In this document: piece after piece, positions 1 to 64,000 of the stretch
How the letters are laid out: each line of letters begins with the position of its first letter
How positions within the stretch are numbered: position 1 is the first letter of the stretch
Notes under the pieces: model-generated
Database searches by the model: none
What the model was told of the DNA's origin: nothing
What the model saw: only the letters and a program-made list of their open reading frames with translations
Source of the DNA: Candidatus Zhuqueibacterota bacterium
GTDB taxonomy: Bacteria > Zhuqueibacterota > QNDG01 > JABMRT01
Direction: 5' to 3'
DNA length: 64,000 nucleotides
Assembly (NCBI GenBank): GCA_013202295.1
Contig: JABMRT010000101.1
Location: 3,241-67,240 of the forward strand
Program-made: the position numbers and the translations under genes

Positions 1-392
1 GGCACACAAATCATGGACCGGGTACGAAAGCTGGATTTCTTATCATAAGCAGAATCAAATCGAGGGTCTTGATAGCAATCTTCAATCAGCAGAGATTCAC
101 GATGTTCAGCCACCCAGCCGGCTATCCCTGTGCCCATTTCTACCGTGAAGGTTTCCATGAGCTTGCCCTTCTCACCCGTGGCCACTTGAAAATGGAGTTT
201 GCCGTCTTTTTCATCATAGAGTAAAAGAGAACTGGCCTCGGCGCCCATCAGCTCCTTGCTGCTCTCCATAATTTCATGCATGAGTTCGGGAAGCGGCTTT
301 TTTTCTGAAATCTTTTGGGAAATCGCATGGAGAAATTGCAAGTTTTCATTCACCGATTGAAGCGATTGTACATCAGAATTCCGATCTGCCAT
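1..392 (-). CDS. GAF domain protein, N-terminal part only (continues beyond window start)
   Basis: Minus-strand translation from ATG at 392: MADRNSDVQSLQSVNENLQFLHAISQKISEKKPLPELMHEIMESSKELMGAEASSLLLYDEKDGKLHFQVATGEKGKLMETFTVEMGTGIAGWVAEH..., typical GAF fold signature; not in ORF track because truncated by window edge. Confidence 0.55.
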   Translation of the reverse strand, partial: MADRNSDVQSLQSVNENLQFLHAISQKISEKKPLPELMHEIMESSKELMGAEASSLLLYDEKDGKLHFQVATGEKGKLMETFTVEMGTGIAGWVAEHRESLLIEDCYQDPRFDSAYDKKSSFRTRSMICV

Positions 393-429
393 GACAGAAT
401 TCCTTTACGTTAGGATTATAAAAGCCGCA

Positions 430-1716
430 TCATGCAGCCCTTAATTTGAACCGGAAAAATCCAAAAATAAAACCAATGATGCCAACCAGAAAATTATAGA
501 TATCTCGAACACGGAAATAAAACTTATTGGCCAAAGAGATGCGCTTCTCTGCCACACCCATTTGAGGAGGCTGTACCCGAGGCACCCAGCCATAGGTTCC
601 CCGATCGATCAGCACCTTGTTCCAGATCCACTCCCCGCGATAGGCCACATCTGTGAGCAGGAGCAGCATCCCTCTGGGAACGGAGCGGATAACTGGAGCC
701 TTTTCTGAGGGTTGCTCTCGTATCGATGCCTGGGTATCCTTGATTTCCACAAACAGATGGTTGGATGCGTGCAAGGTCACATCCGATTTCAAACCCACAT
801 CCAGAGAGAGCCAGACCGTGGGTGCGAAAAACAGGATAAAGCTCAGGCAAAATCCGACACCTCCGCTCAGTATGCGGAATACAACCATAGGCACAAACTT
901 GCTGCGAATGATTAGAAAAACAACGCCTATCAGGAGCAATCCGAGAAGAACAGCAACCAGCGGATAATTCATCACCAGATGTTTGGGATTTAAAAGAATA
1001 AGCGCCAATGCTTCGGAATCAGCCAGAAAGTAACGTATATATCGAAAATAGAGAAAAACAAGCATGCATCCGTTGACCAGTCCTGCGCCAAGAATCTCCC
1101 ATTTCTGGATCGGTCCCAGTCTCAACATCGCAGGTCCGTCGTCCGGGAGCACTTCACTTGCCTTCTGCCAGACACATTTGTACAGCGTCATGGGATTTTT
1201 CTTACCCCTGGGTGTAAACCGTCCTTTTTTTTCCAAGTGATAGGATTTTTGATTTAGTTTCCGAATGGCACGCGCAGATATTAATATTTCATTCGCATTA
1301 GCTTTGTCCTCAATACGCGAAGCCACATTGACTGTGTCACCATAAATATCCCCTTTTTCAACCACAGCCCGGCCTGAATGAATGCCGATGCAAATTTTCG
1401 GGATTTTAGGATCGGACTTTCTCTCATGCTGCAATGCCTGCTGAATGGCAATGGACGCGTGCAATGCGTGAGTCGGTGATTTAAACGATGCCATCACCGA
1501 ATCACCAATGGTTTTGACAATCCTTCCATTATTTTTCTGAATAATTGGAAAGATCATCCGATTGAGAAAGTCAATCATCAGGCGGCCCATGACATCACCC
1601 CGTGAATCCCAGTACGTGCTGGAAGCAACCACATCGGTAAACAGAATCGTGACCTCTTTCTCAGTCACTTTGATATAACGCTGAATATTCTTGAAAAGTC
1701 GTTTCTGTGAAGGCAT
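430..1716 (-). CDS. Class III adenylate/guanylate cyclase with N-terminal catalytic domain followed by multi-pass membrane region
   Basis: ILFTDVVASSTYWD and KTIGDSVMASF metal-binding Asp motifs, GDTVNVASRIE; residues ~215-300 strongly hydrophobic (4-6 TM helices) plus final hydrophobic helix. Confidence 0.8.
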   Translation of the reverse strand: MPSQKRLFKNIQRYIKVTEKEVTILFTDVVASSTYWDSRGDVMGRLMIDFLNRMIFPIIQKNNGRIVKTIGDSVMASFKSPTHALHASIAIQQALQHERKSDPKIPKICIGIHSGRAVVEKGDIYGDTVNVASRIEDKANANEILISARAIRKLNQKSYHLEKKGRFTPRGKKNPMTLYKCVWQKASEVLPDDGPAMLRLGPIQKWEILGAGLVNGCMLVFLYFRYIRYFLADSEALALILLNPKHLVMNYPLVAVLLGLLLIGVVFLIIRSKFVPMVVFRILSGGVGFCLSFILFFAPTVWLSLDVGLKSDVTLHASNHLFVEIKDTQASIREQPSEKAPVIRSVPRGMLLLLTDVAYRGEWIWNKVLIDRGTYGWVPRVQPPQMGVAEKRISLANKFYFRVRDIYNFLVGIIGFIFGFFRFKLRAA

Positions 1717-1801
1717 GCGAATCCTTTAATCTATGATAGCAGATATGATGAAATACTGTACCTCAACGATATTCCCCCAACATTCTTTCTTTATTACAAA
1801 A

Positions 1802-3562
1802 TTACAAAGCAAAAGCAAGTCGCTTGACATTCAATAGATTTTTGTATGTAACATTATCTGTTGTGGATGTCCCACCCAGCGTGCCGCATCCCAATGTCAA
1901 CGAAGGCAGTAATCCATTGCCACCTCCGATACACCCCAAAGATCCACCGACATTTGTCAGGATCCGGCTGGCCGGCATCAGAGCCGCGTACCGCTTGGCC
2001 AGATCCTGATCGTGGGTATGAATAATAGCTGTATGACCGCTTCCCTCCTGTGTCAGAATATCTTTACAAAGTTTAAACGCTTCCTCTTCATTTTTGACCG
2101 TGAACAGAGAAAGCACAGGTGCTAATTTTTCATGCCCAAAGGGCCCGGTGTACTGCTCATTCTCTAAAGGAAGAATCAAAAGCCGCATCGTATCGTCCAC
2201 AGCAATCCCTGCTTTTTCTGCAATCGCCTGAGCCGAATGGCCCACCATAAATGCATTGAATCGATGCATGTCGGAATCATACATTTCTTCAAGTAGGAGT
2301 TCCATCTCATCTTGATTGAGTATTCGAGCACCATGTTTTTTCAGTGCTGTCAGGAATGCATCATGCACTGAAGCATCGACGACAAGATTGTTTTCTGAGC
2401 CGCAGATGACACCATTATCAAAACTTTTACTGGAAATATTCATCTCAGCAGTTTTTTCAATATCCGCATCTTGGGCGATGTATACCGGCGCATTGCCTGC
2501 ACCGACGCCAATCGCCGGTGTACCGGAACTATAAGCTGCCCTCACTATACTGGGGCCGCCGGTAGCCAGGATAAAAGACATATCCGGGTGACGCATGAAC
2601 ATGTTGGTTAATTTGCGGCTAGAACGTTCTCGAATCCATTGAATCAGGTGGACAGGTGCATGATGTTTCTTCAACACATCCTGAAGGATTTCACCGGTCT
2701 TGTTCCCCACAATCATGGCTTTACGATGACAGCTCATAATCAATGCATTGCGTGATTTCAAGCAAATAAGTGCTTTGAATATCATCGTGGGCACAGGATT
2801 GGTCAAGGGAATAATTCCCATAATAACACCCATTGGGCTGGCAATTTCTTCGATTCGATCGGCCTGATTATATTGAATCATCCCGTATGCCGGTTTCCCC
2901 GCCAATACATCATAGACACCCTGACTAGCAAATCGGATTTTTGCTACTTTATCAGCCATCACACCCAGTCCGCTTTCCTCAACCGTATCCGCGGCCAGTT
3001 CATCCGCATGGGTCACAATCGCATCTACCATATCATTGAGCAAGGCATCCACTTTATCTTCCGGCCAGTCTTGAAAGGTTGTTTGGGCCGCGTGCGCATT
3101 CTCAATCATCGAATCGACAAAGGGGGTTGATACTTCCATTGAGATAAAATCTGCCAGCTGCTTGTTCGCCTGTCTCACAATTTGAATGAGATTAGCAGAA
3201 AATGTTTTCAGTAATTGCGTGCCGATTTTCGGATGATTCGCCAACAAGGTCTCAAATTTCTCGAGCGAGAGCCAACGGGCAGTTACATCTGTATGGGCAT
3301 ACAAACTGGCTGAACGCGGCTCATGATCGATCAGCGAAAAATCGCCCATCACCATGCCGGGCTCCAGATAATTCAGCACGACATCTGTATCAAGCTCGCC
3401 TGTATCGTATTCGACACGCACCGTGCCTTCGTCAATAAAGTAACATCCATTCCCTTCACCACCTTGCTCCATAATACAGGTTCCTGTTGAGAATGTGACG
3501 GTTTCAAGGCTGTTATTGACAATGGCCATGTCATCTTCATTCAAAGCATTTAATAAAGTCAT
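1802..3562 (-). CDS. Fusion protein: N-terminal cyclic-nucleotide-binding (CAP-type) domain + CoA-acylating aldehyde dehydrogenase (EutE/PduP/AdhE-N-like)
   Basis: N-term GMVMGDFSLIDHEPRSASLYA cNMP-binding signature; C-term ALDH fold with GGPSIVRAAYSSGTPAIGVGAGNAPVYI and catalytic Cys context SFDNGVICGSENNLVVD. Confidence 0.75.
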   Translation of the reverse strand: MTLLNALNEDDMAIVNNSLETVTFSTGTCIMEQGGEGNGCYFIDEGTVRVEYDTGELDTDVVLNYLEPGMVMGDFSLIDHEPRSASLYAHTDVTARWLSLEKFETLLANHPKIGTQLLKTFSANLIQIVRQANKQLADFISMEVSTPFVDSMIENAHAAQTTFQDWPEDKVDALLNDMVDAIVTHADELAADTVEESGLGVMADKVAKIRFASQGVYDVLAGKPAYGMIQYNQADRIEEIASPMGVIMGIIPLTNPVPTMIFKALICLKSRNALIMSCHRKAMIVGNKTGEILQDVLKKHHAPVHLIQWIRERSSRKLTNMFMRHPDMSFILATGGPSIVRAAYSSGTPAIGVGAGNAPVYIAQDADIEKTAEMNISSKSFDNGVICGSENNLVVDASVHDAFLTALKKHGARILNQDEMELLLEEMYDSDMHRFNAFMVGHSAQAIAEKAGIAVDDTMRLLILPLENEQYTGPFGHEKLAPVLSLFTVKNEEEAFKLCKDILTQEGSGHTAIIHTHDQDLAKRYAALMPASRILTNVGGSLGCIGGGNGLLPSLTLGCGTLGGTSTTDNVTYKNLLNVKRLAFAL

Positions 3563-3602
3563 CTATTTGATCTCCATGATTAATAATAACTGATCAGGAT
3601 AA

Positions 3603-3640
3603 GTGTTTGTGTTCCAACGCGGAGCATGGGAACGAGGAAT
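3603..3640. repeat. Degenerate copy of short palindromic (REP-like) element found 3' of GH2 genes
   Basis: aagtgtttgtgttccaacgcggagcatgggaacgaggaa matches aagtgtttcgttccaacgcagagcattggaacgaggaa at 6461-6499 and 6783-6821. Confidence 0.5.
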
Positions 3641-3649
3641 CACAAACAA

Positions 3650-5461
3650 TTAATATTCATTCCGAACACTATCAAAATATTGTTTCATTACAATCCATGC
3701 CTTCTTTTTATCACCCTGATCAGAAAGTAATCCTTTCCGGTTCCATCCACTCTGATATTTGGGGTGCATTCGGCCCAAAGACCGGTAATCCACCAATAAC
3801 CAGGGACAGATACCAACCAGATTCGGCACATTTTCAAACATGGCAATCTGATCTATGTAAATCTGCTCCTGATATTCCTCGTTCCAATGTGCGGCCTCAT
3901 CAGGAGGGCCCTCATGATTTCCGTACAGTGCTTCCCCTCCGAATTCAGAAATAAGGACCGGTTTGTCCTCACATACCAGTTTCCATTTCGTTTCGGTTGG
4001 ATTACCCTGCCATGGCACATACCATCCTAAGTATTCATTCAGCGCAATGAAATCGCAATGATTATACAGAGTATCCCACACATTGAAAGTATGATTCTCA
4101 TACCCCTGCGTATTGATCACATGCGTGATAAGTCGCGTGGAGTCCAGCTCTCTGCACTGCTTCGTCAATGTGATCAGGGCCTGATTGCGATTGGGTGTAA
4201 AATGATACGTTTCGTTCGAAAGACTCCAGATTACAACACCGCAGCGATTTCGGTCCCGTTTGACCATCTCCCTGAGCATCAAGTCCATCTTTTGCTCAAT
4301 GCCAGGAGCTGAAAATGAAATATGCTGGTATATGGGAAGTTCGCTCCAGACCATCAAGCCCATCTTCTCGGCCATCCGGACCGTGTATTCATTGTGAGGA
4401 TAATGCGCCAGACGCACGAAATTGCAACCGAGTTCTTTTACCCAGCTGAGTAGTACCAACGCGTCGGACTTTGAAAAGGCCTTGGCCGCCCGAAGCGGCA
4501 TCTCCTCATGTAAATTAACACCCTTTAGAAATATCGGCTTCCCGTTCAGAACAATGTCCGGGCCCCGGATGTCAATGGTTCTAAATCCGATCTCATCCGC
4601 GAGTGTATCGGTTTCGCTTTCAATGATCACGTTGTACAGTTTCGGATGATCAGGCCACCATAGCTCTGGATGCGCTTCAAATTCGATTTCAGCAAATCCA
4701 CGATCATTCGATTGTGTTTTATATTGGATATGCAATTCTGGAATTCTGACCGTAATGGGCTGCACGGATTGGGCTCCGTCCAATTTCACCCAGCCCCTAA
4801 TCATCCCTTTGGAACTTTTATGTAATTGAATCGAATAGTCTTCGATATAAGATACCGGTGTTTCAATCAAATTGACATCGCGGGTAATGCCCCCATAATT
4901 GAACCAGTCATACCCTAGACCGGGCAGCCCGTCCTTAAATCGATGATTGTCCACCTTAACCACAATCCGGTTTTGGCCGGGCTTCACCTTATCAGTAATC
5001 TCAAACTGAAACGGGGTGAAACCGCCCTCATGCTGGCCAAGCGGTTCGCCGTTGAGATAGATATTCGCCAGATAATTCACAGCACCAAAATGGAGGAAGA
5101 GTCTTTTGTGTTTTTTTATTTCATGGTGGAATGTCTTTTTATACCAGACCGTGCCTTCCATATAGGTCAGTTCGGGGAGCTGTGTATTAAAATCACCCGG
5201 TACGTTTAAAACAGGGCCGCCGTCAAATGAATACTCCACAAAATCGGTTTTTTTCTCAGGTTGCTTTTCCTGCCATACCTGACGCCAGTTTCCGGTTCCG
5301 GTTGGATCAAGAATCACTTGCCACTTGCCGTTTAATGAGGTTGATTGTCGTGCAAATACATTGATCATCGAAGACTGTGCGAGGACAGCATGCTCAAAGC
5401 CTGAACCAATGAACAAAAATAGAATAGTGATTTGGATGAAATGATAAACACTGCTACACAT
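3650..5461 (-). CDS. Glycoside hydrolase family 2 (beta-galactosidase/beta-glucuronidase-like), secreted
   Basis: GH2 sugar-binding, Ig-like and TIM-barrel motifs (NHRFKDGLPGLGYDWFNYGGITRDVNL; VIWSLSNE acid/base); probable true start at internal Met 5461 giving signal peptide MCSSVYHFIQITILFLFIGSGFEHAVLAQS. Confidence 0.85.
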   Translation of the reverse strand: MCSSVYHFIQITILFLFIGSGFEHAVLAQSSMINVFARQSTSLNGKWQVILDPTGTGNWRQVWQEKQPEKKTDFVEYSFDGGPVLNVPGDFNTQLPELTYMEGTVWYKKTFHHEIKKHKRLFLHFGAVNYLANIYLNGEPLGQHEGGFTPFQFEITDKVKPGQNRIVVKVDNHRFKDGLPGLGYDWFNYGGITRDVNLIETPVSYIEDYSIQLHKSSKGMIRGWVKLDGAQSVQPITVRIPELHIQYKTQSNDRGFAEIEFEAHPELWWPDHPKLYNVIIESETDTLADEIGFRTIDIRGPDIVLNGKPIFLKGVNLHEEMPLRAAKAFSKSDALVLLSWVKELGCNFVRLAHYPHNEYTVRMAEKMGLMVWSELPIYQHISFSAPGIEQKMDLMLREMVKRDRNRCGVVIWSLSNETYHFTPNRNQALITLTKQCRELDSTRLITHVINTQGYENHTFNVWDTLYNHCDFIALNEYLGWYVPWQGNPTETKWKLVCEDKPVLISEFGGEALYGNHEGPPDEAAHWNEEYQEQIYIDQIAMFENVPNLVGICPWLLVDYRSLGRMHPKYQSGWNRKGLLSDQGDKKKAWIVMKQYFDSVRNEY

Positions 5462-5525
5462 TGCTGTTTCCCTTTTTCTTTCTCTTTTTATCACACCCGG
5501 ACTCAGTATGAAAATGATAAATACG

Positions 5526-5930
5526 CTACGCCTGCCGTATTTTTGAATTGAGATTATACCCCTTTTCGCCAAATGGCTGAAGCTTCTCAAGCCAGATTTC
5601 TTCGAGTAAAGTCAGTTCATCTTTCAAATTGAAGTTCTCGTCGTCTTTCACCTCTACAACTTCGAGTATTTCGAAGACAAACTTGTCTTCACCGAACTCA
5701 TCCCATTCCTGCTGAAGTGCTTCATTGCGATGACTTCCCATTGTGAGCATAAACTTATCTCTGTTCAACGGGCCCTTAAGGTTCAAACTGCTTCCGAGCA
5801 GCACCTTGCCGTTTGCCGTATTCTTGACCTGAAACACACCCGCCGGTTTCTTTCGTTCTTTATATTCTCTATTGATGTTCTGTCTTGATTTCATCACCGT
5901 CTCTATATTCATTTTGCCGTTCCAAAACAA
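5526..5930 (-). CDS. GIY-YIG nuclease-superfamily small protein
   Basis: GVFQVKNTANGKVLLGSSLNLKGPLNRDKFML matches GIY-YIG core (GxYxIxNxxNGKxYIGSSxNL...R); exact start uncertain (several in-frame Met). Confidence 0.55.
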   Translation of the reverse strand: MFWNGKMNIETVMKSRQNINREYKERKKPAGVFQVKNTANGKVLLGSSLNLKGPLNRDKFMLTMGSHRNEALQQEWDEFGEDKFVFEILEVVEVKDDENFNLKDELTLLEEIWLEKLQPFGEKGYNLNSKIRQA

Positions 5931-6000
5931 AATTTGGGAACCATGTAATAACCTTTTATCCCTGCACCACTGAATAAAAACCCTGAGGCGATCATGACTC

Positions 6001-6423
6001 TCAAATTAAATCCCATTTTTTCTCTACCCTTGTGATCTCATCTAGAACTCGTATTCTTAATGTGTCCCTACCGATAGGGCTTTGCCCGTAGATTGTTGGT
6101 CCATTCACCTTATGGTCATTATATGATTCAGGATTAAGCTCTTTCTTTATTGCTTCTGATAGATACGGCTTCATTTGTGAAAACATTATTGTCTCTGAAA
6201 AATCATTCCAGTTTGTCCCCTTATTGAAATCATCTATGGATATCATTTGGCGCAACGAATCAATAAATTCTCTCCTCATCGCCCTTGTGTCTTTCCTTTT
6301 TTCAATACCCCAATGAATCCATGGTGCAATTAAGGAGGCGACAGTTCCTGAAACCAAACCAAAAAATGATGGGAGAACGACAGTTAACCACAATGATGAG
6401 TCAGTCATAACAGAGCCTTTCAT
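6001..6423 (-). CDS. Hypothetical membrane-anchored protein
   Basis: ORF with N-terminal TM helix (SLWLTVVLPSFFGLVSGTVASLIAPWIHW); ORF-track start extends into palindromic repeat, likely real start MKGSVM at 6423. Confidence 0.45.
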   Translation of the reverse strand: MKGSVMTDSSLWLTVVLPSFFGLVSGTVASLIAPWIHWGIEKRKDTRAMRREFIDSLRQMISIDDFNKGTNWNDFSETIMFSQMKPYLSEAIKKELNPESYNDHKVNGPTIYGQSPIGRDTLRIRVLDEITRVEKKWDLI

Positions 6424-6432
6424 TTTTTCATC

Positions 6433-6517
6433 TCGTTCCCACGCTCTGCGTGGGAATGGCAAGTGTTTCGTTCCAACGCAGAGCATTGGAACGAGGAAAT
6501 TCCCTTTTCCCTGTTCC
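6433..6517. repeat. Palindromic REP-like element copy 1 (two adjacent hairpins)
   Basis: tcgttcccacgc-tct-gcgtgggaa (9-bp stem) then cgttccaa-cgcagagca-ttggaacg (8-bp stem), followed by ggaaattcccttttccctgttc; identical copy at 6756-6840. Confidence 0.7.
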
Positions 6518-6525
6518 CCATTCCC

Positions 6526-6750
6526 CTATTCCCCAGGTTTCAAAATCATCCCTGCCGGAATCGGCTGCCTCATAAATCCCGGCCCTTCAAATTCAACAGA
6601 GAAGGATTCTCCACCTCCTTTTTCAAAAAAGACCACTTCAAAAGGTACCGGGTCCGCTCCCAGTTCAATCAAACCGCTTTGCGTTTCTGCGGCGTGAAGT
6701 CCGTCATTCTCCACAACCTTCTGCCCGTTTACAAACATGCGCGAGCCATT
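6526..6750 (-). pseudogene. Remnant PA14-domain fragment produced by tandem duplication of the 3' end of the downstream GH2 gene
   Basis: [73 protein letters not shown] vs C-terminus of 6863..10924 product (...[73 protein letters not shown]); no plausible start, upstream part of ORF reads through hairpin repeat. Confidence 0.7.
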
Positions 6751-6755
6751 CATCT

Positions 6756-6840
6756 CGTTCCCACGCTCTGCGTGGGAATGGCAAGTGTTTCGTTCCAACG
6801 CAGAGCATTGGAACGAGGAAATTCCCTTTTCCCTGTTCAC
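6756..6840. repeat. Palindromic REP-like element copy 2, immediately 3' of GH2/LacZ-like gene
   Basis: Same two-hairpin sequence as 6433-6517, 323 bp apart. Confidence 0.7.
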
Positions 6841-6862
6841 CTTTTCCCCGTTCACCCTTCCC

Positions 6863-10957
<4,095 letters not shown>

Positions 10958-11187
10958 TTAAATGTATATGCGTTCTTGGTTTGGCATTTTGAAAATTGCA
11001 TGAAGAAATCTGAGCGTCTTTCCGTAAAAAATGAAAACTGTTTGATCCCGCCATTCAATAAATTCATATGATAGGTTGGGCGGGAGAGTTTTTTCATTTT
11101 AGGAAAGACACATAGGATTTTAGCAAATTTTCAAATAGCCTTGATTTTTTGCGCCACTTTTGTATCAAGACAAAAGTGGCATCAAAC

Positions 11188-12126
11188 TTAAAATATTTTC
11201 CAAAACGGCTTCTTTAAATGCCGATAATTAATCAACTCAATCCCACGTCGCTCAATCACCTCACGCACTTGTGGATCGATCAGCACTCGCGTGGATGTAT
11301 CACGCGTCTCGGCAATACCACCCCATCCACCTTCCGTAATCTCATCCGTATCCAGACCCAACTTCCCGGGATGGTCATATAAAATCCATGTGCCTGGTTT
11401 CAGATTGTCGAGTTCATCCACTGCTTGCTGAAGTACCTCTTCAAAAGGATTTGAAGGGTCAAACAGCTCAACATACCGCGCACCACAATCAAGGGGATAC
11501 AGATCCAGATCATATTCTTTCGCTATATCCGAAATCACGGATCTGACGGCAGGTGAGATGGATTCAAATCCCATATGAACAGAAAAATGAGTCAAATGAG
11601 GAAGCTTCTTTTGGGCCAGCTCAATCTGAGCCCTAAGCTCTCCCTCAATTTCAGAAATTTTGGGAGAATTTCCTTTCAATGTCATTGCTGGATCAATATC
11701 ATCAAATGCCATGGTCGCCGGAAAAAAATGGCCATTCTCATCGGTCAGACTTGGTGCGTCTGTAAGCGGCCCCCATTTGATCTGATCCCACTCACTTGTC
11801 AACGTGAGATGCACTCCCACATCCAGACCGGGATTTTTGTTCAGCATTTGAACTGCTTCATCAAAATGAACACACGGGGGCATCACCTCCACACAGGTCA
11901 GGATGCCATTTTGATACGCCTCTATGCATCCGACATTCGCGGCGTGGCAAAAGCCCATATCATCACCGCGCACAATAAGGCGAATGCGTTGATCAAGCGG
12001 ACAATGAAAAAATCGGGAAATAAAAGAAGTAAATATCAGTGCGAAAACAATCCAAAGCGCAACCATGGCAACAGACAGAATGCGTTGTACCCGGTCCCAT
12101 AATTTAATACGGTCATTTAGCTGCAT
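11188..12126 (-). CDS. YdjC/ChbG/HpnK-family carbohydrate deacetylase, N-terminal membrane anchor
   Basis: IVRGDDMGFCHAANVG and HLTLT... motifs typical of YdjC-like deacetylases; TM helix ILSVAMVALWIVFALIFTSFI. Confidence 0.7.
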   Translation of the reverse strand: MQLNDRIKLWDRVQRILSVAMVALWIVFALIFTSFISRFFHCPLDQRIRLIVRGDDMGFCHAANVGCIEAYQNGILTCVEVMPPCVHFDEAVQMLNKNPGLDVGVHLTLTSEWDQIKWGPLTDAPSLTDENGHFFPATMAFDDIDPAMTLKGNSPKISEIEGELRAQIELAQKKLPHLTHFSVHMGFESISPAVRSVISDIAKEYDLDLYPLDCGARYVELFDPSNPFEEVLQQAVDELDNLKPGTWILYDHPGKLGLDTDEITEGGWGGIAETRDTSTRVLIDPQVREVIERRGIELINYRHLKKPFWKIF

Positions 12127-12188
12127 CGTTCAATCTCCCATAGATTGAATGCTCTCGATCACAACACCATTTTAAACTGATTCCATAT

Positions 12189-14972
12189 TTATTTCAAAAT
12201 CAGAACCAGGGTCGGATCGAGCGGATACCGTCCAAACTGCTCCCCGTAAATTGCCAGGCCGCCAGGCAGAGATTCGTCCACTTCAAGACGGATCTCCAGT
12301 CTACCCGATTTCTCCGCTTTCTGGAGAACATCCATTGGAATGGCCGCGGAGACCAGGTACCCATAGGAACCGGCTTCGCGTAGCTTACGATCTCTCAACT
12401 GAGAATGCCAGGATAAAAACCCTCGATGATCAGCCGGATCGTCAGGCAAATCAAATACACTGACAGACTCGCCATTCACCCGAACACGAACGGCGGAGGG
12501 ATATAAATCTTCATCCGTCATGGGATATGCGTTCGGATTCAGACTGCGATCATGCGCTCCGCGTCCTCGCATGTAATCGCCATCGGCGTCCTTCTTGTCG
12601 TCACGATCTTTGCCATTGAGTTGCTTGGCGGATACTTCAATCTTGAAAGACGCTTCTGTCACATTCTCTGCATTTAAATCAGCGGGCCAATTGAGGGTAT
12701 ATTCAAAATAGCCATGTCCCGCGCCATTCACTTTAAGACCGTCAAGAACATCCCATTTCTTTAGGGACCAGGAAGCATCTGTGTAATTATTGGGAGCCAC
12801 ACGTAAACATCGGGTGTGGGAATCAATCATGTCATCCCGTGGAGCGGGGCCATCCTGCACAACAAATGCGGTGAGGTTCCGGTGCAAAACGGTTCCGGTC
12901 TGATCGGATAGAATGGCGCGATACAGTGCCAGACAGGGCTCATCCGGCAGGGTCACTTGCAACTGATCGATCTCACCCGCATACCAAGGGGTATAAGGGA
13001 TGGCCAATTCGGATTCGGATGAGATGGTTTCACGTCCTAGTTGATCCCATACGACTCTTTCCACATTCACCATGAGCCGTTCCCCATAGTCCGTATCAGT
13101 AAGAAAGGAAGCATACAGCGGCACATTCACGATCTGCCCCGGACGGCCAGATCCGCAAAGCGAATCCCCGATGACCAGATACATCTCGTTGTGCAGATCA
13201 TTCAGCGACATGCCGAGATCTTCCAGTCCTGTAATTTTATTGGAACGGTCATACTTGTAGTACCCGTTCCACTCATTGATCACATCGTGATGCTCGGTAT
13301 ACAACCATCCGCAGATGGCGGGATGCTTACGGAATGCGTCGATCATCCGGTGATAATCCCAACTCCAGTCCACATCGCCTGTAGAACCGTCATACCCCCA
13401 CACATTGCCGCACTCACTATTAAAATTAGGTTGTTTACCCTGTTTGTATCCCTCTTCAAAATTCCAGGTGGATTTGGGATAAGTGTCTCGTGAAATCTGA
13501 TCCAGCATGGCATCCCACTCCCAGCCGGGTAGATAATGATGCCATGAATTGATATCGGTTTTCGTATGCCCCCGACCGCAGCAGACTGAATTATCCTCAA
13601 TCAGACGGGATGCATCCAACTGCTTCGCAGACTCATACATGTTCGCGACCCATTTCTGTGTCTCAGGAGTGTAGATTCGCTCGTCACCTTGCTGTGAATA
13701 AAGCCCCCAGGTTTCATTAAATAGCACCCAGCTAAAAATGGAAGGATGGTTGTAATCCCGTTTGATCATCGCACGCATTGCATAATCAATCTCTGACCGC
13801 ATGGATGCATCCGGCTCGCCCCAGCTATTGGGAACATCTGCCATGATAAGGACACCAAGCTTATCGGCCCAGTACAGTTTGCGCGGCACTTCTACTTTAA
13901 TGTGGATGCGCTGCCCATTCAAGCCGATTCGCCGCGTGCGCAGAATCTCATCACGCATAAATGCATCGGACGGAAACGTATAAAATCCTTCAGGATGATA
14001 GGATTGATCAAGCGTCGTTTCAAGATAAATCGGTTTGTTATTCAGCGCAATGTAGGGAATGTCCGTGCCCGGTAGGTTCATCACACTGATCTTCCGCATA
14101 CCGAAATAGGTGGATAGCGAATCGTCTTCCCCGGATGGATTGCGTAGCATCACGCTCACTTCATAAAGATAGGGATCTTCAAGTGACCAGAGCTTGGTCT
14201 CGGGAATGGAAATATCAAATCGGGTTTCGGATTTTCCCTTTTTAATTTTCCGAACAACCTCGGCAGGATTGTGATCTTCGGATTTGAATTTCACAACCAC
14301 CGAAACATCGTTTGGGACCTTTTGATCCAGAACAGCTCGAACGGAAACCTTGTCTTTGTCAATGTCAGGAGTGAAATGGACATAATCAAGATATAAGGAT
14401 GGACGTGCCTCAAGATACACCGTTTGCCAAATACCGCGTGCATTTCCATACCCTTGCTTACCTTCGAGCTTAAATGCTCGATCCACATCATCAACTCGGA
14501 TGACCAGGTTCTGCTTTTTACCATATTTGACATAATTCGTCAGTTCGAACTCGATGGGTGTGTACCCACCCCGATGCGAGCCGATTTTATGACTATCAAA
14601 CCAGCAGGTCGTTTCCCAATCTGACGCACCGATAATGAGAAAAATCCGCATCCCTTCCCCACAATTGGGTACCTTGATCTGGCGCTGGTACCATGCGATC
14701 TGAGACTCATCTTCAACACCGGACAAGGGTGATCCCCACGGAAAAGGGACAAGAATTTTCTGGGAAAAAGATTTGGAGCTGTTAAACCACTTTGCTCCAA
14801 CACCTGCATCCTCACCGTCAAACTTAAAAGCCCACTCACCATTCAGGTTGATCCAATGTTCGCGCTGAAAATCCGGCCGCGGATGTTCAGGCAGTGGTAC
14901 AGTTTCAATTGCATAGATTGATGTAGACAACAGAATGGCAAGTAATACAATAATAAAAAAGCGATGATTCAT
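12189..14972 (-). CDS. Glycoside hydrolase family 2, secreted
   Basis: Signal peptide MNHRFFIIVLLAILLSTSIYA; GH2 sugar-binding/Ig/TIM-barrel (WQTVYLEARP, NHPSIFSWVLFNETWG acid/base region). Confidence 0.8.
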   Translation of the reverse strand: MNHRFFIIVLLAILLSTSIYAIETVPLPEHPRPDFQREHWINLNGEWAFKFDGEDAGVGAKWFNSSKSFSQKILVPFPWGSPLSGVEDESQIAWYQRQIKVPNCGEGMRIFLIIGASDWETTCWFDSHKIGSHRGGYTPIEFELTNYVKYGKKQNLVIRVDDVDRAFKLEGKQGYGNARGIWQTVYLEARPSLYLDYVHFTPDIDKDKVSVRAVLDQKVPNDVSVVVKFKSEDHNPAEVVRKIKKGKSETRFDISIPETKLWSLEDPYLYEVSVMLRNPSGEDDSLSTYFGMRKISVMNLPGTDIPYIALNNKPIYLETTLDQSYHPEGFYTFPSDAFMRDEILRTRRIGLNGQRIHIKVEVPRKLYWADKLGVLIMADVPNSWGEPDASMRSEIDYAMRAMIKRDYNHPSIFSWVLFNETWGLYSQQGDERIYTPETQKWVANMYESAKQLDASRLIEDNSVCCGRGHTKTDINSWHHYLPGWEWDAMLDQISRDTYPKSTWNFEEGYKQGKQPNFNSECGNVWGYDGSTGDVDWSWDYHRMIDAFRKHPAICGWLYTEHHDVINEWNGYYKYDRSNKITGLEDLGMSLNDLHNEMYLVIGDSLCGSGRPGQIVNVPLYASFLTDTDYGERLMVNVERVVWDQLGRETISSESELAIPYTPWYAGEIDQLQVTLPDEPCLALYRAILSDQTGTVLHRNLTAFVVQDGPAPRDDMIDSHTRCLRVAPNNYTDASWSLKKWDVLDGLKVNGAGHGYFEYTLNWPADLNAENVTEASFKIEVSAKQLNGKDRDDKKDADGDYMRGRGAHDRSLNPNAYPMTDEDLYPSAVRVRVNGESVSVFDLPDDPADHRGFLSWHSQLRDRKLREAGSYGYLVSAAIPMDVLQKAEKSGRLEIRLEVDESLPGGLAIYGEQFGRYPLDPTLVLILK

Positions 14973-15106
14973 CTCTCCTCCATCATTAAAAAGTCCTGAC
15001 TTCTTGGACTACAAAGCCTTTTCTCCTGTCTCACAACTCCAGTCTCCGCTTATATTGTTCCCCGTTATCTGTATGCCGTTTACCGTATTCCAATCCTTCT
15101 TAATTA

Positions 15107-17830
15107 TTAAAACCGCACCTCAATAGTCTTTGACTTCTCCAGCCGCACGGGATTCAATCTCTCTATCGTCCGCATGTCTTCCGTGCCCGGCTCGCCAATC
15201 ATTATTGTGTGCAATCCTTTTTGAAAAACCTTTGGATGATAATGTGATGATGATGCCCGAACCGTATACACAATTTCTCCGGAGGCTTCATGAATCACTT
15301 GCACTACAGGCGGATTGTTCAGCCCTGTCACATGAATCTCCGGCAGCCAGGCTCTTGCCGTGCGTGCATAATTATCCTCTACTCTGATTATCTTCGGCCA
15401 CCCCTCGTACTGTTCCGCATCTGGGACAGCGGGATCTGACCACCGTGGCCAGCATTCCATGGTGATCTCTTGCTTTTTCTTGTTGAGGCGGATAATACCA
15501 TACCCCGTTGCCCGGTCATAAAGCTCTGCCGGTTCTTTGTCCGTGACATAAGGATTTGACGCAGCCCAGACTGTCATTCGGTTACCGAAGGCGTCAAAGT
15601 AACGGCCTGTATATGGAGGTAAACTGTCCTGATGATTGCCACCTGATTTTTGTGTGAACCAGCGGCGCGGCGCAATATTCCCATTGGCAGGCACACAGAA
15701 TGAATATCCTGCATCTTCCCACTTATCTACGCCGTGATGGACGATGGATCCCAGATGCTGATCACCCGCAATCATGAATCCAAATCCCTTACGAATCGCC
15801 TTGAGCGCTTTGTTCCGTCCGGTCTGCGGCCAGCCGTTCGTATCCATATCCCGGGATGGCGCATAGTTGGTGGGATATTCTCCCTCAGGCAAATTCTTGA
15901 GCTGATTCAGCCTGACACCAAATGTGTTTTTCGGCTCGGAATTCACACACCCGAACACAGTGGCGGACAGTACGATCTTCATAAAGGCATCCGGCCAATC
16001 GGAAGACCAATTCTCAAGAAACTGAAGTTGTTGATCACCGAGCAATTCGGCTTTAGGATGATCTGCCCTGCGGCAGTCATAATCCAGATTGAGAGGAAAT
16101 CCATTGCGGATATTGGCTTCCGGCAATAGAGCACGAGGAGCGGATTTGAACTTTCGATCTTCCAGGATGGCAAAACTCACACCACCGTAAAGCATGTCTG
16201 TGTAGTAAGTTTCAATTCCCTGTTCAATTGGATCGGGATGAACCGGGTCCGGCAAGTGACTGCACTGCGTCCGTTGCACCATGTTCACCCAGTCTGCAGG
16301 CAATTCATACCCACCCCCGTCGTGTCGGAACATGTGTGTATGTCGTTGATATTCTGGAGAAAGCTTACGGACCATCTCTTCCCACGAATCCGCCTCCGGA
16401 AAATCCCGTGCCTTTTTACCGCCCTCACCCCAGTAATTGATTTGATATACATCGTGATCATCCGTGATGCAGACCGTGGGGATGTTTCGCGTCAAGTCTT
16501 CATGTGCCCAGCTAAACAGCAGCCATTTATTAAAATAATCGATATAGGATGACCACGCGCCGCTTTTATCTGCACGCACAAAGCTGCTCTCGTAAATCTG
16601 ATCGCCCGTGTAAACTAACAAATCAGGATTGTGTTTTTTGACATGCGCATCCAGATCAGCATGCGGAAACCACATACGATTGTGCGAAAAATCATAGTCA
16701 TCCGGCGGCATCTTCCAGCTATGGATAGATTTGCCATTATAATTTCCTGTAAATGCCGCTATGGTTATCTCTTCCCAGTCCGGTTCTTTAGGGATATTAC
16801 CAAAATAATAAGCAGTTTGCGTCTTACCCTTCTGATCCATATAATCGAACACAATCCGATACTCATAGTCGTTCGATCTGTCCCAGTTCTCCACACGGAA
16901 TGGCAGTGTCCAACCAGGCGTCACAATCCGGCTCGTATCCATACGAATCCATGGATGTTTGTTTTTCACCTTAGATTCAAGATAACCCACATGATTCTCT
17001 TCAGGACTGATGATTGGCATCTGTGCCGTCAGTTTCAGCACGCCACGACTCTGTGTATACAGCACACCATGTACGGGACCATACGCCTGCTGCTCCCGTA
17101 CTGCAACCTTGGATCCTCCTACCAACCAGTTTTTAAACCAGAAGGATTGATTTCTGTAATCGCCTCCGCGATGCGCCACGAGTGCCACATTACCGGTAAG
17201 ACGCGCCCCATCTACTGAATCGATTGTGCAAGATCGTGTCCTGTTCTCAATTTGTACTTTTAGTGTGAGTTGATAACCGGAATCACTTGGCTCCATCAGA
17301 AGTGTTAAGCGGACTGGATACAGTAACTTCTTCACATCAATCGGTTCGGATGCAAGCATGCACAGACTGTCTTCGTTGTCGCGGAACACCAACCTGCCAT
17401 CCCCCTGAATGCCAGCAATCAAACCACCATTGTTCCCGGATGCATGATGGACCTGAGCCCGTGCTTTATAATGCAGATCCAGATCTCCCGCACCGATGAG
17501 AAATCCGGCGATGGCATTCACTCCCTTACCAGCTTCTTTAGAAATCGCACCAATCTCAACCGACATCTTAAGCGATCCATCAAGCTCAGTTAGCTCCCGT
17601 GTCAACAAATGCACTGTACGTAAGGGTAATGTTCCCTCGAGACATTCCAACCGCCCTTCAGAAAGGCACCAGTCCTGAATACGGTTAGACCAATAATTCG
17701 GCCCGATCCAATGTCGCGTCACATTCTCAGGCCAATTGGAGCCAAACTGATCCTGCAATTCGCCGCAGGTCAGCATCAAAATACCAAGGAACGTACATCC
17801 GAAAACAAATTTATTTCTTCTCATAACCAA
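15107..17830 (-). CDS. PhoD-like metallophosphatase family protein with ~340-aa N-terminal domain of unknown function, secreted
   Basis: LLVYTGDQIYESS ... CITDDHDVYQINYWGEGG ... GDQHLGSIVHHG resemble PhoD/calcineurin-like metallophosphoesterase motifs; N-terminal signal/TM. Confidence 0.5.
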   Translation of the reverse strand: MVMRRNKFVFGCTFLGILMLTCGELQDQFGSNWPENVTRHWIGPNYWSNRIQDWCLSEGRLECLEGTLPLRTVHLLTRELTELDGSLKMSVEIGAISKEAGKGVNAIAGFLIGAGDLDLHYKARAQVHHASGNNGGLIAGIQGDGRLVFRDNEDSLCMLASEPIDVKKLLYPVRLTLLMEPSDSGYQLTLKVQIENRTRSCTIDSVDGARLTGNVALVAHRGGDYRNQSFWFKNWLVGGSKVAVREQQAYGPVHGVLYTQSRGVLKLTAQMPIISPEENHVGYLESKVKNKHPWIRMDTSRIVTPGWTLPFRVENWDRSNDYEYRIVFDYMDQKGKTQTAYYFGNIPKEPDWEEITIAAFTGNYNGKSIHSWKMPPDDYDFSHNRMWFPHADLDAHVKKHNPDLLVYTGDQIYESSFVRADKSGAWSSYIDYFNKWLLFSWAHEDLTRNIPTVCITDDHDVYQINYWGEGGKKARDFPEADSWEEMVRKLSPEYQRHTHMFRHDGGGYELPADWVNMVQRTQCSHLPDPVHPDPIEQGIETYYTDMLYGGVSFAILEDRKFKSAPRALLPEANIRNGFPLNLDYDCRRADHPKAELLGDQQLQFLENWSSDWPDAFMKIVLSATVFGCVNSEPKNTFGVRLNQLKNLPEGEYPTNYAPSRDMDTNGWPQTGRNKALKAIRKGFGFMIAGDQHLGSIVHHGVDKWEDAGYSFCVPANGNIAPRRWFTQKSGGNHQDSLPPYTGRYFDAFGNRMTVWAASNPYVTDKEPAELYDRATGYGIIRLNKKKQEITMECWPRWSDPAVPDAEQYEGWPKIIRVEDNYARTARAWLPEIHVTGLNNPPVVQVIHEASGEIVYTVRASSSHYHPKVFQKGLHTIMIGEPGTEDMRTIERLNPVRLEKSKTIEVRF

Positions 17831-17888
17831 TCATCCATCACCAAAGATCCATTTCCCGCTTTCGGTCTCCCATCTCCTGAATTCTGAA

Positions 17889-18740
17889 CTAAAACACCTC
17901 ATTATAAACAGACTGTAAATACTTAAGACCTTCCGTTGCCAGCACCTCGGGAGATTCGGCAAGTTTACGCCAGATACAGCACAGTTTCGCAATGTTTTCC
18001 ATGTTCGGATCAAAAGACTCAATCGTTATGCATCCGTCGTATCCGACCTCTTTCAGGGCGGTGAAAAATTCTACCCAGGGAACAAGCCCCGTACCTGGGA
18101 TTCCCCGCTGGTTCTCACAGGCATGGACATAGCCCAAATAGGATCCAGTATCACGAACTGCACCGCCGATGCTGTTTTCTTCACGAACCATATGAAAAGT
18201 ATCGAGGTGTACCTTCACATTATCCATGCCAATCTCTTTGATAAAAGACACGGCATCGGACGCCACATTGATAAAATGCGACTCAAAGCGATTGAGCGGT
18301 TCAATGCCGATGATCAGGTCAGATTGAGATGCTGCATATTCAGCTATCGCACGTGTGGATTCCATGCCCCACTTCCACTCATCCTCCGTGCGCATCTTAC
18401 CGGTTCGGTACCCCCAGCCACAGTAAATAGCACCGCCGAACACCTCAGCCCCGGTTTCATTGGCCAGATCCACCAGCTTCCTGGCAAACTCCACCCCTCG
18501 TTTTCGTACAACCGGATCAGGTGAAATCGTATTGTACTCTTCAGGAATTCCATACCCCATCTGGATGGTCAATCCCAGTTCCTCAGCCATCTTCCGGGTC
18601 TTGGCTGCCGGAAAATTATCCGGATCAAATGGAATAATCTCTACCGCATCAAAACCCATGTTCCTGCATTTCTCAAGAACCGGCAAATCCTTCTCCACAA
18701 AGGTCTCATTGAACAGTAATGAGTGAATTCCAAACTTCAT
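17889..18740 (-). CDS. Sugar phosphate isomerase/epimerase (xylose-isomerase-like TIM barrel)
   Basis: MKFGIHSLLF...GFDAVEI...IGIEPLNRFESHFINV...VHLDTFHM typical of AP-endonuclease-2/xylose isomerase-like family. Confidence 0.8.
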   Translation of the reverse strand: MKFGIHSLLFNETFVEKDLPVLEKCRNMGFDAVEIIPFDPDNFPAAKTRKMAEELGLTIQMGYGIPEEYNTISPDPVVRKRGVEFARKLVDLANETGAEVFGGAIYCGWGYRTGKMRTEDEWKWGMESTRAIAEYAASQSDLIIGIEPLNRFESHFINVASDAVSFIKEIGMDNVKVHLDTFHMVREENSIGGAVRDTGSYLGYVHACENQRGIPGTGLVPWVEFFTALKEVGYDGCITIESFDPNMENIAKLCCIWRKLAESPEVLATEGLKYLQSVYNEVF

Positions 18741-19146
18741 ACCAGACTCCTAATGATGAATGTCATATAAAACAGGATTCTGTCTTTAATGGATTCCAAT
18801 CCATATCTTTTTATGATGTAAATTAGCGCTGTCATAAAATAGTATAATCTCTCCTCGAATACAAGTATTGGATGATAAAATTAATTTGCAATTATTTAAT
18901 ATCAGTCGATCGATCTTTTATCAACCATTCCGAATTATATTGCGGCTAATAACATAGTAGATGGCAATGGTTCTAATAAAGTGAACCATCCAAAGAATCT
19001 ATTCACCGCTAAAAGAACCATAGGATCGGATGAAGATTTCTCAGCAACAGATGAAACAACCAACACGTACTAATATCCAGAAGCACAAAATGTTATCAAT
19101 CTAACAGAATGGACACCAATCACAATTTTATTTAAAGGAGAACAAA

Positions 19147-19569
19147 ATGAAGACAACTCAAATCCGTTCAATCACCTGGCTCTGTGTTGCACTCTGTCTG
19201 CTGACATTCAGCCTAGCAGTTGCTAAAACCAATCCGATTACGCCCAATCCGGAAACCGAACTCACGTTGAATGGTACAGTCGAAGGTACCATTGTGGATC
19301 TTGAATCTGGTAAAGCACTGACCAATGTGCTCGTACGCATCGAAGGATGTAAAAAAGCGGCCATGACAAATCAGTATGGCAGGTTTTTTCTCGAAGAAGT
19401 ACCCACTGGTGTCTGCTGCATGAAAGTTTCAAAGCGTGGCTATCAGAAGGTGCAGAATGACATCATCATTCAAGATGGCGCGTTGACAAAATTCACTATC
19501 AAACTTCAGACCGAAGAAAATGCCGTAGCCAAACCGCCCGTTTCTTCGCAGATCGTTCAGAAAGGTTAA
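19147..19569 (+). CDS. Small secreted carboxypeptidase-regulatory-like (CarbopepD_reg) domain protein
   Basis: Signal peptide then GTIVDLESGKALTNVLVRIEGCKKAAMTNQYGRFFLEEVPTGVCCMKVSKRGYQ. Confidence 0.5.
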   Translation: MKTTQIRSITWLCVALCLLTFSLAVAKTNPITPNPETELTLNGTVEGTIVDLESGKALTNVLVRIEGCKKAAMTNQYGRFFLEEVPTGVCCMKVSKRGYQKVQNDIIIQDGALTKFTIKLQTEENAVAKPPVSSQIVQKG

Positions 19570-19627
19570 GATAAAATATTCTTATAGATATTTCCGCTCC
19601 TTGTTCTTCTTCATCCTCTTGATTCAT

Positions 19628-19658
19628 GGTCCGGTACTGCATACCGGACCTTTTTTTT
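19628..19658 (+). terminator. Rho-independent terminator
   Basis: ggtccggta-ctgca-taccggacc followed by T8. Confidence 0.65.
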
Positions 19659-19689
19659 GCCTCAAAACTGAAAATAATCAAAATATTTC

Positions 19690-19718
19690 TTGACATCCTA
19701 CGAGTCAGATAGTATATT
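19690..19718 (+). promoter_or_regulatory. Candidate sigma-70-type promoter for blaI-like operon
   Basis: TTGACA - 17 nt - TATATT, 19 bp upstream of BlaI-like start. Confidence 0.35.
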
Positions 19719-19736
19719 TACTACAGTTATAGTAGA

Positions 19737-20156
19737 GTGACGACATCAGTAGGAGGATTAATGTCTTTTAAAAATGTCAAGTTGACCCCTGTGGAATGGG
19801 AAATCATGGAAACCATCTGGGAGATCGGTGGGAAACCTTCTGTCAGAGAGGTTGTGGATTTCGCTTATGCCAACGGCGAAAAAGCCTATACTACAATTCA
19901 GACCATGATGAACACCCTTGAAAAAAAGGGACTGCTTAAGCGTGAGAAAATCGGCATGGTGAATTTTTACACCGCTGCACGCACCCGGAATCAAATGGTC
20001 AAGACGGAGCTGTCTACATTGGTCACGCGCGTGTTTGATGGATCCGTCCCCGCGATGGCCAACTTTCTGTTGGATTCTGAGAACTTAAGTCAGGATGAAA
20101 TCGATACGATCAAAACTCTGCTCAATCAAAAAGAAATTGAACTAAAGGGGAAATAA
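19737..20156 (+). CDS. BlaI/MecI/CopY-family transcriptional repressor
   Basis: LTPVEWEIMETIWEIGGKPSVREVVDFAYANGEKAYTTIQTMMNTLEKKGLLKREKIGMVNFYTAA matches penicillinase-repressor winged helix. Confidence 0.85.
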   Translation: MTTSVGGLMSFKNVKLTPVEWEIMETIWEIGGKPSVREVVDFAYANGEKAYTTIQTMMNTLEKKGLLKREKIGMVNFYTAARTRNQMVKTELSTLVTRVFDGSVPAMANFLLDSENLSQDEIDTIKTLLNQKEIELKGK

Positions 20157-20157
20157 A

Positions 20158-20661
20158 ATGGTCATGTGGATCAATGAAATTGCCGCAACCTGGGCCGAGT
20201 ATTTCGGCTGGGCCGTGATACAAAATTCCATTTTCCTGGGGATCATCATCCTGACATTGCGCCTCTTGAGGGATACCCCTGCCCGAATTCGGTATTGGAT
20301 TGGAATGGCTGGACTAATCAAGTTGATTATTCCTCCCTTTCTCGCTGCCCCGTTTCTGAAACCCGATCCCATCATTCTCTCATCCGTGGGATTAATCAGC
20401 ATTCAGCCTGTTATAAATCTGACGGAAGTTCCACCACCCCCGCCCCCTACAGCGGAAGAAGTATCAGAAACAGCAGAAGCGAAAACTGCCATCAAGGGAA
20501 CCATCCGGGATAAGGAAAGCAACAAATTACTTCCCGGTACGAAGGTGGAACTCAAAGGAACAGAATTCTCATGTGTCGCAAGTGATAAAGCCGAATTCTA
20601 TATGATGGCATTCCCACAGGATCGTACGAAGTTTTATTTTCATTGGACGACAGGTATATAG
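20158..20661 (+). CDS. BlaR1-N-terminal-like membrane sensor segment (first part of frameshifted BlaR1-N/CarbopepD_reg/TonB-C gene)
   Basis: IQNSIFLGIIILTLRLLRDTPARIRYWIGMAGLIKLIIPPFLAAPFL resembles BlaR1/M56 N-terminal TM region (no HEXXH); Pro-rich linker PPPPPPTAEE; CarbopepD_reg start GTIRDKESNKLLPGTKVELKG. Confidence 0.6.
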   Translation: MVMWINEIAATWAEYFGWAVIQNSIFLGIIILTLRLLRDTPARIRYWIGMAGLIKLIIPPFLAAPFLKPDPIILSSVGLISIQPVINLTEVPPPPPPTAEEVSETAEAKTAIKGTIRDKESNKLLPGTKVELKGTEFSCVASDKAEFYMMAFPQDRTKFYFHWTTGI

Positions 20662-21665
20662 GCAGCATGCCCCTCATTGTCAGCTCGGCAGATACCTGGA
20701 ATATGGAGATGAAACTGGATTATCCAAATCCTGCTCCCATTGTTACCGGTAAGATTTACGGCAAGGTTACCGATGAAGAAGGCAATCCCCTGTTTGCGAC
20801 CAATGTCATACTAAAGGGTACAAAGATAGGCGCAGCTGCAGACGAATCCGGCAATTTCTACATAATCAACGTACCGCCTGAGATATATACGCTTTTAGCA
20901 TCACGGATGGGCAGTAAAACCGTTCAATTAAATGATGTGAAAGTTGTGGCTGGCGAATCAACTGAAGTTAATGTCAAACTCGAAGAAACAGTGATTGACA
21001 TGACAAAAGGTGTCACTGTTGAAGGAGCGCCACCACCTCCACCATCAGATGACAAGGAAATTGTATTCGTGTCTTATGATTCCCCCCCTGAACCGATTGG
21101 CGGATTCGAAGCCATTCAGAAGAATCTCCGTTATCCTGAGCTGGCGAGAAAAGCAGGCATTGAAGGCCGTGTAATTATCTATGTTCAAGTGGACGAAAAC
21201 GGCGATGCAATCAGGACCAGAGTGATTCAGTCACTTGGCGAGAACAATGGCTGCGATGAAGCAGCAATCGAGGCTGTCAAAGCCGTAAAATGGAAACCCG
21301 CCATGCAACGCGACCAAAATGTCAAAGTCTGGATCGCCGTACCGATTGATTTTAAGTTGGGAAGTCATAGTGAGCACAAAGTGGGTATGGCGGATTCTGA
21401 TCCGTATGCAGAAGAAAAGATTATTGCCTGTCAACATAATCAGAAATCTATTGAGTCAGCGGCATCCATAGGATATGCCAATAATGCGCTTGATGGTGAG
21501 GCTTATTTTCCGAATGATATATCGGAAATGATTGAAATGGGTTTATTACCTGCGATTCCGAGATGTCCTAATGGAGGGACATATATTTATGAACCAATAA
21601 AAGGGACAGCAACATGCTCCATTCCGGGACATGCATGGAATTCTTCATCAACCTCAGATAATTAA
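20643..21665 (+). CDS. Continuation of the same gene in another frame: CarbopepD_reg domain + Pro-rich linker + TonB C-terminal domain
   Basis: GKIYGKVTDEEGNPLFATNVILKGTKIGAAADESGNFYIINVPPEIYTL (CarbopepD_reg); PPPPPSDDKEIVFVSYDSPPEPIGGFEAIQKNLRYPELARKAGIEGRVIIYVQVDENG (TonB_C); overlaps previous ORF by ~70 bp in a different frame, ORF-track start is TTG. Confidence 0.6.
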   Translation: MDDRYIGSMPLIVSSADTWNMEMKLDYPNPAPIVTGKIYGKVTDEEGNPLFATNVILKGTKIGAAADESGNFYIINVPPEIYTLLASRMGSKTVQLNDVKVVAGESTEVNVKLEETVIDMTKGVTVEGAPPPPPSDDKEIVFVSYDSPPEPIGGFEAIQKNLRYPELARKAGIEGRVIIYVQVDENGDAIRTRVIQSLGENNGCDEAAIEAVKAVKWKPAMQRDQNVKVWIAVPIDFKLGSHSEHKVGMADSDPYAEEKIIACQHNQKSIESAASIGYANNALDGEAYFPNDISEMIEMGLLPAIPRCPNGGTYIYEPIKGTATCSIPGHAWNSSSTSDN

Positions 21666-21798
21666 ACGACTGTAATGCGACGCATCCCGCACAGGCGGGA
21701 TGCGTCGCACTTCCTTTTCCACATTCCCCCCTTGAATTCTGAACTTTTACTTTGTATCTTTGTTTAGCGATTGTTCTCGAAAAACATCGAGGTGAACA

Positions 21799-22299
21799 AT
21801 GCAAAAGATATGTGCTTGGTGTGGGAAGAACATAGCAAAGAGTGTGGATACACGTCCTGGTGTCACACACGGAATGTGCGCTGATTGTGAAGCCCTGCTC
21901 GAGGGCAACCAGCCCGGCAGCCTGAGACATTTATTAGATAAATTTGATATGCCAGTCATGGCAGTCGATAAAGAAGGCCGGGTGCGTACAGCCAACGGCA
22001 GGGTGGAAGAAATGCTCCATAAAGACCTGCATGAGATGGAGAATCCGCTTGCCGGCGACTTCATGGAATGCGCCTATGCCCAACTCCCTGGCGGATGTGG
22101 CAACACCACACATTGTCCCGCGTGTACAATCAGAAACACCGTGATGCACACCTATAACACCGGCGAAGCACAAACCAATGTCGAAACCACACTCAATCGA
22201 CGTACGGCCGATGGCATCACTCCCGTTCAACTGTGGATTACCACAGTAAAAACCAGAGACGTCGTCATTCTTCGAATCGAGGATATGAGGAAGCCGTGA
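21799..22299 (+). CDS. Hypothetical Cys-rich protein (N-terminal Zn-ribbon-like CxxC...CxxC, PAS-like core with second CxxC)
   Basis: CAWCGK...CADCE and CGNTTHCPACT motifs; plausible RBS/ATG, intergenic flanks. Confidence 0.4.
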   Translation: MQKICAWCGKNIAKSVDTRPGVTHGMCADCEALLEGNQPGSLRHLLDKFDMPVMAVDKEGRVRTANGRVEEMLHKDLHEMENPLAGDFMECAYAQLPGGCGNTTHCPACTIRNTVMHTYNTGEAQTNVETTLNRRTADGITPVQLWITTVKTRDVVILRIEDMRKP

Positions 22300-22367
22300 A
22301 AATCCTGGGTTGGATCAACCGAAAGCTTTCATCTGATGCATTTTTTAACTTAGGCTTTTAAACCAAT

Positions 22368-24335
22368 TTATTCCTCGACCTCTGGAAATAAATTATACAG
22401 ATTCAATATCCAGGTGTAAGCATTAAATCTATGTATTACTGCTCCGTTAAGCGCTGGGAAGTTTAATGGAATAACATCTGTGTGTATCGGTTGAGAGATC
22501 GTGAAGGGGGGATCATCAGGATCAGGAGGATAAAATGTCCAACTGCTTGTAGTCCAGCATTCTTCGATCCACTCAATATCCAGCCAGAAATCTCCCTGAT
22601 AGTCATTTGTCAGTTCCCCACTTAAGGTAATTGTATTGGTTCCAAAACCAATAATAGATGCCCCACCTGCCTGGCCGGTTACTGTGACATCGGAAACGCC
22701 GTGACCTGTTAAATGGCCGAATTCCTCAGTACCGATAAATGGAATAATACCATTCACAATCCATCTATCGTAATAATAGGGCGGCGCCTCATGCACAATA
22801 TCATGTTGACATACAATGTCACCCTGAATGCCGCATCGATTAAATATCTCACCAACACGGGCGGAATACTGTGAGACAAGATCTCCATACACCAAAAAAG
22901 AAAAAACAAGTTCACTGAATTTAGTCAAAGCATTCTTGTACCATCCGCACGGATTTTCAGGAACAGGCTGGTTAATAAAATTGCTTGCATCCCTTTCGAT
23001 AATTTCCCTCACTTTATCGAGTATCGCTTGAGCTTCCGCATCTCTGCCTAGTCCTTGAAGCATGTCCGCCCATCTTATCATTGCTTCAACCACATCATAT
23101 GTGCCCTGCCAATCAAAGGGATTTAAAGCACCCCCTTCCGCCGCTTTACCAGCCTGGTCAATTGCTTCATTCCCCGACGGATCTCCTGCGGAATAATCGC
23201 TAAAATGATAAATATCTCCCTCTATTGAGGAATCTGTAACTGCTATTTTCCCCAGCGGCAGCACAAAATCGGATTGTTTAATATAGAACAACGTTGATAA
23301 ATTTGTGTCCACATCGGTTGCGGCAAAAGTCACTTTTAAAGAGGCTGGTCGATGCGGTCTGAATCCTCCGGGAGAGATATTTACTCCGGGAAATATATTA
23401 TTGTGAATTGGATTGTTGGGCTGTGTATCAAATGTGGATAGTGTGATCGTCGTAGGTTCCCACAGTGCATATCGTGGAATAGTCAGTGTGATGGAGTCAT
23501 TACGGCTGTTCGCGACCGTAATGATTCCGCCTGTTGTGTCAAGAGTGACAATGCTCTGATTCCCTATCTGAACCAAAGAAAAATTGGTTTCATTATTGAT
23601 ACCCTGAATAAGTTTTCTTGAACGTTCCATACAGGCATATCCGGTTTTTTCTATCTTAAAAAGCACTTCAAGGGTATCGCCAGCTTCCTTGATAAGGCGC
23701 ACATCTGGTTCACTACTTTTAAATGTCTGTCCTGGATTCCCAAATATCTGATTTAGCGAGAGCTTAAGAAAGCTGCCTGAAGTGAGCATCAACTTTCTTG
23801 ATTCTGATACATAGCCATTATTAAATCTCAGTCTGCAAATATAAATGCCACTGGTAAGAAATCCGTGATGATTGACTTTCCTGCCGAGGATATTATACAT
23901 CTCAAGAATGGGAGTTTCCAGCTCATTGTCAGGAACCTGGTACTGAATGGTTAAAGTTTCATTGTTTTCCGGCGTTACTGGATTGGGATGGAATTCACTC
24001 ATCAAATAAGATGAAGGTGCTGCTGAGGGTCGAGTGCGGACACTTGTGAAGTTTAAATTAACTGTTGCATCATATGAGCCGCTTCCATCTGTATATATAT
24101 CCGTATAGAGCACATCACCAGTGACAGGATTCAGCAAGGAAATTTTCGCATTGTCAATTGCAGCTAGTGTTGAGACATCAGTAATGATACCGCTAATTTG
24201 ACAAGCTGACATTGTTTTTAAATCAGATGAAGGCGACCCATAAATATTACCTGTGTAGCTTGTTAATGGTAATATTGATAACACAATAAGAAATAGTATA
24301 CTATTTCGAGGATTAAAGATGTTTAGCCTTAACAC
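22368..24335 (-). CDS. Hypothetical secreted protein with N-proximal CarbopepD_reg-like segment and an internal T9SS-sorting-domain-like (FlgD-Ig) module
   Basis: Signal peptide; residues ~105-185 EFHPNPVTPENNETLTIQYQVP...EMYNILGRKV...GIYICRLRF resemble the C-terminal sorting domain but sit near the N-terminus. Confidence 0.5.
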   Translation of the reverse strand: MLRLNIFNPRNSILFLIVLSILPLTSYTGNIYGSPSSDLKTMSACQISGIITDVSTLAAIDNAKISLLNPVTGDVLYTDIYTDGSGSYDATVNLNFTSVRTRPSAAPSSYLMSEFHPNPVTPENNETLTIQYQVPDNELETPILEMYNILGRKVNHHGFLTSGIYICRLRFNNGYVSESRKLMLTSGSFLKLSLNQIFGNPGQTFKSSEPDVRLIKEAGDTLEVLFKIEKTGYACMERSRKLIQGINNETNFSLVQIGNQSIVTLDTTGGIITVANSRNDSITLTIPRYALWEPTTITLSTFDTQPNNPIHNNIFPGVNISPGGFRPHRPASLKVTFAATDVDTNLSTLFYIKQSDFVLPLGKIAVTDSSIEGDIYHFSDYSAGDPSGNEAIDQAGKAAEGGALNPFDWQGTYDVVEAMIRWADMLQGLGRDAEAQAILDKVREIIERDASNFINQPVPENPCGWYKNALTKFSELVFSFLVYGDLVSQYSARVGEIFNRCGIQGDIVCQHDIVHEAPPYYYDRWIVNGIIPFIGTEEFGHLTGHGVSDVTVTGQAGGASIIGFGTNTITLSGELTNDYQGDFWLDIEWIEECWTTSSWTFYPPDPDDPPFTISQPIHTDVIPLNFPALNGAVIHRFNAYTWILNLYNLFPEVEE

Positions 24336-24559
24336 GATAACCTCCTATCAATAATGACATAGAAAATATTTCTTTTGTTTCAAGCCATAGACATGAAATG
24401 ATTTCCAGACGCAGACATTTGGGATACTGTCAAAAAAACCGGTGTCAAGTCGTGGGAATACGTACAGGTACAGTAGTGTCAGAAGGTGCAGTGTAAATAG
24501 AATTGAAGTTGACAGCAATATACGAAGTGATATTAGAAAATCAAGGATTTTTCTATGAA

Positions 24560-25492
24560 TTATATGATAGCTTCCTGAGCCAACGCAATAGCGCCACAAA
24601 TCCCCGCATCATCACCAAGCAGCGGCGGCACGATAAACCCGCTGATATCCTCGCTAAGTGCCGGAGAAACAATGTATCCATTTAAAACGATCTGCACCTT
24701 CTCACGAATCATTTGAAAGAAACGATCTGAACCAAGTAAACCCGCCTTTCTGACACTGCCCCCAAGTATCACCCTGCGAGGCGATAAAATGCACACAATG
24801 TTGGCAACCGCATAGGCAATATACTGGGTTTCGAACTTCCAGGCCTCATGCTCTGACGGAAGATTTGAAGCGAGTATCCCTGATCGATTCATAAGTGCCG
24901 GCCCTGAACACAGACCTTCCCAGCACGCACCGTCATGAAAAGGGCATACGCCTTCAAAGGTATCACCTGGCACGCGCGGGAGCAACATGTGCCCCATCTC
25001 GGGGTGAACAAGTCCGTGAAGGAGATGTCCGCCCACCAGACCTCCGGCGCCAATGCCGGTACCGATGGTGATATAAACAAAATCTTCCAGACCAATCCCG
25101 TTACCCCAATAATACTCTCCAAGCGCGGCCGCGTTCACATCAGTGTCAAATCCAATTGGAAGATCCGGAAATTTCTGATGGACGAAACCTGCAATATCCG
25201 TGTTCCGCCATCCGGGTTTTGGTGTTGAGGTAATAAATCCATAAGAGGGTGAATTAGAATTAAGATCCACAGGGCCGAACGATCCAATCCCGATGGCTTG
25301 CAACCGCCCTCGCCTGCGCTGCTGTTCGCCGAGCCAGTTTGTAACCTCGGATAGGACATGAGCAGGACGATCTCCGGTAGGGAACTCAATGCGGTTCAGA
25401 TCTTGTGGATTCGTACCCACGGCGCACACGAATTTGGTGCCGCCAGCCTCAATCGCACCTACAATTTTCTCACTGCGTTGTCGGATCATCAA
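24560..25492 (-). CDS. ROK-family sugar kinase (fructokinase/Mak-like)
   Basis: GAIEAGGTKFVCAVG; Zn motif GHMLL...CPFHDGACWEGLCSGPAL characteristic of ROK kinases. Confidence 0.8.
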   Translation of the reverse strand: MMIRQRSEKIVGAIEAGGTKFVCAVGTNPQDLNRIEFPTGDRPAHVLSEVTNWLGEQQRRRGRLQAIGIGSFGPVDLNSNSPSYGFITSTPKPGWRNTDIAGFVHQKFPDLPIGFDTDVNAAALGEYYWGNGIGLEDFVYITIGTGIGAGGLVGGHLLHGLVHPEMGHMLLPRVPGDTFEGVCPFHDGACWEGLCSGPALMNRSGILASNLPSEHEAWKFETQYIAYAVANIVCILSPRRVILGGSVRKAGLLGSDRFFQMIREKVQIVLNGYIVSPALSEDISGFIVPPLLGDDAGICGAIALAQEAII

Positions 25493-25692
25493 TAACCTCT
25501 ATGGACGTCATAAATTGAAAGATAAGCTGTCTATAATCTATAAAGTCAGATTGAAATTGCAAACGGTTTTCTGTGGGGAGTGTACTCCCCCACCAAAACC
25601 CCAACAACTTCCTGACACTATACGTATATTAAATCAGCATTAATCCTTTTCAACCATCAACCGGTCTAATCAATCAAAGACCCCAGGGCTGA

Positions 25693-26196
25693 ATGACCGA
25701 AACCGAAATCATCAAGCAATGCCAGCAGGGCGATCTGGCCGCGTTCAAGGCGTTGTATGACATGTACCATCAACCCGCGCTGCGTATCGCGCTGCACATG
25801 CTCGGTCACCCGCAAGATGCGGAAGACGCGGTGCAGATCCTGTTCATCAAGCTGCACCGATCCATTGGCCAGTTTCATTTCAAGGCAAAATTCAGCTCCT
25901 ATCTGTTTCAGATACTGAAGCGGATCTGTTTTGATGAAATCCGCAGACGAAAAAGAAACCGAACCGCGCCATTAGACAAAGTGATATACAGCCATGAACC
26001 GAATTTGGATCAAAAACTCATCCTCGAAGCAGCCATTGCGAAACTACCTGAGCGAATGCGCATGTGCTTCGTGCTCTTCGCAGTTGAAGAGCAAAAGCAG
26101 GAAGAGATCGCCAAGATTATGGAGATGTCCATAGGTGGCGTGAAATCAACCCTATATCAAGCAAGGATTCGCCTGCGTAAAATGCTGGATGACTAA
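25693..26196 (+). CDS. ECF (sigma-70 family, group 4) RNA polymerase sigma factor
   Basis: Region 2 (YHQPALRIALHMLGHPQDAEDAVQILFIKLH) and region 4 (LPERMRMCFVLFAVEEQKQEEIAKIMEMSIGGVKSTLYQARIRLRK). Confidence 0.85.
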   Translation: MTETEIIKQCQQGDLAAFKALYDMYHQPALRIALHMLGHPQDAEDAVQILFIKLHRSIGQFHFKAKFSSYLFQILKRICFDEIRRRKRNRTAPLDKVIYSHEPNLDQKLILEAAIAKLPERMRMCFVLFAVEEQKQEEIAKIMEMSIGGVKSTLYQARIRLRKMLDD

Positions 26197-26851
26197 TCGG
26201 AGAAAACAATTGAATTGTGACGGATTTAAAAAGTGGCAGCTTGGCAAATGGCCGGATGAGAAATTTCAGGACCATGTGAAAGATTGCTCCGTTTGCGCAG
26301 AAGCAGAAAGACAGGATCGCGAGCTTCTGGACATGGCCCGTTCCCTGAAACAGGATGTGAACACGCCCTGGCTCTGGACCCTGATTGAATCGGCAATCAA
26401 ACAGGATGTGAAACAGAAAGAAACCCAAATTTTGCGAAGCGGATGGTGGACGCGTCCCGCCTTTCGCATGGCTGCGGTGCTTGTTCTGGGTGTCGGACTG
26501 GGACTGATCCTGCGGTCAGGACTCCTGCCGTCTCAATCCGGCATTCTGGCCAACTCCGCGCTCAAACGCGTGGAAGCATCCGAGCAAGCGTATGAATCTG
26601 CGATTTCGGATCTTGAAACCGAAGCCGGTACACAGCTCACGGAAATGGATATTGAACTCATGCTGCTCTATCGTGATCGATTGGAAACCATTGACGATCA
26701 AATCGAAGAGTGTAAAACCGAACTCACGCGAAATCCGGCGAACGCGCACATCCGGCATTATCTGCTGGCCGCGCTGAAGGACAAGAAAGAAACCCTGAAT
26801 GAAATTATTGACTGGGCGCCTCACACCGATCCAGCAGAGAGCGTCTCATAA
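26189..26851 (+). CDS. Anti-sigma factor, single-pass membrane (Zn-finger-like N-term)
   Basis: 8-bp overlap with sigma gene; HVKDCSVCAE motif; TM AAVLVLGVGLGLIL. Confidence 0.6.
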   Translation: MTNRRKQLNCDGFKKWQLGKWPDEKFQDHVKDCSVCAEAERQDRELLDMARSLKQDVNTPWLWTLIESAIKQDVKQKETQILRSGWWTRPAFRMAAVLVLGVGLGLILRSGLLPSQSGILANSALKRVEASEQAYESAISDLETEAGTQLTEMDIELMLLYRDRLETIDDQIEECKTELTRNPANAHIRHYLLAALKDKKETLNEIIDWAPHTDPAESVS

Positions 26852-26864
26852 ATTGGAGGCACAC

Positions 26865-28526
26865 ATGCAATCCTTAAATCACATTCGAATGAAACAGCAA
26901 ATCCTGACGACCATCCTTTTTATCATTGGGGTCACCGTATTACACGCCGAGGATGTCTCTGGGAAAAGGACCTTTGAAGAAGAGATTCCGGCAAGATCCG
27001 GGGGGACCCTGATCATTGAAGAGTCTCGTGGCGACCTGAGAATCGAGGGCACGGATGACAATAAAGTCTCCGTGCGTGCGTTTCTCGGCGTAAAAAATTC
27101 GTCCGATGATATAGTGGAAAAGTATATGGAATATACCTCTCTTGAACTGGAGGAAACCTCTGAAGGCGTACGTCTCTCGTTTCGCACACCAGAGGATGTG
27201 GAGGACGGCTCTCTGATCGAAGTTTTTTCAAAGCAACTCAGGAATCTGATGAAAGCAGGCAAATGGCGGATCTCTGTAGAACGCCGAATGACAGTTAAGT
27301 TGCCGAAGAATCATAACCTCGAGGTGCACAATAAATACGGTGATGTGTGGATCAGATACGTAAACGGTGAGCTGGAAATCGAAAACCAGTCCGGAGAGGT
27401 GAAAATTGCAGATTGCGGCGGTAATCTGGATCTGAAAAACAGCTACGCGGCCGTGAGTGTAGAGGATTTCAAAGGTACAGTGAAAATCAGAGTATCTAGC
27501 GGGGAAGTGAATCTCAATCGCATTCAGGGCAGCGTGGATATTGAAAACAGTTATCGGCCAGTCACAATTAATCAGATTGGCGGAAATTGCATCATTCAGT
27601 CGTCCAGCGCGGAAGTCAAAGGTCGCAGAATTAACGGCGATTGCTATATCCGTTCTTCATACAAACCGATATATATATCAGATGTTCAGGGCAATCTGGA
27701 TGTCAATGGTTCAAGCGCTGAAGTCACGGCCCTGCGCGTAGCCGGTCGCGTGGAAATCGAATCCAGCTACAAAGATATTAAGGTGGATAGCGTGGGCCAG
27801 AATTTAATTATCAAGGGCAGCTCAGCACCCGTGACTGCCTCAAGAATAAATGGACCTGTTTCTATCCGCACATCCTATAAGCCCATCAAAGTTACGGATG
27901 TCAACGGCTCACTTGATGTGGACGGTTCTTCCTGTTCCGTGGAAGCCATAGGCATCAAGGGTGATGCCACGATTCAGGCTACGTATAAAGAAATTACATT
28001 AAAGGACATAAGCGGACGTGTGGAAGTGCACGGTTCATCAGCACCGGTCACTGCCGTGAATATCGGGGAGTCGGCTGTGATTCACTCCTCCTACAAACCA
28101 ATTCAGGTAAGGGATATCAAAGGCGATCTGAAAGTGGAAGGAAGTTCATGCAGTGTGTCCGTGGAGAATATCGGCGGCGACCTGGAAATCACAAATTCGT
28201 ATAAATACGTGATTGTGAAAGGCACCTCCGGATCGATTCAGGTGAATAGCAGCTCAGGCCCTATTGAAGTTACTGGAGTAAAACATATTCCGGAGAATGG
28301 CAGGATTGAGATTATCACTACTTACAAACCCATCACCCTGACATTGCCCAAGGGATTGAACGCATCCATTGACGCAAAAACGAAATATGGCACGATTGAA
28401 TACAATTTGTCGGGAAGCCGGCGAGGAACAAGCCAAAAGGACCGGCTCGCCATAAGTCTCGGATCAGGCGACATTCCAATTTACCTGAAGACGGATAAAG
28501 ACATCACGATTAGTGAAAATAAGTAA
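26865..28526 (+). CDS. DUF4097/DUF4098-type repeat adhesin-like beta-helix protein
   Basis: RBS ggagg then MQSLNH; ~15 tandem ~23-aa repeats (SSYKPIxVxDIxGxLxVxGSSAxV); sigma/anti-sigma/DUF4097 gene order. Confidence 0.75.
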   Translation: MQSLNHIRMKQQILTTILFIIGVTVLHAEDVSGKRTFEEEIPARSGGTLIIEESRGDLRIEGTDDNKVSVRAFLGVKNSSDDIVEKYMEYTSLELEETSEGVRLSFRTPEDVEDGSLIEVFSKQLRNLMKAGKWRISVERRMTVKLPKNHNLEVHNKYGDVWIRYVNGELEIENQSGEVKIADCGGNLDLKNSYAAVSVEDFKGTVKIRVSSGEVNLNRIQGSVDIENSYRPVTINQIGGNCIIQSSSAEVKGRRINGDCYIRSSYKPIYISDVQGNLDVNGSSAEVTALRVAGRVEIESSYKDIKVDSVGQNLIIKGSSAPVTASRINGPVSIRTSYKPIKVTDVNGSLDVDGSSCSVEAIGIKGDATIQATYKEITLKDISGRVEVHGSSAPVTAVNIGESAVIHSSYKPIQVRDIKGDLKVEGSSCSVSVENIGGDLEITNSYKYVIVKGTSGSIQVNSSSGPIEVTGVKHIPENGRIEIITTYKPITLTLPKGLNASIDAKTKYGTIEYNLSGSRRGTSQKDRLAISLGSGDIPIYLKTDKDITISENK

Positions 28527-28583
28527 GAGTAGATGGATCTCCCCTTAAAGAAGGGGAGATCCAATTTAATTGGGTGTTGTTTT

Positions 28584-29696
28584 TTACCGCATCAACAACA
28601 CCTTCTGCGATTTCACCACATCCCCTGCGATCAGACGAAGAATATATGTACCTGTGGACGCCTGCCTTCCCGTATCGTCTTTTCCATGCCAATAGATGTT
28701 GTAACTGCCAGCACTCTGTTCTCCGTTCAATAGCGTGCTTACCTTACGGCCAAGCAAATCATACACTGCGATTTGCACCCGACCGGATCCAGAAAGTTGA
28801 TAGCTGATTTTAGTCTGGGGATTGAAAGGATTCGGAAAAGGAGGTTCCAGTGCCGTCTCCTCAGGGAGATCATCCAGAGTGATCGAAATCACATCAAGAA
28901 TGTTCATATCACCTTTTATATTGACATCGGACAGACGGTATGAATAGGTCTCACCGGGTTGGACGGTTTCATCCGTGAACTGGTATTCGGTCTTGGAGGA
29001 AGTATTGCCCTGCCCCTGCAGATCGGGATGGGTTTGGTATGAGGCGATCTCATCCCACTGTAGGGACGAATGGCCATTCGCTCGCTCCAGAACAAATCCC
29101 AGATTATTGACTTCAGATTCTGTCGTCCATTTGATTTGCACACCATCGGCCACAGGTTCCGCGGAGAAGGAGGAGAGTTCAACCGGCAGAGAGGCATCGG
29201 TTACATTATCTACCACAAACTGATCACACCAGATTTTATATCCACCCGCATAGACCGGATTTTCCTCAAGGGTTACCATATCGACCTGTTGAAAATTGGT
29301 ATTGATCGTTTTATAAGCGTCGCCGTTTACCAATGAAAATGTTACCGGAGAACCACTCACCTGTACTCCTGACTTATATCCCTTTATTATCCAAGTGGGT
29401 GCGCTAATAAGAACCATTAAATCAATACTGTTCAAATCAAAAAGCCAGCCATTGCTGTGGGTGATGGTTGTTTTAATTGATGCCCCACTTCCACCCGTAT
29501 CCCCCATTTCTAATTCACCGGGATAGCTCGCCATTGAATGGAATTCATAGCCAGCTTCTCCGCCGGTATCCGTTAATACAAATGGAAGGTCATCTTCAGT
29601 AAATTGCAGTGGGCTCGCATAGTAACTGTCTGACGTAAAAGCATCGAAACCTATAGTTGTTTGTGAATATAAGGGTAGAAGAATTAAAAAAACCAT
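28584..29696 (-). CDS. Secreted protein with T9SS C-terminal sorting domain (paralog A)
   Basis: C-terminus PFPNPFNPQTKISYQLSGSGRVQIAVYDLLGRKVSTLLNGEQSAGSYNIYWHGKDDTGRQASTGTYILRLIAGDVVKSQKVLLMR. Confidence 0.75.
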   Translation of the reverse strand: MVFLILLPLYSQTTIGFDAFTSDSYYASPLQFTEDDLPFVLTDTGGEAGYEFHSMASYPGELEMGDTGGSGASIKTTITHSNGWLFDLNSIDLMVLISAPTWIIKGYKSGVQVSGSPVTFSLVNGDAYKTINTNFQQVDMVTLEENPVYAGGYKIWCDQFVVDNVTDASLPVELSSFSAEPVADGVQIKWTTESEVNNLGFVLERANGHSSLQWDEIASYQTHPDLQGQGNTSSKTEYQFTDETVQPGETYSYRLSDVNIKGDMNILDVISITLDDLPEETALEPPFPNPFNPQTKISYQLSGSGRVQIAVYDLLGRKVSTLLNGEQSAGSYNIYWHGKDDTGRQASTGTYILRLIAGDVVKSQKVLLMR

Positions 29697-29858
29697 CCGT
29701 AAGCAAAGGTATTAAATCTCTTTTTCATAATCCCCTCCTTCTTTTGGTGTCCCCTCTTGCATGATTTATATCAACATCTACTGAGCAAGTAAACACTGGC
29801 TGTATTGATAATACTTAAACCAATTTCTTGATACAAGCCTTTTCACACTATATGAGTG

Positions 29859-32165
29859 TCACCGCATCAACAACACCTTCTGCGATTGTACCACCTCACC
29901 TGCGATAAGACGCAGGATGTACGTACCTGTAGAGGCCTGCTGTCCAAAATCATCTTTGCCATGCCAGTAAATATTATAACTGCCCGCACCTTGCTCCATG
30001 TTCAAAAGCGTACTCACCTTGCGGCCTAACATATCATACACCACGATTTCCACCCGTCCAGATTCAGCTAACTGATAACTGATTTTTGTCTGGGGATTAA
30101 AGGGATTCGGAAACGGCGGCTCAAGCGCGGTTTCCTCAGGAAGATTATCCAAGGCAATGGTAACCACATCAAGGATGTTCACATCACCTTTTGTGTTGAC
30201 ATCGGACAAACGGTATGAATAGGTCTCACCAGGTTTGACATTCTCATCCGTGAACTGATATTCGGTTTTGGAGGATGTATTGCCCTGCCCCTGTAATTCT
30301 GAATGGATCTGATACGAAGCAATCTCTTTCCACTGTAGGGGCGATTCAGGAATCGCCCGCTCCAAAACGAATCCCAAATTGTTCACTTCAGATTCCGTGG
30401 TCCATTGAACCAACACGCCCCCGGCAACAGATTCAGCGGACAATGAAGAGAGCTCAACCGGCAAAGAGGCGTCATCCCCCGCGTTCAATTGACCATACGT
30501 TGAGGACCCATTCAACGCGCCGCCACTGATGGACAAATCCCCAGCAACGTCAATGGTTGCATTCATGTTGTCATCAGCAGTCGCCGATGCGGCAATATCA
30601 GCCGTCACCCAGAAGTAGTTGGTTGCCCAGGAGACAATGGAATAACTGAGGCCGCTGAAGGTCAAATCACCGCCCGAACCCGGATCAGCCTGTGCAACAC
30701 CCAGTGTGCCGGCGCTCGCAAAATTATTGGATTCAGCAGCGTACAGCTGAAATGGAGCTGATTCCAGATCGGTTGGATCATACGTGCCGCCCAGCGTGAG
30801 TGTCACGGAGTTGAGCGTGCCTCCCCATTTTGAAGTGTTTAAACTGAATTGCCCGCAAACCCAGTTGGTTTCAGGCGGTGCGGCATTCGTTTGCTGAAAA
30901 TCGAGAGCCGCGTCTTCGCCGTTTGTGAAGGTGATATCAACCAGAGTTGTGCATCGTTCAACTGCACCGTACGTAGTGCCCACTGAATTAATTGCATAGG
31001 CCTTGAAGTAATATTGCTGACCCGAACTGAGCCCGCCAATCGATTCACTGAATGGACCCGTGCCGCTGCCGTTGTCATCTTTAGTGACACCGGGATCGCC
31101 AATATACGGATCTGAATCCGAGGATGAATAAACCACACCTCGGTCTGTCACCGACGCACCGCCGTCATCCGTCACATTGCCACCCAGGGTAGCGGACGTG
31201 GTCGTCACAGTAGAACAGGCGCTTGTGGTTACGGTAGGCGTGGTGATAGTCGTTCCATTATTCGGATTATTGGTTGCCGCGGTGCTAAGGTACAATTCAG
31301 AACCCGCCCCACGGTTGTATTCACACACATGAACCCGATAAGTTGTACCTGCGGACAATCCAGAGACCCCCATGTCTGTCCCAGTCCCTTTGTATATGCA
31401 ATACCAACCAGTGGACCCGATTTGTGATCCTGAACCAAAGGTAGAACTGGCAGTATAGGTTGTATTATCCACAGGACTCGCAGTACCTGATGAACCTTGA
31501 ATCATAAATACTGCACAATTTTCTCCATTTCCCCTTGTCCAGTGGACACCCATACCAGTGGTACTAATATTATCAAAATTTATACTGCTGGCCTGTGTTG
31601 TTGGTTCGGCTAATGTTGTCGCATTGCGCGGATTATTCGTGGCAGAGGCGATAAGGTATAATTCGGAACCGGCCCCCTCGTTATATTCGCACACATGAAC
31701 CTGATACGTCGCACCCGGAGTTAATCCAGAAACCCCCATGTCAGTCCCCGTGCCATTGAATATGCAATACCAACCGGTGGACCCGATTTGTGTCCCTGAA
31801 CCAAAAGTAGAACTGGCAGTATAGGTTGTATTGTCGACAGGACTTGCGCTGCCGGAGGAACCAAGCTTCATAAATACGGCACAATTAGCGCCATTTCCCC
31901 TTGTCCAGTGGACACCCATATTTGTGTAATTGATATTGTCAAAATTTACATTGGTAGCCTGGGTGGTGGGGGTAGCACTAATAGTGGTGGGGGCAGCACT
32001 AATAATAGTAACTGTTGGAGGAGGATTACCTGCTACATCAGCTACCACAGCAGAAGATTGAGCAATTAAATTTGGGCTCATTGCCAATCCAAGAATTAAT
32101 ATGAATGTAATCTTTAACAAGTTCTTCATTTTTCTTTCCTCCTTGTTTTCTTTGTCCAGTTTCAA
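29859..32165 (-). CDS. Secreted Fn3-repeat protein with T9SS C-terminal sorting domain (paralog B); start probably at Met 32129
   Basis: Two ~120-aa Fn3-like repeats (...MGVHWTRGNG.NCAVFM..GSSG.ASPVDNTTYTASSTFGSG.QIGSTGWYCI..GTGTDMGVSGL..G.TY.VHVCEYN...); C-terminal 200 aa ~85% identical to paralog A incl. sorting domain. Confidence 0.75.
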   Translation of the reverse strand: MKLDKENKEERKMKNLLKITFILILGLAMSPNLIAQSSAVVADVAGNPPPTVTIISAAPTTISATPTTQATNVNFDNINYTNMGVHWTRGNGANCAVFMKLGSSGSASPVDNTTYTASSTFGSGTQIGSTGWYCIFNGTGTDMGVSGLTPGATYQVHVCEYNEGAGSELYLIASATNNPRNATTLAEPTTQASSINFDNISTTGMGVHWTRGNGENCAVFMIQGSSGTASPVDNTTYTASSTFGSGSQIGSTGWYCIYKGTGTDMGVSGLSAGTTYRVHVCEYNRGAGSELYLSTAATNNPNNGTTITTPTVTTSACSTVTTTSATLGGNVTDDGGASVTDRGVVYSSSDSDPYIGDPGVTKDDNGSGTGPFSESIGGLSSGQQYYFKAYAINSVGTTYGAVERCTTLVDITFTNGEDAALDFQQTNAAPPETNWVCGQFSLNTSKWGGTLNSVTLTLGGTYDPTDLESAPFQLYAAESNNFASAGTLGVAQADPGSGGDLTFSGLSYSIVSWATNYFWVTADIAASATADDNMNATIDVAGDLSISGGALNGSSTYGQLNAGDDASLPVELSSLSAESVAGGVLVQWTTESEVNNLGFVLERAIPESPLQWKEIASYQIHSELQGQGNTSSKTEYQFTDENVKPGETYSYRLSDVNTKGDVNILDVVTIALDNLPEETALEPPFPNPFNPQTKISYQLAESGRVEIVVYDMLGRKVSTLLNMEQGAGSYNIYWHGKDDFGQQASTGTYILRLIAGEVVQSQKVLLMR
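31240..31975. repeat. Intragenic tandem DNA repeat (~365 bp x2, ~90% identical) encoding the two Fn3-like modules
   Basis: Direct comparison of 31318-31497 with 31683-31866 etc. Confidence 0.6.
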
Positions 32166-32442
32166 CTCAGCTCATCCTCATTAGCATGAAAAGATCACAG
32201 GCCATAAAGCATGGCTCTGCATCTCTCAAATATTATAATGTACACCAATTTCAAGAAATACTCTGTTCAATTAGATCATAATAAAGAAACGGTCAAATCC
32301 AAAATATAAAAAGGATCTCTCTCCCCCCGGAAGGCGATAGCAGACGTTGCGGCTAAAACAGCATAACTAAATATCTGAACAGAATCAAGTGACAATTGCG
32401 TCAAGAGTGTAAAAAAATGTAGGGCACTACTCACGCATTAAA

Positions 32443-32475
32443 AAACCTGTCAGGTCTTCGAGACCTGACAGGTTT
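32443..32475 (-). terminator. Rho-independent terminator for minus-strand gene 32580..33026
   Basis: aaacctgtcaggtct-tcg-agacctgacaggttt perfect 15-bp stem; A6 on plus strand (T-run on minus) immediately after. Confidence 0.7.
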
Positions 32476-32579
32476 GAATTATTTCTCCCTGATAAGAGAG
32501 ATCCATCCCGCATCAATGGAATGGTAGAGGGTTTCTTACCACAATCAATTGTCGTACACCTTGATGGTAGTATCCGATA

Positions 32580-33026
32580 TTATAACTCCTCCACTTCCCA
32601 ATTCTCATTCACCCACAATTTCACAACCTCAACATCCGGATATTTTGACTGCAACACATCAGCACCTTTGACAACCTGCTGCACCTGAATCTCCTTCGGT
32701 ACAGGATTCCCCGCGCAGTCATAATGCCCGGACAAGAAAATCAATTTTGATCCATGAACCTGGACGGAGATTGTAATGCGCTTGTCAATGGATTGCATCA
32801 CAAGTCCATCCACATTTTCAGCCATGATTTTGCAGGAACCCGGTTCGGTAATCACATCAACATATTGGACATGATACTTATCTTTGATATAATGGATTAA
32901 GGGACCTTGAATTCTTCCATCCATACAATGAATTGACGTGGCAAATTGCATACACATTCCTTCATGTCTTATGCGACACAATGGTGTCATCTCGATCCCG
33001 CTCTTGCGGGAGAGAGATCTCAACAC
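32580..33026 (-). CDS. Small hypothetical protein with beta-carbonic-anhydrase-like metal-site motifs
   Basis: CMDGR (CxDxR) and HYDCAG (HxxC) motifs; real start possibly internal Met (MQFATS, ~32951). Confidence 0.4.
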   Translation of the reverse strand: MLRSLSRKSGIEMTPLCRIRHEGMCMQFATSIHCMDGRIQGPLIHYIKDKYHVQYVDVITEPGSCKIMAENVDGLVMQSIDKRITISVQVHGSKLIFLSGHYDCAGNPVPKEIQVQQVVKGADVLQSKYPDVEVVKLWVNENWEVEEL

Positions 33027-33194
33027 CTGATGATAGGTAGATTTCTCGTCGCTCTACTCCTCGAAATGACAGACATTGCAATTCATGACCAAACGTCCAT
33101 CCCGCTTGGGCGGGATGATGTGCCGCAGGCACAAAGGACCCGATTTGTCGGGGCCAACCAGTTTAGGATTGACTCCGCCGAAGGCGGAGGATAA

Positions 33195-34070
33195 TCAATT
33201 GTCCCTGCGAAATCGACGATGATGCACATCCCCGATGATGTAAAGGAGTATTGCAATCCAGATAAAACTAAAACCGGTCAATTTGCCCTGATCCATGGAC
33301 TCATGATATATTAAGTATCCGATTAAAAAAATCATGGTTGGATAAATATACTGCAAAATCCCAATCAGCGACAAATTGATGAGTCGTGAACCCGCAATGA
33401 AAACCAGCAACGGCAATCCGCTGATAATACCAGTTCCCATTAAAAGAAGGCTGGTCGGGACAGCGCGTAAGTAAGTATGAGATCCTGACTGAAACAGGAA
33501 GATCAAATACACGAGTGCGGGAATGGACATCACCGAAGTTTCAAGCATAAGTCCTTCAACAGGCCCGAGCGGGGACCGCTTGCGAAGCAATCCGTATGTG
33601 CCCCAGGTCACAGCCAGATAAAGTGAAATCCAGGGAAACTGCCCATAGCCAAACGTCATCACAAGAACACCCGATGCTGCAACCACGACTGCGATCCATT
33701 GAATGCGTCTCAATTTTTCGTGCAGGAAAATCACGCCCAGAAGCACGCTGATCAAGGGACATATAAAATACCCCAGACTCGTCTCAATGATATATCCCGT
33801 AGTCACAGCCCAAATATAGATTGCCCAGTTTGATCCAATCAAAAAAGCAGGGACAAACAGAATCCATTTATTTTGACTGGTTTTGACTTTATTAAATAAA
33901 GACATCCAGCTTTTTCGAAATGAGATGATGATTACGAAGAAAATGAAGGACCAGAAAATCCGATGCGAAACGATCTCGACCGAATCCACATGCTTCAGCA
34001 ATTTCCAGTAAATGGGGTGAATCCCCCAGAAAATATACGCGCTGAGCGCCAGAACCACGCCACGATTCAT
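33195..34070 (-). CDS. rarD: EamA/DMT-family transporter, RarD-like
   Basis: MNRGVVLALSAYIFWGIHPIYWKLL...SHRIFWSF N-terminus typical of RarD; 10 TM helices. Confidence 0.65.
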   Translation of the reverse strand: MNRGVVLALSAYIFWGIHPIYWKLLKHVDSVEIVSHRIFWSFIFFVIIISFRKSWMSLFNKVKTSQNKWILFVPAFLIGSNWAIYIWAVTTGYIIETSLGYFICPLISVLLGVIFLHEKLRRIQWIAVVVAASGVLVMTFGYGQFPWISLYLAVTWGTYGLLRKRSPLGPVEGLMLETSVMSIPALVYLIFLFQSGSHTYLRAVPTSLLLMGTGIISGLPLLVFIAGSRLINLSLIGILQYIYPTMIFLIGYLIYHESMDQGKLTGFSFIWIAILLYIIGDVHHRRFRRDN

Positions 34071-35161
34071 TCAGACTCCTCATTCATATCCACAGGTTTG
34101 GCCAGCTCTTCTTTCACCACATTGCCGAAATAGGTTGGCGCATAGGTCCAATCCTGCAGCATCTGCGGCCCCGCGCTGGGGTGAAAACACCACGCCGCCC
34201 AAGAGAACTTGTGCTCGCGTATATACTCCGTGATTTGACCGAAATAGACCGAGTCCTCTTCAGCACCACCCCATTCTCCGACAATGAGAGGATACTCCTC
34301 CCCTACGTCACCAAACCGGTAATCCCAGTTCGCGTCCTTCCAGGGATAAGGATGCGTGTCATATGCGATATTCTCACCTTCGAGCGCGTATCCAGTAAGA
34401 ATACCACTTAAATCAAATCCCCAGTCCAGTCCGCCAGCCACAATGATATTATCCGCGCCCAGCGCCCGGATCTCATTGACAAACTCCTGATGCCCGACCG
34501 CGTTATAGGTCAGGTTGGTATCCTCACCATTACGATTGTAATATTCATCGACTTCGCCACCGTTGCGCCACATATCCCAGCCGATATTATAAGGCTCATT
34601 GTAAATGCCGAACATCACTGCCGGATGGTTCTTATAAATCGCAGCAACCTCTTTCCAGAACAGAAGAGAATGTCGATCAGGCATGATATGCTGGCCGATA
34701 TACTTGCCCCATTGCCCACCATTGTTCCAGTGCAAATCAAGCCAAATATAAGCGTGCTGTCTCTCACCGATCTCGACAATGGATTCAACCAGACTGCGGT
34801 AAGTCGCGCCGTTATCGGTTTGCTCAGAAGTGAATCCGTACCAGCGATCCTGGGCCAGCGGGATTCGAAGCAGATTCGATCCCCAGCCAATGGCCCGATT
34901 CACTGACTCGAGCATATGATCGCCGCTTGCGTCCCACTCCATGCCGGGGATATTCACACCCCGAAGGAGTACCCGTTCATTCTGCGCATTCAGAAACCAG
35001 CGCCCATCCGTGTGCAGTGCTGAAAGAGGAGCAGGCGGCGCTGGCTGTGTTGAAGCGTTCTTTTTGCATCCGCTTTGAAGGATAAAAACTGCTGTGACGA
35101 CAGCCAAAATTAATTTCAATGGACGAAACATAATATACCTTTCGTATTGGGATTTTTCCAT
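34067..35161 (-). CDS. Glycoside hydrolase family 5 (endoglucanase/mannanase-like) lipoprotein
   Basis: AVMFGIYNEP (acid/base) and IVGEWGG (nucleophile); lipobox LQSGC. Confidence 0.8.
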   Translation of the reverse strand: MEKSQYERYIMFRPLKLILAVVTAVFILQSGCKKNASTQPAPPAPLSALHTDGRWFLNAQNERVLLRGVNIPGMEWDASGDHMLESVNRAIGWGSNLLRIPLAQDRWYGFTSEQTDNGATYRSLVESIVEIGERQHAYIWLDLHWNNGGQWGKYIGQHIMPDRHSLLFWKEVAAIYKNHPAVMFGIYNEPYNIGWDMWRNGGEVDEYYNRNGEDTNLTYNAVGHQEFVNEIRALGADNIIVAGGLDWGFDLSGILTGYALEGENIAYDTHPYPWKDANWDYRFGDVGEEYPLIVGEWGGAEEDSVYFGQITEYIREHKFSWAAWCFHPSAGPQMLQDWTYAPTYFGNVVKEELAKPVDMNEESE

Positions 35162-35929
35162 CTATGCCAATGGACCGTACAGTTTCACTGTATTCTCATA
35201 AGCCGCTCTGCCGACTATATTGAAATCCACACCTTTCAAATCCGCCATAGCTTCTAAAGCGAGAAGGATGTTCGCAGGCTCATTTCGCTCATCGGGTTCC
35301 GGTGACAAAACCGGACTGTCGGTTTCCAACATCAGGCAGGATAAAGGCATCTGTTTGACCAGCTTCTTTTTCTGATTGGACCGGACAATGGACGGCGGAA
35401 TGGAAAAATAATACCCGGCCTCAATCGCCACCTTCGCTGTGGATGCCTTGCCATCAAAGGCGTGAAGATGCACCCGTTTCGCGCCTTTATCTACGAGAAG
35501 CTGGATCACATGACGACCCGCCGAACGGGAGTGGATATTCAGCGGTAAATCCAACTCCAGGGATAGCGAGATAAACTGCTCAAATATTTTTCGCTGGACG
35601 ATTCGATCCTGCTCCTCCTTGACTTTCCAGAAATCAAGGCCCACTTCACCGATCCCGATCAATTCATCCCGATGCGACCGGATAAACTGAATCATGCGAT
35701 CCGCTTCATCCATATCAAGATAAGTTGGATAGAGCCCGGCGAGTGATTTCAACATTGCATTTGCACGGGACAATTCCAGATTCTGCATGGCCTCTTCGAG
35801 TGTTTCACTGACAAGAAAAACATGGGACACACCCGCCTGTCTTGCGCGATCCAGCACTTCCTGTCGGTCTTGATCAAATACAGGATCAGCCAGATGCGTG
35901 TGTGTGTCTATGATTGGAATGGATGCCAA
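35162..35929 (-). CDS. TatD-family metal-dependent hydrolase
   Basis: IIDTHTHL, VSHVFLVS, GEVGLD motifs. Confidence 0.8.
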   Translation of the reverse strand: MASIPIIDTHTHLADPVFDQDRQEVLDRARQAGVSHVFLVSETLEEAMQNLELSRANAMLKSLAGLYPTYLDMDEADRMIQFIRSHRDELIGIGEVGLDFWKVKEEQDRIVQRKIFEQFISLSLELDLPLNIHSRSAGRHVIQLLVDKGAKRVHLHAFDGKASTAKVAIEAGYYFSIPPSIVRSNQKKKLVKQMPLSCLMLETDSPVLSPEPDERNEPANILLALEAMADLKGVDFNIVGRAAYENTVKLYGPLA

Positions 35930-35944
35930 ATTGTAATCTTTCGC

Positions 35945-36832
35945 TTACTGCTTGGTTTGCAGCGGATCAGCCGCTTCCTTATAAAACTGTTGTTGCAATT
36001 CCAAAATTCTGTCATCTTTCTTGAGCTTTCGGATCAATTCTGCCAGTTGATCGGCATCCGAATCCAGAATCAAGTCACCCATCTCTTTGCTCGCCTCACT
36101 GCCGTCACCAGCATAATGATTCGGATAACTCGCATACCAACAGATGCCGGTATAGAAATTCGGGATGCCGTCAAGGCGGTTCAAATCTTCACCTGACTGA
36201 TCATTTGCCACATCCGTATGCACCAGATCGGGCCGATGCGAAAACATCATGGATGTCTCTTCCTCATCGGCGTGCCCGCCGCCTACGGTCTTGCGAAGTT
36301 TTTGTATCTTTTCAGTGATTTTTGGATCTTCCCATGAACGGAACCAGACTACCGCATAATCTTTCTCTTCAGCAAGCTGTGCCTGACAGAAATAGGGCAA
36401 CAGGTTGTTGTTTCCGCCGTGCCCATTTACGAGGATGATTTTGGTAAATCCGTTTCGTCCCAGCTCATCACAGGTCTCCTGAAGTACCTCCCAGACCAGA
36501 TCGGGGCTATAAGCAATTGTGCCTGGCTGATGCCTGGCCTCAAAAATCTGCCCGAAATAAAATTGCGGGAAAACCACGGCGTATTCCTGTTTCGTGGCTC
36601 GAAAACAAATCTCCCGCACATCAATCATGTCTGTACCCAAGGGAAGATGAGGGCCATGTTTCTCCAATATCCCAAGGGGAAGAATTACTATCTTTCCAGA
36701 TTTTTCAACAGCTTCAATAAATTGAGGCACGGTCAGCTCTTCATACTTCACAGGTATTTCTCCGGCAAGACACAGGGTCACACACCCTAAAAGTAATCCG
36801 AAGAGAATGTGTACGATCATTGATTTTTTCAT
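35945..36832 (-). CDS. Creatininase-family amidohydrolase, secreted
   Basis: LPLGILEKHGPHLPLGTD, IILVNGHGGN motifs. Confidence 0.75.
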   Translation of the reverse strand: MKKSMIVHILFGLLLGCVTLCLAGEIPVKYEELTVPQFIEAVEKSGKIVILPLGILEKHGPHLPLGTDMIDVREICFRATKQEYAVVFPQFYFGQIFEARHQPGTIAYSPDLVWEVLQETCDELGRNGFTKIILVNGHGGNNNLLPYFCQAQLAEEKDYAVVWFRSWEDPKITEKIQKLRKTVGGGHADEEETSMMFSHRPDLVHTDVANDQSGEDLNRLDGIPNFYTGICWYASYPNHYAGDGSEASKEMGDLILDSDADQLAELIRKLKKDDRILELQQQFYKEAADPLQTKQ

Positions 36833-36986
36833 GGTTCACCTCTCTTTTATTGTAAAATGGGGGAAGTAATCAAACATACAGAATAGACTGAATGATTACA
36901 AATAAAAAAAAGCGGGATGACGAAAATCCCGCTTCATACGATGACCAAAGGATTTTAAAACAATTGGAGTACATCTCGAATTTAAA

Positions 36987-37505
36987 CTAAGTCAGTTTTT
37001 CCCCGCAATAGGGACAGACCTGCCAGCCGGGTTCCATTGGTTTTTTACAGGATGAGCAGGATGCCTGTAACTTTGTACCACAATGTGGACAGAACGTATG
37101 GCCGGATTCGACCTGCTTCTGACAACTCGGGCACGGCTGACTGGATTTATGAATCTGCGCGATATTAACTTGGTCATTTCTCACCAGAAGATACACGACC
37201 AGAGCAATAATATGCCCGAAAAATATCAAAAGCGCCCAGAGCAAACCGTTCATTCCCCGGCGCTCTGCGTCGCGAAACACCCAAAAAATCATGACAAACC
37301 AAAAAGCAAACATAATCATCGCTGGAAAAAACGTGAAAACACGCGGTCCCCAATGAGACATTGATTCTCCGAATACGGGACCAATGCCCTCGCAGCCCTT
37401 CATGAGAAACGGCATCGGCATCCCTGAACGAGAAAAAATTGCAATGAACATCATAATCATGATGACTAGAATGAATACGAATCCAACGGTTTTTCCTGAA
37501 GACAT
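36987..37505 (-). CDS. Membrane protein with C-terminal double zinc ribbon
   Basis: 4 TM helices then CPSCQKQ...CPHCGTKL...CSSCKKP...CPYCGEKL. Confidence 0.55.
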   Translation of the reverse strand: MSSGKTVGFVFILVIMIMMFIAIFSRSGMPMPFLMKGCEGIGPVFGESMSHWGPRVFTFFPAMIMFAFWFVMIFWVFRDAERRGMNGLLWALLIFFGHIIALVVYLLVRNDQVNIAQIHKSSQPCPSCQKQVESGHTFCPHCGTKLQASCSSCKKPMEPGWQVCPYCGEKLT

Positions 37506-37524
37506 GACTTGCCTCCCTATTGAT

Positions 37525-38019
37525 TTATATACAAAACGAATTTATCAGTATTGATAAATTTTCCTGTTTCTGATTTTGTGTAACATTGGAAAATTGCAAT
37601 TTGGCCAATAGAAGCGGAGAAAACAACAACATCAGAATATTTTGAACAGTAAAGATCAAGGCCACTGTTTTTTGAACATTCCATCCCGCGTCGGCCTGAT
37701 AGAATGTAAAACCGATCAAGAACATTGTCGCAAACATCCAACCGAGGATGCTCGCCAGTATCCATTTGGGTGTCTCTGTTGTTCTTGCGGATTCGTCTAT
37801 TCGGATGAGGCTCTGGCATTGATCGGCTGTATGTTGTACCAGCGCTTCAGAAGGTTCTGGAGATTCCGCTTGATCCAGATTTTGTCGAAGCATTATTAAA
37901 TTCTTTTGAAACGTCTGACAAGCTGTGCAGGTTGTCAAATGCGCTTCGAATCCAGGGTGCTCAGCTTCTATCTCATGTCGCATAAGAAGCCATCTTTGTA
38001 CTGTTTCACATCTCATCAT
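37525..38019 (-). CDS. Anti-sigma factor (zinc-finger HxxxCxxC) with TM helix
   Basis: AHLTTCTACQ; 4-bp overlap with upstream ECF sigma gene. Confidence 0.6.
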   Translation of the reverse strand: MMRCETVQRWLLMRHEIEAEHPGFEAHLTTCTACQTFQKNLIMLRQNLDQAESPEPSEALVQHTADQCQSLIRIDESARTTETPKWILASILGWMFATMFLIGFTFYQADAGWNVQKTVALIFTVQNILMLLFSPLLLAKLQFSNVTQNQKQENLSILINSFCI

Positions 38020-38573
38020 ACTTCCTTCTGATATTCTTTCAAGTCAGTCTGTAACCGCTTCACAGCCCGAAAGAGGAGGGATTTTACGGTCCCTGTCGGA
38101 ATGTGAAGAATTTCTGCAATTTCATGATGTTTGTATCCTTCAATCTCTTTAAGGATAAATACCTGTTTCTGTTTTACCGGCAATTTGGAAATCGCACATT
38201 GGAGGGATTCTTTCAACTCGAACTGAATCGGATCTTCAATGTGAACGGGGATCACTTGGCTTGTTGCATTCTCCTGATTTGAATCGGAGCCAAAGGATTG
38301 AAAAGTCAGGATACGCCGGATTCGTTTTTTTCGGAGCTGATCTTTAAACAGGTTTGCAGTCACAGTCAGAATCCATGCCTGTGGATTTGTTGCTTCACGG
38401 ATTTTTAATATATTTTGAGCCACTTTAAGCCATGTCTCCTGAAACAGTTCGTCTGTTGCATCTCGGTTTTGAGTGAGATAATAGGCAAAACGATAAACCG
38501 GCCTTTGATGTTCGGAAAACAGACTGTTAAAAAACTCAGAATCTGTTTGCCGATGGGTACCGGTATTTGCCAT
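38016..38573 (-). CDS. ECF RNA polymerase sigma factor
   Basis: QRPVYRFAYYLTQNRDATDELFQETWLKV (region 2), LPVKQKQVFILKEIEGYKHHEIAEILHIPTGTVKSLLFRAVKRLQ (region 4). Confidence 0.85.
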   Translation of the reverse strand: MANTGTHRQTDSEFFNSLFSEHQRPVYRFAYYLTQNRDATDELFQETWLKVAQNILKIREATNPQAWILTVTANLFKDQLRKKRIRRILTFQSFGSDSNQENATSQVIPVHIEDPIQFELKESLQCAISKLPVKQKQVFILKEIEGYKHHEIAEILHIPTGTVKSLLFRAVKRLQTDLKEYQKEV

Positions 38574-38744
38574 TCAGTTCTCCCTCAAAGTCTGCTTTCA
38601 TGGAAGTAGACGCACAAGATGCAAAATAGTTCGGGCCCTATTATGACTAAATTCAATTAAACTGTTGGATAGAGAAAAATAAAGCCCCGACCTTTATAAA
38701 GCAAGATCGGGGCAATAATTTTAAAAGGATGAATCGATCCGGAT

Positions 38745-39416
38745 TTAATCTGCCTTTTTCATCACAGGCATACAGATCTCAACCTTGCCGCTCCACACAC
38801 CATTTTCATCCTCTGAGGGCATACTCATAAATTTCTCCATACCGGGTCCGGCTGGGACCAATCCCTTTTTCGTGATGCATTCGATGATCTTTGCGTATTG
38901 ACCCTTATAATTTTCATCAAACGGACCTTCATACACCAGGGTCGCAATCTCGGTCGCCTTCCATGTTTTGCCTTTCAACGGTTCCTTGACCTGGGATGCA
39001 TCCGGAACAGGCAAAGCGATTTCCCATTTCAGATCTGCCTCGGCTACCATCTCCGGACTGTTATAATAAATACCCATCGGCTGTCCATCCATTGCGATAC
39101 CCTGAATGCCAGCTTCCTGATAGAGCTGTCCAAACGCTGCGCCACTCTGCTCATAACTACCCGTCATTTCAACAGCTGCGTAATCAAACACTTCAATAGT
39201 CTTTACCTGAACAGGACATTTTTTCTCACAACATTCCTTGGCTTCACCCTCTGCTTTTTTGCAGCAAGCTATTGTGTCACCTTCAGCTTTTTCACAGCAC
39301 TCGGCTTTCTCAACCACAGTCTTGCTATCAGCGGATTTTTCTTCAACCGCATCCTGAGCGACAGCCACATTCACAATCAGTAGAATCATTACAAATAAAC
39401 TTATCCACTTCTTCAT
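38745..39416 (-). CDS. Secreted GyrI-like/effector-binding domain protein with N-terminal Cys-Cys repeat segment
   Basis: Signal peptide; CCEKAEG/ACCKKAEG/ECCEKKC repeats; C-terminal GyrI-like (AraC effector-binding) fold signature. Confidence 0.5.
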   Translation of the reverse strand: MKKWISLFVMILLIVNVAVAQDAVEEKSADSKTVVEKAECCEKAEGDTIACCKKAEGEAKECCEKKCPVQVKTIEVFDYAAVEMTGSYEQSGAAFGQLYQEAGIQGIAMDGQPMGIYYNSPEMVAEADLKWEIALPVPDASQVKEPLKGKTWKATEIATLVYEGPFDENYKGQYAKIIECITKKGLVPAGPGMEKFMSMPSEDENGVWSGKVEICMPVMKKAD

Positions 39417-39451
39417 GCTTTCCCGAAAATTAGTTTGGGATTACGATTGGA

Positions 39452-40813
39452 TTATTTCAGATAAATACATTTACGTCGTTCCAATCCGGATGTTGCTTTC
39501 AATTCATAATAATATATGCTGGACGGCAAATCCGACGCGTCAAAAATAACGCTGTGTTGCCCGGCGTCAAGAATTTCATGTATTAATACTTGGACTCTTC
39601 TTCCGAGTGTATTGTATACAGATAAATGAATCTCTTCACTTCTTTCAAGAGAGAAAGAAATTTCGGTTTTAGCATTAAACGGATTCGGATAATTCTGATT
39701 CAGTATGAATTGCGAGACGATTTCAGAACGGCTATCCACATCAGTAAACTCGGGAGAGCGGAATGTGAAGGGAGCATTACACGTTGTGATGTCAATTCCG
39801 TCTGTCGCTTCGACGATCCAGGTATAAATCGTGTCGGATTGCAAATACCCAGTTCCGTCATAGAGAAGAGACAGATCTGTCAATCCGGTAAAGGTGGTAT
39901 CCACACCCGGACCTGTGAGAGTCAACAGATATTCAATCGGATCCGTATTGGCATCCAAAGACTCGGTCCATTCGAATTCAATCTCGAACTCATTAATGGC
40001 GCGATTATCCCGCGGCCTTCGCAGCCTGAAAGGAATAGGAGCGTAATTTACAGGCTCTGCTCCATCAATGGCATCCGCACTATAGTAAAGGCTCGTCAGG
40101 CCTTGGCCATCCCGCCAGATCTCGAATCCTGCTTCCATATTATCAAAGAACCAATTGGTCTGCAAATAACCCCTCGTACACGCATCGTGGATGAAATCCT
40201 TCAGATCGAGCGTGACGCTATCGATAGGAGTTACTGCTTGATACGCGATATAATTCCAGATGTCCCATACCACATAGCGCAGATTCCAGTCAATACCACC
40301 GATATTCACGACTTCAATCAAGGAACCTGCCGGACTGGCGCCTCCATGATAATCGAGCCAGATCATCAGTTCACCCCCGCCGTTGGGAGATGTGGCGCCA
40401 GTTGGACTGAAAAATGCTTCGAAAGCCGCATTCCATACGCCGTTAACTCCCTCTGTATTGATTTCCCAGGTAAAGGGTGCACTTTCCAATTCCCAGATCT
40501 GCATGGGAAAGGGATTGTTCACAGTCGTACATCCGCCCCAATGGCAGCCCTTATAGATAAAAGGATATGATGCGACCTCGTTGTCATCATGCGTGGAATG
40601 GGTGACCTTGAAATAGGTCGAATCCGGATACACATCAATGCATTGTTCACCCACACCCGGGCCGCCCCCCCACACATTATTGCTAATTCCGTACTCACCG
40701 CCCAGTACTTCCACCCCTTCGCCGCCGCAATTCTCATCTGTTAATCCATTCTGTGATGTAAACACGAGAACAAGAATGCATAGAACAAATCCTGATATGA
40801 TTCCTTTTTTCAT
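39452..40813 (-). CDS. Glycoside hydrolase family 12 endo-beta-1,4-glucanase/xyloglucanase with Fn3-like spacer and T9SS sorting domain
   Basis: GGELMIWLDYHGG (GH12 E-x-MIW nucleophile motif), NNVWGGG; C-term NYPNPFNAKTEISFSLERSEEIHLSVYNTLGRRV; likely start MKKGIISGFVLCIL. Confidence 0.75.
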   Translation of the reverse strand: MKKGIISGFVLCILVLVFTSQNGLTDENCGGEGVEVLGGEYGISNNVWGGGPGVGEQCIDVYPDSTYFKVTHSTHDDNEVASYPFIYKGCHWGGCTTVNNPFPMQIWELESAPFTWEINTEGVNGVWNAAFEAFFSPTGATSPNGGGELMIWLDYHGGASPAGSLIEVVNIGGIDWNLRYVVWDIWNYIAYQAVTPIDSVTLDLKDFIHDACTRGYLQTNWFFDNMEAGFEIWRDGQGLTSLYYSADAIDGAEPVNYAPIPFRLRRPRDNRAINEFEIEFEWTESLDANTDPIEYLLTLTGPGVDTTFTGLTDLSLLYDGTGYLQSDTIYTWIVEATDGIDITTCNAPFTFRSPEFTDVDSRSEIVSQFILNQNYPNPFNAKTEISFSLERSEEIHLSVYNTLGRRVQVLIHEILDAGQHSVIFDASDLPSSIYYYELKATSGLERRKCIYLK

Positions 40814-40853
40814 GATGCAGACTCCTTTAATGTCATTCTGAAAATTTAAGGAA

Positions 40854-42017
40854 TTATGTGCCACGCGTCAAGGTGACTTTCTGTATAAATAATTCGCCGC
40901 CGATTTCAGCCCTTACAAAATACACACCCTGCGGCAGGAAGGCCAACGGAATGCGCTGACGAATGAACGCTGCACTTTTAAAATCATTGATGGATGCCAC
41001 TTCACGGCCAAGGATGTTATACACCGTGACCTTTAGATCTCCGGTTTGTGGACTGTTGAGCGAAAAATTCAACAATCCAGATGAAGGATTGGGAAAACAA
41101 TTGAATCCCGTTTTGCGAATTTTGGGAGATTCCTTGACCGCGGATGAAGCTTTCACCAGCCTGGCCGCGCCAAAATCATCGGCATCGATCCAATGATCAT
41201 TGTATTTTGCTTCCGGCACCCAGACCGAGCCTAAAAAGTTATCCCGGGTTTTGGGATTTTCATTGATACCGTCATTCTCACAGATCGCGATGGAAAGACC
41301 CATCAATTTCCCTTCCGCAAGCTCGACACGGGATGTTTCGGGCGGATTTTCATTATAGGTATCATCATAGACCGAGAGGGAGAATTCACGTGTATAAATA
41401 TTTCCCTCATTCCTAAACGCGAATTCGGGTAAGTGATCAGCATAATTGGGATCCTGCCGATCTCCCCATCCTGAACCCGCAATGTCGCCAACATAGCACT
41501 CAGTGGTCACCCCACCACCGGTCGGGATGTCTGCGTAAATGTGATATGCAAAGGCATTCTCGGCATTATAGCCGTACTGCTCGCCTGTGCTGCCCGTGCC
41601 ATCAAAAGTATGTTTGCCGCCCGAATCGTTCTCATCGATAAAAACTTCGACCATATCGAAATGATAAATATCTGCGGTCTGCCCGGGAATGTATCCATCC
41701 ACACCAATATCATCGGTCACTTCAATCAGGAAGTAAAGCAGATTCTCAGTGGAGGACCAGATCACTTTATACCGACCCGAGCAATCTGATGGATCCAGGG
41801 TTCCTCCATAAGGAATCCAGACCTGATCAATGGTTTGCCAGGGCACATCGGCCCAGCCAGGATCACTTCCAATGCCGTCAATTACAGGTGGAATCTCCAC
41901 ATCCGGCACAGAAACCGTATCATCCTGAACCGTGACTCCGCCAAACACAACAGTCGCGGTTATGAATAATAGAACGATTAATATGAGATTGGAAAATTTT
42001 GTTGAGAATCGCATCAT
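40854..42017 (-). CDS. CBM9-like (DOMON/sugar-binding) domain protein with T9SS sorting domain
   Basis: VIDGIGSDPGWADVPWQTIDQVW; C-term FNCFPNPSSGLLNFSLNSPQTGDLKVTVYNILGREV; likely start MMRFSTKFSNLILIVLL at 42017. Confidence 0.65.
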   Translation of the reverse strand: MMRFSTKFSNLILIVLLFITATVVFGGVTVQDDTVSVPDVEIPPVIDGIGSDPGWADVPWQTIDQVWIPYGGTLDPSDCSGRYKVIWSSTENLLYFLIEVTDDIGVDGYIPGQTADIYHFDMVEVFIDENDSGGKHTFDGTGSTGEQYGYNAENAFAYHIYADIPTGGGVTTECYVGDIAGSGWGDRQDPNYADHLPEFAFRNEGNIYTREFSLSVYDDTYNENPPETSRVELAEGKLMGLSIAICENDGINENPKTRDNFLGSVWVPEAKYNDHWIDADDFGAARLVKASSAVKESPKIRKTGFNCFPNPSSGLLNFSLNSPQTGDLKVTVYNILGREVASINDFKSAAFIRQRIPLAFLPQGVYFVRAEIGGELFIQKVTLTRGT

Positions 42018-42319
42018 GATGAACTCCTGGTTTGCCTTATTAATTCTGGAATTACAATTTACACAAACTGGATGGCAAAGGCCAGAAATATCAATTGCTC
42101 TTGACAAGAATTTACATTTTACATGTAGTGTAAGTAAAGATTCTTTAAAATGGGCAATCATATTAAATAATCTGCAGAAAATAAGGAAAAAATCATAGTC
42201 GGAAGTTACGGTATAAATGAATTCAAACTTCCAAGATAAAACATTATACAAAATTATTATTTTTCTAAGACTGAAGATGGAATAGCGATTTTAATAATGA
42301 TCAGCAATTAAAGAAATAT

Positions 42320-43576
42320 TTATCTTGATGGGGATATTTCATAAAAATGTTTTATATGCGTATAGAGAGCGGTTTCCTCATATCCCTCAACCTCAAGAAG
42401 CATTTCGAAATATGGGGGAACAGAACCATTGAGTGCTGTTATTTCCTCATACAATCGGTTGAGTGATGAATTTTCAATAATCTTTTTTATCACCTCCATC
42501 CGACCAATTTGGTGGAATGAGACGACAAAAAGACAAATATTGTCTTGGGGACCAGGTACCAAGGAAAATATAACATAATCTTTAGTATATTTATTTTCAT
42601 TTGATCCAGGATGGATAAATGTATAAGTAGTATCAATTTCATTGTTATAAAAACGAATTTGTCTCAATGAAGATTTTGGAATAGCTGCCGTATACTCTTT
42701 AAAATGTAAAGCTGGAAATATTTCATTCATATTATTTAAATTGTGAAAATGCCCAATATAAATGACATTGTAATTTTTTAAATCTTCCCACTCAATTTCG
42801 TCAGAGGTTTTCCAATAAAATGGCTTCGAATTTATAGTAAAAATCGGCTGAATTCTTGACAGATTCCATAAGCTCGACTTGGGAAGGATGTCCCAGTCAG
42901 ATTCTATATAATTTTCATTATCAAGAGCATATCGACCAATGAACGCTTCAAGATCATCTAAAGATCCAATTTTGTCATCTCTGACAAGCCGGAAACTATT
43001 TAATTCTTCTTGGTATTCATTAAATGCATATAAATTTCCAAATGTTAGAATGGTTGGGAACTCACTTGTCAGAAAATCGGACCATATGAAACTGGATTCA
43101 TTCACAGAGTTCTTAGAAACGATTGTCTTTATTATTGTTTTATTGGTATACCACAGATAAAATATCAGAATAAGAAAAATAAGGATGGTAAAAACAAAGA
43201 ATCGTATTAACAGTGTTGTTTTCCTCCCCTCATTTTCCTCCCTATTACTCTTTGAAGCTGATTCAAAAACGACATGATAGTGCCCCTTGGGAATCGTCAG
43301 TTGTATCTTGTCATTTTTACCTTCCTCTTTATAATACTCTTCTAATTTTTTCCTTAGCTTATAAATATGTACACGAACCAAGGTGTCTTCGAATGGATCA
43401 AATGTATCATCTTTGTCCAATGCCTGAATTGCTATATCAATTTCATTAGGTAATTTCCCCTTCAAGGAACATTCAACCAAATAAGTAAGAATCTTTTTAT
43501 ATGTCTCACTTTTAGCAAACGATGGACTGAGTAATATACTCTTAAGTACACTTTGTTGTATATTTCTTTTAATCAT
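42320..43576 (-). CDS. ToxR/CadC-like membrane-anchored transcriptional regulator (N-terminal OmpR/PhoB-type winged helix, one TM, ~250-aa periplasmic domain); low-GC gene
   Basis: YKKILTYLVECSLKGKLPNEIDIAIQALDKDDTFDPFEDTLVRVHIYKLRKKLEEYY resembles trans_reg_C; TM LLIRFFVFTILIFLILIFYLWY. Confidence 0.6.
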   Translation of the reverse strand: MIKRNIQQSVLKSILLSPSFAKSETYKKILTYLVECSLKGKLPNEIDIAIQALDKDDTFDPFEDTLVRVHIYKLRKKLEEYYKEEGKNDKIQLTIPKGHYHVVFESASKSNREENEGRKTTLLIRFFVFTILIFLILIFYLWYTNKTIIKTIVSKNSVNESSFIWSDFLTSEFPTILTFGNLYAFNEYQEELNSFRLVRDDKIGSLDDLEAFIGRYALDNENYIESDWDILPKSSLWNLSRIQPIFTINSKPFYWKTSDEIEWEDLKNYNVIYIGHFHNLNNMNEIFPALHFKEYTAAIPKSSLRQIRFYNNEIDTTYTFIHPGSNENKYTKDYVIFSLVPGPQDNICLFVVSFHQIGRMEVIKKIIENSSLNRLYEEITALNGSVPPYFEMLLEVEGYEETALYTHIKHFYEISPSR

Positions 43577-44038
43577 TCGGTTTTAGTAAGCCTCTCATAT
43601 TGGGTATATATGGATTTTTAAATATATCATTGAATCACAATGATGTCAAGATATTATTGGATTATTATCCAAGTCCCAATAAGTGATTTCTGTTCACCTC
43701 TTACCATATCATTACAATTTTGCCAAATATTGATCATCTAATTCACTCACAAGTGGCATTATTTGATGAATTCTTAATAGAGTGAATTTCTTTATATATC
43801 AAATTTCAACGTCACTGGCAAACCGTTCACTGTACAATTCACAGTGTACTCTTTGCATTTATATAGTGTGTCCATTTGTCCTGATTTCCGGATATATAAT
43901 GCACAATAGGATCATACTTATTCAATTAAATAATCGGTGCTAATCATGATTAATTAACAATTAAGGCATGCTTCCAGCTTTAATGAAAATAACTGTTAAT
44001 AGATTTCGAGTGCAACAGAGTATTAATAGTTTAATTTC

Positions 44039-44090
44039 GTTCACCTACACATTCACGTGAACCTGAGGTGAATTCACATTGATTCACTTG
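44039..44090. promoter_or_regulatory. Cluster of TTCAC direct repeats and two perfect palindromes (TTCACGTGAA, GTGAATTCAC): candidate operator in divergent AT-rich intergenic region
   Basis: gTTCACctacacaTTCACgtgaacctgagGTGAATTCACattgaTTCAC; near-identical gTTCACtgtacaaTTCAC at 43825-43842. Confidence 0.35.
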
Positions 44091-44155
44091 ATTTTTATAC
44101 TATAAATCCTTATTAAGATACACGATTCTTACAATAAAATTAGTGAAAATTACTC

Positions 44156-44989
44156 ATGCATACAAAACGTATTGGGATAATTGTTCCTGAACTAAAACAC
44201 ACATTTTTTGCAGCTATTCTTGATGGTATTCAGGATGCAGCTTCCGAAGAAGGATTCATCATTTGTGTTGGACAATCCAAGGAAGATTATCGTCGGGAAA
44301 AGACTGAAATTGAATCATTGCTTTTATATGGCATAGATGGTTTGCTTGTTTCTGTTTCTCAAAACACGAAAAAAACAGATCATTTCCAACGCGTTCTGGA
44401 TGAATCAATACCTCTCGTATTCTTTGATCGGGTTTGCCAGAATCTGAACACGAGTTATGTGGTTGTGGATGATTTCGATGGAGCTTTCAAAGCGACTGAA
44501 CATCTGATATTATCTGGATATAAACAGATTGCTCATATCGGAGGCCCGCAATTTATTTCCAACATGAAAAATCGTTATAAGGGTTATCAAGCCGCACTCA
44601 AAAAATATGAATTCCCTTTTCAACAGGAACTTGTCGTATTTGGCAACCTGGATGAAGATTCTGGAACGATTGGAATGAAAACGCTTCTCAAACTCTCAAA
44701 AAATCCGGATGCTGTTTTTGCTGTGAACGATCCTGTTGCAATAGGTGCGCTATTTCAAATAAAAAAAGCCGGATTAAATATTCACGATGATATTGCACTG
44801 GTTGGTTTTAGTGATAATCCGATTGCCGCATTAATTGATCCCCCCTTGACTACTGTCGCTCAACCCCGGTATGAGATTGGTAGAATTGCTGCCAAAATGC
44901 TTATTGATCAAATAAATAATAATAGTATGAGTTCACCACCTATCGAAAGAGTTTTGAAAACTAAATTGATTATTCGACAATCGAGTTGA
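44156..44989 (+). CDS. LacI/GalR-family periplasmic-binding-fold (ligand-binding) domain protein lacking the N-terminal HTH
   Basis: IGIIVPELKHTFFAAILDGIQDAAS...GIDGLLVSVSQ...DDIALVGFSDNPIAALIDPPLTTVAQP typical LacI sugar-binding core; in-frame stop 12 nt upstream of ATG, no HTH in any frame upstream. Confidence 0.65.
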   Translation: MHTKRIGIIVPELKHTFFAAILDGIQDAASEEGFIICVGQSKEDYRREKTEIESLLLYGIDGLLVSVSQNTKKTDHFQRVLDESIPLVFFDRVCQNLNTSYVVVDDFDGAFKATEHLILSGYKQIAHIGGPQFISNMKNRYKGYQAALKKYEFPFQQELVVFGNLDEDSGTIGMKTLLKLSKNPDAVFAVNDPVAIGALFQIKKAGLNIHDDIALVGFSDNPIAALIDPPLTTVAQPRYEIGRIAAKMLIDQINNNSMSSPPIERVLKTKLIIRQSS

Positions 44990-45187
44990 CTTATGAATAA
45001 TATATGGAGGTATTATCATGTTCTTTTATTGCAGAGATCCATAGAGCGCATTAGATTAAGTTAATTTAATCAAATTTATTCTCAAACAAGTAGATTGATT
45101 ATCTGTTGTATGAAATGGATGGAATTGTGAATACCCAATAATGATAAGGACAAATGTCATATTAAAACCATTCAAGGAGAGAAGAGG

Positions 45188-46693
45188 ATGAACACAACAA
45201 ATATACATAAAATTGTCGCGGTTCTATCAACTCTTTTATTAATTGTTTTTTTACCATTATACCTGTCGGCCCAAGTACTTATTGATATTGAAAATCCAAG
45301 TTTTGAACTGCCTGGCGATGCAAAACACACCAATTTTGATGATGTGCCCGGCTGGAGCACAGACAGCACATGTACAGATTCCGGTGTAGAGGAAAGCGAC
45401 TCTGCGACTGATGGCGCATGGGCTGGATTTATGATGAGTGGCGATCCGTCAGTCTGGCAATTAACAGACCATGTGATAGCAGCAGGAGAATTCATTGAGT
45501 TGCATGTTGATGTATGGGTTACCTGGATTGCCGAGGGCGTAACCATTGGATTGTACTATGATAATGCCGGTGAACGTGTAGAGCTCAACTCCACTGAAAT
45601 CGCTGTGACATCTGATATGACAGGATATTCTGTTGGTTTTTACGCTGATGATACACCTGCGGCGATCGGTAATACTGTGGGTATTGAGTTACAGAATTCA
45701 ACAGCAAGCGCTAGTACCTGGGTGGGTATGGATAATGTGCGTTTATATAATATGATCGCTCTGGACATTGTAATGGTTGAAAAAGTGGATGCGCCGGTTG
45801 TCATTGATGGTGTAATTGATGAAGTCTGGGACAACATTCTCGGCAATATCGTGAGAAATGTTGTTGTCAATACTATCGACGACCCACTTGATAACGAGGG
45901 TCGATGGAAAGCATTATATGACAATGATTATCTATATTTGGCATTTACAGTGACCGATGATGAACTGAATGATGACAGTGATGGCGTTAACGAACATGAT
46001 GACGGACTCGACATTGTTTTAGATACGGATAATGAAGATGAAACCTCTCCCGTTCCGGAAGATATGGATGATTTTGTATTGACAGCTGAATATTCATCCA
46101 CGGGTGATTGTGCTGTGAGCGGTGAAAAATGGTCTTTTGCTACACTGGATGTGGAGGGTATAGAAGCGAAATGCATGGACACTTCCGAAGGATATGATAT
46201 GGAAGTGGCCATTCCCCTAGAAAATCTGGATCTCTATGGCGATGAGTTGATTGGATTTGGAATTCGAATCAATGATGATGATGACGGAGATGATCGGGAT
46301 TCACAAATTGCCTGGTTCATGACTGATGCAGGTAATTGGAATAATCCATCAGCTCTGGCGGATCTTGAGTTTGTTGTTCCAACAGGAGTTAAAGAATCGC
46401 CAGCTATTGCCAGGGGATTTCAATTGAATCAGAATTATCCAAATCCATTTAATCCTCGTACAACGATCGATTATGAATTAAATATAAGTGGAATGGTGAC
46501 AGTGGAGATCTATAACGTACTTGGTCAATCCGTTAAAATATTAGTAAATCAGCATTTGGAAGCAGGATTTTATCAAACGAATTGGGATGCTACGGATAAA
46601 TTTGGCCAGAAAGTCAATAGCGGAGTCTATTTCTGTAAATTGACGACTCCAAATAAATTCTCTCTGGTTAAAAAAATGGTACTGCTCAAGTAG
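45188..46693 (+). CDS. Secreted carbohydrate-binding-module protein (CBM4_9-like + CBM9-like) with T9SS sorting domain
   Basis: Signal peptide; VVIDGVIDEVWDN...DNDYLYLAFTVTDDEL; C-term LNQNYPNPFNPRTTIDYELNISGMVTVEIYNVLGQSV. Confidence 0.65.
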   Translation: MNTTNIHKIVAVLSTLLLIVFLPLYLSAQVLIDIENPSFELPGDAKHTNFDDVPGWSTDSTCTDSGVEESDSATDGAWAGFMMSGDPSVWQLTDHVIAAGEFIELHVDVWVTWIAEGVTIGLYYDNAGERVELNSTEIAVTSDMTGYSVGFYADDTPAAIGNTVGIELQNSTASASTWVGMDNVRLYNMIALDIVMVEKVDAPVVIDGVIDEVWDNILGNIVRNVVVNTIDDPLDNEGRWKALYDNDYLYLAFTVTDDELNDDSDGVNEHDDGLDIVLDTDNEDETSPVPEDMDDFVLTAEYSSTGDCAVSGEKWSFATLDVEGIEAKCMDTSEGYDMEVAIPLENLDLYGDELIGFGIRINDDDDGDDRDSQIAWFMTDAGNWNNPSALADLEFVVPTGVKESPAIARGFQLNQNYPNPFNPRTTIDYELNISGMVTVEIYNVLGQSVKILVNQHLEAGFYQTNWDATDKFGQKVNSGVYFCKLTTPNKFSLVKKMVLLK

Positions 46694-46782
46694 AATTTAT
46701 CAGTATCCATTGTTCTCTAGTATTAGAGAAGCATTTGTGTCCAAAAATAAAGCCCCATACTCCTCTCTTGTTGGTATGGTCC

Positions 46783-46840
46783 AGTACCGGATGGAATGAC
46801 ATTTTAATCTCTCAATCTCTCTCTCATTCCATCCGGTACT
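46783..46840 (+). other. Long perfect inverted repeat (17-bp stem, 24-nt loop) in intergenic region; possible terminator/regulatory RNA structure
   Basis: agtaccggatggaatga...tcattccatccggtact. Confidence 0.4.
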
Positions 46841-46954
46841 CATTAATTCAGCCATGTGCTGAGCTTAGGATATTAAATCATATGGAGGATTACTATGATA
46901 TGATGATTCTTGTCTGTTCACTAACTTTGATCAATAAACAAATGGAGGTGTACC

Positions 46955-48412
46955 ATGAAGCAGGTTAGTATTTTAATTCCTTTGGCATGTTTACTTTTTG
47001 CGGTTGCTTTAACCGCTCAAATACCGGGAGAACTGCCAATCACAAATCCCGGTTTTGAAGCCGGTGATGCAAGCGGCTGGAATATGTGGCCGGGTGACGA
47101 TCCCAAAGTCAGCATTGTGACTGACATGGTATCAGAAGGCGTAAACGCAGCAAAAATATCCGGTGGCTCAGGAGCGGTTTACAAGATGGTATCCGGTGAA
47201 GTTGATATTGTTGTTGGTACATTTTATTGCATTGTAGCCGATGTTCTGATTCCGTCCGCCGATCCCCTACAGGAGGGACAAAGTGTGTACCTTGCGGGTA
47301 AAGCGGAAGGTTCGGCCACCGAATGGTTTGAGTCTCCAAAGGTCATCACCTCTGCTGATGATGCGGACACCTGGTATCGATTGTCTGTCGGTCTGACCTA
47401 TCCGGCGGATGCGATCGGACTCAACGCTGAATTCAAATGGACCGGGACCGGATCCGACGATCCCGGATGTGTTTATGTGGACAATGTCAAGGTCATTCGC
47501 ATGGAACCTATGCCGGATATAATCAATTTGGGATTTGAGGAACCTGAAGATTCCCTCTTCACCGGGGACATCGGCTGGTGGACCTGGTCCTATGGTCCTG
47601 TATCCCCTCCGGCAGGTGAAGAGGCCTGGTTTGAAGAAGGGATCAGCCATGATGACGGCGAAAGGGCGCTTGCCATAAGCGCGACGGATTGGTATTCATT
47701 TTATGATTTCTACTGGTGGGGCGGGTACTATAGCTGGACCGGGCAAACACCCTATCCTGAGGGTTACATTAATGGCGGTGATAATTTTTACATGAGCGGC
47801 TGGGTCATGACTCCTGCGACAGACCCGCTCGATGGCGTGGTTGATGTCGCACTTGAACTGACTTTTAAAGGTCCTGGCGGTAATCTGTCAAATATGGGGT
47901 ATGAGGAAGGTAGAGTATGGTCTGAAAACACACTCACTGAAAACTCGACCAGTGATGAATGGCATTTCCTGGAAGCGTTCATCACATGTCCTGAATTGGC
48001 TCCGGAAGATACATGTGATCGAATCGATTTTAATTTTGTGCTCCGACAATACGGCGAGGCTTGGGGTATTGCATTTGCCGATGATGTCTTCATTGCAAGA
48101 GGTGTCTCAGCACCGAATGATGTCAAAGATGAGCCTGGTCGCATTCCAACTGGATTGTCTTTGTCTCAAAACTATCCAAATCCGTTTAATCCGGCAACAA
48201 ACATCTCCTATTCTATTGACCGCACCCAGTATGTCAATGTAACGGTCTATGATATCTTGGGTAAAGAAATCGCTGTATTGCAGGATGGAGTCCAGAATAT
48301 GGGGCAGCACAATGTTACGTTTGACGCCTCGGATCTGTCCAGCGGGATTTATATTTATCGGCTGAAAACGGAAAATCAAACAGTAAACAAACGAATGGTG
48401 TTGATGCAGTAA
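46955..48412 (+). CDS. Secreted CBM4_9-like domain protein with T9SS sorting domain
   Basis: Signal peptide; GFEAGDASGWNMWPG; C-term LSQNYPNPFNPATNISYSIDRTQYVNVTVYDILGKEI. Confidence 0.65.
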   Translation: MKQVSILIPLACLLFAVALTAQIPGELPITNPGFEAGDASGWNMWPGDDPKVSIVTDMVSEGVNAAKISGGSGAVYKMVSGEVDIVVGTFYCIVADVLIPSADPLQEGQSVYLAGKAEGSATEWFESPKVITSADDADTWYRLSVGLTYPADAIGLNAEFKWTGTGSDDPGCVYVDNVKVIRMEPMPDIINLGFEEPEDSLFTGDIGWWTWSYGPVSPPAGEEAWFEEGISHDDGERALAISATDWYSFYDFYWWGGYYSWTGQTPYPEGYINGGDNFYMSGWVMTPATDPLDGVVDVALELTFKGPGGNLSNMGYEEGRVWSENTLTENSTSDEWHFLEAFITCPELAPEDTCDRIDFNFVLRQYGEAWGIAFADDVFIARGVSAPNDVKDEPGRIPTGLSLSQNYPNPFNPATNISYSIDRTQYVNVTVYDILGKEIAVLQDGVQNMGQHNVTFDASDLSSGIYIYRLKTENQTVNKRMVLMQ

Positions 48413-48552
48413 ATCTATTTTTACGGATTATGTTCAGTGACATACAGCAATCCGAACACGACTGATAACCATCTTCCTACCACAGGGGCAGGCGACTTGT
48501 ACCTCATAGTTAAGTCGTCTGCCTAATATAAATTGGGAGATTTGATAAGAAA

Positions 48553-50100
48553 ATGAGCAAGAAAATGAAATTTCAGATCACTACGATACTTTTATTGACT
48601 CTTTGTGTCACTTTGATAATATCATGTGCCAACAAAGATGCCATTGCAAATCCTGGAACGAACTCAAATAACATAAAAATCTATTATATTGACGGAGATT
48701 CCGGCCATGATGACAATGACGGTCTGTCACCGGAATCAGCCTGGAAAAGTCTGGACATGGTCAATGGCCTGGATCTGAAGCCCGGCTGGCAGATTCTCCT
48801 CAAAACAGGGACTATATACAATGGCAGGCTGGTACCAAAAGGATCCGGAGCGGAGGGGCATCCTATCATCATCGATAAGTACGGTGAAGGGGAAAAACCG
48901 CGAATCGATGCCTGGGGCAAACATCCTGAAACGCTTTTACTCAGCAATATCGAGTATTATGAAATCAGCAATCTGGAAATTACCAACCATGGTGGAACAC
49001 GGGCAGCGGGACGCAAAGGTGTTCATGTCACGGTTCAGGACATGGGTGTGGCCCGGCATATTCACCTGAAAAATCTGTATGTGCATGATGTGAATGGCAG
49101 CAATGTCAAGGATGAGGGTGGAGGATATGGCATTCACTGGAGCTGCTCGGGTGACAATGCAAGATTCGATGATCTTCTGATCGCGAATTGCCATTTGGTT
49201 CGGACTGACCGAAATGGGATTACAGGATGGGCGACGGCCTATAGCCCCGGTGGGGATAACTGGAATCCGAGCACAAATGTGGTCATCCGTAATAACCTTC
49301 TGGAAAATATTGGTGGAGACGGGATTGTCCCAATCGGCACGGATGGGTGTCTGGTAGAATACAATACATTGCAGGGCGGCCGTATGCGCGCAGAAGATTA
49401 TGCAGCGGGTATTTGGCCCTGGGGTTGCACGAATACAGTCATTCAGTACAATGAAGTCTCCGGCATGAAAGGAACCAAGGACGGTCAGAGTTTTGATTGT
49501 GATTACGAATGCAGCGGTACGATCATTCAGTATAACTACAGTCATGATAATGATGGCGGATTCCTCCTGGTATGTGGTCCGGCACGGAGTGATTATGGGT
49601 GCCGGGACTCTATCATCCGGTACAATATCAGCCAGAATGATGGCAGCGATTCGAGAATTTTTCATATCAGCGGCGGCAGCGTGAGCAATACACGAATTTA
49701 TAATAACACGATCTATTCTAATCTTGTTAATACACTCATCAAAATGGATAACTGGGAGGGTTGGCCTGAAAACACCTATTTTTATAACAATATTTTTTAT
49801 ATCCCAGGCAGAGCACGTTATTCATGGGGTCAGGCAACCGGAACGGTTTTTAAAAACAATGTGTTTTTTGGAAATCATACCCGACCACCTGATGATGTTG
49901 ATGGAATCACAGAAGATCCTTTGTTAGTCAATCCGGGGAGTGGTTATGATGGTTTTGACACCTTGGATGGATATAAATTGAAAGATGAATCTCCATGCAT
50001 CCGTAGCGGTAAAATAATTTCCGATAATGGCAGGCTGGATTTCTGGGGAAATCCTGTCCCTTCGGATGAGAAGCCGACAATTGGGGCTCATCAGAAATAA
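48553..50100 (+). CDS. Right-handed parallel beta-helix repeat lipoprotein (polysaccharide lyase/hydrolase-like)
   Basis: Lipobox LIISC; repeated beta-helix rungs (NLLENIGGDGI, IIQYNYSHDNDGG, IIRYNISQNDGS, RIYNNTIYSN). Confidence 0.6.
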   Translation: MSKKMKFQITTILLLTLCVTLIISCANKDAIANPGTNSNNIKIYYIDGDSGHDDNDGLSPESAWKSLDMVNGLDLKPGWQILLKTGTIYNGRLVPKGSGAEGHPIIIDKYGEGEKPRIDAWGKHPETLLLSNIEYYEISNLEITNHGGTRAAGRKGVHVTVQDMGVARHIHLKNLYVHDVNGSNVKDEGGGYGIHWSCSGDNARFDDLLIANCHLVRTDRNGITGWATAYSPGGDNWNPSTNVVIRNNLLENIGGDGIVPIGTDGCLVEYNTLQGGRMRAEDYAAGIWPWGCTNTVIQYNEVSGMKGTKDGQSFDCDYECSGTIIQYNYSHDNDGGFLLVCGPARSDYGCRDSIIRYNISQNDGSDSRIFHISGGSVSNTRIYNNTIYSNLVNTLIKMDNWEGWPENTYFYNNIFYIPGRARYSWGQATGTVFKNNVFFGNHTRPPDDVDGITEDPLLVNPGSGYDGFDTLDGYKLKDESPCIRSGKIISDNGRLDFWGNPVPSDEKPTIGAHQK

Positions 50101-50369
50101 ACAGAATACAATAACTCGAAAAACATCGAGATTCAATGAGCGTAAAGTGTTGGACAAGCCGTTACCATGCAGTCCGACGTGACAGGAGATTATTTTCGGG
50201 GGACATATAACTCGAAGTAATTGATATTATAGATAGAGCATCAAGTTGTTTTTTCAGAATATACGTAAATAACCGAAAAGAAAGAATGGATTACACAGAT
50301 ATAGACAGAGATAAACCGATGAGTTGTTATCGTCGGATTTGCTGCATAACGAAATCCAATAAGTTCTCC

Positions 50370-51902
50370 ATGATTTCATTGGTAAGATTTACTTATTGGA
50401 TTGCTTTGGTACTCATTTCAATAATGTTTCATACTTCCTGCAAGAAAAAAAATCCCGTAATACTTGATAATGAAGTAGCAGTCGTGATCCCTATAAAGCC
50501 TCATGGAATTCCTCAATCGACAAATTATACGGTTTGGGTGAATGATGACACCGTTTTTACAGGCCAAGCGGGTAATGAATCTCATAAAACCTATTCCTTC
50601 TGCACATTCGACTTTAGCGGAAGTGTTACTGTTCGCGTGAATTCGGAAATCTCTATCCGAACGATTGATATTCTACCTACTTCAAAAGAAATTAGTTATA
50701 CAATACTGGATAGTAAAACTGTGGAATTCACACTTCAGCGGCCGGAAATGATAACTTTGAAGTTGAATGACAGTAATAACCATACACTTCATTTTTTAAC
50801 AAGCCATCCGGAAACTGATAGGCCGGATCCGGAAAATACAAACGTACTCTATTATGCCGGACCCGGGGAATATGACGTGGGTATACTGGAATTAGCAAGC
50901 AACCAAACCTTGTATATCGAAGCCGGTGCCAAGTTGAATGGCATGGTTCTGATAAAAGATGCACAAAATGTAAAAGTTAAGGGAAGAGGGATGATCGACG
51001 GAACATACAATGAGTTCATAGGGAATCATCCTGAAGGTGACGCGCCCTGGAGACTGGTCTACATGGTCCGTTCGCAAAATATAGTGATTGAGGGCATTAC
51101 GCTATATAATAGTCGCAGCTGGACCATCCACCCCTATTCATGTAATAATTTATGGATTAACAATATCCGGATTCTCAATTGGGAATATGGATCTGATGGA
51201 ACAGATATATCTGCCTGTCAGGAAGTAAAGATCACCGATTCCTTTTACAGGACCAATGATGATCCGATCGCCATAAAAGCATTGAGTTTCGCTGAGAATG
51301 CCTTTTATCCCAATCCAATGATACAGAATATGGATGTGAAGAACATCCTTGTGGAGGGCTGTACCATATGGAATATGTCCTGGGGGAATGTATTTGAAAT
51401 CGGCTACGAACTTAGATGCAATCGGGTCAGTGACATCACTTTCAGGAATTGCGATGCGATCAGGCAGGGCGGCCGCGGTGCCGTATTCAGCATTCACAAC
51501 GCGGATGTCGCTACTGTGGAAAACGTACTTTATGAAGATATTCGAGTCGAAAATGCCGAGGCAGGAATGATTGGCTGCAAGTTGTTTGACCTGGCCATTT
51601 TTTATTCTCTGTTCAGTTATGATTCGGATTGGGGAGATATCAAGCCCAATGAACATTGGGATAATTTGCTGCCTGAACGGGGTATTCCAATCTACAGGGG
51701 AAAAATCAGCAATATAATTTATCGCAACATACAGGTAATGGATGGTAATTTCCCCTACTCAATATTTCATGGTTACGATCAGTTTCATACTATTGAGAGT
51801 GTACTGTTTGAAAATATTACGATTGGGAGCACACAAATTGAAAATAAAGATGAACTGAAACTGGAAATAAATGAGTATGTTGAAAATGTTCAATTCAATT
51901 AG
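50370..51902 (+). CDS. Pectin-lyase-fold glycoside hydrolase, GH28-like, lipoprotein
   Basis: GSDGTDI and RTNDDPIAIKA resemble GH28 NTDG / G(D/H)DCIAIK blocks; probable start at internal Met (lipobox FHTSC). Confidence 0.5.
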   Translation: MISLVRFTYWIALVLISIMFHTSCKKKNPVILDNEVAVVIPIKPHGIPQSTNYTVWVNDDTVFTGQAGNESHKTYSFCTFDFSGSVTVRVNSEISIRTIDILPTSKEISYTILDSKTVEFTLQRPEMITLKLNDSNNHTLHFLTSHPETDRPDPENTNVLYYAGPGEYDVGILELASNQTLYIEAGAKLNGMVLIKDAQNVKVKGRGMIDGTYNEFIGNHPEGDAPWRLVYMVRSQNIVIEGITLYNSRSWTIHPYSCNNLWINNIRILNWEYGSDGTDISACQEVKITDSFYRTNDDPIAIKALSFAENAFYPNPMIQNMDVKNILVEGCTIWNMSWGNVFEIGYELRCNRVSDITFRNCDAIRQGGRGAVFSIHNADVATVENVLYEDIRVENAEAGMIGCKLFDLAIFYSLFSYDSDWGDIKPNEHWDNLLPERGIPIYRGKISNIIYRNIQVMDGNFPYSIFHGYDQFHTIESVLFENITIGSTQIENKDELKLEINEYVENVQFN

Positions 51903-51958
51903 GAGAGAAAAAATAAATGATGTTCTCAACTGTGCTGTAATAATCGAAAGGTACTGAC

Positions 51959-53368
51959 ATGAATGACAAATGCATCAAAAGAGTTTTACTTATGGGTCTG
52001 ATAATTACACTTTTAATGGCTTCCGTGTTGGCTGGAGCCACAATGCCACCCGATCATCCCAACTTTCAGTATACTGGAAGAATCGATTTTTCGTCCCCGG
52101 ACGCCCCTATGCTATACTGGCCTGGCACGTCCATTAAAGCCAATTTTGAGGGAACTTCGCTCAGTGTTTTATTGAATGACCAAAATGGACAATCCTATTA
52201 TAATGTGTTTATCGATGAGGATTATGAGAACCCTTATATTATAGAATGCGGCGCAGGAAACCAGAGTTATATCATTTCGTCCACACTTGCAGATACAATA
52301 CATCCTCTCCTCATTTTTCGTCGTACTGAAGCTTCCACAGGTCCAACCGAATTCTTAGGGATTGAAATTGATGAAGGGAAAACACTGCTTGAACCCCCTG
52401 AACGACCTGAACACCGAATCAAATTTTATGGGAATTCCATTACCTGCGGTATGGGCAATGAAGCGCCTGATAGCGGTTCTGACGATATTATGGAAGAGGA
52501 GAATAATTTTCTGGCATACGGTGCCATTGCATCGCGTCTATTGGATGCAGAGTATATGTGCATTGCAAAAAGTGGAATCGGAATCATGATCAGTTGGTTT
52601 AACATGATTATGCCCGAATACTATTATCGTCTGGATCCTGATGATTCGGAAAGTTACTGGGATTTCAGTCTGTATGTACCGGATGTCGTCGTGATTAATC
52701 TTTTCCAGAATGACAGTTGGTTAATTAACAATTTAAATCCCATTCCAAATTCTATGGAAATTATTAATGCATATGTCAACTTTGTACGACAAATCCGTAC
52801 CGCTCATCCGACAGCCTATATCGTATGCTCTTTGGGCAGCATGGATGCCACGAGACAAGGATCGCCCTGGCCGGGATATATTGAAGACGCCGTAGAACAC
52901 ATGCAAACTGAAGATGATGATGCAAATATTGATGTTTTCTTTTTCCCATTTGAGAATTGGTATAAACATCCACGCGTGCGCCATCATTTACAAATGGGCG
53001 AAGACCTCGCCAATTTTATTGGGGAAAGTACGGGGTGGATTGACGTTTCGGTTGATGGACTCCATTTAAAAACCGATTCACAACCACTATTCTGTCTGGA
53101 ACAAAATTATCCAAATCCGTTTAATGCTTCAACACAAATAACCTTTGAAATTCCACAATCGGGACAAGTCAAATTAAATGTATATAATGCATTGGGGCAC
53201 AGAATCATTTGCCTTGTGAACGAGAATCTTCAATCCGGATTTCATGCAACCACATGGAATGCTCGAGATGCAATGGGAAAAGATGTTTCAAGTGGGATAT
53301 ACTTTTATTCGCTGACATATGGTCAGCAGAAGAATATCACGAATAGTAAAATGCTGTTAATGCGATAA
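51959..53368 (+). CDS. SGNH/GDSL hydrolase (CE2-like carbohydrate esterase: N-terminal beta-sandwich + SGNH) with T9SS sorting domain
   Basis: KFYGNSITCGMGNEAP (block I GNSIT); C-term LEQNYPNPFNASTQITFEIPQSGQVKLNVYNALGHRI. Confidence 0.65.
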   Translation: MNDKCIKRVLLMGLIITLLMASVLAGATMPPDHPNFQYTGRIDFSSPDAPMLYWPGTSIKANFEGTSLSVLLNDQNGQSYYNVFIDEDYENPYIIECGAGNQSYIISSTLADTIHPLLIFRRTEASTGPTEFLGIEIDEGKTLLEPPERPEHRIKFYGNSITCGMGNEAPDSGSDDIMEEENNFLAYGAIASRLLDAEYMCIAKSGIGIMISWFNMIMPEYYYRLDPDDSESYWDFSLYVPDVVVINLFQNDSWLINNLNPIPNSMEIINAYVNFVRQIRTAHPTAYIVCSLGSMDATRQGSPWPGYIEDAVEHMQTEDDDANIDVFFFPFENWYKHPRVRHHLQMGEDLANFIGESTGWIDVSVDGLHLKTDSQPLFCLEQNYPNPFNASTQITFEIPQSGQVKLNVYNALGHRIICLVNENLQSGFHATTWNARDAMGKDVSSGIYFYSLTYGQQKNITNSKMLLMR

Positions 53369-53376
53369 ATAATGAA

Positions 53377-54915
53377 ATGAAAGCGTCCATTTTTCTATTA
53401 GCTAAAATTAAAACACTGTGGAATAAAACCGTCAATTCTTTAAGAGCAACCTCATTGAAACGGATTTTGTTTTTTTGTATTGCGGTTCTGTTACCCTTTC
53501 TCTTTCTGTGCATATTTGAAATCATTCTTCAAGGAATCCAGTATGGTGGCGATCTGTCCCTCTTTGTGCCTGCTCCACTGCCGTTCGAGAATTATCTCAA
53601 AGTCAATCCCAATGTGGGTAAACGATTTTTCGGACGTCAATCCACTCTTCCTGTGCCATCGAATGATGTTTTCCTTCAGCAAAAGCCAGAAAACGGGTAC
53701 CGTATCTTCGTAATGGGCGGATCTACAGCGGTTGGATTTCCATACGGTAATCTACTCATGTTTTCACGAATTCTGCATCGAAGGCTGCAGGATACTTTTC
53801 CGGAAAAACGGATTGAGGTGATGAACACAGCTCTTACGGCTGTAAACTCATGGACGCTCCTCGATTTTCTGGATGAAATTCTCAATGCGGATCCAGACCT
53901 GATTTTAATTTATGCCGGGCACAACGAATATTATGGTGCCCTGGGTGTGAATTCACAGGAGTCTATTGGCCGTTCCCGCCTTCTCATCCGGATGCATTTA
54001 TATGCCAATCGGTTCAGGATCGTCCGGTTCGTCAGAGACCGATTGCGATGGATCAACGGCTTATTTTCTACATCTCCCCCCTTGGAGGGGACTCTGATGC
54101 AGCGGATCGTTCGTGAGAAAGTGATTCCATATCAGAGTCCAATTTATCATGCTGGAATTGAACAGGCAGGAAAAAATTTTAATTTGATACTAAAACGATT
54201 CCATGCAGCTAGGTTGCCGGTAATGGTAGGGGAACTTGTTTCCAATGTGAGGGATAATCCACCTCTCGACGGTGTCGAAGTAAAAGATTCCACGGATGCA
54301 GAGAGAATGTATCACGCTGCGCGAATTCATGAATCTGAAGACCAATTTCACAAGGCTCGCCTTTTTTACACCCTTGCGAAGGATTATGATTCAATCCGGT
54401 TCCGAGCACCAACTACTGTGAATGATACTATCCGGAATCTCGCCGAACGCTATGGTGCTGTGTTAATCCCCCTTCAGAAACTATTTATGGCCCATTCACC
54501 CCATGGACTGATAGGGGACAATCTCATGTGCGATCATTTACATCCAAATATCGATGGATATTTTTTAATGGCTGATGCTTTTTATGAGTCGATGAAAACA
54601 CATTGTTTAATTAAAACGAACTGGGACTCATGTGTGATGTCTGCTGCATGGTATCGTGAAAACTGGCCCATTTCTGATTTGGATCATACAATAGCGGACC
54701 TCATCCTGAAGAATCTGAAAAGTGGCTGGCCATTTCAGTCCATTCAAAACCAAAAATTCTTTTTCCAACAATTTGTACCCCGAAATCCTATTGAGTCTCT
54801 GGCAATGTGCGTCCTTCAAGACAGTATTTCAGTGGGTGAGGCACACTTTTTACTTGCAAAACAGTTTGAATCAAAAAAGGATTTCCTGGCTGCAAAAAAG
54901 AGTATGATGTGCTGA
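53377..54915 (+). CDS. Membrane-anchored SGNH-hydrolase-like protein with TPR-like C-terminus (C-terminus continues in another frame to ~55082: frameshift at A6 run)
   Basis: N-terminal TM; YRIFVMGGSTAVGFPYG, LILIYAGHNEY, DHLHPNIDGYF (block V DxxH); downstream frame encodes ...YDVLTHLVFIEAYHYLWRAEAFVRRSQNKEALEMLEASLACEM... Confidence 0.6.
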   Translation: MKASIFLLAKIKTLWNKTVNSLRATSLKRILFFCIAVLLPFLFLCIFEIILQGIQYGGDLSLFVPAPLPFENYLKVNPNVGKRFFGRQSTLPVPSNDVFLQQKPENGYRIFVMGGSTAVGFPYGNLLMFSRILHRRLQDTFPEKRIEVMNTALTAVNSWTLLDFLDEILNADPDLILIYAGHNEYYGALGVNSQESIGRSRLLIRMHLYANRFRIVRFVRDRLRWINGLFSTSPPLEGTLMQRIVREKVIPYQSPIYHAGIEQAGKNFNLILKRFHAARLPVMVGELVSNVRDNPPLDGVEVKDSTDAERMYHAARIHESEDQFHKARLFYTLAKDYDSIRFRAPTTVNDTIRNLAERYGAVLIPLQKLFMAHSPHGLIGDNLMCDHLHPNIDGYFLMADAFYESMKTHCLIKTNWDSCVMSAAWYRENWPISDLDHTIADLILKNLKSGWPFQSIQNQKFFFQQFVPRNPIESLAMCVLQDSISVGEAHFLLAKQFESKKDFLAAKKSMMC

Positions 54916-55117
54916 CGCATTTGGTGTTCATTGAAGCGTATCACTATCTGTGGCGGGCAGAGGCTTTTGTCAGACGTAGTCAGAACAAAGAGGCATTGGA
55001 AATGCTTGAAGCCAGTTTGGCTTGTGAGATGATTCCCAGAGCCAAAAAACTTCAGTATCGACTGAAACTAGAGGTGAATTGAAATCACTGGATTTATTAG
55101 GCAAGGAGAAACGGTAA

Positions 55118-56914
55118 ATGTCATATTATAATCAAAATATTTCCAAAGATGTTAATCTATCCATCGAGTGGATTCTAATTCTCATTTGTATTTCTTGTTT
55201 TGCCTTTGCTTCAGCAGATCAGAATCAATTGTCAATAGAAGATGGCTGGAAAATGAAGAAAGGCGATAATGCGGATTGGATCAAGCCTGATTTTGATGAC
55301 AGTGGCTGGAAGCCCATTCAGGTCGGGAAAACCTGGGAAAACGCCGGATATAGTGAATATGATGGATATGCTTGGTACAGAATCAGATTTATTATTCCTA
55401 AAAGGGCATTTAAAGGATTAAAGCATGATTTCCTCAGCATATCACTTGGTTTCATTGATGATGTCGATGTAACCTATTTCAATGGAGAAGAAATCGGGAA
55501 ATCAGGTGCGTTCCCACCCGAATATGCCACAGCATATTATAATGAGCGGAAATATCGCATATTTAAATCTTTGATTCGTTGGGATCAAGAAAATGTTATT
55601 GCTGTCAGAATGTATGATGGTCATGGTGAAGGCGGTTTATATATGGGACCGTATATAATCAAAGTGCCTGGGATTGCTGAGATGCTAGATGTGAATTTCG
55701 ACCTCGAGAATTCGGACGGCATCTATCATTCACCTGATCTACTTCCTGTAACTCTAAGTATTCAGAATCATTCTGGTGAAAACAATCAAGTGATATATGA
55801 GTGCACACTCAAGAGTGACTGTGTAGATAAAGAGCTCATTTTTAATAGTAAAAAAAGAATTGTCCAAATTACAGGAGAAAATGAACTCACAGAAGTATAC
55901 AAATTCTATCCACCTAGTCCGGGATTTTATCGCATTGTCACAACTTTAAGTGACACAAATGGTAGTAAAATAACAAAGTCCATAATGTTAGGATATGATC
56001 CCGAAAAAATCAAAACAGAGATTACTCGTGAAGATAACTTTGAGGATTTCTGGAGAGAACGCAAACAGGAACTGGGACGCGTGGATCCTGCTTTTAAGAT
56101 GATCAGGAGCGATATGTCCACAGATGAAGTGGATGTCTATCTTGTTGAAATGCGCAGTTATGGGAATGTGCGTATCAGAGGGTGGTATACGGTTCCTAAA
56201 AATGATGGCCCTCATGCGGCCATTCTGAGTGTGCCTGGATACACTGGTACGATGTGGCCCTATGTGAACAGAACGAATGTGGCTACATTTGCCTTAAATC
56301 CACGCGGGCATGGCAACAGCAAGGATGACATTGATCCGAAAGGTTCAGAATATATGTTTCTGGGATTCGATCCTGAACATCCAGAGAAATATATTTATGC
56401 GGGTGCATATCTAGATTGCATTCGGGCTATTGATTTTCTTTTTTCTCGTCCGGAGATTGACAAATCACGCATCGGTGTAGAGGGTGGAAGTCAGGGGGGT
56501 GGTTTATCTTTCGCAACAGCCGCACTTGACCAGAGAATTATGTTCTGTGCCCCAGATATTCCCTGGCTAGGTGACTGGATCGGTTATTTCGAAGCAGCAA
56601 TATGGTCGGGTGAAAATTATGCAAAGTTAGCCGAAAGTTACCCCGGGCTTACACCGAGTGATATAAACCGCCTTCTGAGTTACTTCGATACAATGAATCT
56701 GGCCAATCGAATAAGATGTCCTGTGTTCATGTCTGTGGGACTCCAGGATGAAGTGTGTCCCCCCCGAAATGCATTTGCAACATATAACCAGGTCAGTTCC
56801 GATAAAGAATACCGTGTATATCCATTCTCCGGCCATGGATTGGGATCCGAGCATTACACTCTCAAGAACAAATGGATGGCAGAAAGACTTGGCGTTGAAG
56901 AAGTGGGACTCTAA
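55118..56914 (+). CDS. CE7 acetyl-xylan esterase/cephalosporin-C deacetylase family with N-terminal GH2-type sugar-binding (galactose-binding-like) domain
   Basis: GGSQGGGLSF (GxSQG), catalytic His context YPFSGHGLGSEH; N-term GWKMKKGDNADWIKPDFDDSGWKPIQVGKTWENAGYSEYDGYAWYRIRF. Confidence 0.75.
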   Translation: MSYYNQNISKDVNLSIEWILILICISCFAFASADQNQLSIEDGWKMKKGDNADWIKPDFDDSGWKPIQVGKTWENAGYSEYDGYAWYRIRFIIPKRAFKGLKHDFLSISLGFIDDVDVTYFNGEEIGKSGAFPPEYATAYYNERKYRIFKSLIRWDQENVIAVRMYDGHGEGGLYMGPYIIKVPGIAEMLDVNFDLENSDGIYHSPDLLPVTLSIQNHSGENNQVIYECTLKSDCVDKELIFNSKKRIVQITGENELTEVYKFYPPSPGFYRIVTTLSDTNGSKITKSIMLGYDPEKIKTEITREDNFEDFWRERKQELGRVDPAFKMIRSDMSTDEVDVYLVEMRSYGNVRIRGWYTVPKNDGPHAAILSVPGYTGTMWPYVNRTNVATFALNPRGHGNSKDDIDPKGSEYMFLGFDPEHPEKYIYAGAYLDCIRAIDFLFSRPEIDKSRIGVEGGSQGGGLSFATAALDQRIMFCAPDIPWLGDWIGYFEAAIWSGENYAKLAESYPGLTPSDINRLLSYFDTMNLANRIRCPVFMSVGLQDEVCPPRNAFATYNQVSSDKEYRVYPFSGHGLGSEHYTLKNKWMAERLGVEEVGL

Positions 56915-57185
56915 TTGATTTCCCTGTTAAAGCATATCATGCTATAAAGGGTGATGGAATAATGGATAATCCATTGATTTATTTTTTTACATTATGAAAC
57001 AAATTTACCATGCATTTAATCATTTTATTTATTATAATTCGATAGGATTATTTGTATTATAATCCGGGGAGAGGAAATATCTCCCCTGTTTATACTCGAC
57101 AATATAAAATCTAAAAACCTGTCTATCGGATGGTTATTTTGGCAGAATAGACAGAATTCAACCTGTTGAAGAGGCATTCATTGAT

Positions 57186-59948
57186 ATGCAAAATTCATTA
57201 GCTCAGAGATTAGCAGAGGGAGGAAGTATGAGAATGGTGAAGGCCGGCACGTGTTTTCTGATTTTGGCTTGCTTACTGATCTGCACGGCAGATGGGTGGG
57301 CACAGACCACCGGAAAAATCGCGGGCCATATTACAGACCAATCCACCGGAGAACCCCTGATCGGTGCGAATGTTATTCTAAAAGGCACACAGATGGGTTC
57401 CGCAACGGATATGAATGGTGACTTTTATATCCTCAATATTTATCCCGGAATGTACTCACTCGAAATCCGCATGATGGGATACAAAACCATAAAGATGGAT
57501 GAAGTTCGCGTCTCGGTGAATCGCACGTCCCGGATTGCTCTCGAAATGGAATTCTCGGTTATCGAAGGTGAAACCGTCTCTGTTTTAGCAGAGCGGATCG
57601 CCATTAAAAAAGATCAGACCAATTCCATCCGCAATATCTCTTCGGATGACATTCAGAAACTCCCGGCCGAGGATATCGATGCGATTGTGCGGATGCAGCC
57701 GGGCATTGCAGGCAACCATTTCCGTGGCGGTAGAAGCAATGAAGCTGTCTATATGATAGACGGCATCAAGGTCACGGAGTCTTTCCGTCAGGAAAACCGT
57801 TCAGTGGAAGTCAATCCTGAAGCGGTCGCGGACATTGAGGTGATCACAGGAACCTTCAACGCGGAATATGGCGATGCCATGAGTGGTGTGGTGAATATCA
57901 TCACGAAAGAAGGACGGCGGGCGGTTGAAGGATCTATCACCGGATATCTCGGTAATTATCTAACCAGCCATGGCGATAAGTTTGTTGGATTATCCAATTC
58001 AGAAGTTGATCGCATCAAGGACATCAAATTCAATTTGTCCGGACCTGTTTGGGAAGATAAACTCACCTTTTTACTGGATGGCCGTCTTAATGATGATCAG
58101 GGCTATCTGAACGGTATCTATCATTTCAATCCTCACGATTACAGCGACTATGCACCACAGGACCGCACTCTATGGCACACGGAGGACACCGGCGATGAAT
58201 CCTACGTCTCACTGAGCGATCGCATCGATCTCGTGGTTTTTGGCAAGCTGACCTACAAACCGGCTCCAGCAATTAAGATGTCTCTGTCCTCCACCTATAA
58301 TCAAAGAGAGAGCCAGTGGTACAACCACACCTATAAATACAATCCGTATGGAATGAGCCACAGTGAGAATGAATCGATGATGTGGAGTTATCAGCTCAAT
58401 CACATGATCGGATCCAACTCATTTTACGAGCTCAAACTTTCGTATTCAGATTATCAAACCGGAGATTATGTGTTTGAAGATCCGCTGGATCCACGATATG
58501 TTCACGACGAGTACAATCGGAGCAATGGATTCAGCACAGGGGGTCAGAATAAGGGCCATACCGTGAGAACCGAGAAAACACTGAATTTAAAACTGGATTA
58601 CTCCCGGCAGATCAATAAACGGCACTTTCTGAAAACCGGGATCGATCTGAGCCGCATCACTTTGGACCAGGACTATCGAAGTATCCAGAATGCGTATCGG
58701 GGCACAAGCCTTGAGTACACAGGATATTACGATGGCAATAATGAGGTGCAGTTCCCCTACTACGAACCCACAACCTATTCAGATTCATCGACCTATTCGG
58801 ATATCTACACCCATGAACCCATCAAGTTCGCCTTGTTTGTACAGGACAAGATGGAATATGAATCCATGGTCATCAATCTGGGTGTACGGTTCGATTATTT
58901 CGATGCGGATGCGATTTACCCCACCAATTACCGGAATCCGGCCAACTTGCTGCATCAGCTTGAATCATCACGATACAGCACCTATCCGAAAGCCGATCCG
59001 CAGTATCAGATCAGTCCACGATTGGGTCTTTCTTATCAGCTCGGCGAATCGGCCTTGTTGCGATTTTCATATGGCCATTTTCTGCAGCTGCCCCCGCTGG
59101 ATTATTTTTACCAGAATAATTCACATCTGGTTCAGGTGCCCGATTTTACAACTAGAATGGGCAATCCGAATCTCAATGTTCAGAAGACCATTCAATATGA
59201 AGTGGGGCTCTGGCAGCAGCTCAACGACATGATGAGCGTTGAAGTCGCGGTTTATTATCGAGACATTTATGATTTGGTGACTGCCACTATCTTTACAACC
59301 TATGATCAGATTAGATATGGCGTCTATACCAATTCGGAATATGGAAACGCCCGTGGCCTGGAGGTCAAATATGACTTCCGCCATAAATCCCTGATGGCGG
59401 GCATGAATTATACACTCGGATATACCCGCGGCGTGGCCGACGATCCACAGATGAGTTTTAACCGGGCTGGCAACAGCATGGACCCGGTCAACAAGATGAT
59501 TCCCATGGCCTGGGACCAGCGCCACGTATTCAACACCTTTGCCGGCGTTCAAAAAGAGACATTCGGCGCCACAGCGATGCTCTATTATTTCTCTGGTGAG
59601 GCTTATACCTGGAATCCAATTGCGCAAAGCCCGCTCGCCCGTATCAATCTCTTCCCGAATAACCAGCACAAACCCGCGCGTTATATTCTCGATCTGAACG
59701 CCTTTTATCAGTTCCTGACTATGGGACGCATGAAGATGAGATTGACATTAATGGCGTATAATTTGTTGGATCGCCTGAATGAAAACAATGTCAATGGCGC
59801 GACAGGCCGGGCTGACCAGTTCATTGTGCAGGAATCCGATCTGGCTGCCCATCGCAGTGACTATCATGAATACAGCGATCAGGTGCTCAATCCCTCAAAT
59901 TTCTCGAATCCACGAATCGTGAAACTGGGCATCGGTGTGACGTTTTAA
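57186..59948 (+). CDS. TonB-dependent outer-membrane receptor (CarbopepD_reg + plug + 22-strand barrel)
   Basis: GKIAGHITDQSTGEPLIGANVILKGTQMGSATDMNGDFYI; plug EAVYMIDGIKV...; C-terminal ...KLGIGVTF; start likely MRMVKAG at 57228. Confidence 0.85.
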   Translation: MQNSLAQRLAEGGSMRMVKAGTCFLILACLLICTADGWAQTTGKIAGHITDQSTGEPLIGANVILKGTQMGSATDMNGDFYILNIYPGMYSLEIRMMGYKTIKMDEVRVSVNRTSRIALEMEFSVIEGETVSVLAERIAIKKDQTNSIRNISSDDIQKLPAEDIDAIVRMQPGIAGNHFRGGRSNEAVYMIDGIKVTESFRQENRSVEVNPEAVADIEVITGTFNAEYGDAMSGVVNIITKEGRRAVEGSITGYLGNYLTSHGDKFVGLSNSEVDRIKDIKFNLSGPVWEDKLTFLLDGRLNDDQGYLNGIYHFNPHDYSDYAPQDRTLWHTEDTGDESYVSLSDRIDLVVFGKLTYKPAPAIKMSLSSTYNQRESQWYNHTYKYNPYGMSHSENESMMWSYQLNHMIGSNSFYELKLSYSDYQTGDYVFEDPLDPRYVHDEYNRSNGFSTGGQNKGHTVRTEKTLNLKLDYSRQINKRHFLKTGIDLSRITLDQDYRSIQNAYRGTSLEYTGYYDGNNEVQFPYYEPTTYSDSSTYSDIYTHEPIKFALFVQDKMEYESMVINLGVRFDYFDADAIYPTNYRNPANLLHQLESSRYSTYPKADPQYQISPRLGLSYQLGESALLRFSYGHFLQLPPLDYFYQNNSHLVQVPDFTTRMGNPNLNVQKTIQYEVGLWQQLNDMMSVEVAVYYRDIYDLVTATIFTTYDQIRYGVYTNSEYGNARGLEVKYDFRHKSLMAGMNYTLGYTRGVADDPQMSFNRAGNSMDPVNKMIPMAWDQRHVFNTFAGVQKETFGATAMLYYFSGEAYTWNPIAQSPLARINLFPNNQHKPARYILDLNAFYQFLTMGRMKMRLTLMAYNLLDRLNENNVNGATGRADQFIVQESDLAAHRSDYHEYSDQVLNPSNFSNPRIVKLGIGVTF

Positions 59949-59971
59949 GATATTTGAAAAGGAGCTGATAG

Positions 59972-62900
59972 ATGATAAAGAGAATCATTTGGACGATTTT
60001 AATGCTCACCCTGATCGGAACCGGTCTTATTCAAGGTCAGGGCAGAGAGTATGAAGGACCCATTGATCCGGCCGGAGATCAGGCTGGTATCCGTGAGTCT
60101 CATATGACAGGCAATCGTTTTCATCTTTATTTTAACAATCAGGGACGACAGGGTCACTGGCCCTTTTTGGATGGTTCCCGCTTTCCCGGCAATTCACAGA
60201 AAGGACTGGACCTGTTTGACAGCAACATCCTCATAGTCGGTGCGCGTGTTTATATTGAGCAAGACACCATCCCGGTGACGGACATGAACGACATTCAGTC
60301 ACGCGCACCGGGTGAACTCGACACCCTCTATTACTGTCTTTCCGGACGCACGGATCATGCGATCGACATGAGCCCGGACGGCACGGTGGAGTGGGGATTC
60401 CAGCCGGTGTTCGGTTACTTCAATGTCAGCAGCGAAAGCCCGGCCATGAGCACCGATCCAAATTCCTGGCCGCCTGAAGGCTGGCCCTCAACCGGATTGG
60501 AAAGACAATGGGCCGGTCAGTGGAAGGGTCGTTTCGGCCCCTATTCCTACGCGCATCTGGAATCCTACTATGTGATGAATGACGCTCAGGATCAGGAAAA
60601 TCTCCAACCCGATCTCCCCGCTCGCTACTCTCCACGTGCAGAGAGCAATTTCAAGATTGGAGATATAAGACCGGAAGTGACCACCCAGTACGGACTTCCC
60701 TGGGGCGGTGTGGGTATCCGGGTGGCAACTCGCGGATACCAGTGGGACAATCCCCAGACACGCGACATTATTTTCTGGGAATACGACGTGACCAATGTGT
60801 CTGATTATAATCTGCCCGAAGTGGTGTTCGGATTTTTAATGGATCTGGGAGTCGGCCACTTCTTTCAGAATTCAGATGGTGAAGATGATGTGGGTAGTTT
60901 TAATGACGAGCTGGATCTCTCCTATTGCTGGGATCTGAACGGCGAAGGATATTCAAGCTATTTAGTGGGTACACTGGGATTTGCTTTTCTTGAAAGTCCG
61001 GGATTGCCCGAGGATCAGGTCGACAATGACAAAGATGGCATCACGGATGAAAAACGGGACAACAAGGCCACCCAGCTGGTCGATCCCTATTATCACATTA
61101 CCAATCTTCAAGACTTTCTCGATGCATACAGTTTGACTGAAGAGCTTCTCAAAGAACACTGGGATGCTGATGAAGATCAGGATTGGGAAGACGGCAATGA
61201 CATCAATGGCAATGGTATTTACGATTCGGGAGAGTTGGCCGGTGATGATGTCGGTTTGGACGGCATTGCCCCGGGTGAAGAAAATTACCCAGGCCCGGAC
61301 GCAGACGGCACCGAAGGCAATCACAAACCGGATTATATTGAAGGTGTGAATGCCGAACCCAATTTTGCCATTACAGATGTTTCTGAATCTGACATGCTCG
61401 GTTTGACATCGTTCCATTTGTTTCTTCATCATCAGGGTGGAGAGCGATGGGTCACGCATGATGAAACCTGTTACGACCATTTGACCGACGGTATCCTGGA
61501 TGACGCCTATAGCGATCCTACAAACCTGAATCAATCTTTCTCTTCGGGCACATTTATGCTGCCGCATGGCCGGACGGAGCGCATCTCAATGGCGGTAATT
61601 GCCTCGTTCGAAAACCTGGCCACGTTGAACGATGAAAGGATCGCGCCTATCCAGTTTGAGCGTAAAAAAGTGGTGCAGACGATTTATGAAGCGGATTACC
61701 GATTCGCGCGTCCTCCGATCATGCCTTTACTGACTGCCACACCCAGTGATGGTCGTGTGCTGCTCTCATGGGACAATCGGTCCGACCGTGACACTCGGGA
61801 ATCCCTGCTGAATGGCGAGAACGACTTTGAGGGATACCGCCTTTACAAATCCACGGATATTAACTTCTCTGATGCTGAGGTACTCAGAGACGGCTTCGGC
61901 AATCCCGCAGGTAAACTGCCCATTTTTATGTGTGATATAAAAAATGATTATTTCGGATTTACCGATTTCGCCTATGTGGAAGGTGAAGGGTATTATCTGG
62001 GCGACAATACCGGTATCCAGCATTATTACATCGACGAAAACGTGGACAATGGCCGTACCTATTATTACTATCTGACCGCGTATGATCACGGTATTGAGAT
62101 CATGGATATCGCGCCGTCCGAGAATGTAGCCACCATCATTCAGGATGAGAACGAAGTCATCACCTTTAACACACCCAATGTAGCCATAGTCACACCGCGT
62201 CCTCCAGTGAATGATTACATCGCGCCTGAGATTGAACTCCTCACCAACATGGAGGATATCGTGGGCACCGGCACAGTCACAGTCGACGTGGCCGCACCCC
62301 AGGACATGAAAGAAAATCACACCTACAAACTCTCATTTATTATAGACTCACTCAGCCGGAATCCCAGGATACCGGAAGATCTGGAATATATGAATTCGGG
62401 ATTCCGAATTTATGATCTGACAGAAGATACACTGGTCTATGAAGAGAATCCCGAACATTTTGTGCGCATCAATATCCTGTCGGAACAAACCTCCGCAACC
62501 CAGATCCGGTATTATCTGAATGATTTGCGGGAGGTCCGGTCAGATATTTTTGACGGATTGCAGCTTCGATTAAACGATCTGACCAAAGAATCCGTCTGGG
62601 ATTCCCTGGGCGGCACCGGCTGGATTCAGGGATTCGCTCCCATGACTGTAGAGATCAACCGGTCGAAAATCGCCCGTTTCCCCTGGCAGTATGATCTTGT
62701 CTTTACAACTGAGGAAGAGGGATATACCCCACAATACACAGGAAGGTGGATACAAGATGCTGAAAACGATAGAATAGACGGCACCATCTTCAAGGAGCAG
62801 ATGCTGCCCTTCTATGTCGAGAACAAATTTTATACCGATACGTCAACCGGAGAATTTAAAAAGTTGGAAGTCATTTGCGTTGATGCCAATGAAAACGAAA

Positions 62901-63445
62901 CCTTTGATCTGATGGAAGATGAAATGGTAGTTGGGTTTACGTATAGGGAAAACAAAACCTGGCTCGCCACGCTTTTCACATTCAATTTCAGAGATCTCAC
63001 TGTGGACGTAATGCCTAATCCCGGCGATGTATTCCGGATCGACTGTATCCGGCCCTTCACCGCAACTGACACTGTGCTGTTCAAAGTCATCCCCACGGAT
63101 GAGCTGGACAAGGAACGCGTTGAAAATCTGGACAAGATTGTGGTCGTGCCCAATCCCTACATCATGACAAACAGCATGGAACCGGCCGTGAGAAACAACG
63201 CACTTAATCAACGGCGGCGCCTGATGTTCAAAAATATCCCCGCCACCTGCACAATCAAGATTTTTACCATGAGCGGCTATCTGGTAGATACCATTGAAGT
63301 CTCCAATCCGGATGACAATGGTATTATACACTGGGATCTGCTCACCAAAGAAAATCTGGAAATCGCTGCGGGAGTTTACGTGTATCATATCAAATCCCAC
63401 AAGACGGGTGATGAAAAAGTGGGCAAATTCGCGGTGATCAAATAA
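59972..63445 (+). CDS. Large (1157 aa) secreted protein with thrombospondin-type-3/dockerin-like Ca-binding Asp-rich repeats and T9SS-type C-terminal sorting domain
   Basis: Signal peptide; DNDKDGITDEKRD, DADEDQDWEDGNDINGNGIYDSGE, DDVGLDGIAPGEENYPGPDADG; C-term VVPNPYIMTNS...CTIKIFTMSGYLVDTIEV...GVYVYHIK. Confidence 0.7.
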   Translation: MIKRIIWTILMLTLIGTGLIQGQGREYEGPIDPAGDQAGIRESHMTGNRFHLYFNNQGRQGHWPFLDGSRFPGNSQKGLDLFDSNILIVGARVYIEQDTIPVTDMNDIQSRAPGELDTLYYCLSGRTDHAIDMSPDGTVEWGFQPVFGYFNVSSESPAMSTDPNSWPPEGWPSTGLERQWAGQWKGRFGPYSYAHLESYYVMNDAQDQENLQPDLPARYSPRAESNFKIGDIRPEVTTQYGLPWGGVGIRVATRGYQWDNPQTRDIIFWEYDVTNVSDYNLPEVVFGFLMDLGVGHFFQNSDGEDDVGSFNDELDLSYCWDLNGEGYSSYLVGTLGFAFLESPGLPEDQVDNDKDGITDEKRDNKATQLVDPYYHITNLQDFLDAYSLTEELLKEHWDADEDQDWEDGNDINGNGIYDSGELAGDDVGLDGIAPGEENYPGPDADGTEGNHKPDYIEGVNAEPNFAITDVSESDMLGLTSFHLFLHHQGGERWVTHDETCYDHLTDGILDDAYSDPTNLNQSFSSGTFMLPHGRTERISMAVIASFENLATLNDERIAPIQFERKKVVQTIYEADYRFARPPIMPLLTATPSDGRVLLSWDNRSDRDTRESLLNGENDFEGYRLYKSTDINFSDAEVLRDGFGNPAGKLPIFMCDIKNDYFGFTDFAYVEGEGYYLGDNTGIQHYYIDENVDNGRTYYYYLTAYDHGIEIMDIAPSENVATIIQDENEVITFNTPNVAIVTPRPPVNDYIAPEIELLTNMEDIVGTGTVTVDVAAPQDMKENHTYKLSFIIDSLSRNPRIPEDLEYMNSGFRIYDLTEDTLVYEENPEHFVRINILSEQTSATQIRYYLNDLREVRSDIFDGLQLRLNDLTKESVWDSLGGTGWIQGFAPMTVEINRSKIARFPWQYDLVFTTEEEGYTPQYTGRWIQDAENDRIDGTIFKEQMLPFYVENKFYTDTSTGEFKKLEVICVDANENETFDLMEDEMVVGFTYRENKTWLATLFTFNFRDLTVDVMPNPGDVFRIDCIRPFTATDTVLFKVIPTDELDKERVENLDKIVVVPNPYIMTNSMEPAVRNNALNQRRRLMFKNIPATCTIKIFTMSGYLVDTIEVSNPDDNGIIHWDLLTKENLEIAAGVYVYHIKSHKTGDEKVGKFAVIK

Positions 63446-63457
63446 AGGGGTATGACA

Positions 63458-64000
63458 ATGAAAATACATATTAAAATTATTGGAATCATTCTGATCAGCC
63501 TGCCGCTCCTGGCCCAGCAACCTATTCGCGTGGGTACCACTGCCGCCGAATTTCTGTCGATTGGGTACGGCGCCGTGGGATGCGCGATGGGAGACGCCTA
63601 TGTCAGTGTGGTGGATGACGTCTCTGGAATTTACTGGAATCCGGGCGGTTTGGCCTTCATGGATCAGAGCCAAACGATGTTCACCTATCAGCCATGGTTC
63701 GCAGATATTAACACATTCTTCGCCGCAACCGGATTGGTACTGCCCGGTGTCGGAAATATTGCCATCGGCGTCATCGGTGTCGATTATGGCGAAATGGATG
63801 TAATCACGGTTGAAGATCAAGATGGCACGGGTGAAATGTTCTCAGTACGGGATTTCGCATTCAATCTATCATACAGTCGAAGGCTGGCCCAGTGGTTCGG
63901 TTTTGGTGCGACTGCCAAATATATTTCTTCGAGTATCTGGCATGAAACCGCTTCTGCGTTTGCGTTTGACATGGGCGTAATCATCAAAACCGCTTTCTTC
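63458..64000 (+). CDS. PorV/LptO-family-like outer-membrane beta-barrel protein (partial, continues beyond window)
   Basis: Signal peptide then GTTAAEFLSIGYGAVGCAMGDAYVSVVDDVSGIYWNPGGLAF matching PorV/UPF0164 N-terminal consensus (G.saa.FL.iG.gARa.amGgAf.A.adDasa.ywNPAgLa). Confidence 0.55.
   Translation, partial: MKIHIKIIGIILISLPLLAQQPIRVGTTAAEFLSIGYGAVGCAMGDAYVSVVDDVSGIYWNPGGLAFMDQSQTMFTYQPWFADINTFFAATGLVLPGVGNIAIGVIGVDYGEMDVITVEDQDGTGEMFSVRDFAFNLSYSRRLAQWFGFGATAKYISSSIWHETASAFAFDMGVIIKTAFF

What the first reader, a model, noticed from the sequence alone, without database searches (positions are those of the whole stretch)
1..1716. Class III cyclase with inverted topology next to a GAF protein
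The cyclase catalytic domain (FTD...IGD metal-binding Asp residues) sits at the N-terminus. It is followed by a 4-6-helix membrane segment and a ~120-aa C-terminal tail. Bacterial membrane cyclases normally have the opposite order. A GAF-domain gene starts 38 bp downstream on the same strand, GAF domains being cNMP binders. Together with the cNMP-ALDH fusion this forms a three-gene cAMP/cGMP module at the head of a glycan-degradation locus.
Basis: partly seen in the sequence, partly recalled or inferred. Interest (0 to 1): 0.5.

Follow-up and report, generated by a model that had tools for sequence, protein, structure and literature searches.

The report
Membrane adenylyl cyclase with periplasmic SH3b domain
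This is a real but uncharacterised bacterial cAMP-making enzyme whose catalytic domain comes first, followed by four membrane helices holding a probably periplasmic SH3-type domain, and in its closest relatives it always sits beside a GAF-regulated protein phosphatase and a metallo-hydrolase, which looks like a self-contained cAMP signalling set.

Summary
Window 430-1716 (-) encodes a 428-aa protein with an N-terminal class III cyclase domain (aa 19-181). All six canonical catalytic residues are invariant in 27 homologues, and the Lys/Asp pair indicates ATP.

The GAF ORF is genuine. A 99.95 %-identical contig extends past the window edge and shows a 428-aa GAF-PP2C (SpoIIE) phosphatase, not a PDE or HD-GYP, followed by an MBL-fold hydrolase.

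Cyclase, GAF-PP2C and MBL stay adjacent in three different gene orders within one clade of the family. The cNMP-ALDH fusion joins only in the nearest relatives. Linkage to glycan genes is not conserved.

The GAF domain is closest to solved cNMP-binding GAFs. I read this as an SH3b-gated cAMP writer with a reader (GAF-PP2C, CNB-ALDH) and a probable eraser (MBL). All of this is inferred from sequence, none from assay. It is a new variant of a known kind, of moderate interest.

The parts
430..1716 (-). Complete cyclase gene (428 aa; stop codon at 430-432). Identical to NCBI HQ585_07975, candidate division KSB1 bacterium.
1174..1662 (-). Class III cyclase homology domain, aa 19-181. Metal Asp D28/D72, adenine-specifying K68/D123, transition-state N130/R134.
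   Evidence: Pfam PF00211 at 77 bits. All six residues invariant in 27 sequences. Nearest solved structures are Ma1120, 3mr7 and Rv1900c/LipJ.
811..1113 (-). Membrane segment aa 202-302: TM1 (202-232), two short helices in a conserved loop (RYxRYxxADSE...LNP), TM2 (252-271) and TM3 (277-302, with a GGxG motif).
   Evidence: Kyte-Doolittle profile, AlphaFold2 model at pLDDT 83, charge and conservation statistics.
511..777 (-). SH3b (bacterial SH3) beta-barrel domain, aa 314-402, predicted to be periplasmic.
451..510 (-). TM4, aa 403-422, followed by a basic cytoplasmic tail (RFKLRAA).
1..392 (-). First 130 codons of a 428-aa GAF-SpoIIE/PP2C phosphatase gene, cut by the window edge.
   Evidence: Pfam GAF. 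100 % identical to the N-terminus of P0266, 'SpoIIE family protein phosphatase [candidate division KSB1 bacterium]', on the same 68,077-bp contig. The full gene is seen on L110 at 6001-7287.
1802..3562 (-). cNMP-binding domain fused to an acylating aldehyde dehydrogenase (586 aa), 85 nt upstream of the cyclase on the same strand.
   Evidence: Pfam cNMP_binding and Aldedh. NCBIfam EutE/AdhE-N type hits. Syntenic in L001, L004 and L110.

Best explanation
The gene encodes a homodimeric class III (short-arm, IIIc-like) adenylyl cyclase. Its cytoplasmic catalytic domain is tethered by its C-terminus to a four-helix membrane module. An SH3b domain is displayed in the periplasm between TM3 and TM4. 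I propose the following mechanism. The SH3b domain binds a periplasmic ligand, most plausibly a peptidoglycan or other cell-envelope peptide or glycan, as other SH3b domains do. This re-packs the TM bundle and, through the ~20-residue linker (aa 182-203), changes the geometry of the catalytic dimer and so the rate of cAMP synthesis. In this clade the cAMP is then read by the PDE/CyaB-type GAF domain of the adjacent PP2C phosphatase, giving protein dephosphorylation or partner switching as output. In the closest relatives it is also read by the CNB domain of the acylating aldehyde dehydrogenase. The adjacent MBL-fold phosphodiesterase-type hydrolase would remove it. What is shown: the domain architecture, intact catalytic residues, the SH3b fold, restriction of the module to cyclases, and clade-wide synteny. 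What is inferred: topology, ligand, direction of regulation, cAMP binding by the GAF and CNB domains, and PDE activity of the MBL.
Against: Nothing has been assayed biochemically. Topology rests on AF2 helices and the positive-inside rule, because no dedicated predictor was available. The conserved RYxRY after TM1 would then lie on the periplasmic face. The Pfam SH3_3 score (23.5 bits) is below the gathering threshold of 27. The PmGH GAF domain (4mcw), which has no cNMP ligand that I know of, scores about as well as the cNMP-binding GAFs. The MBL matches to PDE-type families are far below their cut-offs. How a C-terminal tether would control a CHD dimer is unknown.
Confidence: 0.55

Rival explanations
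1. Anchor or localisation only. The TM-SH3b-TM module merely fixes the cyclase to the membrane and to the cell wall, for example at a particular envelope site. Activity would then be constitutive or controlled elsewhere, by transcription, bicarbonate or phosphorylation.
For: Known SH3b domains are targeting domains of cell-wall hydrolases rather than allosteric sensors. No transducer element such as HAMP, a coiled coil or a CTE is detectable between the CHD and TM1. The linker aa 182-205 is poorly conserved, at 30 %.
Against: The membrane module is found only with this CHD and keeps a fixed length and conserved motifs (RYxRY, LNP, GGxG, GFxWGF) across at least eight phyla or classes. That is more constraint than anchoring needs. 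C-terminal sensor control of a class IIIc CHD has a precedent (PMC4626032).
Confidence: 0.25
2. Alternative topology. The weakly hydrophobic stretch aa 233-250 crosses the membrane, so the SH3b domain is cytoplasmic and contacts the catalytic domain directly as an intracellular regulatory or dimerisation domain.
For: The stretch aa 233-250 (ALALILLNPKHLVMNY) is moderately hydrophobic and helical in the model. The SH3b domain has net charge +4.8 and no cysteines.
Against: This topology would put the basic loop2 (RSK) and the basic C-terminal tail outside, against the positive-inside rule. The stretch is broken by an invariant Pro and carries conserved Asp/Glu. The SH3b structural matches are almost all domains of secreted or cell-wall-associated proteins.
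Confidence: 0.15
3. The neighbours are not cAMP readers. The GAF domain binds another ligand or none, and the adjacency of cyclase, GAF-PP2C and MBL reflects some other shared function, for example the phosphatase acting on the cyclase.
For: GAF domains bind many ligands. GAF-SpoIIE is a very large family, with 5660 hits at E<=1e-20, and most members are not next to this cyclase. The E of the NKFDE motif is replaced by L. The triad is absent from most of the cyclase family.
Against: Adjacency is retained through three gene-order permutations in different genomic contexts. The best structural-sequence relatives are the cAMP/cGMP-binding GAFs. A second cNMP-domain protein (CNB-ALDH) is recruited to the same locus in the nearest relatives.
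Confidence: 0.25
4. The enzyme makes cGMP or a pyrimidine cyclic nucleotide, either as a Pycsar-like defence cyclase or as a guanylyl cyclase.
For: PADLOC PycC models hit weakly, best E 1.4e-10 at 39 bits. The CNB domain hits Pycsar effector models, and the precomputed Pfam labels for the MBL include Anti-Pycsar_Apyc1.
Against: The substrate pair is the adenine-type Lys/Asp and is invariant. The PycC scores are half the generic Guanylate_cyc score. No TIR or TM cNMP-binding effector is present. The CNB domain is fused to a metabolic enzyme. The Apyc1 family was not recovered in my own Pfam scan even at E 10.
Confidence: 0.07

Closest known systems
Mycobacterium phlei MpAC (class IIIc CHD with a C-terminal YHS copper-sensor domain; Linder 2015, PMC4626032)
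   Same: A single short-arm CHD lies at the extreme N-terminus with all six catalytic residues. The sensory module is C-terminal to the catalytic domain. In MpAC that C-terminal module activates the enzyme.
   Different: MpAC is soluble, with a 50-aa metal-binding YHS domain after an 8-residue linker. The protein here has a 230-aa integral-membrane module carrying an extracytoplasmic SH3b domain.
Ma1120 / Rv1120c-type minimal class III cyclase (PDB 4wp8, 4wp9) and Rv1900c LipJ CHD (1ybt)
   Same: These are the closest solved catalytic domains, at profile E 2.7e-34 and 4.5e-21. The Ma1120 pairwise alignment has no gaps in the dimerisation-arm region.
   Different: Ma1120 is a bare catalytic domain. 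LipJ has its regulatory alpha/beta-hydrolase domain N-terminal to the CHD. Neither is membrane-bound.
Rv1625c/Cya and mammalian-type membrane adenylyl cyclases (6TM-CHD)
   Same: Both are integral-membrane class III adenylyl cyclases whose TM domains are suspected receptors (PMC9433096 and PMC11606603, listed).
   Different: The domain order is reversed here (CHD then TM). There are four helices, not six, no helical transducer between the TM region and the CHD, and a folded periplasmic domain. The CHD is more similar to short-arm cyclases (E ~1e-34) than to Rv1625c-type ones (E ~1e-7).
SH3b cell-wall-binding domains of lysostaphin, phage endolysins and NlpC/P60 peptidases
   Different: Those domains are appended to secreted hydrolases as targeting modules. 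Here the domain is inserted between two TM helices of a signalling enzyme, and its ligand is unknown.
Anabaena CyaB1/CyaB2 and PDE2/5/10 tandem GAF domains (cNMP-binding GAFs)
   Same: The GAF domain of the neighbouring phosphatase is most similar to these (E 1.8e-29 to 2.3e-19) and keeps N, K, F and D of the NKFDE motif.
   Different: There is a single GAF domain, not a tandem pair. The output is a PP2C/SpoIIE phosphatase, not a cyclase or PDE. Ligand binding is untested.

Membership tests
Class III nucleotidyl cyclase (CHD, Pfam PF00211) | Significant match to the CHD profile above the curated threshold | tested here: met
   77.1 bits against a cut-off of 21.9, aa 19-177
Class III nucleotidyl cyclase (CHD, Pfam PF00211) | Two metal-binding Asp and the transition-state Asn and Arg | tested here: met
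   D28, D72, N130 and R134 are invariant in 27 homologues
Class III nucleotidyl cyclase (CHD, Pfam PF00211) | Substrate-specifying pair Lys/Asp (adenylyl) versus Glu/Cys-type (guanylyl) | tested here: met
   K68 (IVKTIGD) and D123 (GDIYGD) are invariant. Assigning these positions to the canonical pair rests on my knowledge of mammalian AC C2 K938/D1018.
Class III nucleotidyl cyclase (CHD, Pfam PF00211) | Head-to-tail dimer and measurable cyclase activity | not testable with these tools
   No multimer modelling or assay was available
Class IIIc subclass (short dimerisation arm) | Dimerisation arm shortened relative to IIIa/b (criterion quoted in PMC4626032) | tested here: inconclusive
   The closest solved CHDs are Ma1120, 3mr7 and Rv1900c. 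The arm region aligns to Ma1120 and 3mr7 without gaps. I did not count arm residues against a formal reference alignment.
Canonical bacterial membrane AC (Rv1625c/Cya type, TM-[HAMP/CTE]-CHD) | Membrane domain N-terminal to the CHD, connected by a helical transducer | tested here: not met
   The CHD starts at aa 19. All TM helices lie at aa 202-422. There is no HAMP or other Pfam domain.
Bacterial SH3 domain (SH3b, Pfam SH3_3 PF08239) | Sequence match above the Pfam gathering score | tested here: not met
   20.3 bits (whole protein) and 23.5 bits (domain alone) against a cut-off of 27
Bacterial SH3 domain (SH3b, Pfam SH3_3 PF08239) | SH3b beta-barrel fold | tested here: met
Bacterial SH3 domain (SH3b, Pfam SH3_3 PF08239) | Binding of peptidoglycan or another envelope ligand | not testable with these tools
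   Requires binding assays
cNMP-binding GAF domain (PDE/CyaB type) - neighbouring gene | Closest relatives are cNMP-binding GAFs, and the NKFDE motif is present | tested here: inconclusive
   The best PDB hits are CyaB2, PDE5, PDE10 and PDE2. The HD-GYP GAF 4mcw scores similarly. N, K, F and D are present but E is replaced by L. Ligand binding was not tested.
PP2C/SpoIIE phosphatase - neighbouring gene | Full-length SpoIIE/PP2C domain C-terminal to the GAF domain | tested here: met
   The orthologue in L001 scores 146 bits with profile coverage 3-190 of 192. The window's own protein P0266 carries PF07228 and is 100 % identical over the 130 aa visible in the window.
Pycsar anti-phage system | PycC cyclase plus a cNMP-binding TIR or TM effector | tested here: not met
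   Only weak generic PycC hits (39 bits). No TIR or TM effector is present. The CNB domain is fused to an ALDH.

The most novel reading that the evidence does not exclude
The SH3b domain is a periplasmic receptor for peptidoglycan or muropeptide signals, and it gates cAMP synthesis through a C-terminal four-helix transducer. That would make this the first cell-envelope-sensing adenylyl cyclase. Its cAMP would directly switch a GAF-PP2C phosphatase, and in KSB1 also an acetyl-CoA-forming aldehyde dehydrogenase. This would be the first cAMP-gated bacterial PP2C pathway, with a dedicated MBL phosphodiesterase as eraser.
Probability: 0.15. Interest if true: 0.75.

Novelty: new variant of a known kind. 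Interest (0 to 1): 0.45.

Why it matters
What the membrane domains of class III adenylyl cyclases do is a long-standing open question. Almost all models assume that signals flow from an N-terminal membrane or sensor domain into the catalytic domain. This family offers a compact 428-aa natural counter-example. Its catalytic domain comes first, and it carries a recognisable extracytoplasmic ligand-binding fold (SH3b), so receptor function becomes directly testable. The conserved neighbours also give a concrete, assayable hypothesis for cAMP output in poorly known phyla such as KSB1 and its relatives. Those outputs are a GAF-gated PP2C phosphatase, a CNB-gated aldehyde dehydrogenase and an MBL phosphodiesterase. 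No cAMP-gated bacterial PP2C has been described, to my knowledge.

Tried and rejected
- A look-up of the exact cyclase protein (P0001) for its contig found nothing on record. This was solved later through the GAF protein P0266.
- The search for related loci with the 20-sequence C-terminal alignment failed because no stretch was conserved enough. A 6-sequence alignment gave only 21 metagenome loci, none close to the window.
- The genome-contig scan with the full-length alignment was dominated by generic CHD patterns. Only 11 of 80 loci were full-length family members.
- The AFDB Foldseek library was not available.
- The promoter and terminator scan of 1-6500 found fewer sites than the shuffled controls and nothing in the intergenic gaps. 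Co-transcription therefore rests only on the short same-strand spacers.
- Literature searches for an SH3b-bearing cyclase or a CHD with C-terminal TM helices returned nothing relevant. Two reviews I checked had no useful statement on domain order.
- The Pycsar reading was considered and rejected.
- The Apyc1 label on the MBL from precomputed annotations could not be reproduced with the Pfam copy, even at E 10.
- A conserved glycan-locus association was checked and not found beyond the nearest relatives.
Full report
**1. What is in the sequence**

On the minus strand the window carries three closely spaced genes:
- 1802..3562, 586 aa
- 430..1716, 428 aa
- an ORF starting at ATG 392 that runs off the window start, with 130 codons visible

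The spacers are 85 nt and 37 nt. The cyclase and the GAF ORF each have an AAAGGA Shine-Dalgarno-like motif 6-8 nt upstream of the ATG.

Pfam assigns the middle protein a Guanylate_cyc domain at aa 19-177 (E 1.6e-21, 77 bits, cut-off 21.9). It also gives a sub-threshold SH3_3 hit at aa 330-379. The edge ORF is a GAF domain (E 4.5e-8). The upstream protein is cNMP_binding + Aldedh. NCBIfam places the ALDH part with acylating acetaldehyde dehydrogenases of the EutE/AdhE-N type.

**2. The catalytic domain**

An exact copy of the protein exists in NCBI as [quoted passage not shown] on a 68,077-bp contig. More than 120 full-length homologues of 424-443 aa were found, at 38-90 % identity.

In an alignment of 27 of them, six residues are invariant:
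- the two metal-binding Asp, D28 in FTD and D72 in IGD
- K68 and D123
- N130 and R134, in GDxVNVASR

From established knowledge of class III cyclases (mammalian AC C2 K938/D1018/N1025/R1029), K68/D123 is the adenine-specifying pair and N130/R134 stabilise the transition state. One chain therefore carries a complete set, as expected for a homodimeric adenylyl cyclase with two symmetric sites.

The closest solved catalytic domains are the minimal mycobacterial cyclase Ma1120 (profile E 2.7e-34), 3mr7 and Rv1900c/LipJ. The dimerisation-arm region aligns to Ma1120 and 3mr7 without gaps. This points to the short-arm class IIIc type, using the criterion quoted in PMC4626032. I did not do a formal arm count.

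**3. The C-terminal half is not a tail**

Kyte-Doolittle analysis finds hydrophobic segments at ~206-226, 250-271, 274-298 and 405-423.

An AlphaFold2 model built on the 27-sequence alignment (mean pLDDT 83) gives this layout:

| Element | Residues |
|---|---|
| Catalytic domain | 18-181 |
| Helix (TM1) | 202-232 |
| Two short helices | 235-250 |
| Helix (TM2) | 252-271 |
| Helix (TM3) | 277-302 |
| All-beta domain | 314-402 |
| Helix (TM4) | 403-422 |

The family profile also hits secreted tandem-SH3b proteins at E 1e-11 to 1e-15. The Pfam SH3_3 score stays below the gathering threshold, at 23.5 against 27 bits.

The architecture is therefore CHD - 3 TM - SH3b - TM.

**4. Topology**

The catalytic domain needs ATP and must be cytoplasmic. 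With three helices before the SH3b domain and one after it, the SH3b domain is periplasmic and the C-terminus returns to the cytoplasm.

Net charges averaged over 27 sequences support this:

| Segment | Net charge |
|---|---|
| Loop1 (227-251) | -0.9 |
| Loop2 (272-277) | +0.9 |
| C-terminal tail | +1.9 |

The alternative has aa 233-250 crossing the membrane and the SH3b domain inside. That would place both basic segments outside, and it would need a helix broken by an invariant Pro and carrying conserved acidic residues. I rate the periplasmic topology at about 75-80 %. No dedicated TM predictor was available.

**5. Is the membrane module a sensor?**

Pairwise identity by region is as follows:

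| Region | Mean pairwise identity |
|---|---|
| CHD | 56 % |
| SH3b | 44 % |
| TM4 + tail | 44 % |
| Loop1 | 40 % |
| TM1, TM2, loop2+TM3 and linker 182-205 | 24-34 % |

Conserved motifs include RYxRYxxADSE, LNP, GGxG in TM3, SxHLFVE, WNKVLI, YGW, GVPEKR and GFxWGF.

I searched a profile of the module alone (aa 196-428) against 1.84 billion representative proteins. It found 187 hits at E<=1e-3 and about 60 at E<=1e-30. Every full-length hit is 420-448 aa, with the module at ~200-430. The 12 hits I retrieved, including all the odd-length ones, carry CHD sequence in front of the module or are contig-truncated fragments. The exceptions are one apparent chimera and the tandem-SH3b proteins.

The module is thus a dedicated partner of this CHD, not a shuffled sensor cassette.

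Named lineages include KSB1, Calditrichia, Thermodesulfobacteriota, several Gammaproteobacteria, Mariprofundaceae, Sulfurimonadaceae, Planctomycetota and Cytophagia. All are from MAGs and all are diderm.

**6. The GAF gene and what lies beyond the window**

A homology search with the orthologue's GAF protein returned P0266, a 428-aa [quoted passage not shown] on a 68,077-bp contig. The 130 residues visible in the window are 100 % identical to its N-terminus.

Its JGI contig (L110) is 99.95 % identical to window 1-6392 and extends 6.4 kb further. The gene order there, all on one strand, is:
1. GH2
2. cNMP-ALDH
3. cyclase
4. GAF-SpoIIE (428 aa)
5. MBL-fold hydrolase (266 aa, with a THFHWDH motif)
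6. TonB-dependent receptor (916 aa)
7. a 541-aa protein

The GAF ORF is therefore real. Its output is a PP2C phosphatase, not a PDE or HD-GYP.

Its GAF domain, analysed in the orthologue that is 85 % identical over the 130-aa window fragment, is most similar to these solved structures:

| Structure | E-value |
|---|---|
| Anabaena CyaB2 (cAMP-binding) | 1.8e-29 |
| Persephonella HD-GYP GAF | 1.4e-27 |
| PDE5 | 2.5e-26 |
| PDE10 | 3.5e-20 |
| PDE2 | 2.3e-19 |

It keeps N, K, F and D of the NKFDE motif (VINKKKGVIFTEDDL). This places it in the cNMP-binding branch by sequence. It does not prove the ligand.

**7. Synteny**

Neighbourhoods were examined for about 35 loci.

The cyclase, orthologous GAF-SpoIIE and orthologous MBL genes are adjacent in three different orders:

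| Gene order | Loci |
|---|---|
| cyclase-GAF-MBL | window/L110, L001, L112 |
| GAF-MBL-cyclase | L087, L089/L090 |
| MBL-cyclase-GAF (4-nt MBL/cyclase overlap) | L111 |
| cyclase-MBL only | L004 |

The flanks are otherwise unrelated. Examples include DNA polymerase III/ImuB, GH97, beta-lactamase, an ECF sigma factor and BlaR.

In an NJ tree these loci form a single clade. No locus outside it with adequate flanks has either partner. L086, inside the clade, has only a PAS-SpoIIE gene 3 kb away.

Fourteen cyclase clusters and GAF-SpoIIE clusters share the same longest-contig length, which points to many more co-located pairs.

The cNMP-ALDH fusion is adjacent only in the window/L110, L001 and L004 lineages. 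Glycan genes are next to the module in the window: three GH2 genes, YdjC and ROK. Some also occur near relatives, such as GH9 in L001 and GH97 in L111. They are absent in L004, L087 and L088, so that link is not conserved. The module also sits in the middle of the region, not at its head.

**8. The MBL protein**

Pfam gives only Lactamase_B and Lactamase_B_2. NCBIfam gives weak hits, far below cut-off, to RNase Z, PhnP and "cyclic nucleotide-degrading phosphodiesterase" NF041851. These are all in the phosphodiesterase branch of the MBL superfamily.

Precomputed annotations list Anti-Pycsar_Apyc1. I could not reproduce that hit. A cAMP phosphodiesterase role is a reasonable inference from context, nothing more.

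**9. Mechanism proposed**

- Shown: an intact adenylyl-cyclase catalytic set, the CHD-3TM-SH3b-TM architecture, exclusivity and conservation of the module, and a clade-wide triad with GAF-PP2C and MBL.
- Inferred: the SH3b domain binds an envelope ligand in the periplasm. This changes packing of the (probably 8-helix) dimer bundle and, via aa 182-203, the productive head-to-tail arrangement of the two catalytic domains. cAMP then binds the GAF domain to control the PP2C phosphatase. In the nearest relatives it also binds the CNB domain of the acylating ALDH, whose phosphate-binding cassette Arg and catalytic Cys are present (read). The MBL enzyme would terminate the signal.

The M. phlei CHD-YHS cyclase is an experimentally supported precedent for a C-terminal sensor activating an N-terminal class IIIc domain (PMC4626032).

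**10. Rivals**

- Anchor or localisation only (0.25)
- Cytoplasmic SH3b through an extra TM pass (0.15)
- Neighbours that are not cAMP readers (0.25)
- A cGMP or pyrimidine product, or a Pycsar system (0.07). PADLOC gives only weak generic PycC hits, at 39 bits against 77 for the generic CHD model, and no TIR or TM effector is present.

**11. Novelty and verdict**

Databases annotate these proteins only as "adenylate/guanylate cyclase domain-containing" or "hypothetical". Only PF00211 is recorded for them. No paper in the searchable library describes an SH3b-bearing cyclase or a CHD followed by TM helices.

This is a new architectural variant of a well-known enzyme class, with a coherent but untested signalling context. 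Interest is moderate at 0.45. It is an attractive, compact system for asking what cyclase membrane domains sense, and it may provide a first cAMP-gated PP2C. Everything beyond architecture and synteny is inference.

Noticed in passing
window 3611-3639, 6435-6498, 6757-6820 (weaker copy at 5919-5947): A REP-like palindromic element (GTTCCAACGCAGAGCATTGGAACGAGGAA) occurs singly and as inverted pairs in intergenic DNA. Its translations give the recurring 'NAEHGNEE / AEHWNEE / RRAWERDE' pseudo-ORFs.
   Followed up: partly
window 6427-7084: A tandem duplication of ~322-337 nt (80-94 % identity) copies the 3' end of the 1353-aa GH2 gene, which encodes the C-terminus of its PA14 domain. The ORF at 6526-6870 (-) is a duplicated gene fragment, not an independent gene.
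   Followed up: partly
window 5526-5930 (-): A 134-aa ORF lies between two GH2 genes and has no Pfam hit at E 1e-5. By eye its sequence resembles a GIY-YIG nuclease, which might suggest a small mobile or selfish insert. This was not tested.
   Followed up: no
L110 8433-12840 (beyond the window start): Directly downstream of the MBL gene, on the same strand, lie a CarboxypepD_reg/Plug TonB-dependent receptor (916 aa) and a 541-aa protein. The signalling genes are therefore embedded inside a glycan-uptake and glycan-degradation region, not at its end.
   Followed up: partly
Homologues of the GAF-SpoIIE protein: The GAF-SpoIIE family is very large, with 5660 hits at E<=1e-20, and unusually conserved, at 53-65 % identity across many lineages. 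A frequent ~554-aa variant has an added response-regulator receiver domain (PF00072).
   Followed up: no
L087 10349-11868 (-): Two SpoIIAA-like (STAS, weak Pfam) genes lie 3-4.5 kb downstream of the GAF-SpoIIE/MBL/cyclase triad. They are candidate substrates of the PP2C phosphatase in a partner-switching scheme.
   Followed up: no
L004 4747-6027 and 10257-11849; L006 9412-12448: A second, CNB-less aldehyde dehydrogenase and a DUF362 protein flank the cyclase in two KSB1-type loci that are only 41 % identical in the cyclase. This hints at a recurring cyclase-ALDH association.
   Followed up: partly
L001 7797-7991: A 64-aa ORF with no Pfam hit was called between the cNMP-ALDH and cyclase genes in the 74 %-identical relative. 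The window has only an 85-nt spacer there.
   Followed up: no

Follow-up and report, generated by a model that had tools for sequence, protein, structure and literature searches.

A predicted cyclic-nucleotide-binding domain fused to a CoA-acylating aldehyde dehydrogenase, encoded beside a nucleotidyl cyclase in candidate division KSB1

Non-enteric bacteria have many class III nucleotidyl cyclases whose outputs are, to our knowledge, largely unknown, and we know of few enzymes that are under direct cAMP regulation, the textbook case being mycobacterial Pat. A gene in a 64-kb stretch of DNA from candidate division KSB1 (the window) raises the question of whether an aldehyde dehydrogenase (ALDH) could be controlled in this way, because its product appeared to join a cyclic-nucleotide-binding (cNMP-binding) domain to a CoA-acylating ALDH, with a cyclase gene beside it. 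Is the fusion real, are both of its halves likely to be functional, and does the cyclase belong with it?

The fusion gene and its family

The gene codes for a 586-aa protein (NQT25277.1) and begins with an ATG codon that has the sequence GGAG 8 nt upstream. The intergenic region that precedes it contains a palindromic repeat at 3610-3633 and a likely ribosome-binding site (Table 1). The original prediction was of one polypeptide with a CAP-type cNMP signature and an ALDH whose catalytic cysteine is intact, and it was borne out on all of these points. Both halves lie in a single ORF, in the order cNMP-binding domain, long helix and short linker, acylating ALDH. When the halves were scored separately, each passed its Pfam cutoff: PF00027 matches aa 22-110 with 53.5 bits (cutoff 27.5, E = 2.4e-14, profile positions 2-89 of 89), and PF00171 (Aldedh) matches aa 148-538 with 96.3 bits (cutoff 23).

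Table 1. Features of the fusion gene and its neighbours, in window coordinates.
Feature	Coordinates	Strand	Evidence
GAF-domain gene, 5' part (130 codons), runs off the window end	1..392	-	PF01590, E 4.5e-8
Class III nucleotidyl cyclase gene, 428 aa (predicted adenylyl type)	430..1716	-	PF00211, 77 bits; relatives Ma1120 and 3mr7; motifs
Spacer between fusion gene and cyclase gene, 85 bp	1717..1801	-	Sequence; terminator scan
Whole fusion gene	1802..3562	-	ORF list; Pfam; 100% match to P0001
CoA-acylating ALDH domain (predicted), aa 148-586	1805..3121	-	PF00171; PRK13805; TIGR02518; 5j78; Foldseek
Codon of catalytic Cys387 (FDNGVICGSENN)	2402..2404	-	5j78 and 3k9d, aligned at the motif of the catalytic Cys
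Long C-helix (aa 111-140) and short flexible linker (aa about 137-146)	3125..3232	-	AF2 secondary structure, pLDDT
cNMP-binding (CAP/PKA-type) beta-barrel domain (predicted), aa 22-110	3233..3499	-	PF00027; alignment to PKA R subunits, PKG, CRP/GlxR; AF2
Phosphate-binding cassette, aa 73-86 (GDFSLIDHEPRSAS)	3305..3346	-	Alignment with PKA RI cassette; family conservation
Acidic motif E-x-D-[TS]-[DE], aa 56-60 (ELDTD), beta4-beta5 'flap' loop	3383..3397	-	Family conservation
Upstream intergenic region between GH2 gene and fusion gene, 87 bp	3563..3649	-	Sequence; repeat search

A fused ORF might also be an artefact, produced by a frameshift or by chimeric assembly of two genes. At a few loci in low-coverage metagenome-assembled genomes (MAGs) the two halves do appear as separate or broken ORFs (L077, L018, L081 and L033), but these cases are confined to fragmentary MAGs, and the L077 contig has 1.2x coverage. 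We found 191 distinct homologues with the same architecture of about 586 aa, spread across about a dozen phyla. They are full-length and equal in length, and come from independent assemblies and from cultured isolates, with orthologues in cultured strains of Nocardioides, Pseudonocardia and Reinekea. The junction (aa 110-150), which spans the point at about aa 120-140 where the original prediction had placed the risk of a frameshift or join, is continuous and collinear in all of them. These homologues rule out a frameshift or chimera, and we give that explanation practically no weight.

The fusion occurs widely in public genomes under the automatic annotation 'aldehyde dehydrogenase family protein'. 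In the literature that can be searched without subscription we found no paper on a cNMP-ALDH fusion, or on the three-enzyme operon described below, and a 2007 classification of cNMP-binding domains lists 30 families with no ALDH fusion among them (Kannan et al. 2007, PMC2246266). The view that this architecture is non-standard therefore holds for the searchable literature, but not if it is taken to mean rare. The family is a widespread one for which we found no study, although its design principle, an enzyme carrying a cNMP-binding domain, is already known.

Predicted sensor and enzyme domains

The N-terminal domain is predicted to be a canonical cyclic-nucleotide-binding domain. In the AF2 model it has strands within aa 20-99 that form a beta-barrel, with pLDDT of 75-91 across most of the barrel, and helices at aa 100-109 and 111-140. 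Its phosphate-binding cassette (G73-D-F-S-L-I-D-H-E-P-R83-S-A-S86) aligns, position by position, with the cassette of PKA RI (GELALIYGTPRAAT), such that G73-D74...R83-S84-A85 corresponds to G-E...R-A-A. The cassette consensus in the family is GEFSLLDxxPRSAS, and the ligand-contacting Gly, Glu, Arg, Ser and Ala are kept in about 87-98% of the 191 distinct members (Gly in 188, Glu in 171, Arg in 175, Ser in 166 and Ala in 173). At position 74, where Glu is usual, the window protein has Asp, a substitution found in 13 of the 191. The sensor N-terminus also matches the NCBIfam Pat model (E = 3e-11), and in a phmmer search with aa 1-147 the top E-values were dominated by eukaryote-like proteins that are rich in cNMP-binding domains.

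A second conserved element of the sensor is the acidic motif in the flap loop, where E56 is present in 171, D58 in 165, and D or E at position 60 in 182 of the 191 members. This motif is specific to the family and may be a surface for contacts or an interface. Both the flap loop and the linker have pLDDT <50 in the AF2 monomer model, which contains no confident interface between sensor and enzyme.

The C-terminal half is predicted to be a catalytically competent ALDH of the CoA-acylating type. Its best matches among NCBIfam models, PDB sequences and folds are all CoA-acylating ALDHs (the N-terminal half of AdhE, EutH_ACDH, 5j78, 3k9d and SucD). Among PDB sequences, the top matches (5j78, 3k9d, AdhE and SucD) have E-values from 1e-98 (5j78) to 3e-72, whereas hydrolytic ALDHs score 1e-13 or weaker. 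In the alignments, Cys387 falls on the Cys of the 5j78 motif FDYGTICASEQ and on that of the equivalent motif in 3k9d; the catalytic Cys is present in 190 of the 191 members (99.5%). In hydrolytic ALDHs the general-base Glu lies in an ELGG motif. The fusion lacks this Glu and has at its position the sequence LATGG, part of an LATGGP motif (aa 332-337) that aligns with ILATGGP of 5j78 and whose Thr334 is invariant (191/191).

The fusion scores below the NCBIfam equivalog cutoffs both for TIGR02518 EutH_ACDH (434 bits against 620) and for the bifunctional AdhE model PRK13805 (464 bits against 951, with only positions 15-450 of its 872 matched), and no Fe-ADH domain was found in the protein by Pfam or NCBIfam. 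We therefore did not file it as either type. Neither the window nor the recurrent neighbour clusters contain a partner alcohol dehydrogenase, a microcompartment shell gene or an eut/pdu gene that would fix the substrate.

Because the cassette residues and the catalytic Cys are both kept across the 191 members, the two functions appear to have been selected jointly. The fusion is genuine, and its pattern of sequence conservation indicates selection on both halves together.

Genes adjacent to the fusion

As originally predicted, a cyclase gene and then a GAF gene lie downstream of the fusion gene on the same strand. We found no terminator-like hairpin in the 85-bp spacer between these fusion and cyclase genes, in a scan of positions 1-6600 in which the counts of promoters and terminators were at or below those expected from shuffled sequence. 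The cyclase scores 77 bits against PF00211 (Guanylate_cyc; cutoff 21.9), and among solved structures Ma1120 and 3mr7 are nearest to it. It consists of an N-terminal catalytic domain (aa about 19-177), hydrophobic segments that we judged by eye to be membrane segments, and a weak SH3_3-like domain (aa 330-379; 20 bits, below the Pfam cutoff). Class III cyclases have two metal-binding Asp residues, a Lys/Asp pair that defines ATP specificity, and Asn and Arg transition-state residues. The window cyclase has the motifs FTDV, VKTIGDS, IGD, GDIYGD, TVNVASR and GDIYGDTVNVASR, among which we take the metal Asp pair, the Lys (VKTIGD), the Asp (GDIYGD) and the Asn and Arg all to be present, assigning their roles from what is known of class III enzymes. 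By these features it is predicted to be an adenylyl cyclase of class III. The GAF gene probably encodes a small stand-alone GAF protein, as its homologues are GAF-only proteins of 180-220 aa; in two other genomes they have class III cyclases and hydrolases of the MBL fold in their vicinity. Judging from the layouts of loci L090 and L091, an MBL-fold phosphodiesterase may lie close to the window GAF gene too. The rest of the 64-kb window contains carbohydrate-degradation genes.

To put this arrangement in context, we compared 80 non-redundant loci that carry the fusion, scanning 573 kb of DNA within 4.1 kb of it and 537 kb in the zone 4.1-10 kb away. A class III cyclase is present at 21 of the 80 loci, in Chloroflexota, Actinomycetota, Verrucomicrobiota, Gammaproteobacteria and KSB1, and in every one of the 21 it is within 4.1 kb of the fusion, with none at 4.1-10 kb. 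The cyclase and fusion genes occur in about eight distinct layouts. The other 59 loci have no cyclase in the flanking DNA examined, and there is none adjacent to the fusion even in the closest relatives of the window protein (76-85% identical; L088, L009 and L010). Therefore the 'self-contained circuit' layout, read in the original prediction as a local second-messenger circuit, is a lineage-specific arrangement: the recurrent close linkage lends independent support to the idea, but a neighbouring cyclase is not a feature of the family as a whole.

Other neighbours recur as well. A cNMP-NTE-patatin gene was found at 28 of the 80 loci and an NDH2-cNMP gene at 27, with both at 23; as a rule they share an operon with the fusion. 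At one Chloroflexi locus (L007) there are also an Apyc1-like hydrolase of the MBL fold and a cNMP-binding protein that stands alone.

A cyclase adjoining a cNMP-domain protein is also the two-gene layout of Pycsar anti-phage systems, in which case the ALDH would be the effector. PADLOC gave two weak matches, one between the N-terminus and a PycTIR effector (41 bits), the other between the cyclase and PycC (39 bits), and one locus (L003) adjoins a restriction-modification/AIPR island. However, these matches are confined to the shared cNMP-binding and cyclase domains, for which the general Pfam models score higher, and a conserved enzyme of metabolism stands where Pycsar would have a TIR or membrane-disrupting (transmembrane) domain. 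The window cyclase has the specificity residues of a purine (ATP) enzyme, whereas PycC is a pyrimidine cyclase. Genera such as Nocardioides keep the fusion in synteny, and an adjacent cyclase is lacking in most of the family. There is nothing else related to defence within the 64-kb window. The ALDH effector domain and the distribution of the family place the locus outside Pycsar, and we regard a role of this kind as very improbable.

Possible cAMP control and comparison with known systems

We think it somewhat probable, from the sequences and by analogy with other systems, that cAMP allosterically controls the interconversion of acyl-CoA and aldehyde by the fusion enzyme, via the neighbouring cyclase. 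The reaction would be acyl-CoA + NADH <-> aldehyde + CoA + NAD+, with acetyl-CoA and acetaldehyde the most likely pair. In this scheme cAMP would come from the neighbouring cyclase, a membrane-anchored class III adenylyl enzyme, and would bind the cassette at Gly73, Asp74, Arg83, Ser84 and Ala85; binding would shift both the long C-helix and the beta4-beta5 flap, so that ALDH activity would be altered post-translationally. Mycobacterial Pat, PKA and Epac suggest, by analogy, that the most likely mode would be relief of autoinhibition. Flux at the acetyl-CoA/aldehyde/NADH node could then be switched within seconds and without transcription. The sensor and the catalytic domain are on one chain in the 191 members; in enzymes of the MtPat/PKA/Epac type they share either a chain or a complex. 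We infer cAMP (rather than cGMP) as the ligand, as well as the allosteric coupling, its direction and the substrate.

The N-terminal cNMP fold could instead sense another small molecule or none, perhaps serving above all to dimerise or scaffold the ALDH. There are precedents for other ligands: CooA senses heme/CO, NtcA 2-oxoglutarate and trypanosome PKA nucleosides. The absence of a nearby cyclase at 59 of the 80 loci, and the Asp that replaces the ribose-contacting Glu in the window protein, are in keeping with this explanation, as is the existence of many members of the CRP/FNR superfamily that do not bind cNMPs (PMC2246266). Judging from the consensus motifs of NtcA, FNR, FixK and ArcR, though, such members are typically without the cassette Arg and the Gly-Glu pair (PMC2246266), unlike the fusion family, which keeps the Arg in 175 and the Gly in 188 of the 191. 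The recurrent cyclase, cNMP-enzyme and MBL-hydrolase neighbours also argue for a cyclic nucleotide, and we consider a different ligand unlikely.

About equally unlikely, in our view, is that a cyclic nucleotide does bind but controls oligomer or filament assembly of the ALDH (as in AdhE spirosomes), its localisation or its binding to partners, and not its catalytic rate, or that the ligand is cGMP. Spirosomes are built by AdhE-type ALDH domains (6ahc, 6tqh and 8uhw), to which the ALDH half of the fusion is closest, and the 30-residue helix that attaches the sensor resembles the dimerisation helix of CRP, but spirosome formation by AdhE requires the Fe-ADH domain, which the fusion lacks. As to cGMP, an RSAS cassette does not discriminate it from cAMP, and some cyclases beside other members have non-canonical specificity residues (for example, EVDTAGD / VGYDVHRAAR in Nocardioides). 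The window cyclase, on the other hand, has the Lys/Asp pair of adenylyl cyclases.

If the preferred reading, a cAMP-gated ALDH, is true, a dozen phyla would have an enzyme of central carbon and redox metabolism that a second messenger switches directly, and a conserved cAMP module of three enzymes (ALDH, patatin lipase and NDH-2) would be suggested as well. More tentatively, and with the odds somewhat against it, the fusion, the cNMP-NTE/patatin lipase and the NDH-2-cNMP NADH:quinone oxidoreductase, often in an operon with their own adenylyl cyclase, might form a cAMP-gated set spanning phyla, in which lipid mobilisation, acetyl-CoA/aldehyde interconversion and NADH re-oxidation are switched post-translationally. 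Such a set would give bacteria their own version of hormone-style metabolic control by cAMP, in which CRP and transcription are bypassed. The KSB1 version would be reduced to the ALDH, cyclase and GAF genes, gating in a polysaccharide fermenter the branch point between ethanol and acetate. The hypothesis of a cAMP-gated ALDH can be tested at the bench because of the orthologues in cultured Nocardioides, Pseudonocardia and Reinekea. Metabolic engineers could also make use of a ligand-switchable acylating ALDH, since enzymes of this kind determine the flux through engineered pathways for alcohols and acyl-CoA.

The catalytic half resembles known acetylating ALDHs. Over aa 148-585 it has about 40% sequence identity and a TM score of 0.88 (Foldseek) to the Geobacillus thermoglucosidasius enzyme ADA (5j7i/5j78), and it is similarly related to Listeria 3k9d and to the ALDH half of AdhE. 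It shares with them the catalytic Cys and the LATGG, GVGxGN and GHT motifs, and differs in having ICGSEN, in the fusion family, where they have ICASEQ. Neither the stand-alone acetylating ALDHs nor AdhE have a cNMP-binding domain, and AdhE has the C-terminal Fe-ADH domain that is absent from the fusion.

The fusion shares its design principle with NTE-like cNMP-patatin lipases, NDH-2 cNMP fusions and glutaminase-STAS-cNMP proteins, and the first two are co-located with it at 23-28 of the 80 loci. Fusions of a pyridine-nucleotide-disulphide oxidoreductase/NDH-2 to a cNMP domain were already listed among bacterial cNMP-domain enzymes, as 'Bact_Pyrredox' (Kannan et al. 2007, PMC2246266). The catalytic domains of these enzymes are different, and their sensor can be C-terminal (NDH-2, glutaminase), whereas it is N-terminal in the ALDH fusion.

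A close parallel in design is the mycobacterial protein lysine acetyltransferase Pat (M. tuberculosis Rv0998 / M. smegmatis MSMEG_5458; PDB 4AVC). Its homology to the fusion is limited to the sensor domain, its regulatory lid/pseudo-substrate has no identified counterpart in the fusion, and its output is a GNAT acetyltransferase that acts on proteins, in contrast to an NAD-dependent ALDH. Nevertheless, both have an N-terminal cNMP domain and a C-terminal acyl-CoA-using enzyme on one chain. In MtPat and MsPat, cAMP binding by the N-terminal domain relieves autoinhibition and activates the C-terminal enzyme (PMC8556138). By analogy, the fusion that we describe would likewise place acetyl-CoA metabolism under direct post-translational control by cAMP.

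The sensor-enzyme fusion and its distribution

The fusion ORF encodes a protein identical to NQT25277.1, an entry from a MAG of candidate division KSB1 that is annotated 'aldehyde dehydrogenase family protein'. Both Pfam domains, the N-terminal one included, exceed their cutoffs within this one ORF in the profile search (see the table), in agreement with the original prediction of a single polypeptide combining a cNMP-binding module and an acylating aldehyde dehydrogenase (ALDH). The N-terminus matches PKA/PKG regulatory domains and CRP/GlxR. For the remainder, acylating enzymes score far higher than every hydrolytic ALDH in NCBIfam (AdhE N-terminal half, 464 bits; EutH-type acetaldehyde dehydrogenase, 434; SauS, 305; EutE/PduP subfamily, 220). 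The highest scores point to a substrate of the acetaldehyde type, yet none of these four matches reaches its equivalog cut-off, and they do not fix it. Among solved structures, the best sequence match is 5j78, an acetylating ALDH from Geobacillus thermoglucosidasius (E 1e-98, aa 148-585); Listeria 3k9d, Clostridium kluyveri SucD and the ALDH portions of AdhE spirosomes are also among the best.

Coordinates of features in the window and at loci (L-numbers) in other genomes
Feature	Position	Strand	Details
Fusion ORF	1802..3562	minus	uninterrupted; ATG start, GGAG 8 nt upstream; 586 aa
cNMP_binding (PF00027)	aa 22-110		Pfam, 53.5 bits (cutoff 27.5)
Aldedh (PF00171)	aa 148-538		Pfam, 96.3 bits (cutoff 23)
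Class III cyclase gene	430..1716	minus	Guanylate_cyc aa 19-177, 77 bits (Pfam)
GAF-domain ORF	from 392, running off window end		37 bp downstream of cyclase gene
Palindrome copies	3610-3633, 6469-6492, 6791-6814	minus	24 nt, imperfect
Tandem duplication	6427-6856 / 6503-7084		spacing 322-337 bp, 80-94% identity
Duplication remnant	6526-6870		114-aa ORF, repeat of PA14 C-terminus
ORFs with no Pfam match	5526-5930, 6001-6486, 22368-24335, 26799-28526, 42320-43576		134, 161, 655, 575, 418 aa
L007 upstream genes	3855-7951		Chloroflexi
L028 cNMP-domain genes	8481-16233		Luteolibacter MAG
L032 fusion copies	8056-9849, 9962-11773		Armatimonadetes MAG
L082 sensor-kinase ORF	9968-12316
L084 ORF	9968-12154		728 aa
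L090, L091 GAF-homologue loci	5136-11263, 5061-9116
Three-enzyme operons (L036-L038, L040, L047-L050, L053-L055, L058, L060, L062, L064-L070, L073, L074)	about 10-16 kb in most		patatin about 608 aa, NDH-2 about 552 aa

The phosphate-binding cassette of the sensor, G73-D-F-S-L-I-D-H-E-P-R83-S-A-S86, aligns position for position with PKA RI GELALIYGTPRAAT. Among 191 distinct family members its Gly is kept in 188, its Arg in 175, its Ala in 173 and its Ser in 166, while the Glu position holds Glu in 171 and Asp (as in the window protein) in 13. The catalytic Cys387, called intact in the original prediction, is present and kept in 190 of the 191, Thr334 in all 191 and His510 in 189. Alignment with solved relatives places LATGG, which contains Thr334, where hydrolytic ALDHs have ELGG, their general-base motif; LATGG there is an acylating signature. 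Both halves look functional. It seems unlikely that the N-terminal domain binds another ligand or none, because the Arg and Gly-Glu retained here are lost in non-cNMP subfamilies (PMC2246266).

An AlphaFold2 model (mean pLDDT 84, pTM 0.73) consists of a beta-barrel (aa 20-99), helices (100-109 and 111-140), a low-confidence linker (137-143) and the ALDH fold. Foldseek matched it to 5j78/5j7i (TM 0.88-0.89, 40% identity), and no solved structure joining a cNMP-binding domain to an ALDH was among its matches. The beta4-beta5 flap carries an acidic motif particular to this family, E-x-D-[TS]-[DE] (aa 56-60), which is highly conserved among the 191 members yet poorly modelled in the monomer, and which is therefore a candidate inter-domain contact. 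As judged from sequence, one chain carries both an intact cyclic-nucleotide pocket and an intact acylating ALDH, covalently connected by a long helix, and the two are conserved together.

A search of 5.8 billion proteins found at least 120 homologue clusters (49-85% identity, 573-619 aa), all with PF00027 and PF00171. Scanning one genome per species gave 114 confirmed matches and 79 retained loci, in Planctomycetota, Chloroflexota, Spirochaetota, Verrucomicrobiota, Bacteroidota, Thermodesulfobacteriota, Armatimonadota, Gemmatimonadota, Cyanobacteria, Actinomycetota and Gammaproteobacteria. Some carriers are cultured isolates: eight Nocardioides strains or species, Pseudonocardia sp. TRM90224 and Reinekea sp. 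G2M2-21. The junction (aa 110-150) is collinear and gap-free across homologues, so the gene is a real fusion and not a frameshift or a join of two genes; with homologues of like length also in cultured isolates, we exclude an assembly artefact with near certainty. The few split versions are confined to fragmentary MAG contigs (one, L077, at 1.2x coverage).

One Armatimonadetes MAG carries two tandem paralogous fusion copies. At L082 the sensor subfamily recurs in a different fusion, in which a cNMP-binding domain sharing 43% identity with the window N-terminus is joined, according to Pfam, both to a Ser/Thr protein kinase and to a domain of the 3-keto-disaccharide-hydrolase-like type; the L084 ORF has the same N-terminal match, the Pfam architecture coming from L082 only.

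Cyclic-nucleotide genes around the fusion

A nucleotidyl cyclase on the same strand and a GAF protein beyond it had been predicted, and both genes are there. The cyclase gene follows the fusion downstream after an 85-bp gap, in which our scan found no terminator-like hairpin. Its product, whose nearest solved relatives are adenylyl cyclase Ma1120 and 3mr7, keeps both Asp residues that bind metal (FTD, IGD), the VKTIGD Lys together with the GDIYGD Asp, and the Asn and Arg of TVNVASR. Since the Lys/Asp pair specifies ATP in class III cyclases, it is probably an adenylyl cyclase. The layout is unusual: the catalytic domain stands at the very N-terminus, several hydrophobic segments (judged by eye) come next, and a sub-threshold SH3_3/SH3b-like domain precedes the hydrophobic tail that ends the protein.

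Homologues of the GAF protein are small GAF-only proteins (180-220 aa). In two unrelated genomes (L090, L091) one lies immediately after an MBL-fold Apyc1-like hydrolase, with one or two class III cyclase genes less than 3 kb away and a transposase between; the GAF gene thus also occurs in cyclic-nucleotide neighbourhoods.

The 64-kb window has no second cNMP-binding or cyclase gene. Its remainder is devoted to polysaccharide degradation (three GH2, GH5, GH12, GH28, CE2 and AXE1 esterases, CBM9), with type IX secretion sorting domains, TonB-dependent receptors, a ROK kinase and YdjC. An imperfect palindrome, GTTCC(C/A)ATGCTC(C/T)GCGTTGGAAC(A/G), occurs three times (0 expected from shuffles), once within the 87-bp spacer that immediately precedes the fusion gene. 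Candidate roles are a REP-like element, a GH2-gene terminator and a regulator binding site. A tandem duplication covers the 3' end of a 1353-aa GH2/PA14 gene and the palindrome.

Iterated profile searches were run on the ORFs predicted in 80 non-redundant loci; because many contigs are short, the neighbour counts are lower bounds. A class III cyclase domain is present in 21 of the 80 fusion loci, in every case no more than 4.1 kb from the fusion gene (573 kb examined); the 4.1-10 kb zone (537 kb examined) has none. Arrangements differ: downstream on the same strand in the window, a CHASE2-cyclase 50 bp upstream in Chloroflexi L007 and L012 and 147 bp upstream in L072, convergent at 245 bp in L015 and L017, a 1320-aa double-cyclase/AAA/TPR protein 15 bp downstream in L063, and a convergent gene closing a three-gene operon in the Nocardioides type (L048-L070). 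This variety argues for repeated selection rather than a single inherited layout. The predicted local second-messenger circuit gains support as a recurrent linkage, but not as a fixed one: the closest relatives of the window protein (L088, L009, L010; 76-85% identity) have no adjacent cyclase, and three homologues (P0008, P0033, P0038) lie among unrelated housekeeping genes.

The Nocardioides-type cyclase genes (L048-L070, at about 15.2-16.3 kb in most loci) have non-canonical residues, with Asp at the substrate-defining Lys position (EVDTAGD) and His-Arg replacing Asn (VGYDVHRAAR). The product, and even the activity, of these putative cyclases is uncertain.

Other neighbours also carry cNMP-binding domains. 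A cNMP-NTE_Ploop-patatin gene occurs in 28 of the 80 loci, a Pyr_redox_2/NDH2-cNMP gene in 27 and both in 23, usually on a single strand in the order ALDH, patatin, NDH-2. In all, 39 of the 80 loci have at least one such neighbour gene. In Nocardioides and related actinobacteria (L047-L070) the convergent cyclase-domain gene stands at the operon end. Directly upstream of the Chloroflexi fusions L007 and L008, on their strand, are a stand-alone 130-aa cNMP-binding protein, FecR, a CHASE2-cyclase and an MBL-fold hydrolase similar to Anti-Pycsar Apyc1, a candidate cNMP phosphodiesterase; pyruvate/2-oxoacid:ferredoxin and aldehyde:ferredoxin oxidoreductase genes are nearby. For the window's own fusion and cyclase, a Pycsar-like defence system, to which PADLOC matches at domain level only would point, is very improbable. 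Four other cNMP-domain ORFs surround the Luteolibacter fusion, one of them a glutaminase-STAS-cNMP gene immediately downstream. The fusion gene is thus recurrently found beside makers and probable degraders of cyclic nucleotides and beside other cNMP-domain enzymes.

In three gammaproteobacterial MAGs (L071-L073; uncultured Pseudohongiella, Poriferihabitaceae, Colwellia; about 9.9-20.5 kb) the fusion gene precedes an MMPL transporter, a LolA-like protein and a 416-aa protein of no assigned family, followed further downstream in L073 by a Lactamase_B_2 hydrolase, cNMP-patatin and NDH2-cNMP. This gene set hints at a lipid-handling context.

Possible mechanism and relation to known systems

As far as sequence analysis reaches, the original interpretation as a whole is supported. 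We suggest that cAMP from the adjacent cyclase would bind the cassette, and that a movement of the C-helix and flap, of the kind known from CRP, PKA, Epac and MtPat, would then change ALDH activity. On the model of MtPat (PMC8556138) we favour activation, with cAMP relieving autoinhibition; the direction of the effect is the least secure part. For a polysaccharide degrader that lives by fermentation, such control could gate an NADH sink, acetyl-CoA to acetaldehyde to ethanol, against ATP-yielding acetate formation. In the operons of Actinomycetota, Gemmatimonadota, Verrucomicrobiota and Gammaproteobacteria, the ALDH, lipase and NADH:quinone oxidoreductase may act jointly on lipid-derived acyl-CoA and NADH. 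Around the fusion we found none of the genes that might point to a pathway and so to the substrate (ADH, eut/pdu, microcompartment shell). The cAMP-gated ALDH is plausible, if unproven, and we rate it somewhat above even; control of assembly rather than rate, or a preference for cGMP, is an improbable variant.

The full-text literature that we searched, which leaves most subscription journals outside, held no paper on a cNMP-ALDH fusion or an ALDH/patatin/NDH-2 operon. The architecture is visible to databases, because the protein is deposited and auto-annotated and the PF00027/PF00171 pair is precomputed in public resources; the pattern of cyclases and cNMP enzymes beside the fusion extends past what had been predicted. 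Enzymes fused to cNMP-binding domains are a known design (PKA/PKG, Epac, NTE, MtPat, the 'Bact_Pyrredox' family), and the fusion shares it, a sensor domain on an enzyme. We see cNMP-ALDH not as categorically new but as a widespread candidate, easily put to the test, for an enzyme through which cAMP controls central metabolism directly, its ALDH output lying outside the 30 families of Kannan et al. 2007, from which such an output is absent (PMC2246266).

Follow-up and report, generated by a model that had tools for sequence, protein, structure and literature searches.

The locus described here raises the question of why a LacI-family sugar-binding protein without a DNA-binding domain is encoded back to back with a membrane-anchored regulator, and how the promoter between the two genes might be controlled. 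The pair lies in a stretch of 64,000 nucleotides (64 kb, hereafter the window) from a member of the candidate division KSB1. The regulator, the AT-rich spacer and the HTH-less LacI-family core that an earlier note had read from the letters of this DNA are all present (Table 1). Our preferred reading, to which we give somewhat less than an even chance when all of its steps are taken together, is that the two genes make up a conserved regulatory module in which the core serves as a co-sensor of the regulator. The conserved, co-inherited pair and its shared operator, which lie at the head of a gene cluster for breaking down plant polysaccharides, suggest a previously undescribed two-protein sugar switch.

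Table 1. Features of the divergent locus and its surroundings, in window coordinates.
Feature	Position	Strand	Basis or remark
Membrane-anchored one-component regulator, 418 aa (P0121, annotated 'hypothetical protein', KSB1)	42320..43576	-	ORF
Periplasmic alpha/beta domain, aa about 160-418	42323..43099	-	
Single transmembrane helix, aa about 120-144, TTLLIRFFVFTILIFLILIFYLWYT	43145..43219	-	hydrophobic segment within modelled long helix 108-156
Cytoplasmic OmpR/PhoB-type winged-helix DNA-binding domain, aa 1-106	43259..43576	-	
Divergent control region, 579 bp, AT-rich	43577..44155	.	GC 0.301
Candidate regulator-gene promoter, TTGACA-17-TGnTATATT	43621..43649	-	consensus match only
Distal GTTCAC-N7-TTCAC pair, overlapping hairpin CACTGT-N7-ACAGTG	43825..43842	+	present
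Upstream auxiliary half-sites, GTTCAC-N7-TTCACGTGAAC	44039..44062	+	aligns with GTTAAC element of related loci
Core operator, two tandem 10-bp units GTGAATTCAC + ATTGATTCAC	44068..44087	+	alignment, PWM; about -56 to -37
Predicted core-gene promoter, -35 TTGATT (44088-44093), 17-bp spacer, -10 TATTAA (44111-44116)	44088..44116	+	inferred from conservation
In-frame TGA, 12 nt upstream of core ATG, closing the reading frame	44144..44146	+	
LacI/GalR-family effector core, HTH-less, 277 aa, cytoplasmic	44156..44989	+	Pfam, profile alignments, clade
Downstream co-oriented genes	45188..59948	+	Pfam

A membrane-anchored regulator and an HTH-less LacI-family core

Structure prediction, homology and comparative genomics show the 418-aa product to have the predicted make-up of a membrane-anchored one-component transcription factor of the ToxR/CadC type, so that this assignment of the earlier note holds at the structural level. 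In the AF2 model (pLDDT 89.4), an N-terminal winged helix of the OmpR/PhoB type, with the recognition helix at aa 66-83 (EDTLVRVHIYKLRKKLEEYY) and the wing at aa 91-106, is followed by one transmembrane helix and then by a folded C-terminal domain of 260 aa, placed in the periplasm. The winged helix is assigned to the cytoplasmic side because it must reach the DNA. At the level of Pfam profiles, Trans_reg_C (PF00486) is matched with 17.4 bits (E 0.0047), below the gathering threshold of 26.2 bits, and only one of the 49 homologues (P0149) carries a precomputed Pfam family, again a weak PF00486. No further Pfam domain is present in the regulator, which has neither a receiver nor a kinase domain. 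Its dN/dS is 0.11 against L001. With the family profile, the periplasmic domain has 0 sequence matches in the PDB and no homology to the domains of ToxR, CadC, TcpP or VtrA, and its structural matches are confined to BcsB and accessory domains of glycoside hydrolases. This alpha/beta domain, which presumably senses a glycan-derived or envelope cue, is of a kind so far undescribed as a sensor domain.

The related loci were gathered with an alignment of nine closer sequences. The regulator family comprises about 450 representative clusters; it is compact and uniform, and it adjoins CAZyme, T9SS or TonB genes. CAZyme genes accompany most of its members, with the same type of operator and without any LacI core. 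Since most members lack the core, the regulator appears to be autonomous and the core at most an accessory input, which leaves without support the suggestion that the orphan sugar-binding domain is the regulator's sole ligand sensor. The family would represent a novel type of regulator for polysaccharide-utilisation loci, found in KSB1, Calditrichota and Bacteroidota.

The product of the divergent gene contains a type I periplasmic-binding-protein-like effector core, as is readily apparent from its matches to Peripla_BP_1 (E 2.5e-33), Peripla_BP_3 (E 2e-31) and Peripla_BP_4 in Pfam, to CytR (198 bits) and RbsR (186 bits) as the best NCBIfam profiles, and to CelR (5ysz), CcpA and PurR in the PDB (E 1e-30 to 1e-36). 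The alignment to CytR, RbsR, PurR and CcpA begins at about their residue 58 and runs to the end, and the protein starts 3-6 residues ahead of the first beta-strand of the effector core. The LacI HTH (no PF00356 match) and the hinge helix are absent from the protein. A custom HTH HMM (--max, six frames) detected no HTH remnant in the window, and the paired loci were likewise free of an HTH in all frames; a frameshift or a hidden HTH upstream of the gene was rejected on the strength of this search. The claim of a LacI-type protein without a DNA-binding domain is thereby upheld, and the in-frame stop reported just before its ATG is confirmed as well. Lacking both HTH and hinge helix, the core alone cannot be a DNA-binding repressor. 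A role as the periplasmic sugar-binding protein of an ABC transporter was also considered and rejected: the N-terminus (MHTKRIGIIVPE) has neither a hydrophobic leader nor a signal peptide, a Pfam search of the neighbourhood revealed no ABC transporter genes, and RbsB and other periplasmic solute-binding-protein profiles reach 63 bits versus 198 bits for the LacI-family profiles.

A comparison of orthologous LacI proteins, called for by the earlier note, places all 17 HTH-less clusters in one clade with a shared N-terminal boundary and identities down to 53%, nested among HTH-bearing LacI proteins at 50-60% identity. The core is under strong purifying selection, with dN/dS of about 0.07 (pN/pS 0.144/0.712 against L001, and 0.086/0.457 for L017 against L050). 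The 17-cluster clade and the purifying selection argue that the core is not a truncation artefact. Homology and comparative genomics thus show a cytoplasmic LacI-family effector core, encoded by the first gene of the putative activated transcript, whose HTH and hinge were lost once, in an ancestor, and which purifying selection has since kept beside the regulator.

Co-inheritance of the two genes and its possible meaning

The core gene is divergent to a regulator gene in nine sequence-verified loci (the window, L001, L002, L009, L017, L028, L047, L048 and L050), and shared contigs or gene sizes suggest three more pairings. The metagenome-assembled genomes with the pair include, besides that of the window, GCA_016932575.1 and GCA_016930535.1. 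The one exception, L054, has PorV upstream of its HTH-less core in place of the regulator, and it keeps an operator-like TTCAC/GTGAA element and a -35/-10 pair. Thus, 9-12 of 13 HTH-less proteins have a regulator neighbour, versus none of the four nearest HTH-bearing relatives examined (P0015, P0018, P0020 and P0022). Furthermore, the neighbour-joining trees of the two proteins, drawn without support values, have the same deep split, which separates the window, L001, L002, L028 and L047 from L009, L017, L048 and L050. In the regulator tree, the unpaired L004, L035/L036 and L029-L034 are interspersed among the paired groups or placed between them. The same type of operator precedes a full-length LacI gene in L032 and an HTH-only LacI ORF in L036, and these two loci presumably show ancestral and alternative states. 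The earlier idea that the two proteins cooperate gains from the near-obligate synteny seen from the side of the core, from the congruence of the trees and from the absence of the regulator beside all four HTH-bearing sisters examined.

Among the possible roles of the core, that of a cytoplasmic sugar-binding co-sensor acting on the cytoplasmic domain of the regulator seems the likeliest. Being dimeric and ligand-switchable, it could promote or block dimerisation or DNA binding of the regulator, and an intracellular sugar input or feedback would be added to the periplasmic signal. The core may thus modulate the regulator physically. A more specific version, a 'split' transcription factor in which the core docks in trans on the winged helix of the membrane-anchored protein and periplasmic glycan and cytoplasmic sugar signals are integrated at one promoter, is in our view less likely than not. 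As for the ligand, the neighbouring genes in other paired loci make galactose or a galactoside possible: galactokinase is present in L001, L002, L047 and L050, GH2 in L002, and a GH27 alpha-galactosidase in L017. Unlike the four galactokinase-bearing loci, the 64-kb window contains no galactokinase.

Taking into account that most regulator homologues occur without a core, the adjacency could simply mark the core gene as a regulated target. On this alternative, which we regard as unlikely though by no means negligible, the regulator works on its own, and the core gene simply comes first among those it controls. The core itself would act elsewhere, most plausibly as a dominant-negative protein or anti-repressor that heterodimerises with a full-length LacI-family paralogue, or else as a cytoplasmic sugar-binding or buffering protein. 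The use of the same operator without a core in most loci, the core of L054 with no adjacent regulator and the similar T9SS/TonB clusters headed by HTH-bearing sister proteins in related organisms all agree with it. Only three clade-specific signature positions set the HTH-less cores apart from their HTH-bearing relatives, so that no obvious new interaction surface is seen and the dimer interface is probably still compatible with those relatives; CerN of the LuxR family is a precedent for an HTH-less antagonist (PMC11655674). However, neither the window nor any paired locus contains a full-length LacI gene or an HTH, and an autonomous regulator leaves unexplained both the exact coincidence of HTH loss with a winged-helix neighbour and the deepest split shared by the two trees.

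The divergent promoter and the base composition of the module

The core operator is the only block of the spacer that is conserved with L001, L002 and L028, and it comprises 14 invariant columns in the alignment of nine loci. A PWM built from the other loci gives this site a score of 22.9, the top match in 64 kb, where the null maximum is 13.9 +/- 2.4; the second-best match (15.4) lies within a coding region. The PWM scan gave no site above the shuffled-sequence maximum upstream of the other CAZyme genes of the window. The units recur with a strict period of 10 bp; the last one runs directly into a conserved TTGnnn hexamer, and a TAnnnW hexamer follows after 17 bp. The family unit is GTTAATTmAC, and the predicted operator consists of tandem nGTTnnTTmAC units abutting the -35 element. 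A TTG/TTA hexamer right after the last unit, together with TAnnnW 17 bp later, occurs in 8 of the 9 paired loci. Transcription of the core gene would start near 44123. A consensus scan offers an alternative core promoter, TTCACA-17-TATACT at 44073-44101. The candidate promoter of the regulator gene matches the consensus at 11/12 positions, has an extended -10 and lies 45 nt before the start codon.

The same motif accompanies regulator homologues that have no LacI core. With a PWM derived from the paired loci only, 11 of 23 core-less loci have their highest-scoring site, over all 3-13 kb of the locus, within the spacer upstream of the regulator, where 5% would be expected by chance (P about 3e-9). 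In L013, L018, L019, L015 and L004, none of which has a LacI gene, the 10-bp unit stands beside the regulator homologue in 2-4 head-to-tail copies, and these strong sites are directed toward the divergent CAZyme gene. This distribution implies that the motif belongs to the winged-helix protein, and phylogenetic footprinting argues strongly for the core operator as its predicted binding site. The regulator would bind the two units probably as a head-to-tail dimer or oligomer and, with the units abutting the -35 element, may activate the divergent promoter in a class II-like manner, as PhoB or TcpP does; it is the position of the site that points to activation rather than repression.

It is improbable that the TTCAC/GTGAA palindromes are instead operators of a trans-acting LacI-type or other dimeric repressor, with the winged helix binding elsewhere or nowhere. 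Two perfect palindromes, GTGAATTCAC and TTCACGTGAA, are indeed present, the L028 block is likewise a perfect 16-bp palindrome (AACGTGAATTCACGTT), and palindromy is usual in LacI-family operators. Such operators typically have a central CG step, however, whereas the centre here is AATT; the conserved part takes in the non-palindromic second unit ATTGATTCAC and the strict 10-bp period; head-to-tail units recur in the five LacI-less loci; and L032, with its full-length LacI, carries a separate classical palindrome of its own (AATGTGnnCGnGCACATT). The palindromes listed earlier as separate features are thus better described as variants of the 10-bp unit than as LacI-type operators. Both of the direct-repeat pairs with N7 spacing reported alongside them exist, but the functional cis-element appears to be the two 10-bp units instead. 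The proximal pair corresponds to the consensus TGTTAAC-N4-ACGTGAATTCAC of the related loci (alignment, with sequences compared by eye), and the distal pair, conserved in no related locus, was rejected as a functional element.

The cumulative GC skew reaches its minimum at the 579-bp spacer. A replication origin, which this minimum raised, was set aside: skew elsewhere in the window tracks gene orientation, the genes that were examined include neither dnaA nor dnaN, and the conserved spacer block recurs at orthologous promoters in many genomes. The spacer has no Rfam match at E<=1, and a micro-ORF (43782-43943, 53 aa) was rejected as a conserved gene since it is not conserved in related loci. 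Downstream, the co-oriented genes encode CBM9-T9SS, CBM4_9-T9SS, beta-helix, GH28, CE2-T9SS, GDSL and AXE1 proteins and a TonB-dependent receptor. They may be co-transcribed with the core gene; a scan of the window found no terminator-like site between 44989 and 45188. The regulator, the core and the operator-like repeats do form a conserved unit at the head of this plus-strand T9SS/CAZyme cluster, as had been described.

The sharp drop in GC relative to the flanks is real, and amounts to 12 points for the module in the window. In 8 of 9 loci, with host GC between 0.33 and 0.53, the module is 3-12 points poorer in GC than the flanking DNA, and the offset follows host GC from 0.27 to 0.54. Since the offset recurs across hosts of differing GC, low GC seems to be intrinsic to the module genes and lends no support to the horizontal acquisition that had been proposed. 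It is hardly credible that the core gene is a decaying LacI pseudogene of recent truncation, or a product of faulty assembly or annotation, within a recently acquired foreign island: although the core starts just past an in-frame stop in a low-GC segment, and although at least one 'HTH-less' database entry (P0022) owes that status to annotation, an intact HTH lying ahead of its called start, the depth of the clade and the low dN/dS refute a pseudogene, no HTH remnant occurs in any frame, the GC offset follows the hosts, and an identical core protein is found on 2 contigs in the database.

Significance and comparison with known systems

Literature searches on LacI proteins devoid of a DNA-binding domain, on ToxR-like regulators of polysaccharide-utilisation loci and on T9SS in KSB1 yielded nothing describing the regulator-core pair. 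To our knowledge, little is understood of how polysaccharide-degradation clusters are controlled beyond the well-studied systems of Bacteroides (HTCS, SusR, ECF sigma/anti-sigma). For KSB1 and Calditrichota, both uncultured, a defined regulator family with a predicted operator makes regulon prediction possible. The selectively maintained, monophyletic HTH-less LacI clade, co-inherited with a regulator, represents a natural experiment in the re-wiring of signalling modules. If the proteins interact, the 'co-component' principle of ToxR-like systems would be extended to a cytoplasmic partner, and a new two-input sugar sensor design would become available to synthetic biology, a field in which engineered LacI cores are already in wide use.

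The regulator resembles ToxR, TcpP, CadC, PsaE and VtrA, the membrane-bound one-component OmpR-type regulators termed 'ToxR-like receptors', which often have a co-component (ToxS, TcpH, LysP or VtrC). Its periplasmic domain, however, bears no recognisable resemblance to its counterparts in ToxR, CadC or VtrA; the co-components known so far reside in the periplasm or the membrane, whereas the candidate partner here is a cytoplasmic LacI-type core; and the targets are CAZyme/T9SS/TonB clusters of KSB1, Calditrichota and Bacteroidota rather than virulence or acid-stress genes. The core itself is a bona fide LacI/GalR effector-binding domain (as in CytR, RbsR, PurR, CcpA and CelR) and, unlike the LacI/GalR repressors, is entirely devoid of HTH and hinge helix.

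The logic proposed for the pair is that of AmiC-AmiR, from the amidase operon of Pseudomonas aeruginosa, and of NasS-NasT, in which a cytoplasmic sensor with the periplasmic-binding-protein fold and no nucleic-acid-binding domain detects a small molecule and, by way of a ligand-dependent complex, governs a regulator encoded by a different gene; the present pair is linked by synteny and co-phylogeny. AmiC is LivJ-like and the core is LacI-derived; the partner of AmiC is a soluble ANTAR RNA-binding antiterminator, whereas that of the core would be a membrane-anchored DNA-binding protein. A partnership between a membrane-tethered DNA-binding protein and a cytoplasmic co-sensor derived from LacI would, as far as we know, be undescribed so far. 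In Vibrio cholerae, the membrane-embedded ChiS binds DNA directly, switches on a polysaccharide-utilisation locus and is modulated by CBP, a protein with a solute-binding fold; yet ChiS, a hybrid histidine kinase, has a DNA-binding domain of another kind, and its chitin-binding protein CBP is periplasmic, unlike the core.

Finally, HTH-less antagonist paralogues such as CerN (LuxR family) and TrlR (TraR family) have kept the ligand-binding/dimerisation domain and lost the HTH (PMC11655674). The core is likewise a transcription-factor derivative that retains ligand-binding and dimerisation domain without the HTH. CerN and TrlR, however, poison a full-length paralogue, whereas the core, with no such paralogue nearby, has a conserved partner from an unrelated family.

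Layout of the locus and the HTH-less core

The window belongs to a bacterium of candidate division KSB1; the features of the module are collected in the table. The regulator is 100% identical to the NCBI entry 'hypothetical protein HQ585_08150', and the core to 'substrate-binding domain-containing protein [candidate division KSB1 bacterium]'. Upstream of the module, the minus strand carries GH12 and CBM9 cargo genes of type IX secretion (T9SS), and 3' of the core follows a plus-strand series: CBM9-T9SS, CBM4_9-T9SS, beta-helix, GH28, CE2-T9SS, GDSL, AXE1, a TonB-dependent receptor and a 1157-aa protein. The latter (59972-63445, plus strand), for which Pfam gives no match at E<=1e-4, is encoded directly 3' of the receptor (57186-59948), in the slot of the SusD-like partner in Bacteroidota loci. 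For the CBM9-T9SS ORF at 40854-42251(-), the listed start is TTG, and ~78 N-terminal residues precede the signal-peptide-like MMRFSTKFSNLILIVLLFITATVVFG; the real start is probably internal, near 42017, with a longer non-coding gap past the regulator stop.

Features of the module, with predicted elements of the core promoter
Feature	Position	Strand	Remarks
Regulator ORF, 418 aa	42320-43576	-	GC 0.325
Spacer, 579 bp	43577-44155		GC 0.301
Operator units (predicted)	44068-77, 44078-87	+	conserved block
-35 TTGATT (predicted)	44088-93	+	hexamer abutting last unit
-10 TATTAA (predicted)	44111-16	+	TAnnnW hexamer 17 bp past -35
Core ATG	44156	+	
Core ORF, 277 aa	44156-44989	+	GC 0.378

The core matches Peripla_BP_1, _3 and _4 in Pfam and nothing else. 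The NCBIfam CytR, RbsR, PurR, GalR and CcpA models cover it solely from profile position ~58-67 to the end, and alignment with the solved structures of CelR, CcpA, RbsR and PurR starts at their residue ~57-60. An HMM of the N-terminal 62 residues, built on 94 homologues with the HTH and run with all filters off on every open stretch in six frames, detects no HTH in any pair-carrying locus, the window included (best E there 9.9, at 1205-1288), while recovering it in control loci (E 1e-14 to 1e-35). The earlier note's description of a LacI-type protein devoid of a DNA-binding domain is thus confirmed, as is the in-frame stop before its ATG (TGA, 44144-44146); an HTH hidden upstream by a frame error, which it had considered, is not found.

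Of the 120 best homologues, the HTH is missing from 17 clusters (273-305 aa, 53-74% identical to the query). A neighbour-joining tree of the core region groups them in a single clade apart from ~100 HTH-bearing proteins, and all start a few residues ahead of the first core strand, IG(V/I)IVPE. The core is under strongly purifying selection, with pN/pS of 0.144/0.712 (dN/dS ~0.07) between the window and the related locus L001 and 0.086/0.457 between L017 and L050. The clade, the common start boundary and this selection rule out a mere truncation. Two database homologues proved to be annotation artefacts: P0066, rejected because the HTH model matches it, and P0022 (295 aa; L049:4815-5885(+)), listed without PF00356 but mis-started, since the open frame upstream encodes an intact LacI HTH (HMM E 3e-32). 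Some 'HTH-less' LacI entries in databases are therefore gene-calling artefacts.

Conservation and base composition of the pair

The pair is conserved. Core and regulator are divergently oriented in the window and in L001 (=L014), L002 (=L003, L005), L009 (=L043), L017, L028, L047, L048 and L050. Three more pairs (P0003/P0124, P0009/P0130 and P0011) are inferred from a shared contig or a divergent 425-aa Pfam-less neighbour. A lone HTH-less core without adjacent regulator occurs in L054:1-2162, where PorV (T9SS) precedes it by 139 bp in the same orientation; the short spacer retains a TTCAC/GTGAA element along with a -35/-10 pair ahead of the core start (AAATTCACGGTGAAATTCA-TTGACC-17-TATATT). 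Beside the nearest HTH-bearing relatives with available context, the regulator is absent in four of four (P0015, P0018, P0020, P0022). Core and regulator trees share a deep split, separating window/L001/L002/L028/L047 from L009/L017/L048/L050. The idea that the two genes work together, as in the non-canonical control unit proposed earlier, is strengthened by divergent pairing in nine loci and by this split; its horizontal acquisition is not supported.

In the same region of the regulator tree, L032 carries a full-length LacI gene at the divergent position, and L036 a 61-aa ORF, 5573-5770(-), consisting of the LacI HTH and hinge alone (MAATLKDVAEKSRVHLSTVSRVLN...ARALRLKE*; PF00356, E 8e-17). 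An ancestral regulator plausibly stood beside a full-length LacI gene, from which the HTH was then lost once. The 61-aa ORF is either what remains of a full-length LacI gene after disruption or an HTH standing by itself, reciprocal to the HTH-less core. It lies directly 3' of three TTAAC units and a TTGAAA -35, beside a regulator homologue, and the DNA past it is rich in repeats, with CACGAATTAT repeats and hairpins. The L032 spacer (L032:5459-6000) contains two palindromes of the classical LacI type, AATGTGTTCGAGCACATT and AATGTGCTCGTAAACATT, which differ from the regulator units.

The drop in GC is real against a whole-window GC of 0.452. Module GC lies below that of the flanks in eight of the nine loci, by 3-12 points, and, running from 0.27 to 0.54, tracks that of the host. 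This speaks against a recent arrival; the low GC is better explained by a bias inherent in an AT-rich control region and in a membrane protein rich in Lys, Asn and Ile. Cumulative GC skew (1-64000) has its minimum near 43000-44000, at the AT-rich spacer, where gene orientation changes from mostly minus to plus. Gene orientation, rather than a replication origin, is the most likely cause of this minimum; no dnaA/dnaN was seen among the window genes examined, and the spacer block is a promoter element common to orthologous loci.

Predicted operator and promoter

TTCAC/GTGAA occurs 12 times in the spacer versus 1.56 +/- 1.23 expected (~eight-fold), the top value among all sliding windows. The spacers of the nine paired loci are unalignable save one block, with consensus TGTTAAC-N4-ACGTGAATTCAC-GTTnATTCAC-TTGATT, whose 14 invariant columns correspond to window 44068-44089. 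It consists of 10-bp units, nGTTnnTT(C/A)AC, the final one abutting a TTGnnn/TTAnnn hexamer, with a TAnnnW hexamer 17 bp further on. A PWM derived from the other loci alone scores 22.9 bits at 44068-44087, the best site in 64 kb (null maximum 13.9 +/- 2.4); at the remaining CAZyme promoters of the window, no site exceeds the null. A second window copy of GTGAATTCAC (53947-53956) lies inside the GDSL esterase gene with no adjoining second unit and is probably due to chance.

The units recur in 2-4 head-to-tail copies of 10-bp period, by a -35-like hexamer, near core-less regulator homologues (L013, L018, L019, L007, L006, L015, L004, L036). Furthermore, a PWM from the paired loci alone places the locus-best site within the regulator-upstream spacer in 11 of 23 core-less loci (5% expected, P about 3e-9). 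Both observations argue that the motif belongs to the winged-helix protein, of which it is the predicted site. OmpR/PhoB-type activators and TcpP act through direct repeats in tandem, spaced by one turn of the helix and adjoining or overlapping the -35.

The two perfect palindromes of the earlier note are present in the sequence but are variants of the near-palindromic unit GTTAA|TTAAC, not separate features. Of its GTTCAC-N7-TTCAC pairs, 44039-44056 represents auxiliary upstream half-sites, whereas 43825-43842 is not conserved; a terminator-like hairpin overlapping the latter (CACTGT-ACAATTC-ACAGTG, 43828-43846, plus strand) is not conserved elsewhere either.

Other elements accompany some homologues. 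In the distant flavobacterial members L024-L027 (Flavicella, Labilibacter, Lutibacter, Tamlana; 21-24% identity), which adjoin GH2 or GH3 genes, the spacers upstream of position 6000 share TTAACGGTTAA-N5-8-CACCGT... and no TTCAC repeats, consistent with a diverged recognition specificity. In the L029 and L031 sub-clade, the regulator-upstream spacers share TGTTACAGG twice, then GACAT-N4-AGTGACGTCACTTG.

The membrane regulator and the proposed mechanism

A confident structure model from a 38-sequence alignment (pLDDT 89.4) agrees with the proposed winged-helix, one-TM, periplasmic layout: an N-domain with helices and a wing (aa 1-106), a single long helix (108-156) with hydrophobic aa 120-144 inside, and an alpha/beta domain (166-413). 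Trans_reg_C scores 17.4 bits, below the threshold of 26.2; Foldseek gives no match at E<0.01, and a PDB-sequence profile search with the family none. The regulator is ToxR/CadC-like, with a new external domain. Scanning this domain alone with HMMER against 1.84 billion representatives yields 446 clusters (225 at E<=1e-10), nearly all of 400-430 aa with the domain at the same position: a compact family of single architecture. Homologues occur in KSB1, Calditrichia and 'Cytophagia' MAGs and in cultured Flavobacteriia and Marinilabiliales.

The regulator family is autonomous: the majority of homologues have divergent carbohydrate genes and no LacI relative nearby, their neighbours including GH88, KduI, GHL6/GH66-like, GH62, GH2, GH3, T9SS cargo and TonB receptor genes. 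The core is consequently not the sole sensor of the regulator, as the earlier proposal of an orphan ligand-sensing domain would have it.

Collectively, a ToxR-like membrane regulator with a defined predicted operator at the promoter of a putative operon led by a functional HTH-less LacI core is shown or strongly inferred. The regulator would activate the core promoter; the core, co-inherited with it and made from the regulated promoter, would be a dimeric sugar-switchable module returning a cytoplasmic sugar signal to the regulator. Several paired loci contain genes for galactokinase, GH2 and GH27, a hint that the ligand may be galactose or a galactoside, although the window itself has no galK. 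The main rival is that the core is merely a regulated gene working elsewhere, for instance by pairing with a full-length LacI paralogue in a dominant-negative manner. That regulator and core form a split, doubly sensing transcription factor is a tentative hypothesis, to which we give clearly less than an even chance.

Full-text literature searches returned nothing that describes the pair, HTH-less LacI clades or the control of polysaccharide loci by ToxR-like regulators. The comparative case for a new regulatory module with its predicted operator is solid. The core is the effector domain of the LacI family but lacks the HTH that defines it. The regulator would work in the manner of ToxR, TcpP and CadC, whose architecture it shares, whereas its sensor domain is not homologous to theirs. 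The closest functional analogy is AmiC-AmiR, where a sensor of binding-protein fold without DNA-binding domain controls a separate regulator, with CBP-ChiS as the periplasmic counterpart.

What the first reader, a model, noticed from the sequence alone, without database searches (positions are those of the whole stretch)
57186..64000. TonB-dependent receptor followed by a 1157-aa Ca-binding T9SS cargo protein and a PorV-like barrel: possible SusCD-analogous uptake unit
The position that a SusD-like lipoprotein would occupy downstream of a SusC-type TBDR is taken here by a giant secreted protein. That protein carries thrombospondin-3/dockerin-like Asp-rich Ca-binding repeats and a T9SS sorting domain. 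It is immediately followed by a PorV/LptO-family gene, PorV being the T9SS outer-membrane shuttle that binds sorting domains. A TBDR / surface-anchored Ca-binding protein / dedicated PorV paralog trio would be a non-SusD solution for glycan capture at the cell surface.
Basis: partly seen in the sequence, partly recalled or inferred. Interest (0 to 1): 0.6.

Follow-up and report, generated by a model that had tools for sequence, protein, structure and literature searches.

The report
TonB receptor, giant surface protein, PorV-like barrel
The window ends in a three-gene unit (a TonB-dependent outer-membrane importer, an uncharacterised 1157-residue all-beta protein and a paralog of the type IX secretion barrel PorV) that recurs almost unchanged in hundreds of genomes of four bacterial phyla, usually beside sugar-degrading enzymes, and is probably an undescribed nutrient-capture machine that does the job SusC/SusD does in Bacteroides.

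Summary
The three ORFs exist as described, and the organism is a candidate division KSB1 MAG. The receptor has CarboxypepD_reg, Plug and barrel domains but is not SusC-family (79.9 bits against a 368 cut-off). The 1157-aa protein has no TSP_3 or dockerin hit, only a conserved Asp-rich insert with two DxDxDG motifs. Its C-terminal domain is a divergent sorting-domain-like fold, below the TIGR04183 and Pfam cut-offs and closest to the retained C-terminal domains of PorZ and PorU. The third ORF is a clear PorV/PorQ-family member, but is neither PorV, PorQ nor FadL.

The central idea holds up. The trio is conserved in nearly all of 87 related loci from KSB1, Calditrichota, Marinimicrobia and Ignavibacteria. 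It is multi-copy per genome and diversifies as a unit. It usually lies beside LacI regulators and T9SS-tagged CAZymes. The big protein has a galactose-mutarotase-like supersandwich, an Fn3-like domain, a variable region of unknown fold, and a C-terminal domain that is its most conserved part. Many loci add a SurA-like lipoprotein.

The likely mechanism is a surface capture protein held on its own PorV-like barrel beside the importer. This is inferred, not shown. I found no publication describing it.

The parts
57066..57086 (+). Terminator-like hairpin between the upstream AXE1-like esterase gene (ends 56914) and the receptor gene. It suggests the trio is its own transcription unit.
   Evidence: consensus scan only; 7 pairs, 5 G-C.
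57186..59948 (+). TonB-dependent receptor, 920 aa. Alternative starts are M15 and M17. The signal peptide ends at ...GWA/QTTGK. Domains: CarboxypepD_reg N-terminal extension aa 45-133, TonB-box-like GETVSV near aa 128, Plug aa 141-235, barrel aa 366-860, C-terminal Phe.
   Evidence: PF00593 scores 105 bits, PF07715 42.5 and PF13715 65.3. SusC TIGR04056 scores only 79.9 against a cut-off of 368.
59972..63445 (+). 1157-aa secreted all-beta protein of an uncharacterised family. It has a Sec signal peptide (aa 1-22) and no lipobox; the first Cys is at aa 122.
   Evidence: It is identical to NCBI HQ585_08205, annotated 'hypothetical protein'. There is no Pfam or NCBIfam family and no PDB sequence relative.
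60044..61006 (+). Conserved N-terminal beta domain (about aa 25-345, continued at about aa 477-580) with a galactose-mutarotase-like supersandwich fold.
61007..61399 (+). Asp-rich insert (aa 346-476). It contains DNDKDGITDE, HWDADEDQDW, DINGNGIYD and GDDVGLDG. It is a putative Ca2+-binding loop region.
   Evidence: invariant D351/D353/D355/G356/E360, D398/D400/D402/D404, D425/D426/G428/D430/G431. Column identity is 0.75. pLDDT is low. There is no TSP_3 hit.
61724..62206 (+). Fn3-like beta-sandwich region (aa 585-745; NDFEGYxLY ... GRTYYYxLxAYD).
   Evidence: Secondary structure of the model and the conserved motif in the alignment. The domain assignment is by motif and inference. Column identity is 0.71.
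62207..63106 (+). Variable region (aa 746-1045). It is the least conserved part and a candidate specificity determinant. The fold has no close relative in the PDB.
63134..63442 (+). C-terminal CTD-like beta-sandwich (aa 1055-1157). It has VVPNPY, an invariant LNQRRR insert, GVYVYH, and ends in GKFAVIK.
   Evidence: It is the most conserved part of the protein (0.77). It gives sub-threshold hits to TIGR04183 and to the C-termini of the PorZ and PorU models.
63452..64000 (+). PorV/PorQ-family outer-membrane barrel gene, cut by the window end (182 aa of about 355). The likelier start is 63458. The signal peptide ends at ...PLLA/QQP.
   Evidence: Full-length orthologs score 186-209 bits on NF033709 but only 77-92 on PorV (cut-off 250) and 75-86 on PorQ (cut-off 220). 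The only PDB sequence relative is F. johnsoniae PorV 6h3i_F, E 7e-8.
44156..56914 (+). Upstream co-directional polysaccharide-degradation genes: LacI-type regulator fragment, CBM9+CTD, CBM4_9+CTD, beta-helix, GH28, CE2+CTD, GDSL and an AXE1-like esterase. This is the likely substrate-processing part of the locus (pectin/xylan-type).

Best explanation
The three genes form one conserved outer-membrane nutrient-uptake module, used mostly for glycans, in non-Bacteroidota FCB-group bacteria.

The TonB-dependent receptor imports oligomers released by the T9SS-secreted enzymes encoded nearby. The 1157-aa protein crosses the inner membrane by Sec. It is then taken to the cell surface through its divergent sorting-domain-like C-terminus. 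It stays there non-covalently, docked by that uncleaved and unusually conserved domain on its own PorV/PorQ-family barrel. This is the way PorZ is held by PorQ and PorU by PorV.

On the surface it acts as the capture or hand-over partner of the receptor, which is the functional slot of SusD or the SGBPs. The conserved supersandwich, Ca-loop and Fn3 core would provide the common architecture. The variable aa 746-1045 region, which lies outside the core shared with distant relatives that instead carry beta-propeller modules, would provide substrate specificity. In many loci a SurA-like lipoprotein probably chaperones assembly.

Shown here: gene content, strict synteny, co-diversification, domain folds and genomic context. 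Inferred: surface location, T9SS dependence, docking on the barrel, ligand binding and contact with the receptor.
For: - Synteny. The TBDR is adjacent in 69 of 75 loci and the PorV-like gene in 75 of 80. The remainder are TBDR-PorV-big permutations, tandem copies of the big gene, or one inserted gene. Only L048 lacks the barrel.
- Distant relatives keep the arrangement. Relatives of 1490-1592 aa sit between the same kind of TBDR and a PorV-like gene.
- Spread. 391 loci were found in GTDB species representatives of KSB1, Calditrichota, Marinimicrobia and Ignavibacteria. 718 50%-identity clusters score E<=1e-30.
- Multi-copy and co-diversifying. Up to four loci of one MAG appear among the 80 kept. 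In-genome paralogs are as divergent (0.42-0.52) in all three proteins as cross-phylum pairs. Mantel r is 0.90 for TBDR-big, 0.85 for TBDR-PorV and 0.72 for big-PorV, each p=0.001.
- Context. Most neighbourhoods read (the window's and most of six related ones) hold LacI and/or CAZymes, many with bona fide T9SS CTDs.
- C-terminus. It is the most conserved region. It matches the PorZ and PorU C-terminal domains and TIGR04183 in 23-24 of 24 members. Foldseek's top hits are PorZ 5m11 and PorU 6za2.
- Published precedent. The PorU CTD stays bound to PorV and the PorZ CTD to PorQ, and cognate PorV-like barrels may protect CTDs from cleavage (PMC10202324). A FadL-like barrel, BamG, holds a surface protein beside BamA (PMC12578637).
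Against: - No experiment or complex prediction supports any protein-protein contact.
- The C-terminal domain fails the curated cut-offs of TIGR04183 and PF18962. It aligns poorly with the same genome's canonical CTDs (hhalign 21.8%). T9SS export is therefore not established and a periplasmic location is not excluded.
- The variable region has no known carbohydrate-binding fold, and no CBM HMM hits anywhere.
- The supersandwich fold occurs in enzymes and in non-sugar proteins such as YidC.
- Some contexts are not glycan loci: L088 has peptidases and L004 has nucleoside hydrolases.
- Distance-matrix correlations are inflated by shared phylogeny.
- The window's own barrel gene is truncated.
Confidence: 0.5

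Rival explanations
1. The big protein is a surface or periplasmic enzyme of a new carbohydrate-active or other hydrolytic family, not a binding or hand-over protein. The receptor then simply imports its products.
Against: The model is all-beta, with no (alpha/alpha)6, TIM-barrel or other catalytic domain. The conserved core is the same in loci with unrelated enzyme sets: pectin-type, GH16/GH3 beta-glucan, nucleoside hydrolases and peptidases. That does not fit a single catalytic specificity.
Confidence: 0.15
2. The module is an export or assembly device rather than an importer. In this reading the receptor acts like Myxococcus Oar, a CarboxypepD_reg-type TBDT needed for protein secretion. The barrel and the SurA-like lipoprotein serve secretion or biogenesis of the big protein, which would be an adhesin or surface-layer component.
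For: Oar is a TBDT required for PopC secretion (PMC6434023, abstract seen). A SurA-like lipoprotein is adjacent in 46 of 67 loci. The receptor is not SusC family. One Foldseek hit is an S-layer protein, 7ptp.
Against: Several divergent copies occur per genome. The module sits beside LacI regulators, inner-membrane sugar symporters (SSF in L089, MFS in L002) and substrate-specific CAZyme sets. These are hallmarks of uptake loci. No similarity to Oar beyond the shared domains was tested.
Confidence: 0.12
3. The linkage carries no mechanistic coupling. In this reading the barrel is a FadL-type channel or a general T9SS shuttle, the big protein is an ordinary cleaved T9SS cargo, and the receptor works alone as in Xanthomonas-type CUT loci.
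For: The PorV family is FadL-like, and one ortholog shows a weak Toluene_X hit (22.4 bits). Many neighbouring genes are ordinary T9SS cargo.
Against: Adjacency is near-universal across four phyla, after deep duplication, and in remote relatives. The C-terminal domain is the most conserved part of the protein, unlike a disposable signal. The barrel is a distinct subfamily, not the housekeeping PorV.
Confidence: 0.08

Closest known systems
SusC/SusD (RagA/RagB) core of Bacteroidota polysaccharide utilization loci
   Same: Both have a TonB-dependent transporter with a CarboxypepD_reg N-terminal extension, plug and barrel. In both, the next gene encodes a large secreted partner. Both are embedded in a regulator-plus-CAZyme locus and occur as many divergent copies per genome.
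   Different: The receptor fails the SusC/RagA HMM (79.9 against 368 bits). The partner is an 1157-aa all-beta protein with no lipobox and no SusD/TPR domain, and it has a CTD-like tail. A third obligatory gene encodes a PorV-family barrel. The host phyla are KSB1, Calditrichota, Marinimicrobia and Ignavibacteria.
PorZ-PorQ and PorU-PorV pairs of the T9SS attachment complex (P. gingivalis)
   Same: Both involve a large beta-rich surface protein whose C-terminal Ig-like domain would be kept and used to sit on a PorV/PorQ-family 14-strand barrel. The window protein's C-terminus scores best against the C-termini of the PorZ and PorU models.
   Different: PorZ and PorU are single-copy machinery components for A-LPS attachment. 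They are not linked to a TonB receptor or to CAZyme loci. Here the barrel passes only the family-level model, not the PorV or PorQ equivalogs. Retention of the domain is inferred, not shown.
SprB/SprF-type cargo with a cognate PorP/SprF barrel (type B CTD)
   Same: Both have a dedicated outer-membrane barrel encoded next to the specific large cargo it handles.
   Different: The barrel family differs (PorP/SprF, not PorV/PorQ), and so does the CTD type. The function is gliding adhesin, with no receptor partner.
BamG-BamH in the Bacteroidota BAM complex
   Same: A FadL-like 14-strand barrel packs against a larger barrel and holds a surface-exposed protein through its extracellular loops (PMC12578637). 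This is the same geometry proposed here.
   Different: The partners are unrelated and the function is different (OMP assembly). No homology was tested.
TBDR-containing carbohydrate utilization (CUT) loci of Xanthomonas and Caulobacter
   Same: Both are non-SusC TonB receptors in sugar-utilization loci with LacI-type regulators and no SusD.
   Different: Those loci have no conserved giant partner protein, no PorV-like barrel and no T9SS.

Membership tests
TonB-dependent receptor (Pfam PF00593 + PF07715) | Barrel and plug HMMs above the gathering score | tested here: met
   105.3 bits (cut-off 27) and 42.5 bits (cut-off 23.9).
SusC/RagA family (TIGR04056) | Whole-protein score at or above 368.25 bits | tested here: not met
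   79.9 bits, matching only aa 44-245.
SusC/RagA family (TIGR04056) | Adjacent SusD-family lipoprotein gene | tested here: not met
   The downstream gene has no SusD Pfam hit and no lipobox Cys. No SusD appears in the other neighbourhoods read.
SusC/RagA family (TIGR04056) | N-terminal CarboxypepD_reg extension before the TonB box and plug | tested here: met
   PF13715 scores 65.3 bits at aa 45-133. The best PDB sequence hit is a SusC-homolog NTE, 9hfj_A, E 1.1e-5.
T9SS type A sorting domain (TIGR04183 / PF18962) | HMM score at or above the curated cut-off (23 / 27 bits) | tested here: not met
   14.9 bits on the full protein and 19.9 on the isolated domain. PF18962 gives no hit for the window protein and hits 1 of 24 relatives. 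hhalign against the window's own CTDs gives 21.8%.
T9SS type A sorting domain (TIGR04183 / PF18962) | C-terminal ~80-100-aa Ig-like beta-sandwich with PNP, GxY and terminal K-x-x-x-K-type motifs | tested here: inconclusive
   The model shows several beta strands at about aa 1057-1155 with pLDDT about 90. VVPNPY, GVYVYH and GKFAVIK are present, along with an unusual invariant LNQRRR insert. 24 of 24 relatives give sub-threshold TIGR04183 and PorZ-C-terminus hits.
T9SS type A sorting domain (TIGR04183 / PF18962) | Secretion depends on the T9SS | not testable with these tools
   This needs genetics or proteomics. The organism encodes at least five canonical CTD proteins in this window, so a T9SS is likely present.
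PorV/PorQ family (NF033709) | Score at or above 90 bits | tested here: met
   135.9 bits on the truncated window ORF. Full-length orthologs score 186-209 bits.
PorV proper (NF033710) / PorQ proper (NF033711) | Equivalog score at or above 250 / 220 bits | tested here: not met
   The window ORF scores 70.7 and 82.7 bits. Full-length orthologs score 77-92 and 75-86 bits.
FadL/OmpP1 (PF03349 Toluene_X) | Score at or above 29.7 bits | tested here: not met
   13.4 bits for the window ORF. The best ortholog scores 22.4 bits.
Thrombospondin type 3 repeat / dockerin Ca-binding repeats | Repeat HMM hit, or a tandem array of DxDxDGxxDxxD units | tested here: not met
   No TSP_3 or dockerin hit at E<=0.1. 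There are only two DxDxDG motifs. The segment has no PDB relative.
Galactose-mutarotase-like supersandwich fold | Structural match to the fold | tested here: met
   [not shown]

The most novel reading that the evidence does not exclude
A previously undescribed class of outer-membrane uptake machine that spans several phyla. In it, a type-IX-style C-terminal domain permanently docks a giant modular beta-protein on a dedicated PorV paralog beside a TonB-dependent transporter. This arrangement replaces the SusD lipoprotein. It would be the main 'PUL core' of Marinimicrobia, KSB1, Calditrichota and Ignavibacteria, with exchangeable head domains (a fold with no close PDB relative, or beta-propellers) that set substrate specificity, and often a private SurA-like chaperone.
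Probability: 0.4. Interest if true: 0.85.

Novelty: new variant of a known kind. Interest (0 to 1): 0.7.

Why it matters
SusC/SusD pairs are the marker used to find and count polysaccharide utilization loci, and they are essentially confined to Bacteroidota. If this trio is the equivalent core in Marinimicrobia (abundant in the ocean interior), KSB1, Calditrichota and Ignavibacteria, it gives a searchable marker for glycan-uptake loci in phyla whose carbon-cycling role is currently inferred from enzymes alone.

It would also extend PorV-family barrels from T9SS shuttle and attachment parts to permanent anchors of nutrient-capture proteins. The family has at least 718 50%-identity clusters at E<=1e-30, yet it has no Pfam or NCBIfam model and every source name shown for it reads 'hypothetical protein'.

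Tried and rejected
- Completing the cut PorV-like gene from the source contig failed. Only a 5.3-kb copy of the locus was retrievable, and the in-genome paralog P0038 was not on record.
- TSP_3/dockerin reading: rejected, with no HMM or PDB support.
- SusC membership: rejected.
- Canonical type A CTD: not supported by Pfam or by hhalign against the window's own CTDs.
- Profile search of the whole family against PDB sequences: no hit.
- The variable region modelled alone gave no meaningful fold match, so a CBM assignment was dropped.
- The afdb50 fold library was unavailable.
- I first suspected that the about-500-aa lipoprotein found downstream in related loci was a SusD analog. Its only similarities are to the SurA N-terminal domain (28.2 against 28.5 bits) and weakly to a PPIase domain, so I read it as a chaperone.
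- Rfam found nothing in 56800-64000.
- Sigma-70 promoter matches are uninformative for this phylum.
- Seven literature searches found no description of the module. The Caldithrix and Melioribacter genome papers do not mention it.
Full report
**What is in the sequence**

The region holds three co-directional ORFs. The first is 57186..59948 (920 aa). The second is 59972..63445 (1157 aa). The third starts at 63452 or 63458 and runs off the window end (182 aa seen). The gaps between them are 23 nt and 6-12 nt. A terminator-like hairpin at 57066..57086 separates the trio from the upstream esterase gene. The 1157-aa protein is identical to HQ585_08205, a 'hypothetical protein' of a candidate division KSB1 MAG.

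**The receptor**

ORF1 has CarbopepD_reg_2 (aa 45-133), Plug (aa 141-235) and the TonB-dependent barrel (aa 366-860), all above the Pfam cut-offs. A TonB-box-like GETVSV follows the N-terminal domain and is conserved as GExVVV in orthologs.

It is not a SusC/RagA protein by NCBI's criterion. TIGR04056 scores 79.9 bits against a cut-off of 368 and covers only the N-terminal 200 residues. PDB sequence relatives are weak. The best is the isolated N-terminal extension of a SusC homolog.

**The big protein**

It has a Sec signal peptide and no lipobox; the first Cys is at residue 122. No Pfam family reaches significance, including TSP_3 and dockerin. A profile of 60 family members finds nothing among PDB sequences.

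An AlphaFold2 model built on that alignment (pLDDT 78, pTM 0.67) is all-beta and multi-domain. The domains read as follows.

- **Asp-rich insert (aa 346-476).** It is highly conserved and has two canonical DxDxDG motifs and several invariant Asp/Gly clusters. Ca2+ binding is plausible from the general properties of DxDxDG loops but was not tested. The segment has no PDB relative.
- **Fn3-like region (aa 585-745).** This is assigned by motif and secondary structure.
- **C-terminal domain (aa 1055-1157).** It is the most conserved part of the protein (0.77).

**Is the C-terminus a T9SS sorting domain?**

By curated thresholds it is not. TIGR04183 scores 14.9 bits on the full protein and 19.9 on the isolated domain, against a cut-off of 23. 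PF18962 gives no hit. Profile-profile comparison with the five canonical CTDs encoded in this same window gives only 21.8% probability over 21 columns.

The signal is consistent, however. All 24 family C-termini tested hit the C-terminal ends of the PorZ model (best 1.9e-9) and TIGR04183 (best 4.7e-5), and 23 of 24 hit the PorU model. Foldseek's top two T9SS-related hits are PorZ 5m11 and PorU 6za2. The PNPY, GxYxY and terminal K-F-A-V-I-K motifs are present, interrupted by an invariant LNQRRR insert.

I read it as a divergent CTD-like domain. PorZ and PorU are the two T9SS proteins whose CTDs are not cleaved and which stay bound to PorQ and PorV (PMC10202324).

**The barrel**

The truncated ORF3 passes the PorV/PorQ family model (135.9 bits against 90) and Pfam PorV (32.3 against 27). 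FadL/Toluene_X scores 13.4 against 29.7. Full-length orthologs score 186-209 bits on the family model but fail the PorV (77-92 against 250) and PorQ (75-86 against 220) equivalogs. The only PDB sequence relative is F. johnsoniae PorV. It is therefore a distinct paralog subfamily.

**Conservation**

- The big-protein family has at least 1599 hits in the word-indexed search.
- In the exhaustive search, 718 50%-identity clusters score E<=1e-30 and 3267 score E<=1e-10.
- There are 391 loci among GTDB species representatives. They are labelled KSB1/Zhuqueibacterota, Calditrichota, Marinimicrobia and Ignavibacteria, including a Melioribacter roseus MAG.
- In 87 loci, the receptor is immediately upstream in 69 of 75 with enough sequence, and the barrel immediately downstream in 75 of 80.
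- Of the eight flagged loci, seven are variants rather than true exceptions. They are three and two tandem copies of the big gene (L015, L031), the order receptor-barrel-big (L064, L076, L087), or one inserted gene (L021, L062). Only L048 lacks a barrel within 5.9 kb.
- Remote relatives of 1490-1592 aa share mainly profile positions ~340-800 and the C-terminal domain. Some carry Reg_prop or BNR-like beta-propeller hits. They sit in the same receptor-big-barrel arrangement.

**Co-diversification**

Several MAGs carry two to four loci among the 80 kept, and the window's MAG has a second copy (P0038). In-genome paralogs differ by 0.42-0.52 in all three proteins, as much as cross-phylum pairs, and their nearest relatives lie in other genomes. 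Pairwise distance matrices correlate at r=0.90 (receptor-big), 0.85 (receptor-barrel) and 0.72 (big-barrel), with Mantel p=0.001. The receptor-big correlation is still 0.71 among deep pairs. Shared phylogeny inflates such numbers. Together with the deep paralogy, though, they indicate that the module duplicates and diverges as a unit.

**Context**

- **The window.** A LacI-type gene, CBM9+CTD, CBM4_9+CTD, beta-helix, GH28, CE2+CTD, GDSL and an AXE1-like esterase lie upstream.
- **Other loci.** LacI plus sugar-modifying enzymes and an MFS transporter (L002). Nucleoside hydrolase-PKD-CTD proteins plus LacI (L004). GH3/GH16/CBM9-CTD/GH106 (L006). GH16/GH3/SSF symporter (L089). GH16/GH2/GH5 (L090). 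Peptidases plus GH20 (L088).
- **SusD.** No SusD gene appears in any of these neighbourhoods. M. roseus is reported to have one canonical SusCDE operon as well (PMC3534657), so the module coexists with SusCD rather than excluding it.

**A fourth component in related loci**

A roughly 500-aa protein with a lipoprotein-type N-terminus (…LLAQC) lies directly after the barrel gene in 46 of 67 loci with enough sequence, and somewhere in the locus in 53 of 67. Its only similarities are near-threshold SurA N-terminal domain (28.2 against 28.5 bits) and weak PPIase hits. I read it as a SurA-like chaperone, not a SusD analog. It is absent beside the closest relatives of the window's module (L002, L009, L010, L088), and the window ends too early to tell.

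**Mechanism**

The best-supported reading is an outer-membrane uptake unit. The receptor imports substrate. The big protein is displayed on the surface, held through its conserved and probably uncleaved CTD-like domain by its cognate PorV-family barrel. There it captures or hands over substrate.

The precedents are PorZ-PorQ and PorU-PorV (PMC10202324), and the FadL-like BamG that holds the surface protein BamH beside BamA (PMC12578637).

What is shown is synteny, co-diversification, folds and context. Localisation, T9SS dependence, docking, ligand binding and receptor contact are inferred.

The rivals are an enzyme role for the big protein, an export or assembly device of the Oar type (PMC6434023), and uncoupled neighbours. 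They are less consistent with three observations: the absence of a catalytic domain, the uptake-type context with multiple copies, and the near-universal linkage.

**Novelty**

Seven full-text searches and the Caldithrix and Melioribacter genome papers gave no description of this module. The library covers open-access papers only, so absence is not proof. The components belong to known kinds: TonB receptor, PorV family, CTD-like domain and PUL-like locus. The combination, the big-protein family and its variable domain appear undescribed. I rate it a new variant of a known kind, with interest 0.7.

Noticed in passing
Related loci, e.g. L089:13566-15065, L006:14853-16355, L004:19841-21367, L090:17842-19347: A conserved lipoprotein of about 500 aa (N-terminus ...LLAQC) with near-threshold SurA_N and weak PPIase similarity. 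It follows the PorV-like gene in 46 of 67 loci. It is a probable fourth (chaperone) component of the module. It is absent beside the closest relatives of the window's trio, and the window is cut before it could appear.
   Followed up: partly
window 20643..21665 (+): A 340-aa protein that fuses a CarboxypepD_reg domain (aa 38-121) to a TonB C-terminal domain (aa 161-239). The N-terminal domain is of the same type as the receptor's N-terminal extension. This is an unusual TonB-like architecture.
   Followed up: no
L015:3-9480 and L031:3827-8974: Three and two tandem copies of the big-protein gene, followed (in L015) by a single PorV-like gene. Gene-level stoichiometry of big protein to barrel is therefore not always 1:1.
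   Followed up: partly
L064, L076, L087 (Melioribacter roseus MAG): A permuted gene order: receptor, PorV-like, then big protein.
   Followed up: partly
P0167, P0172, P0185 (1476-1592 aa), P0257 (1490 aa); loci L091, L092: Distant family members share the Asp-rich-to-Fn3 core or the C-terminal part, and carry Reg_prop (two-component-regulator propeller) or BNR/YCF48-like propeller hits. They still sit between a CarboxypepD_reg TBDR and a PorV-like gene. L092 has a second TBDR plus large-protein pair directly downstream.
   Followed up: partly
[not shown]
   Followed up: partly
window 39452..42251 (-), 45188..48412 (+), 51959..53368 (+), 28584..32165 (-): Many secreted CAZyme or CBM proteins carry canonical T9SS CTDs (GH12, two CBM9, CBM4_9, CE2) or FlgD_ig-type C-termini. 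The organism therefore relies heavily on a T9SS-type pathway outside Bacteroidota.
   Followed up: no
window 6863..10924 (-): A 1352-aa GH2 beta-galactosidase with C-terminal CHB_HEX_C/Fn3_assoc repeats and a PA14 domain. Two further GH2 genes and a YdjC gene lie nearby.
   Followed up: no
Hits P0119 and loci L009, L010/L023/L081, L048: Some records carrying the module are labelled Methanococcoides sp., Lentisphaeria, Caldisericaceae or Deferribacteres. Given the FCB-specific gene content, these are likely binning or labelling errors.
   Followed up: no
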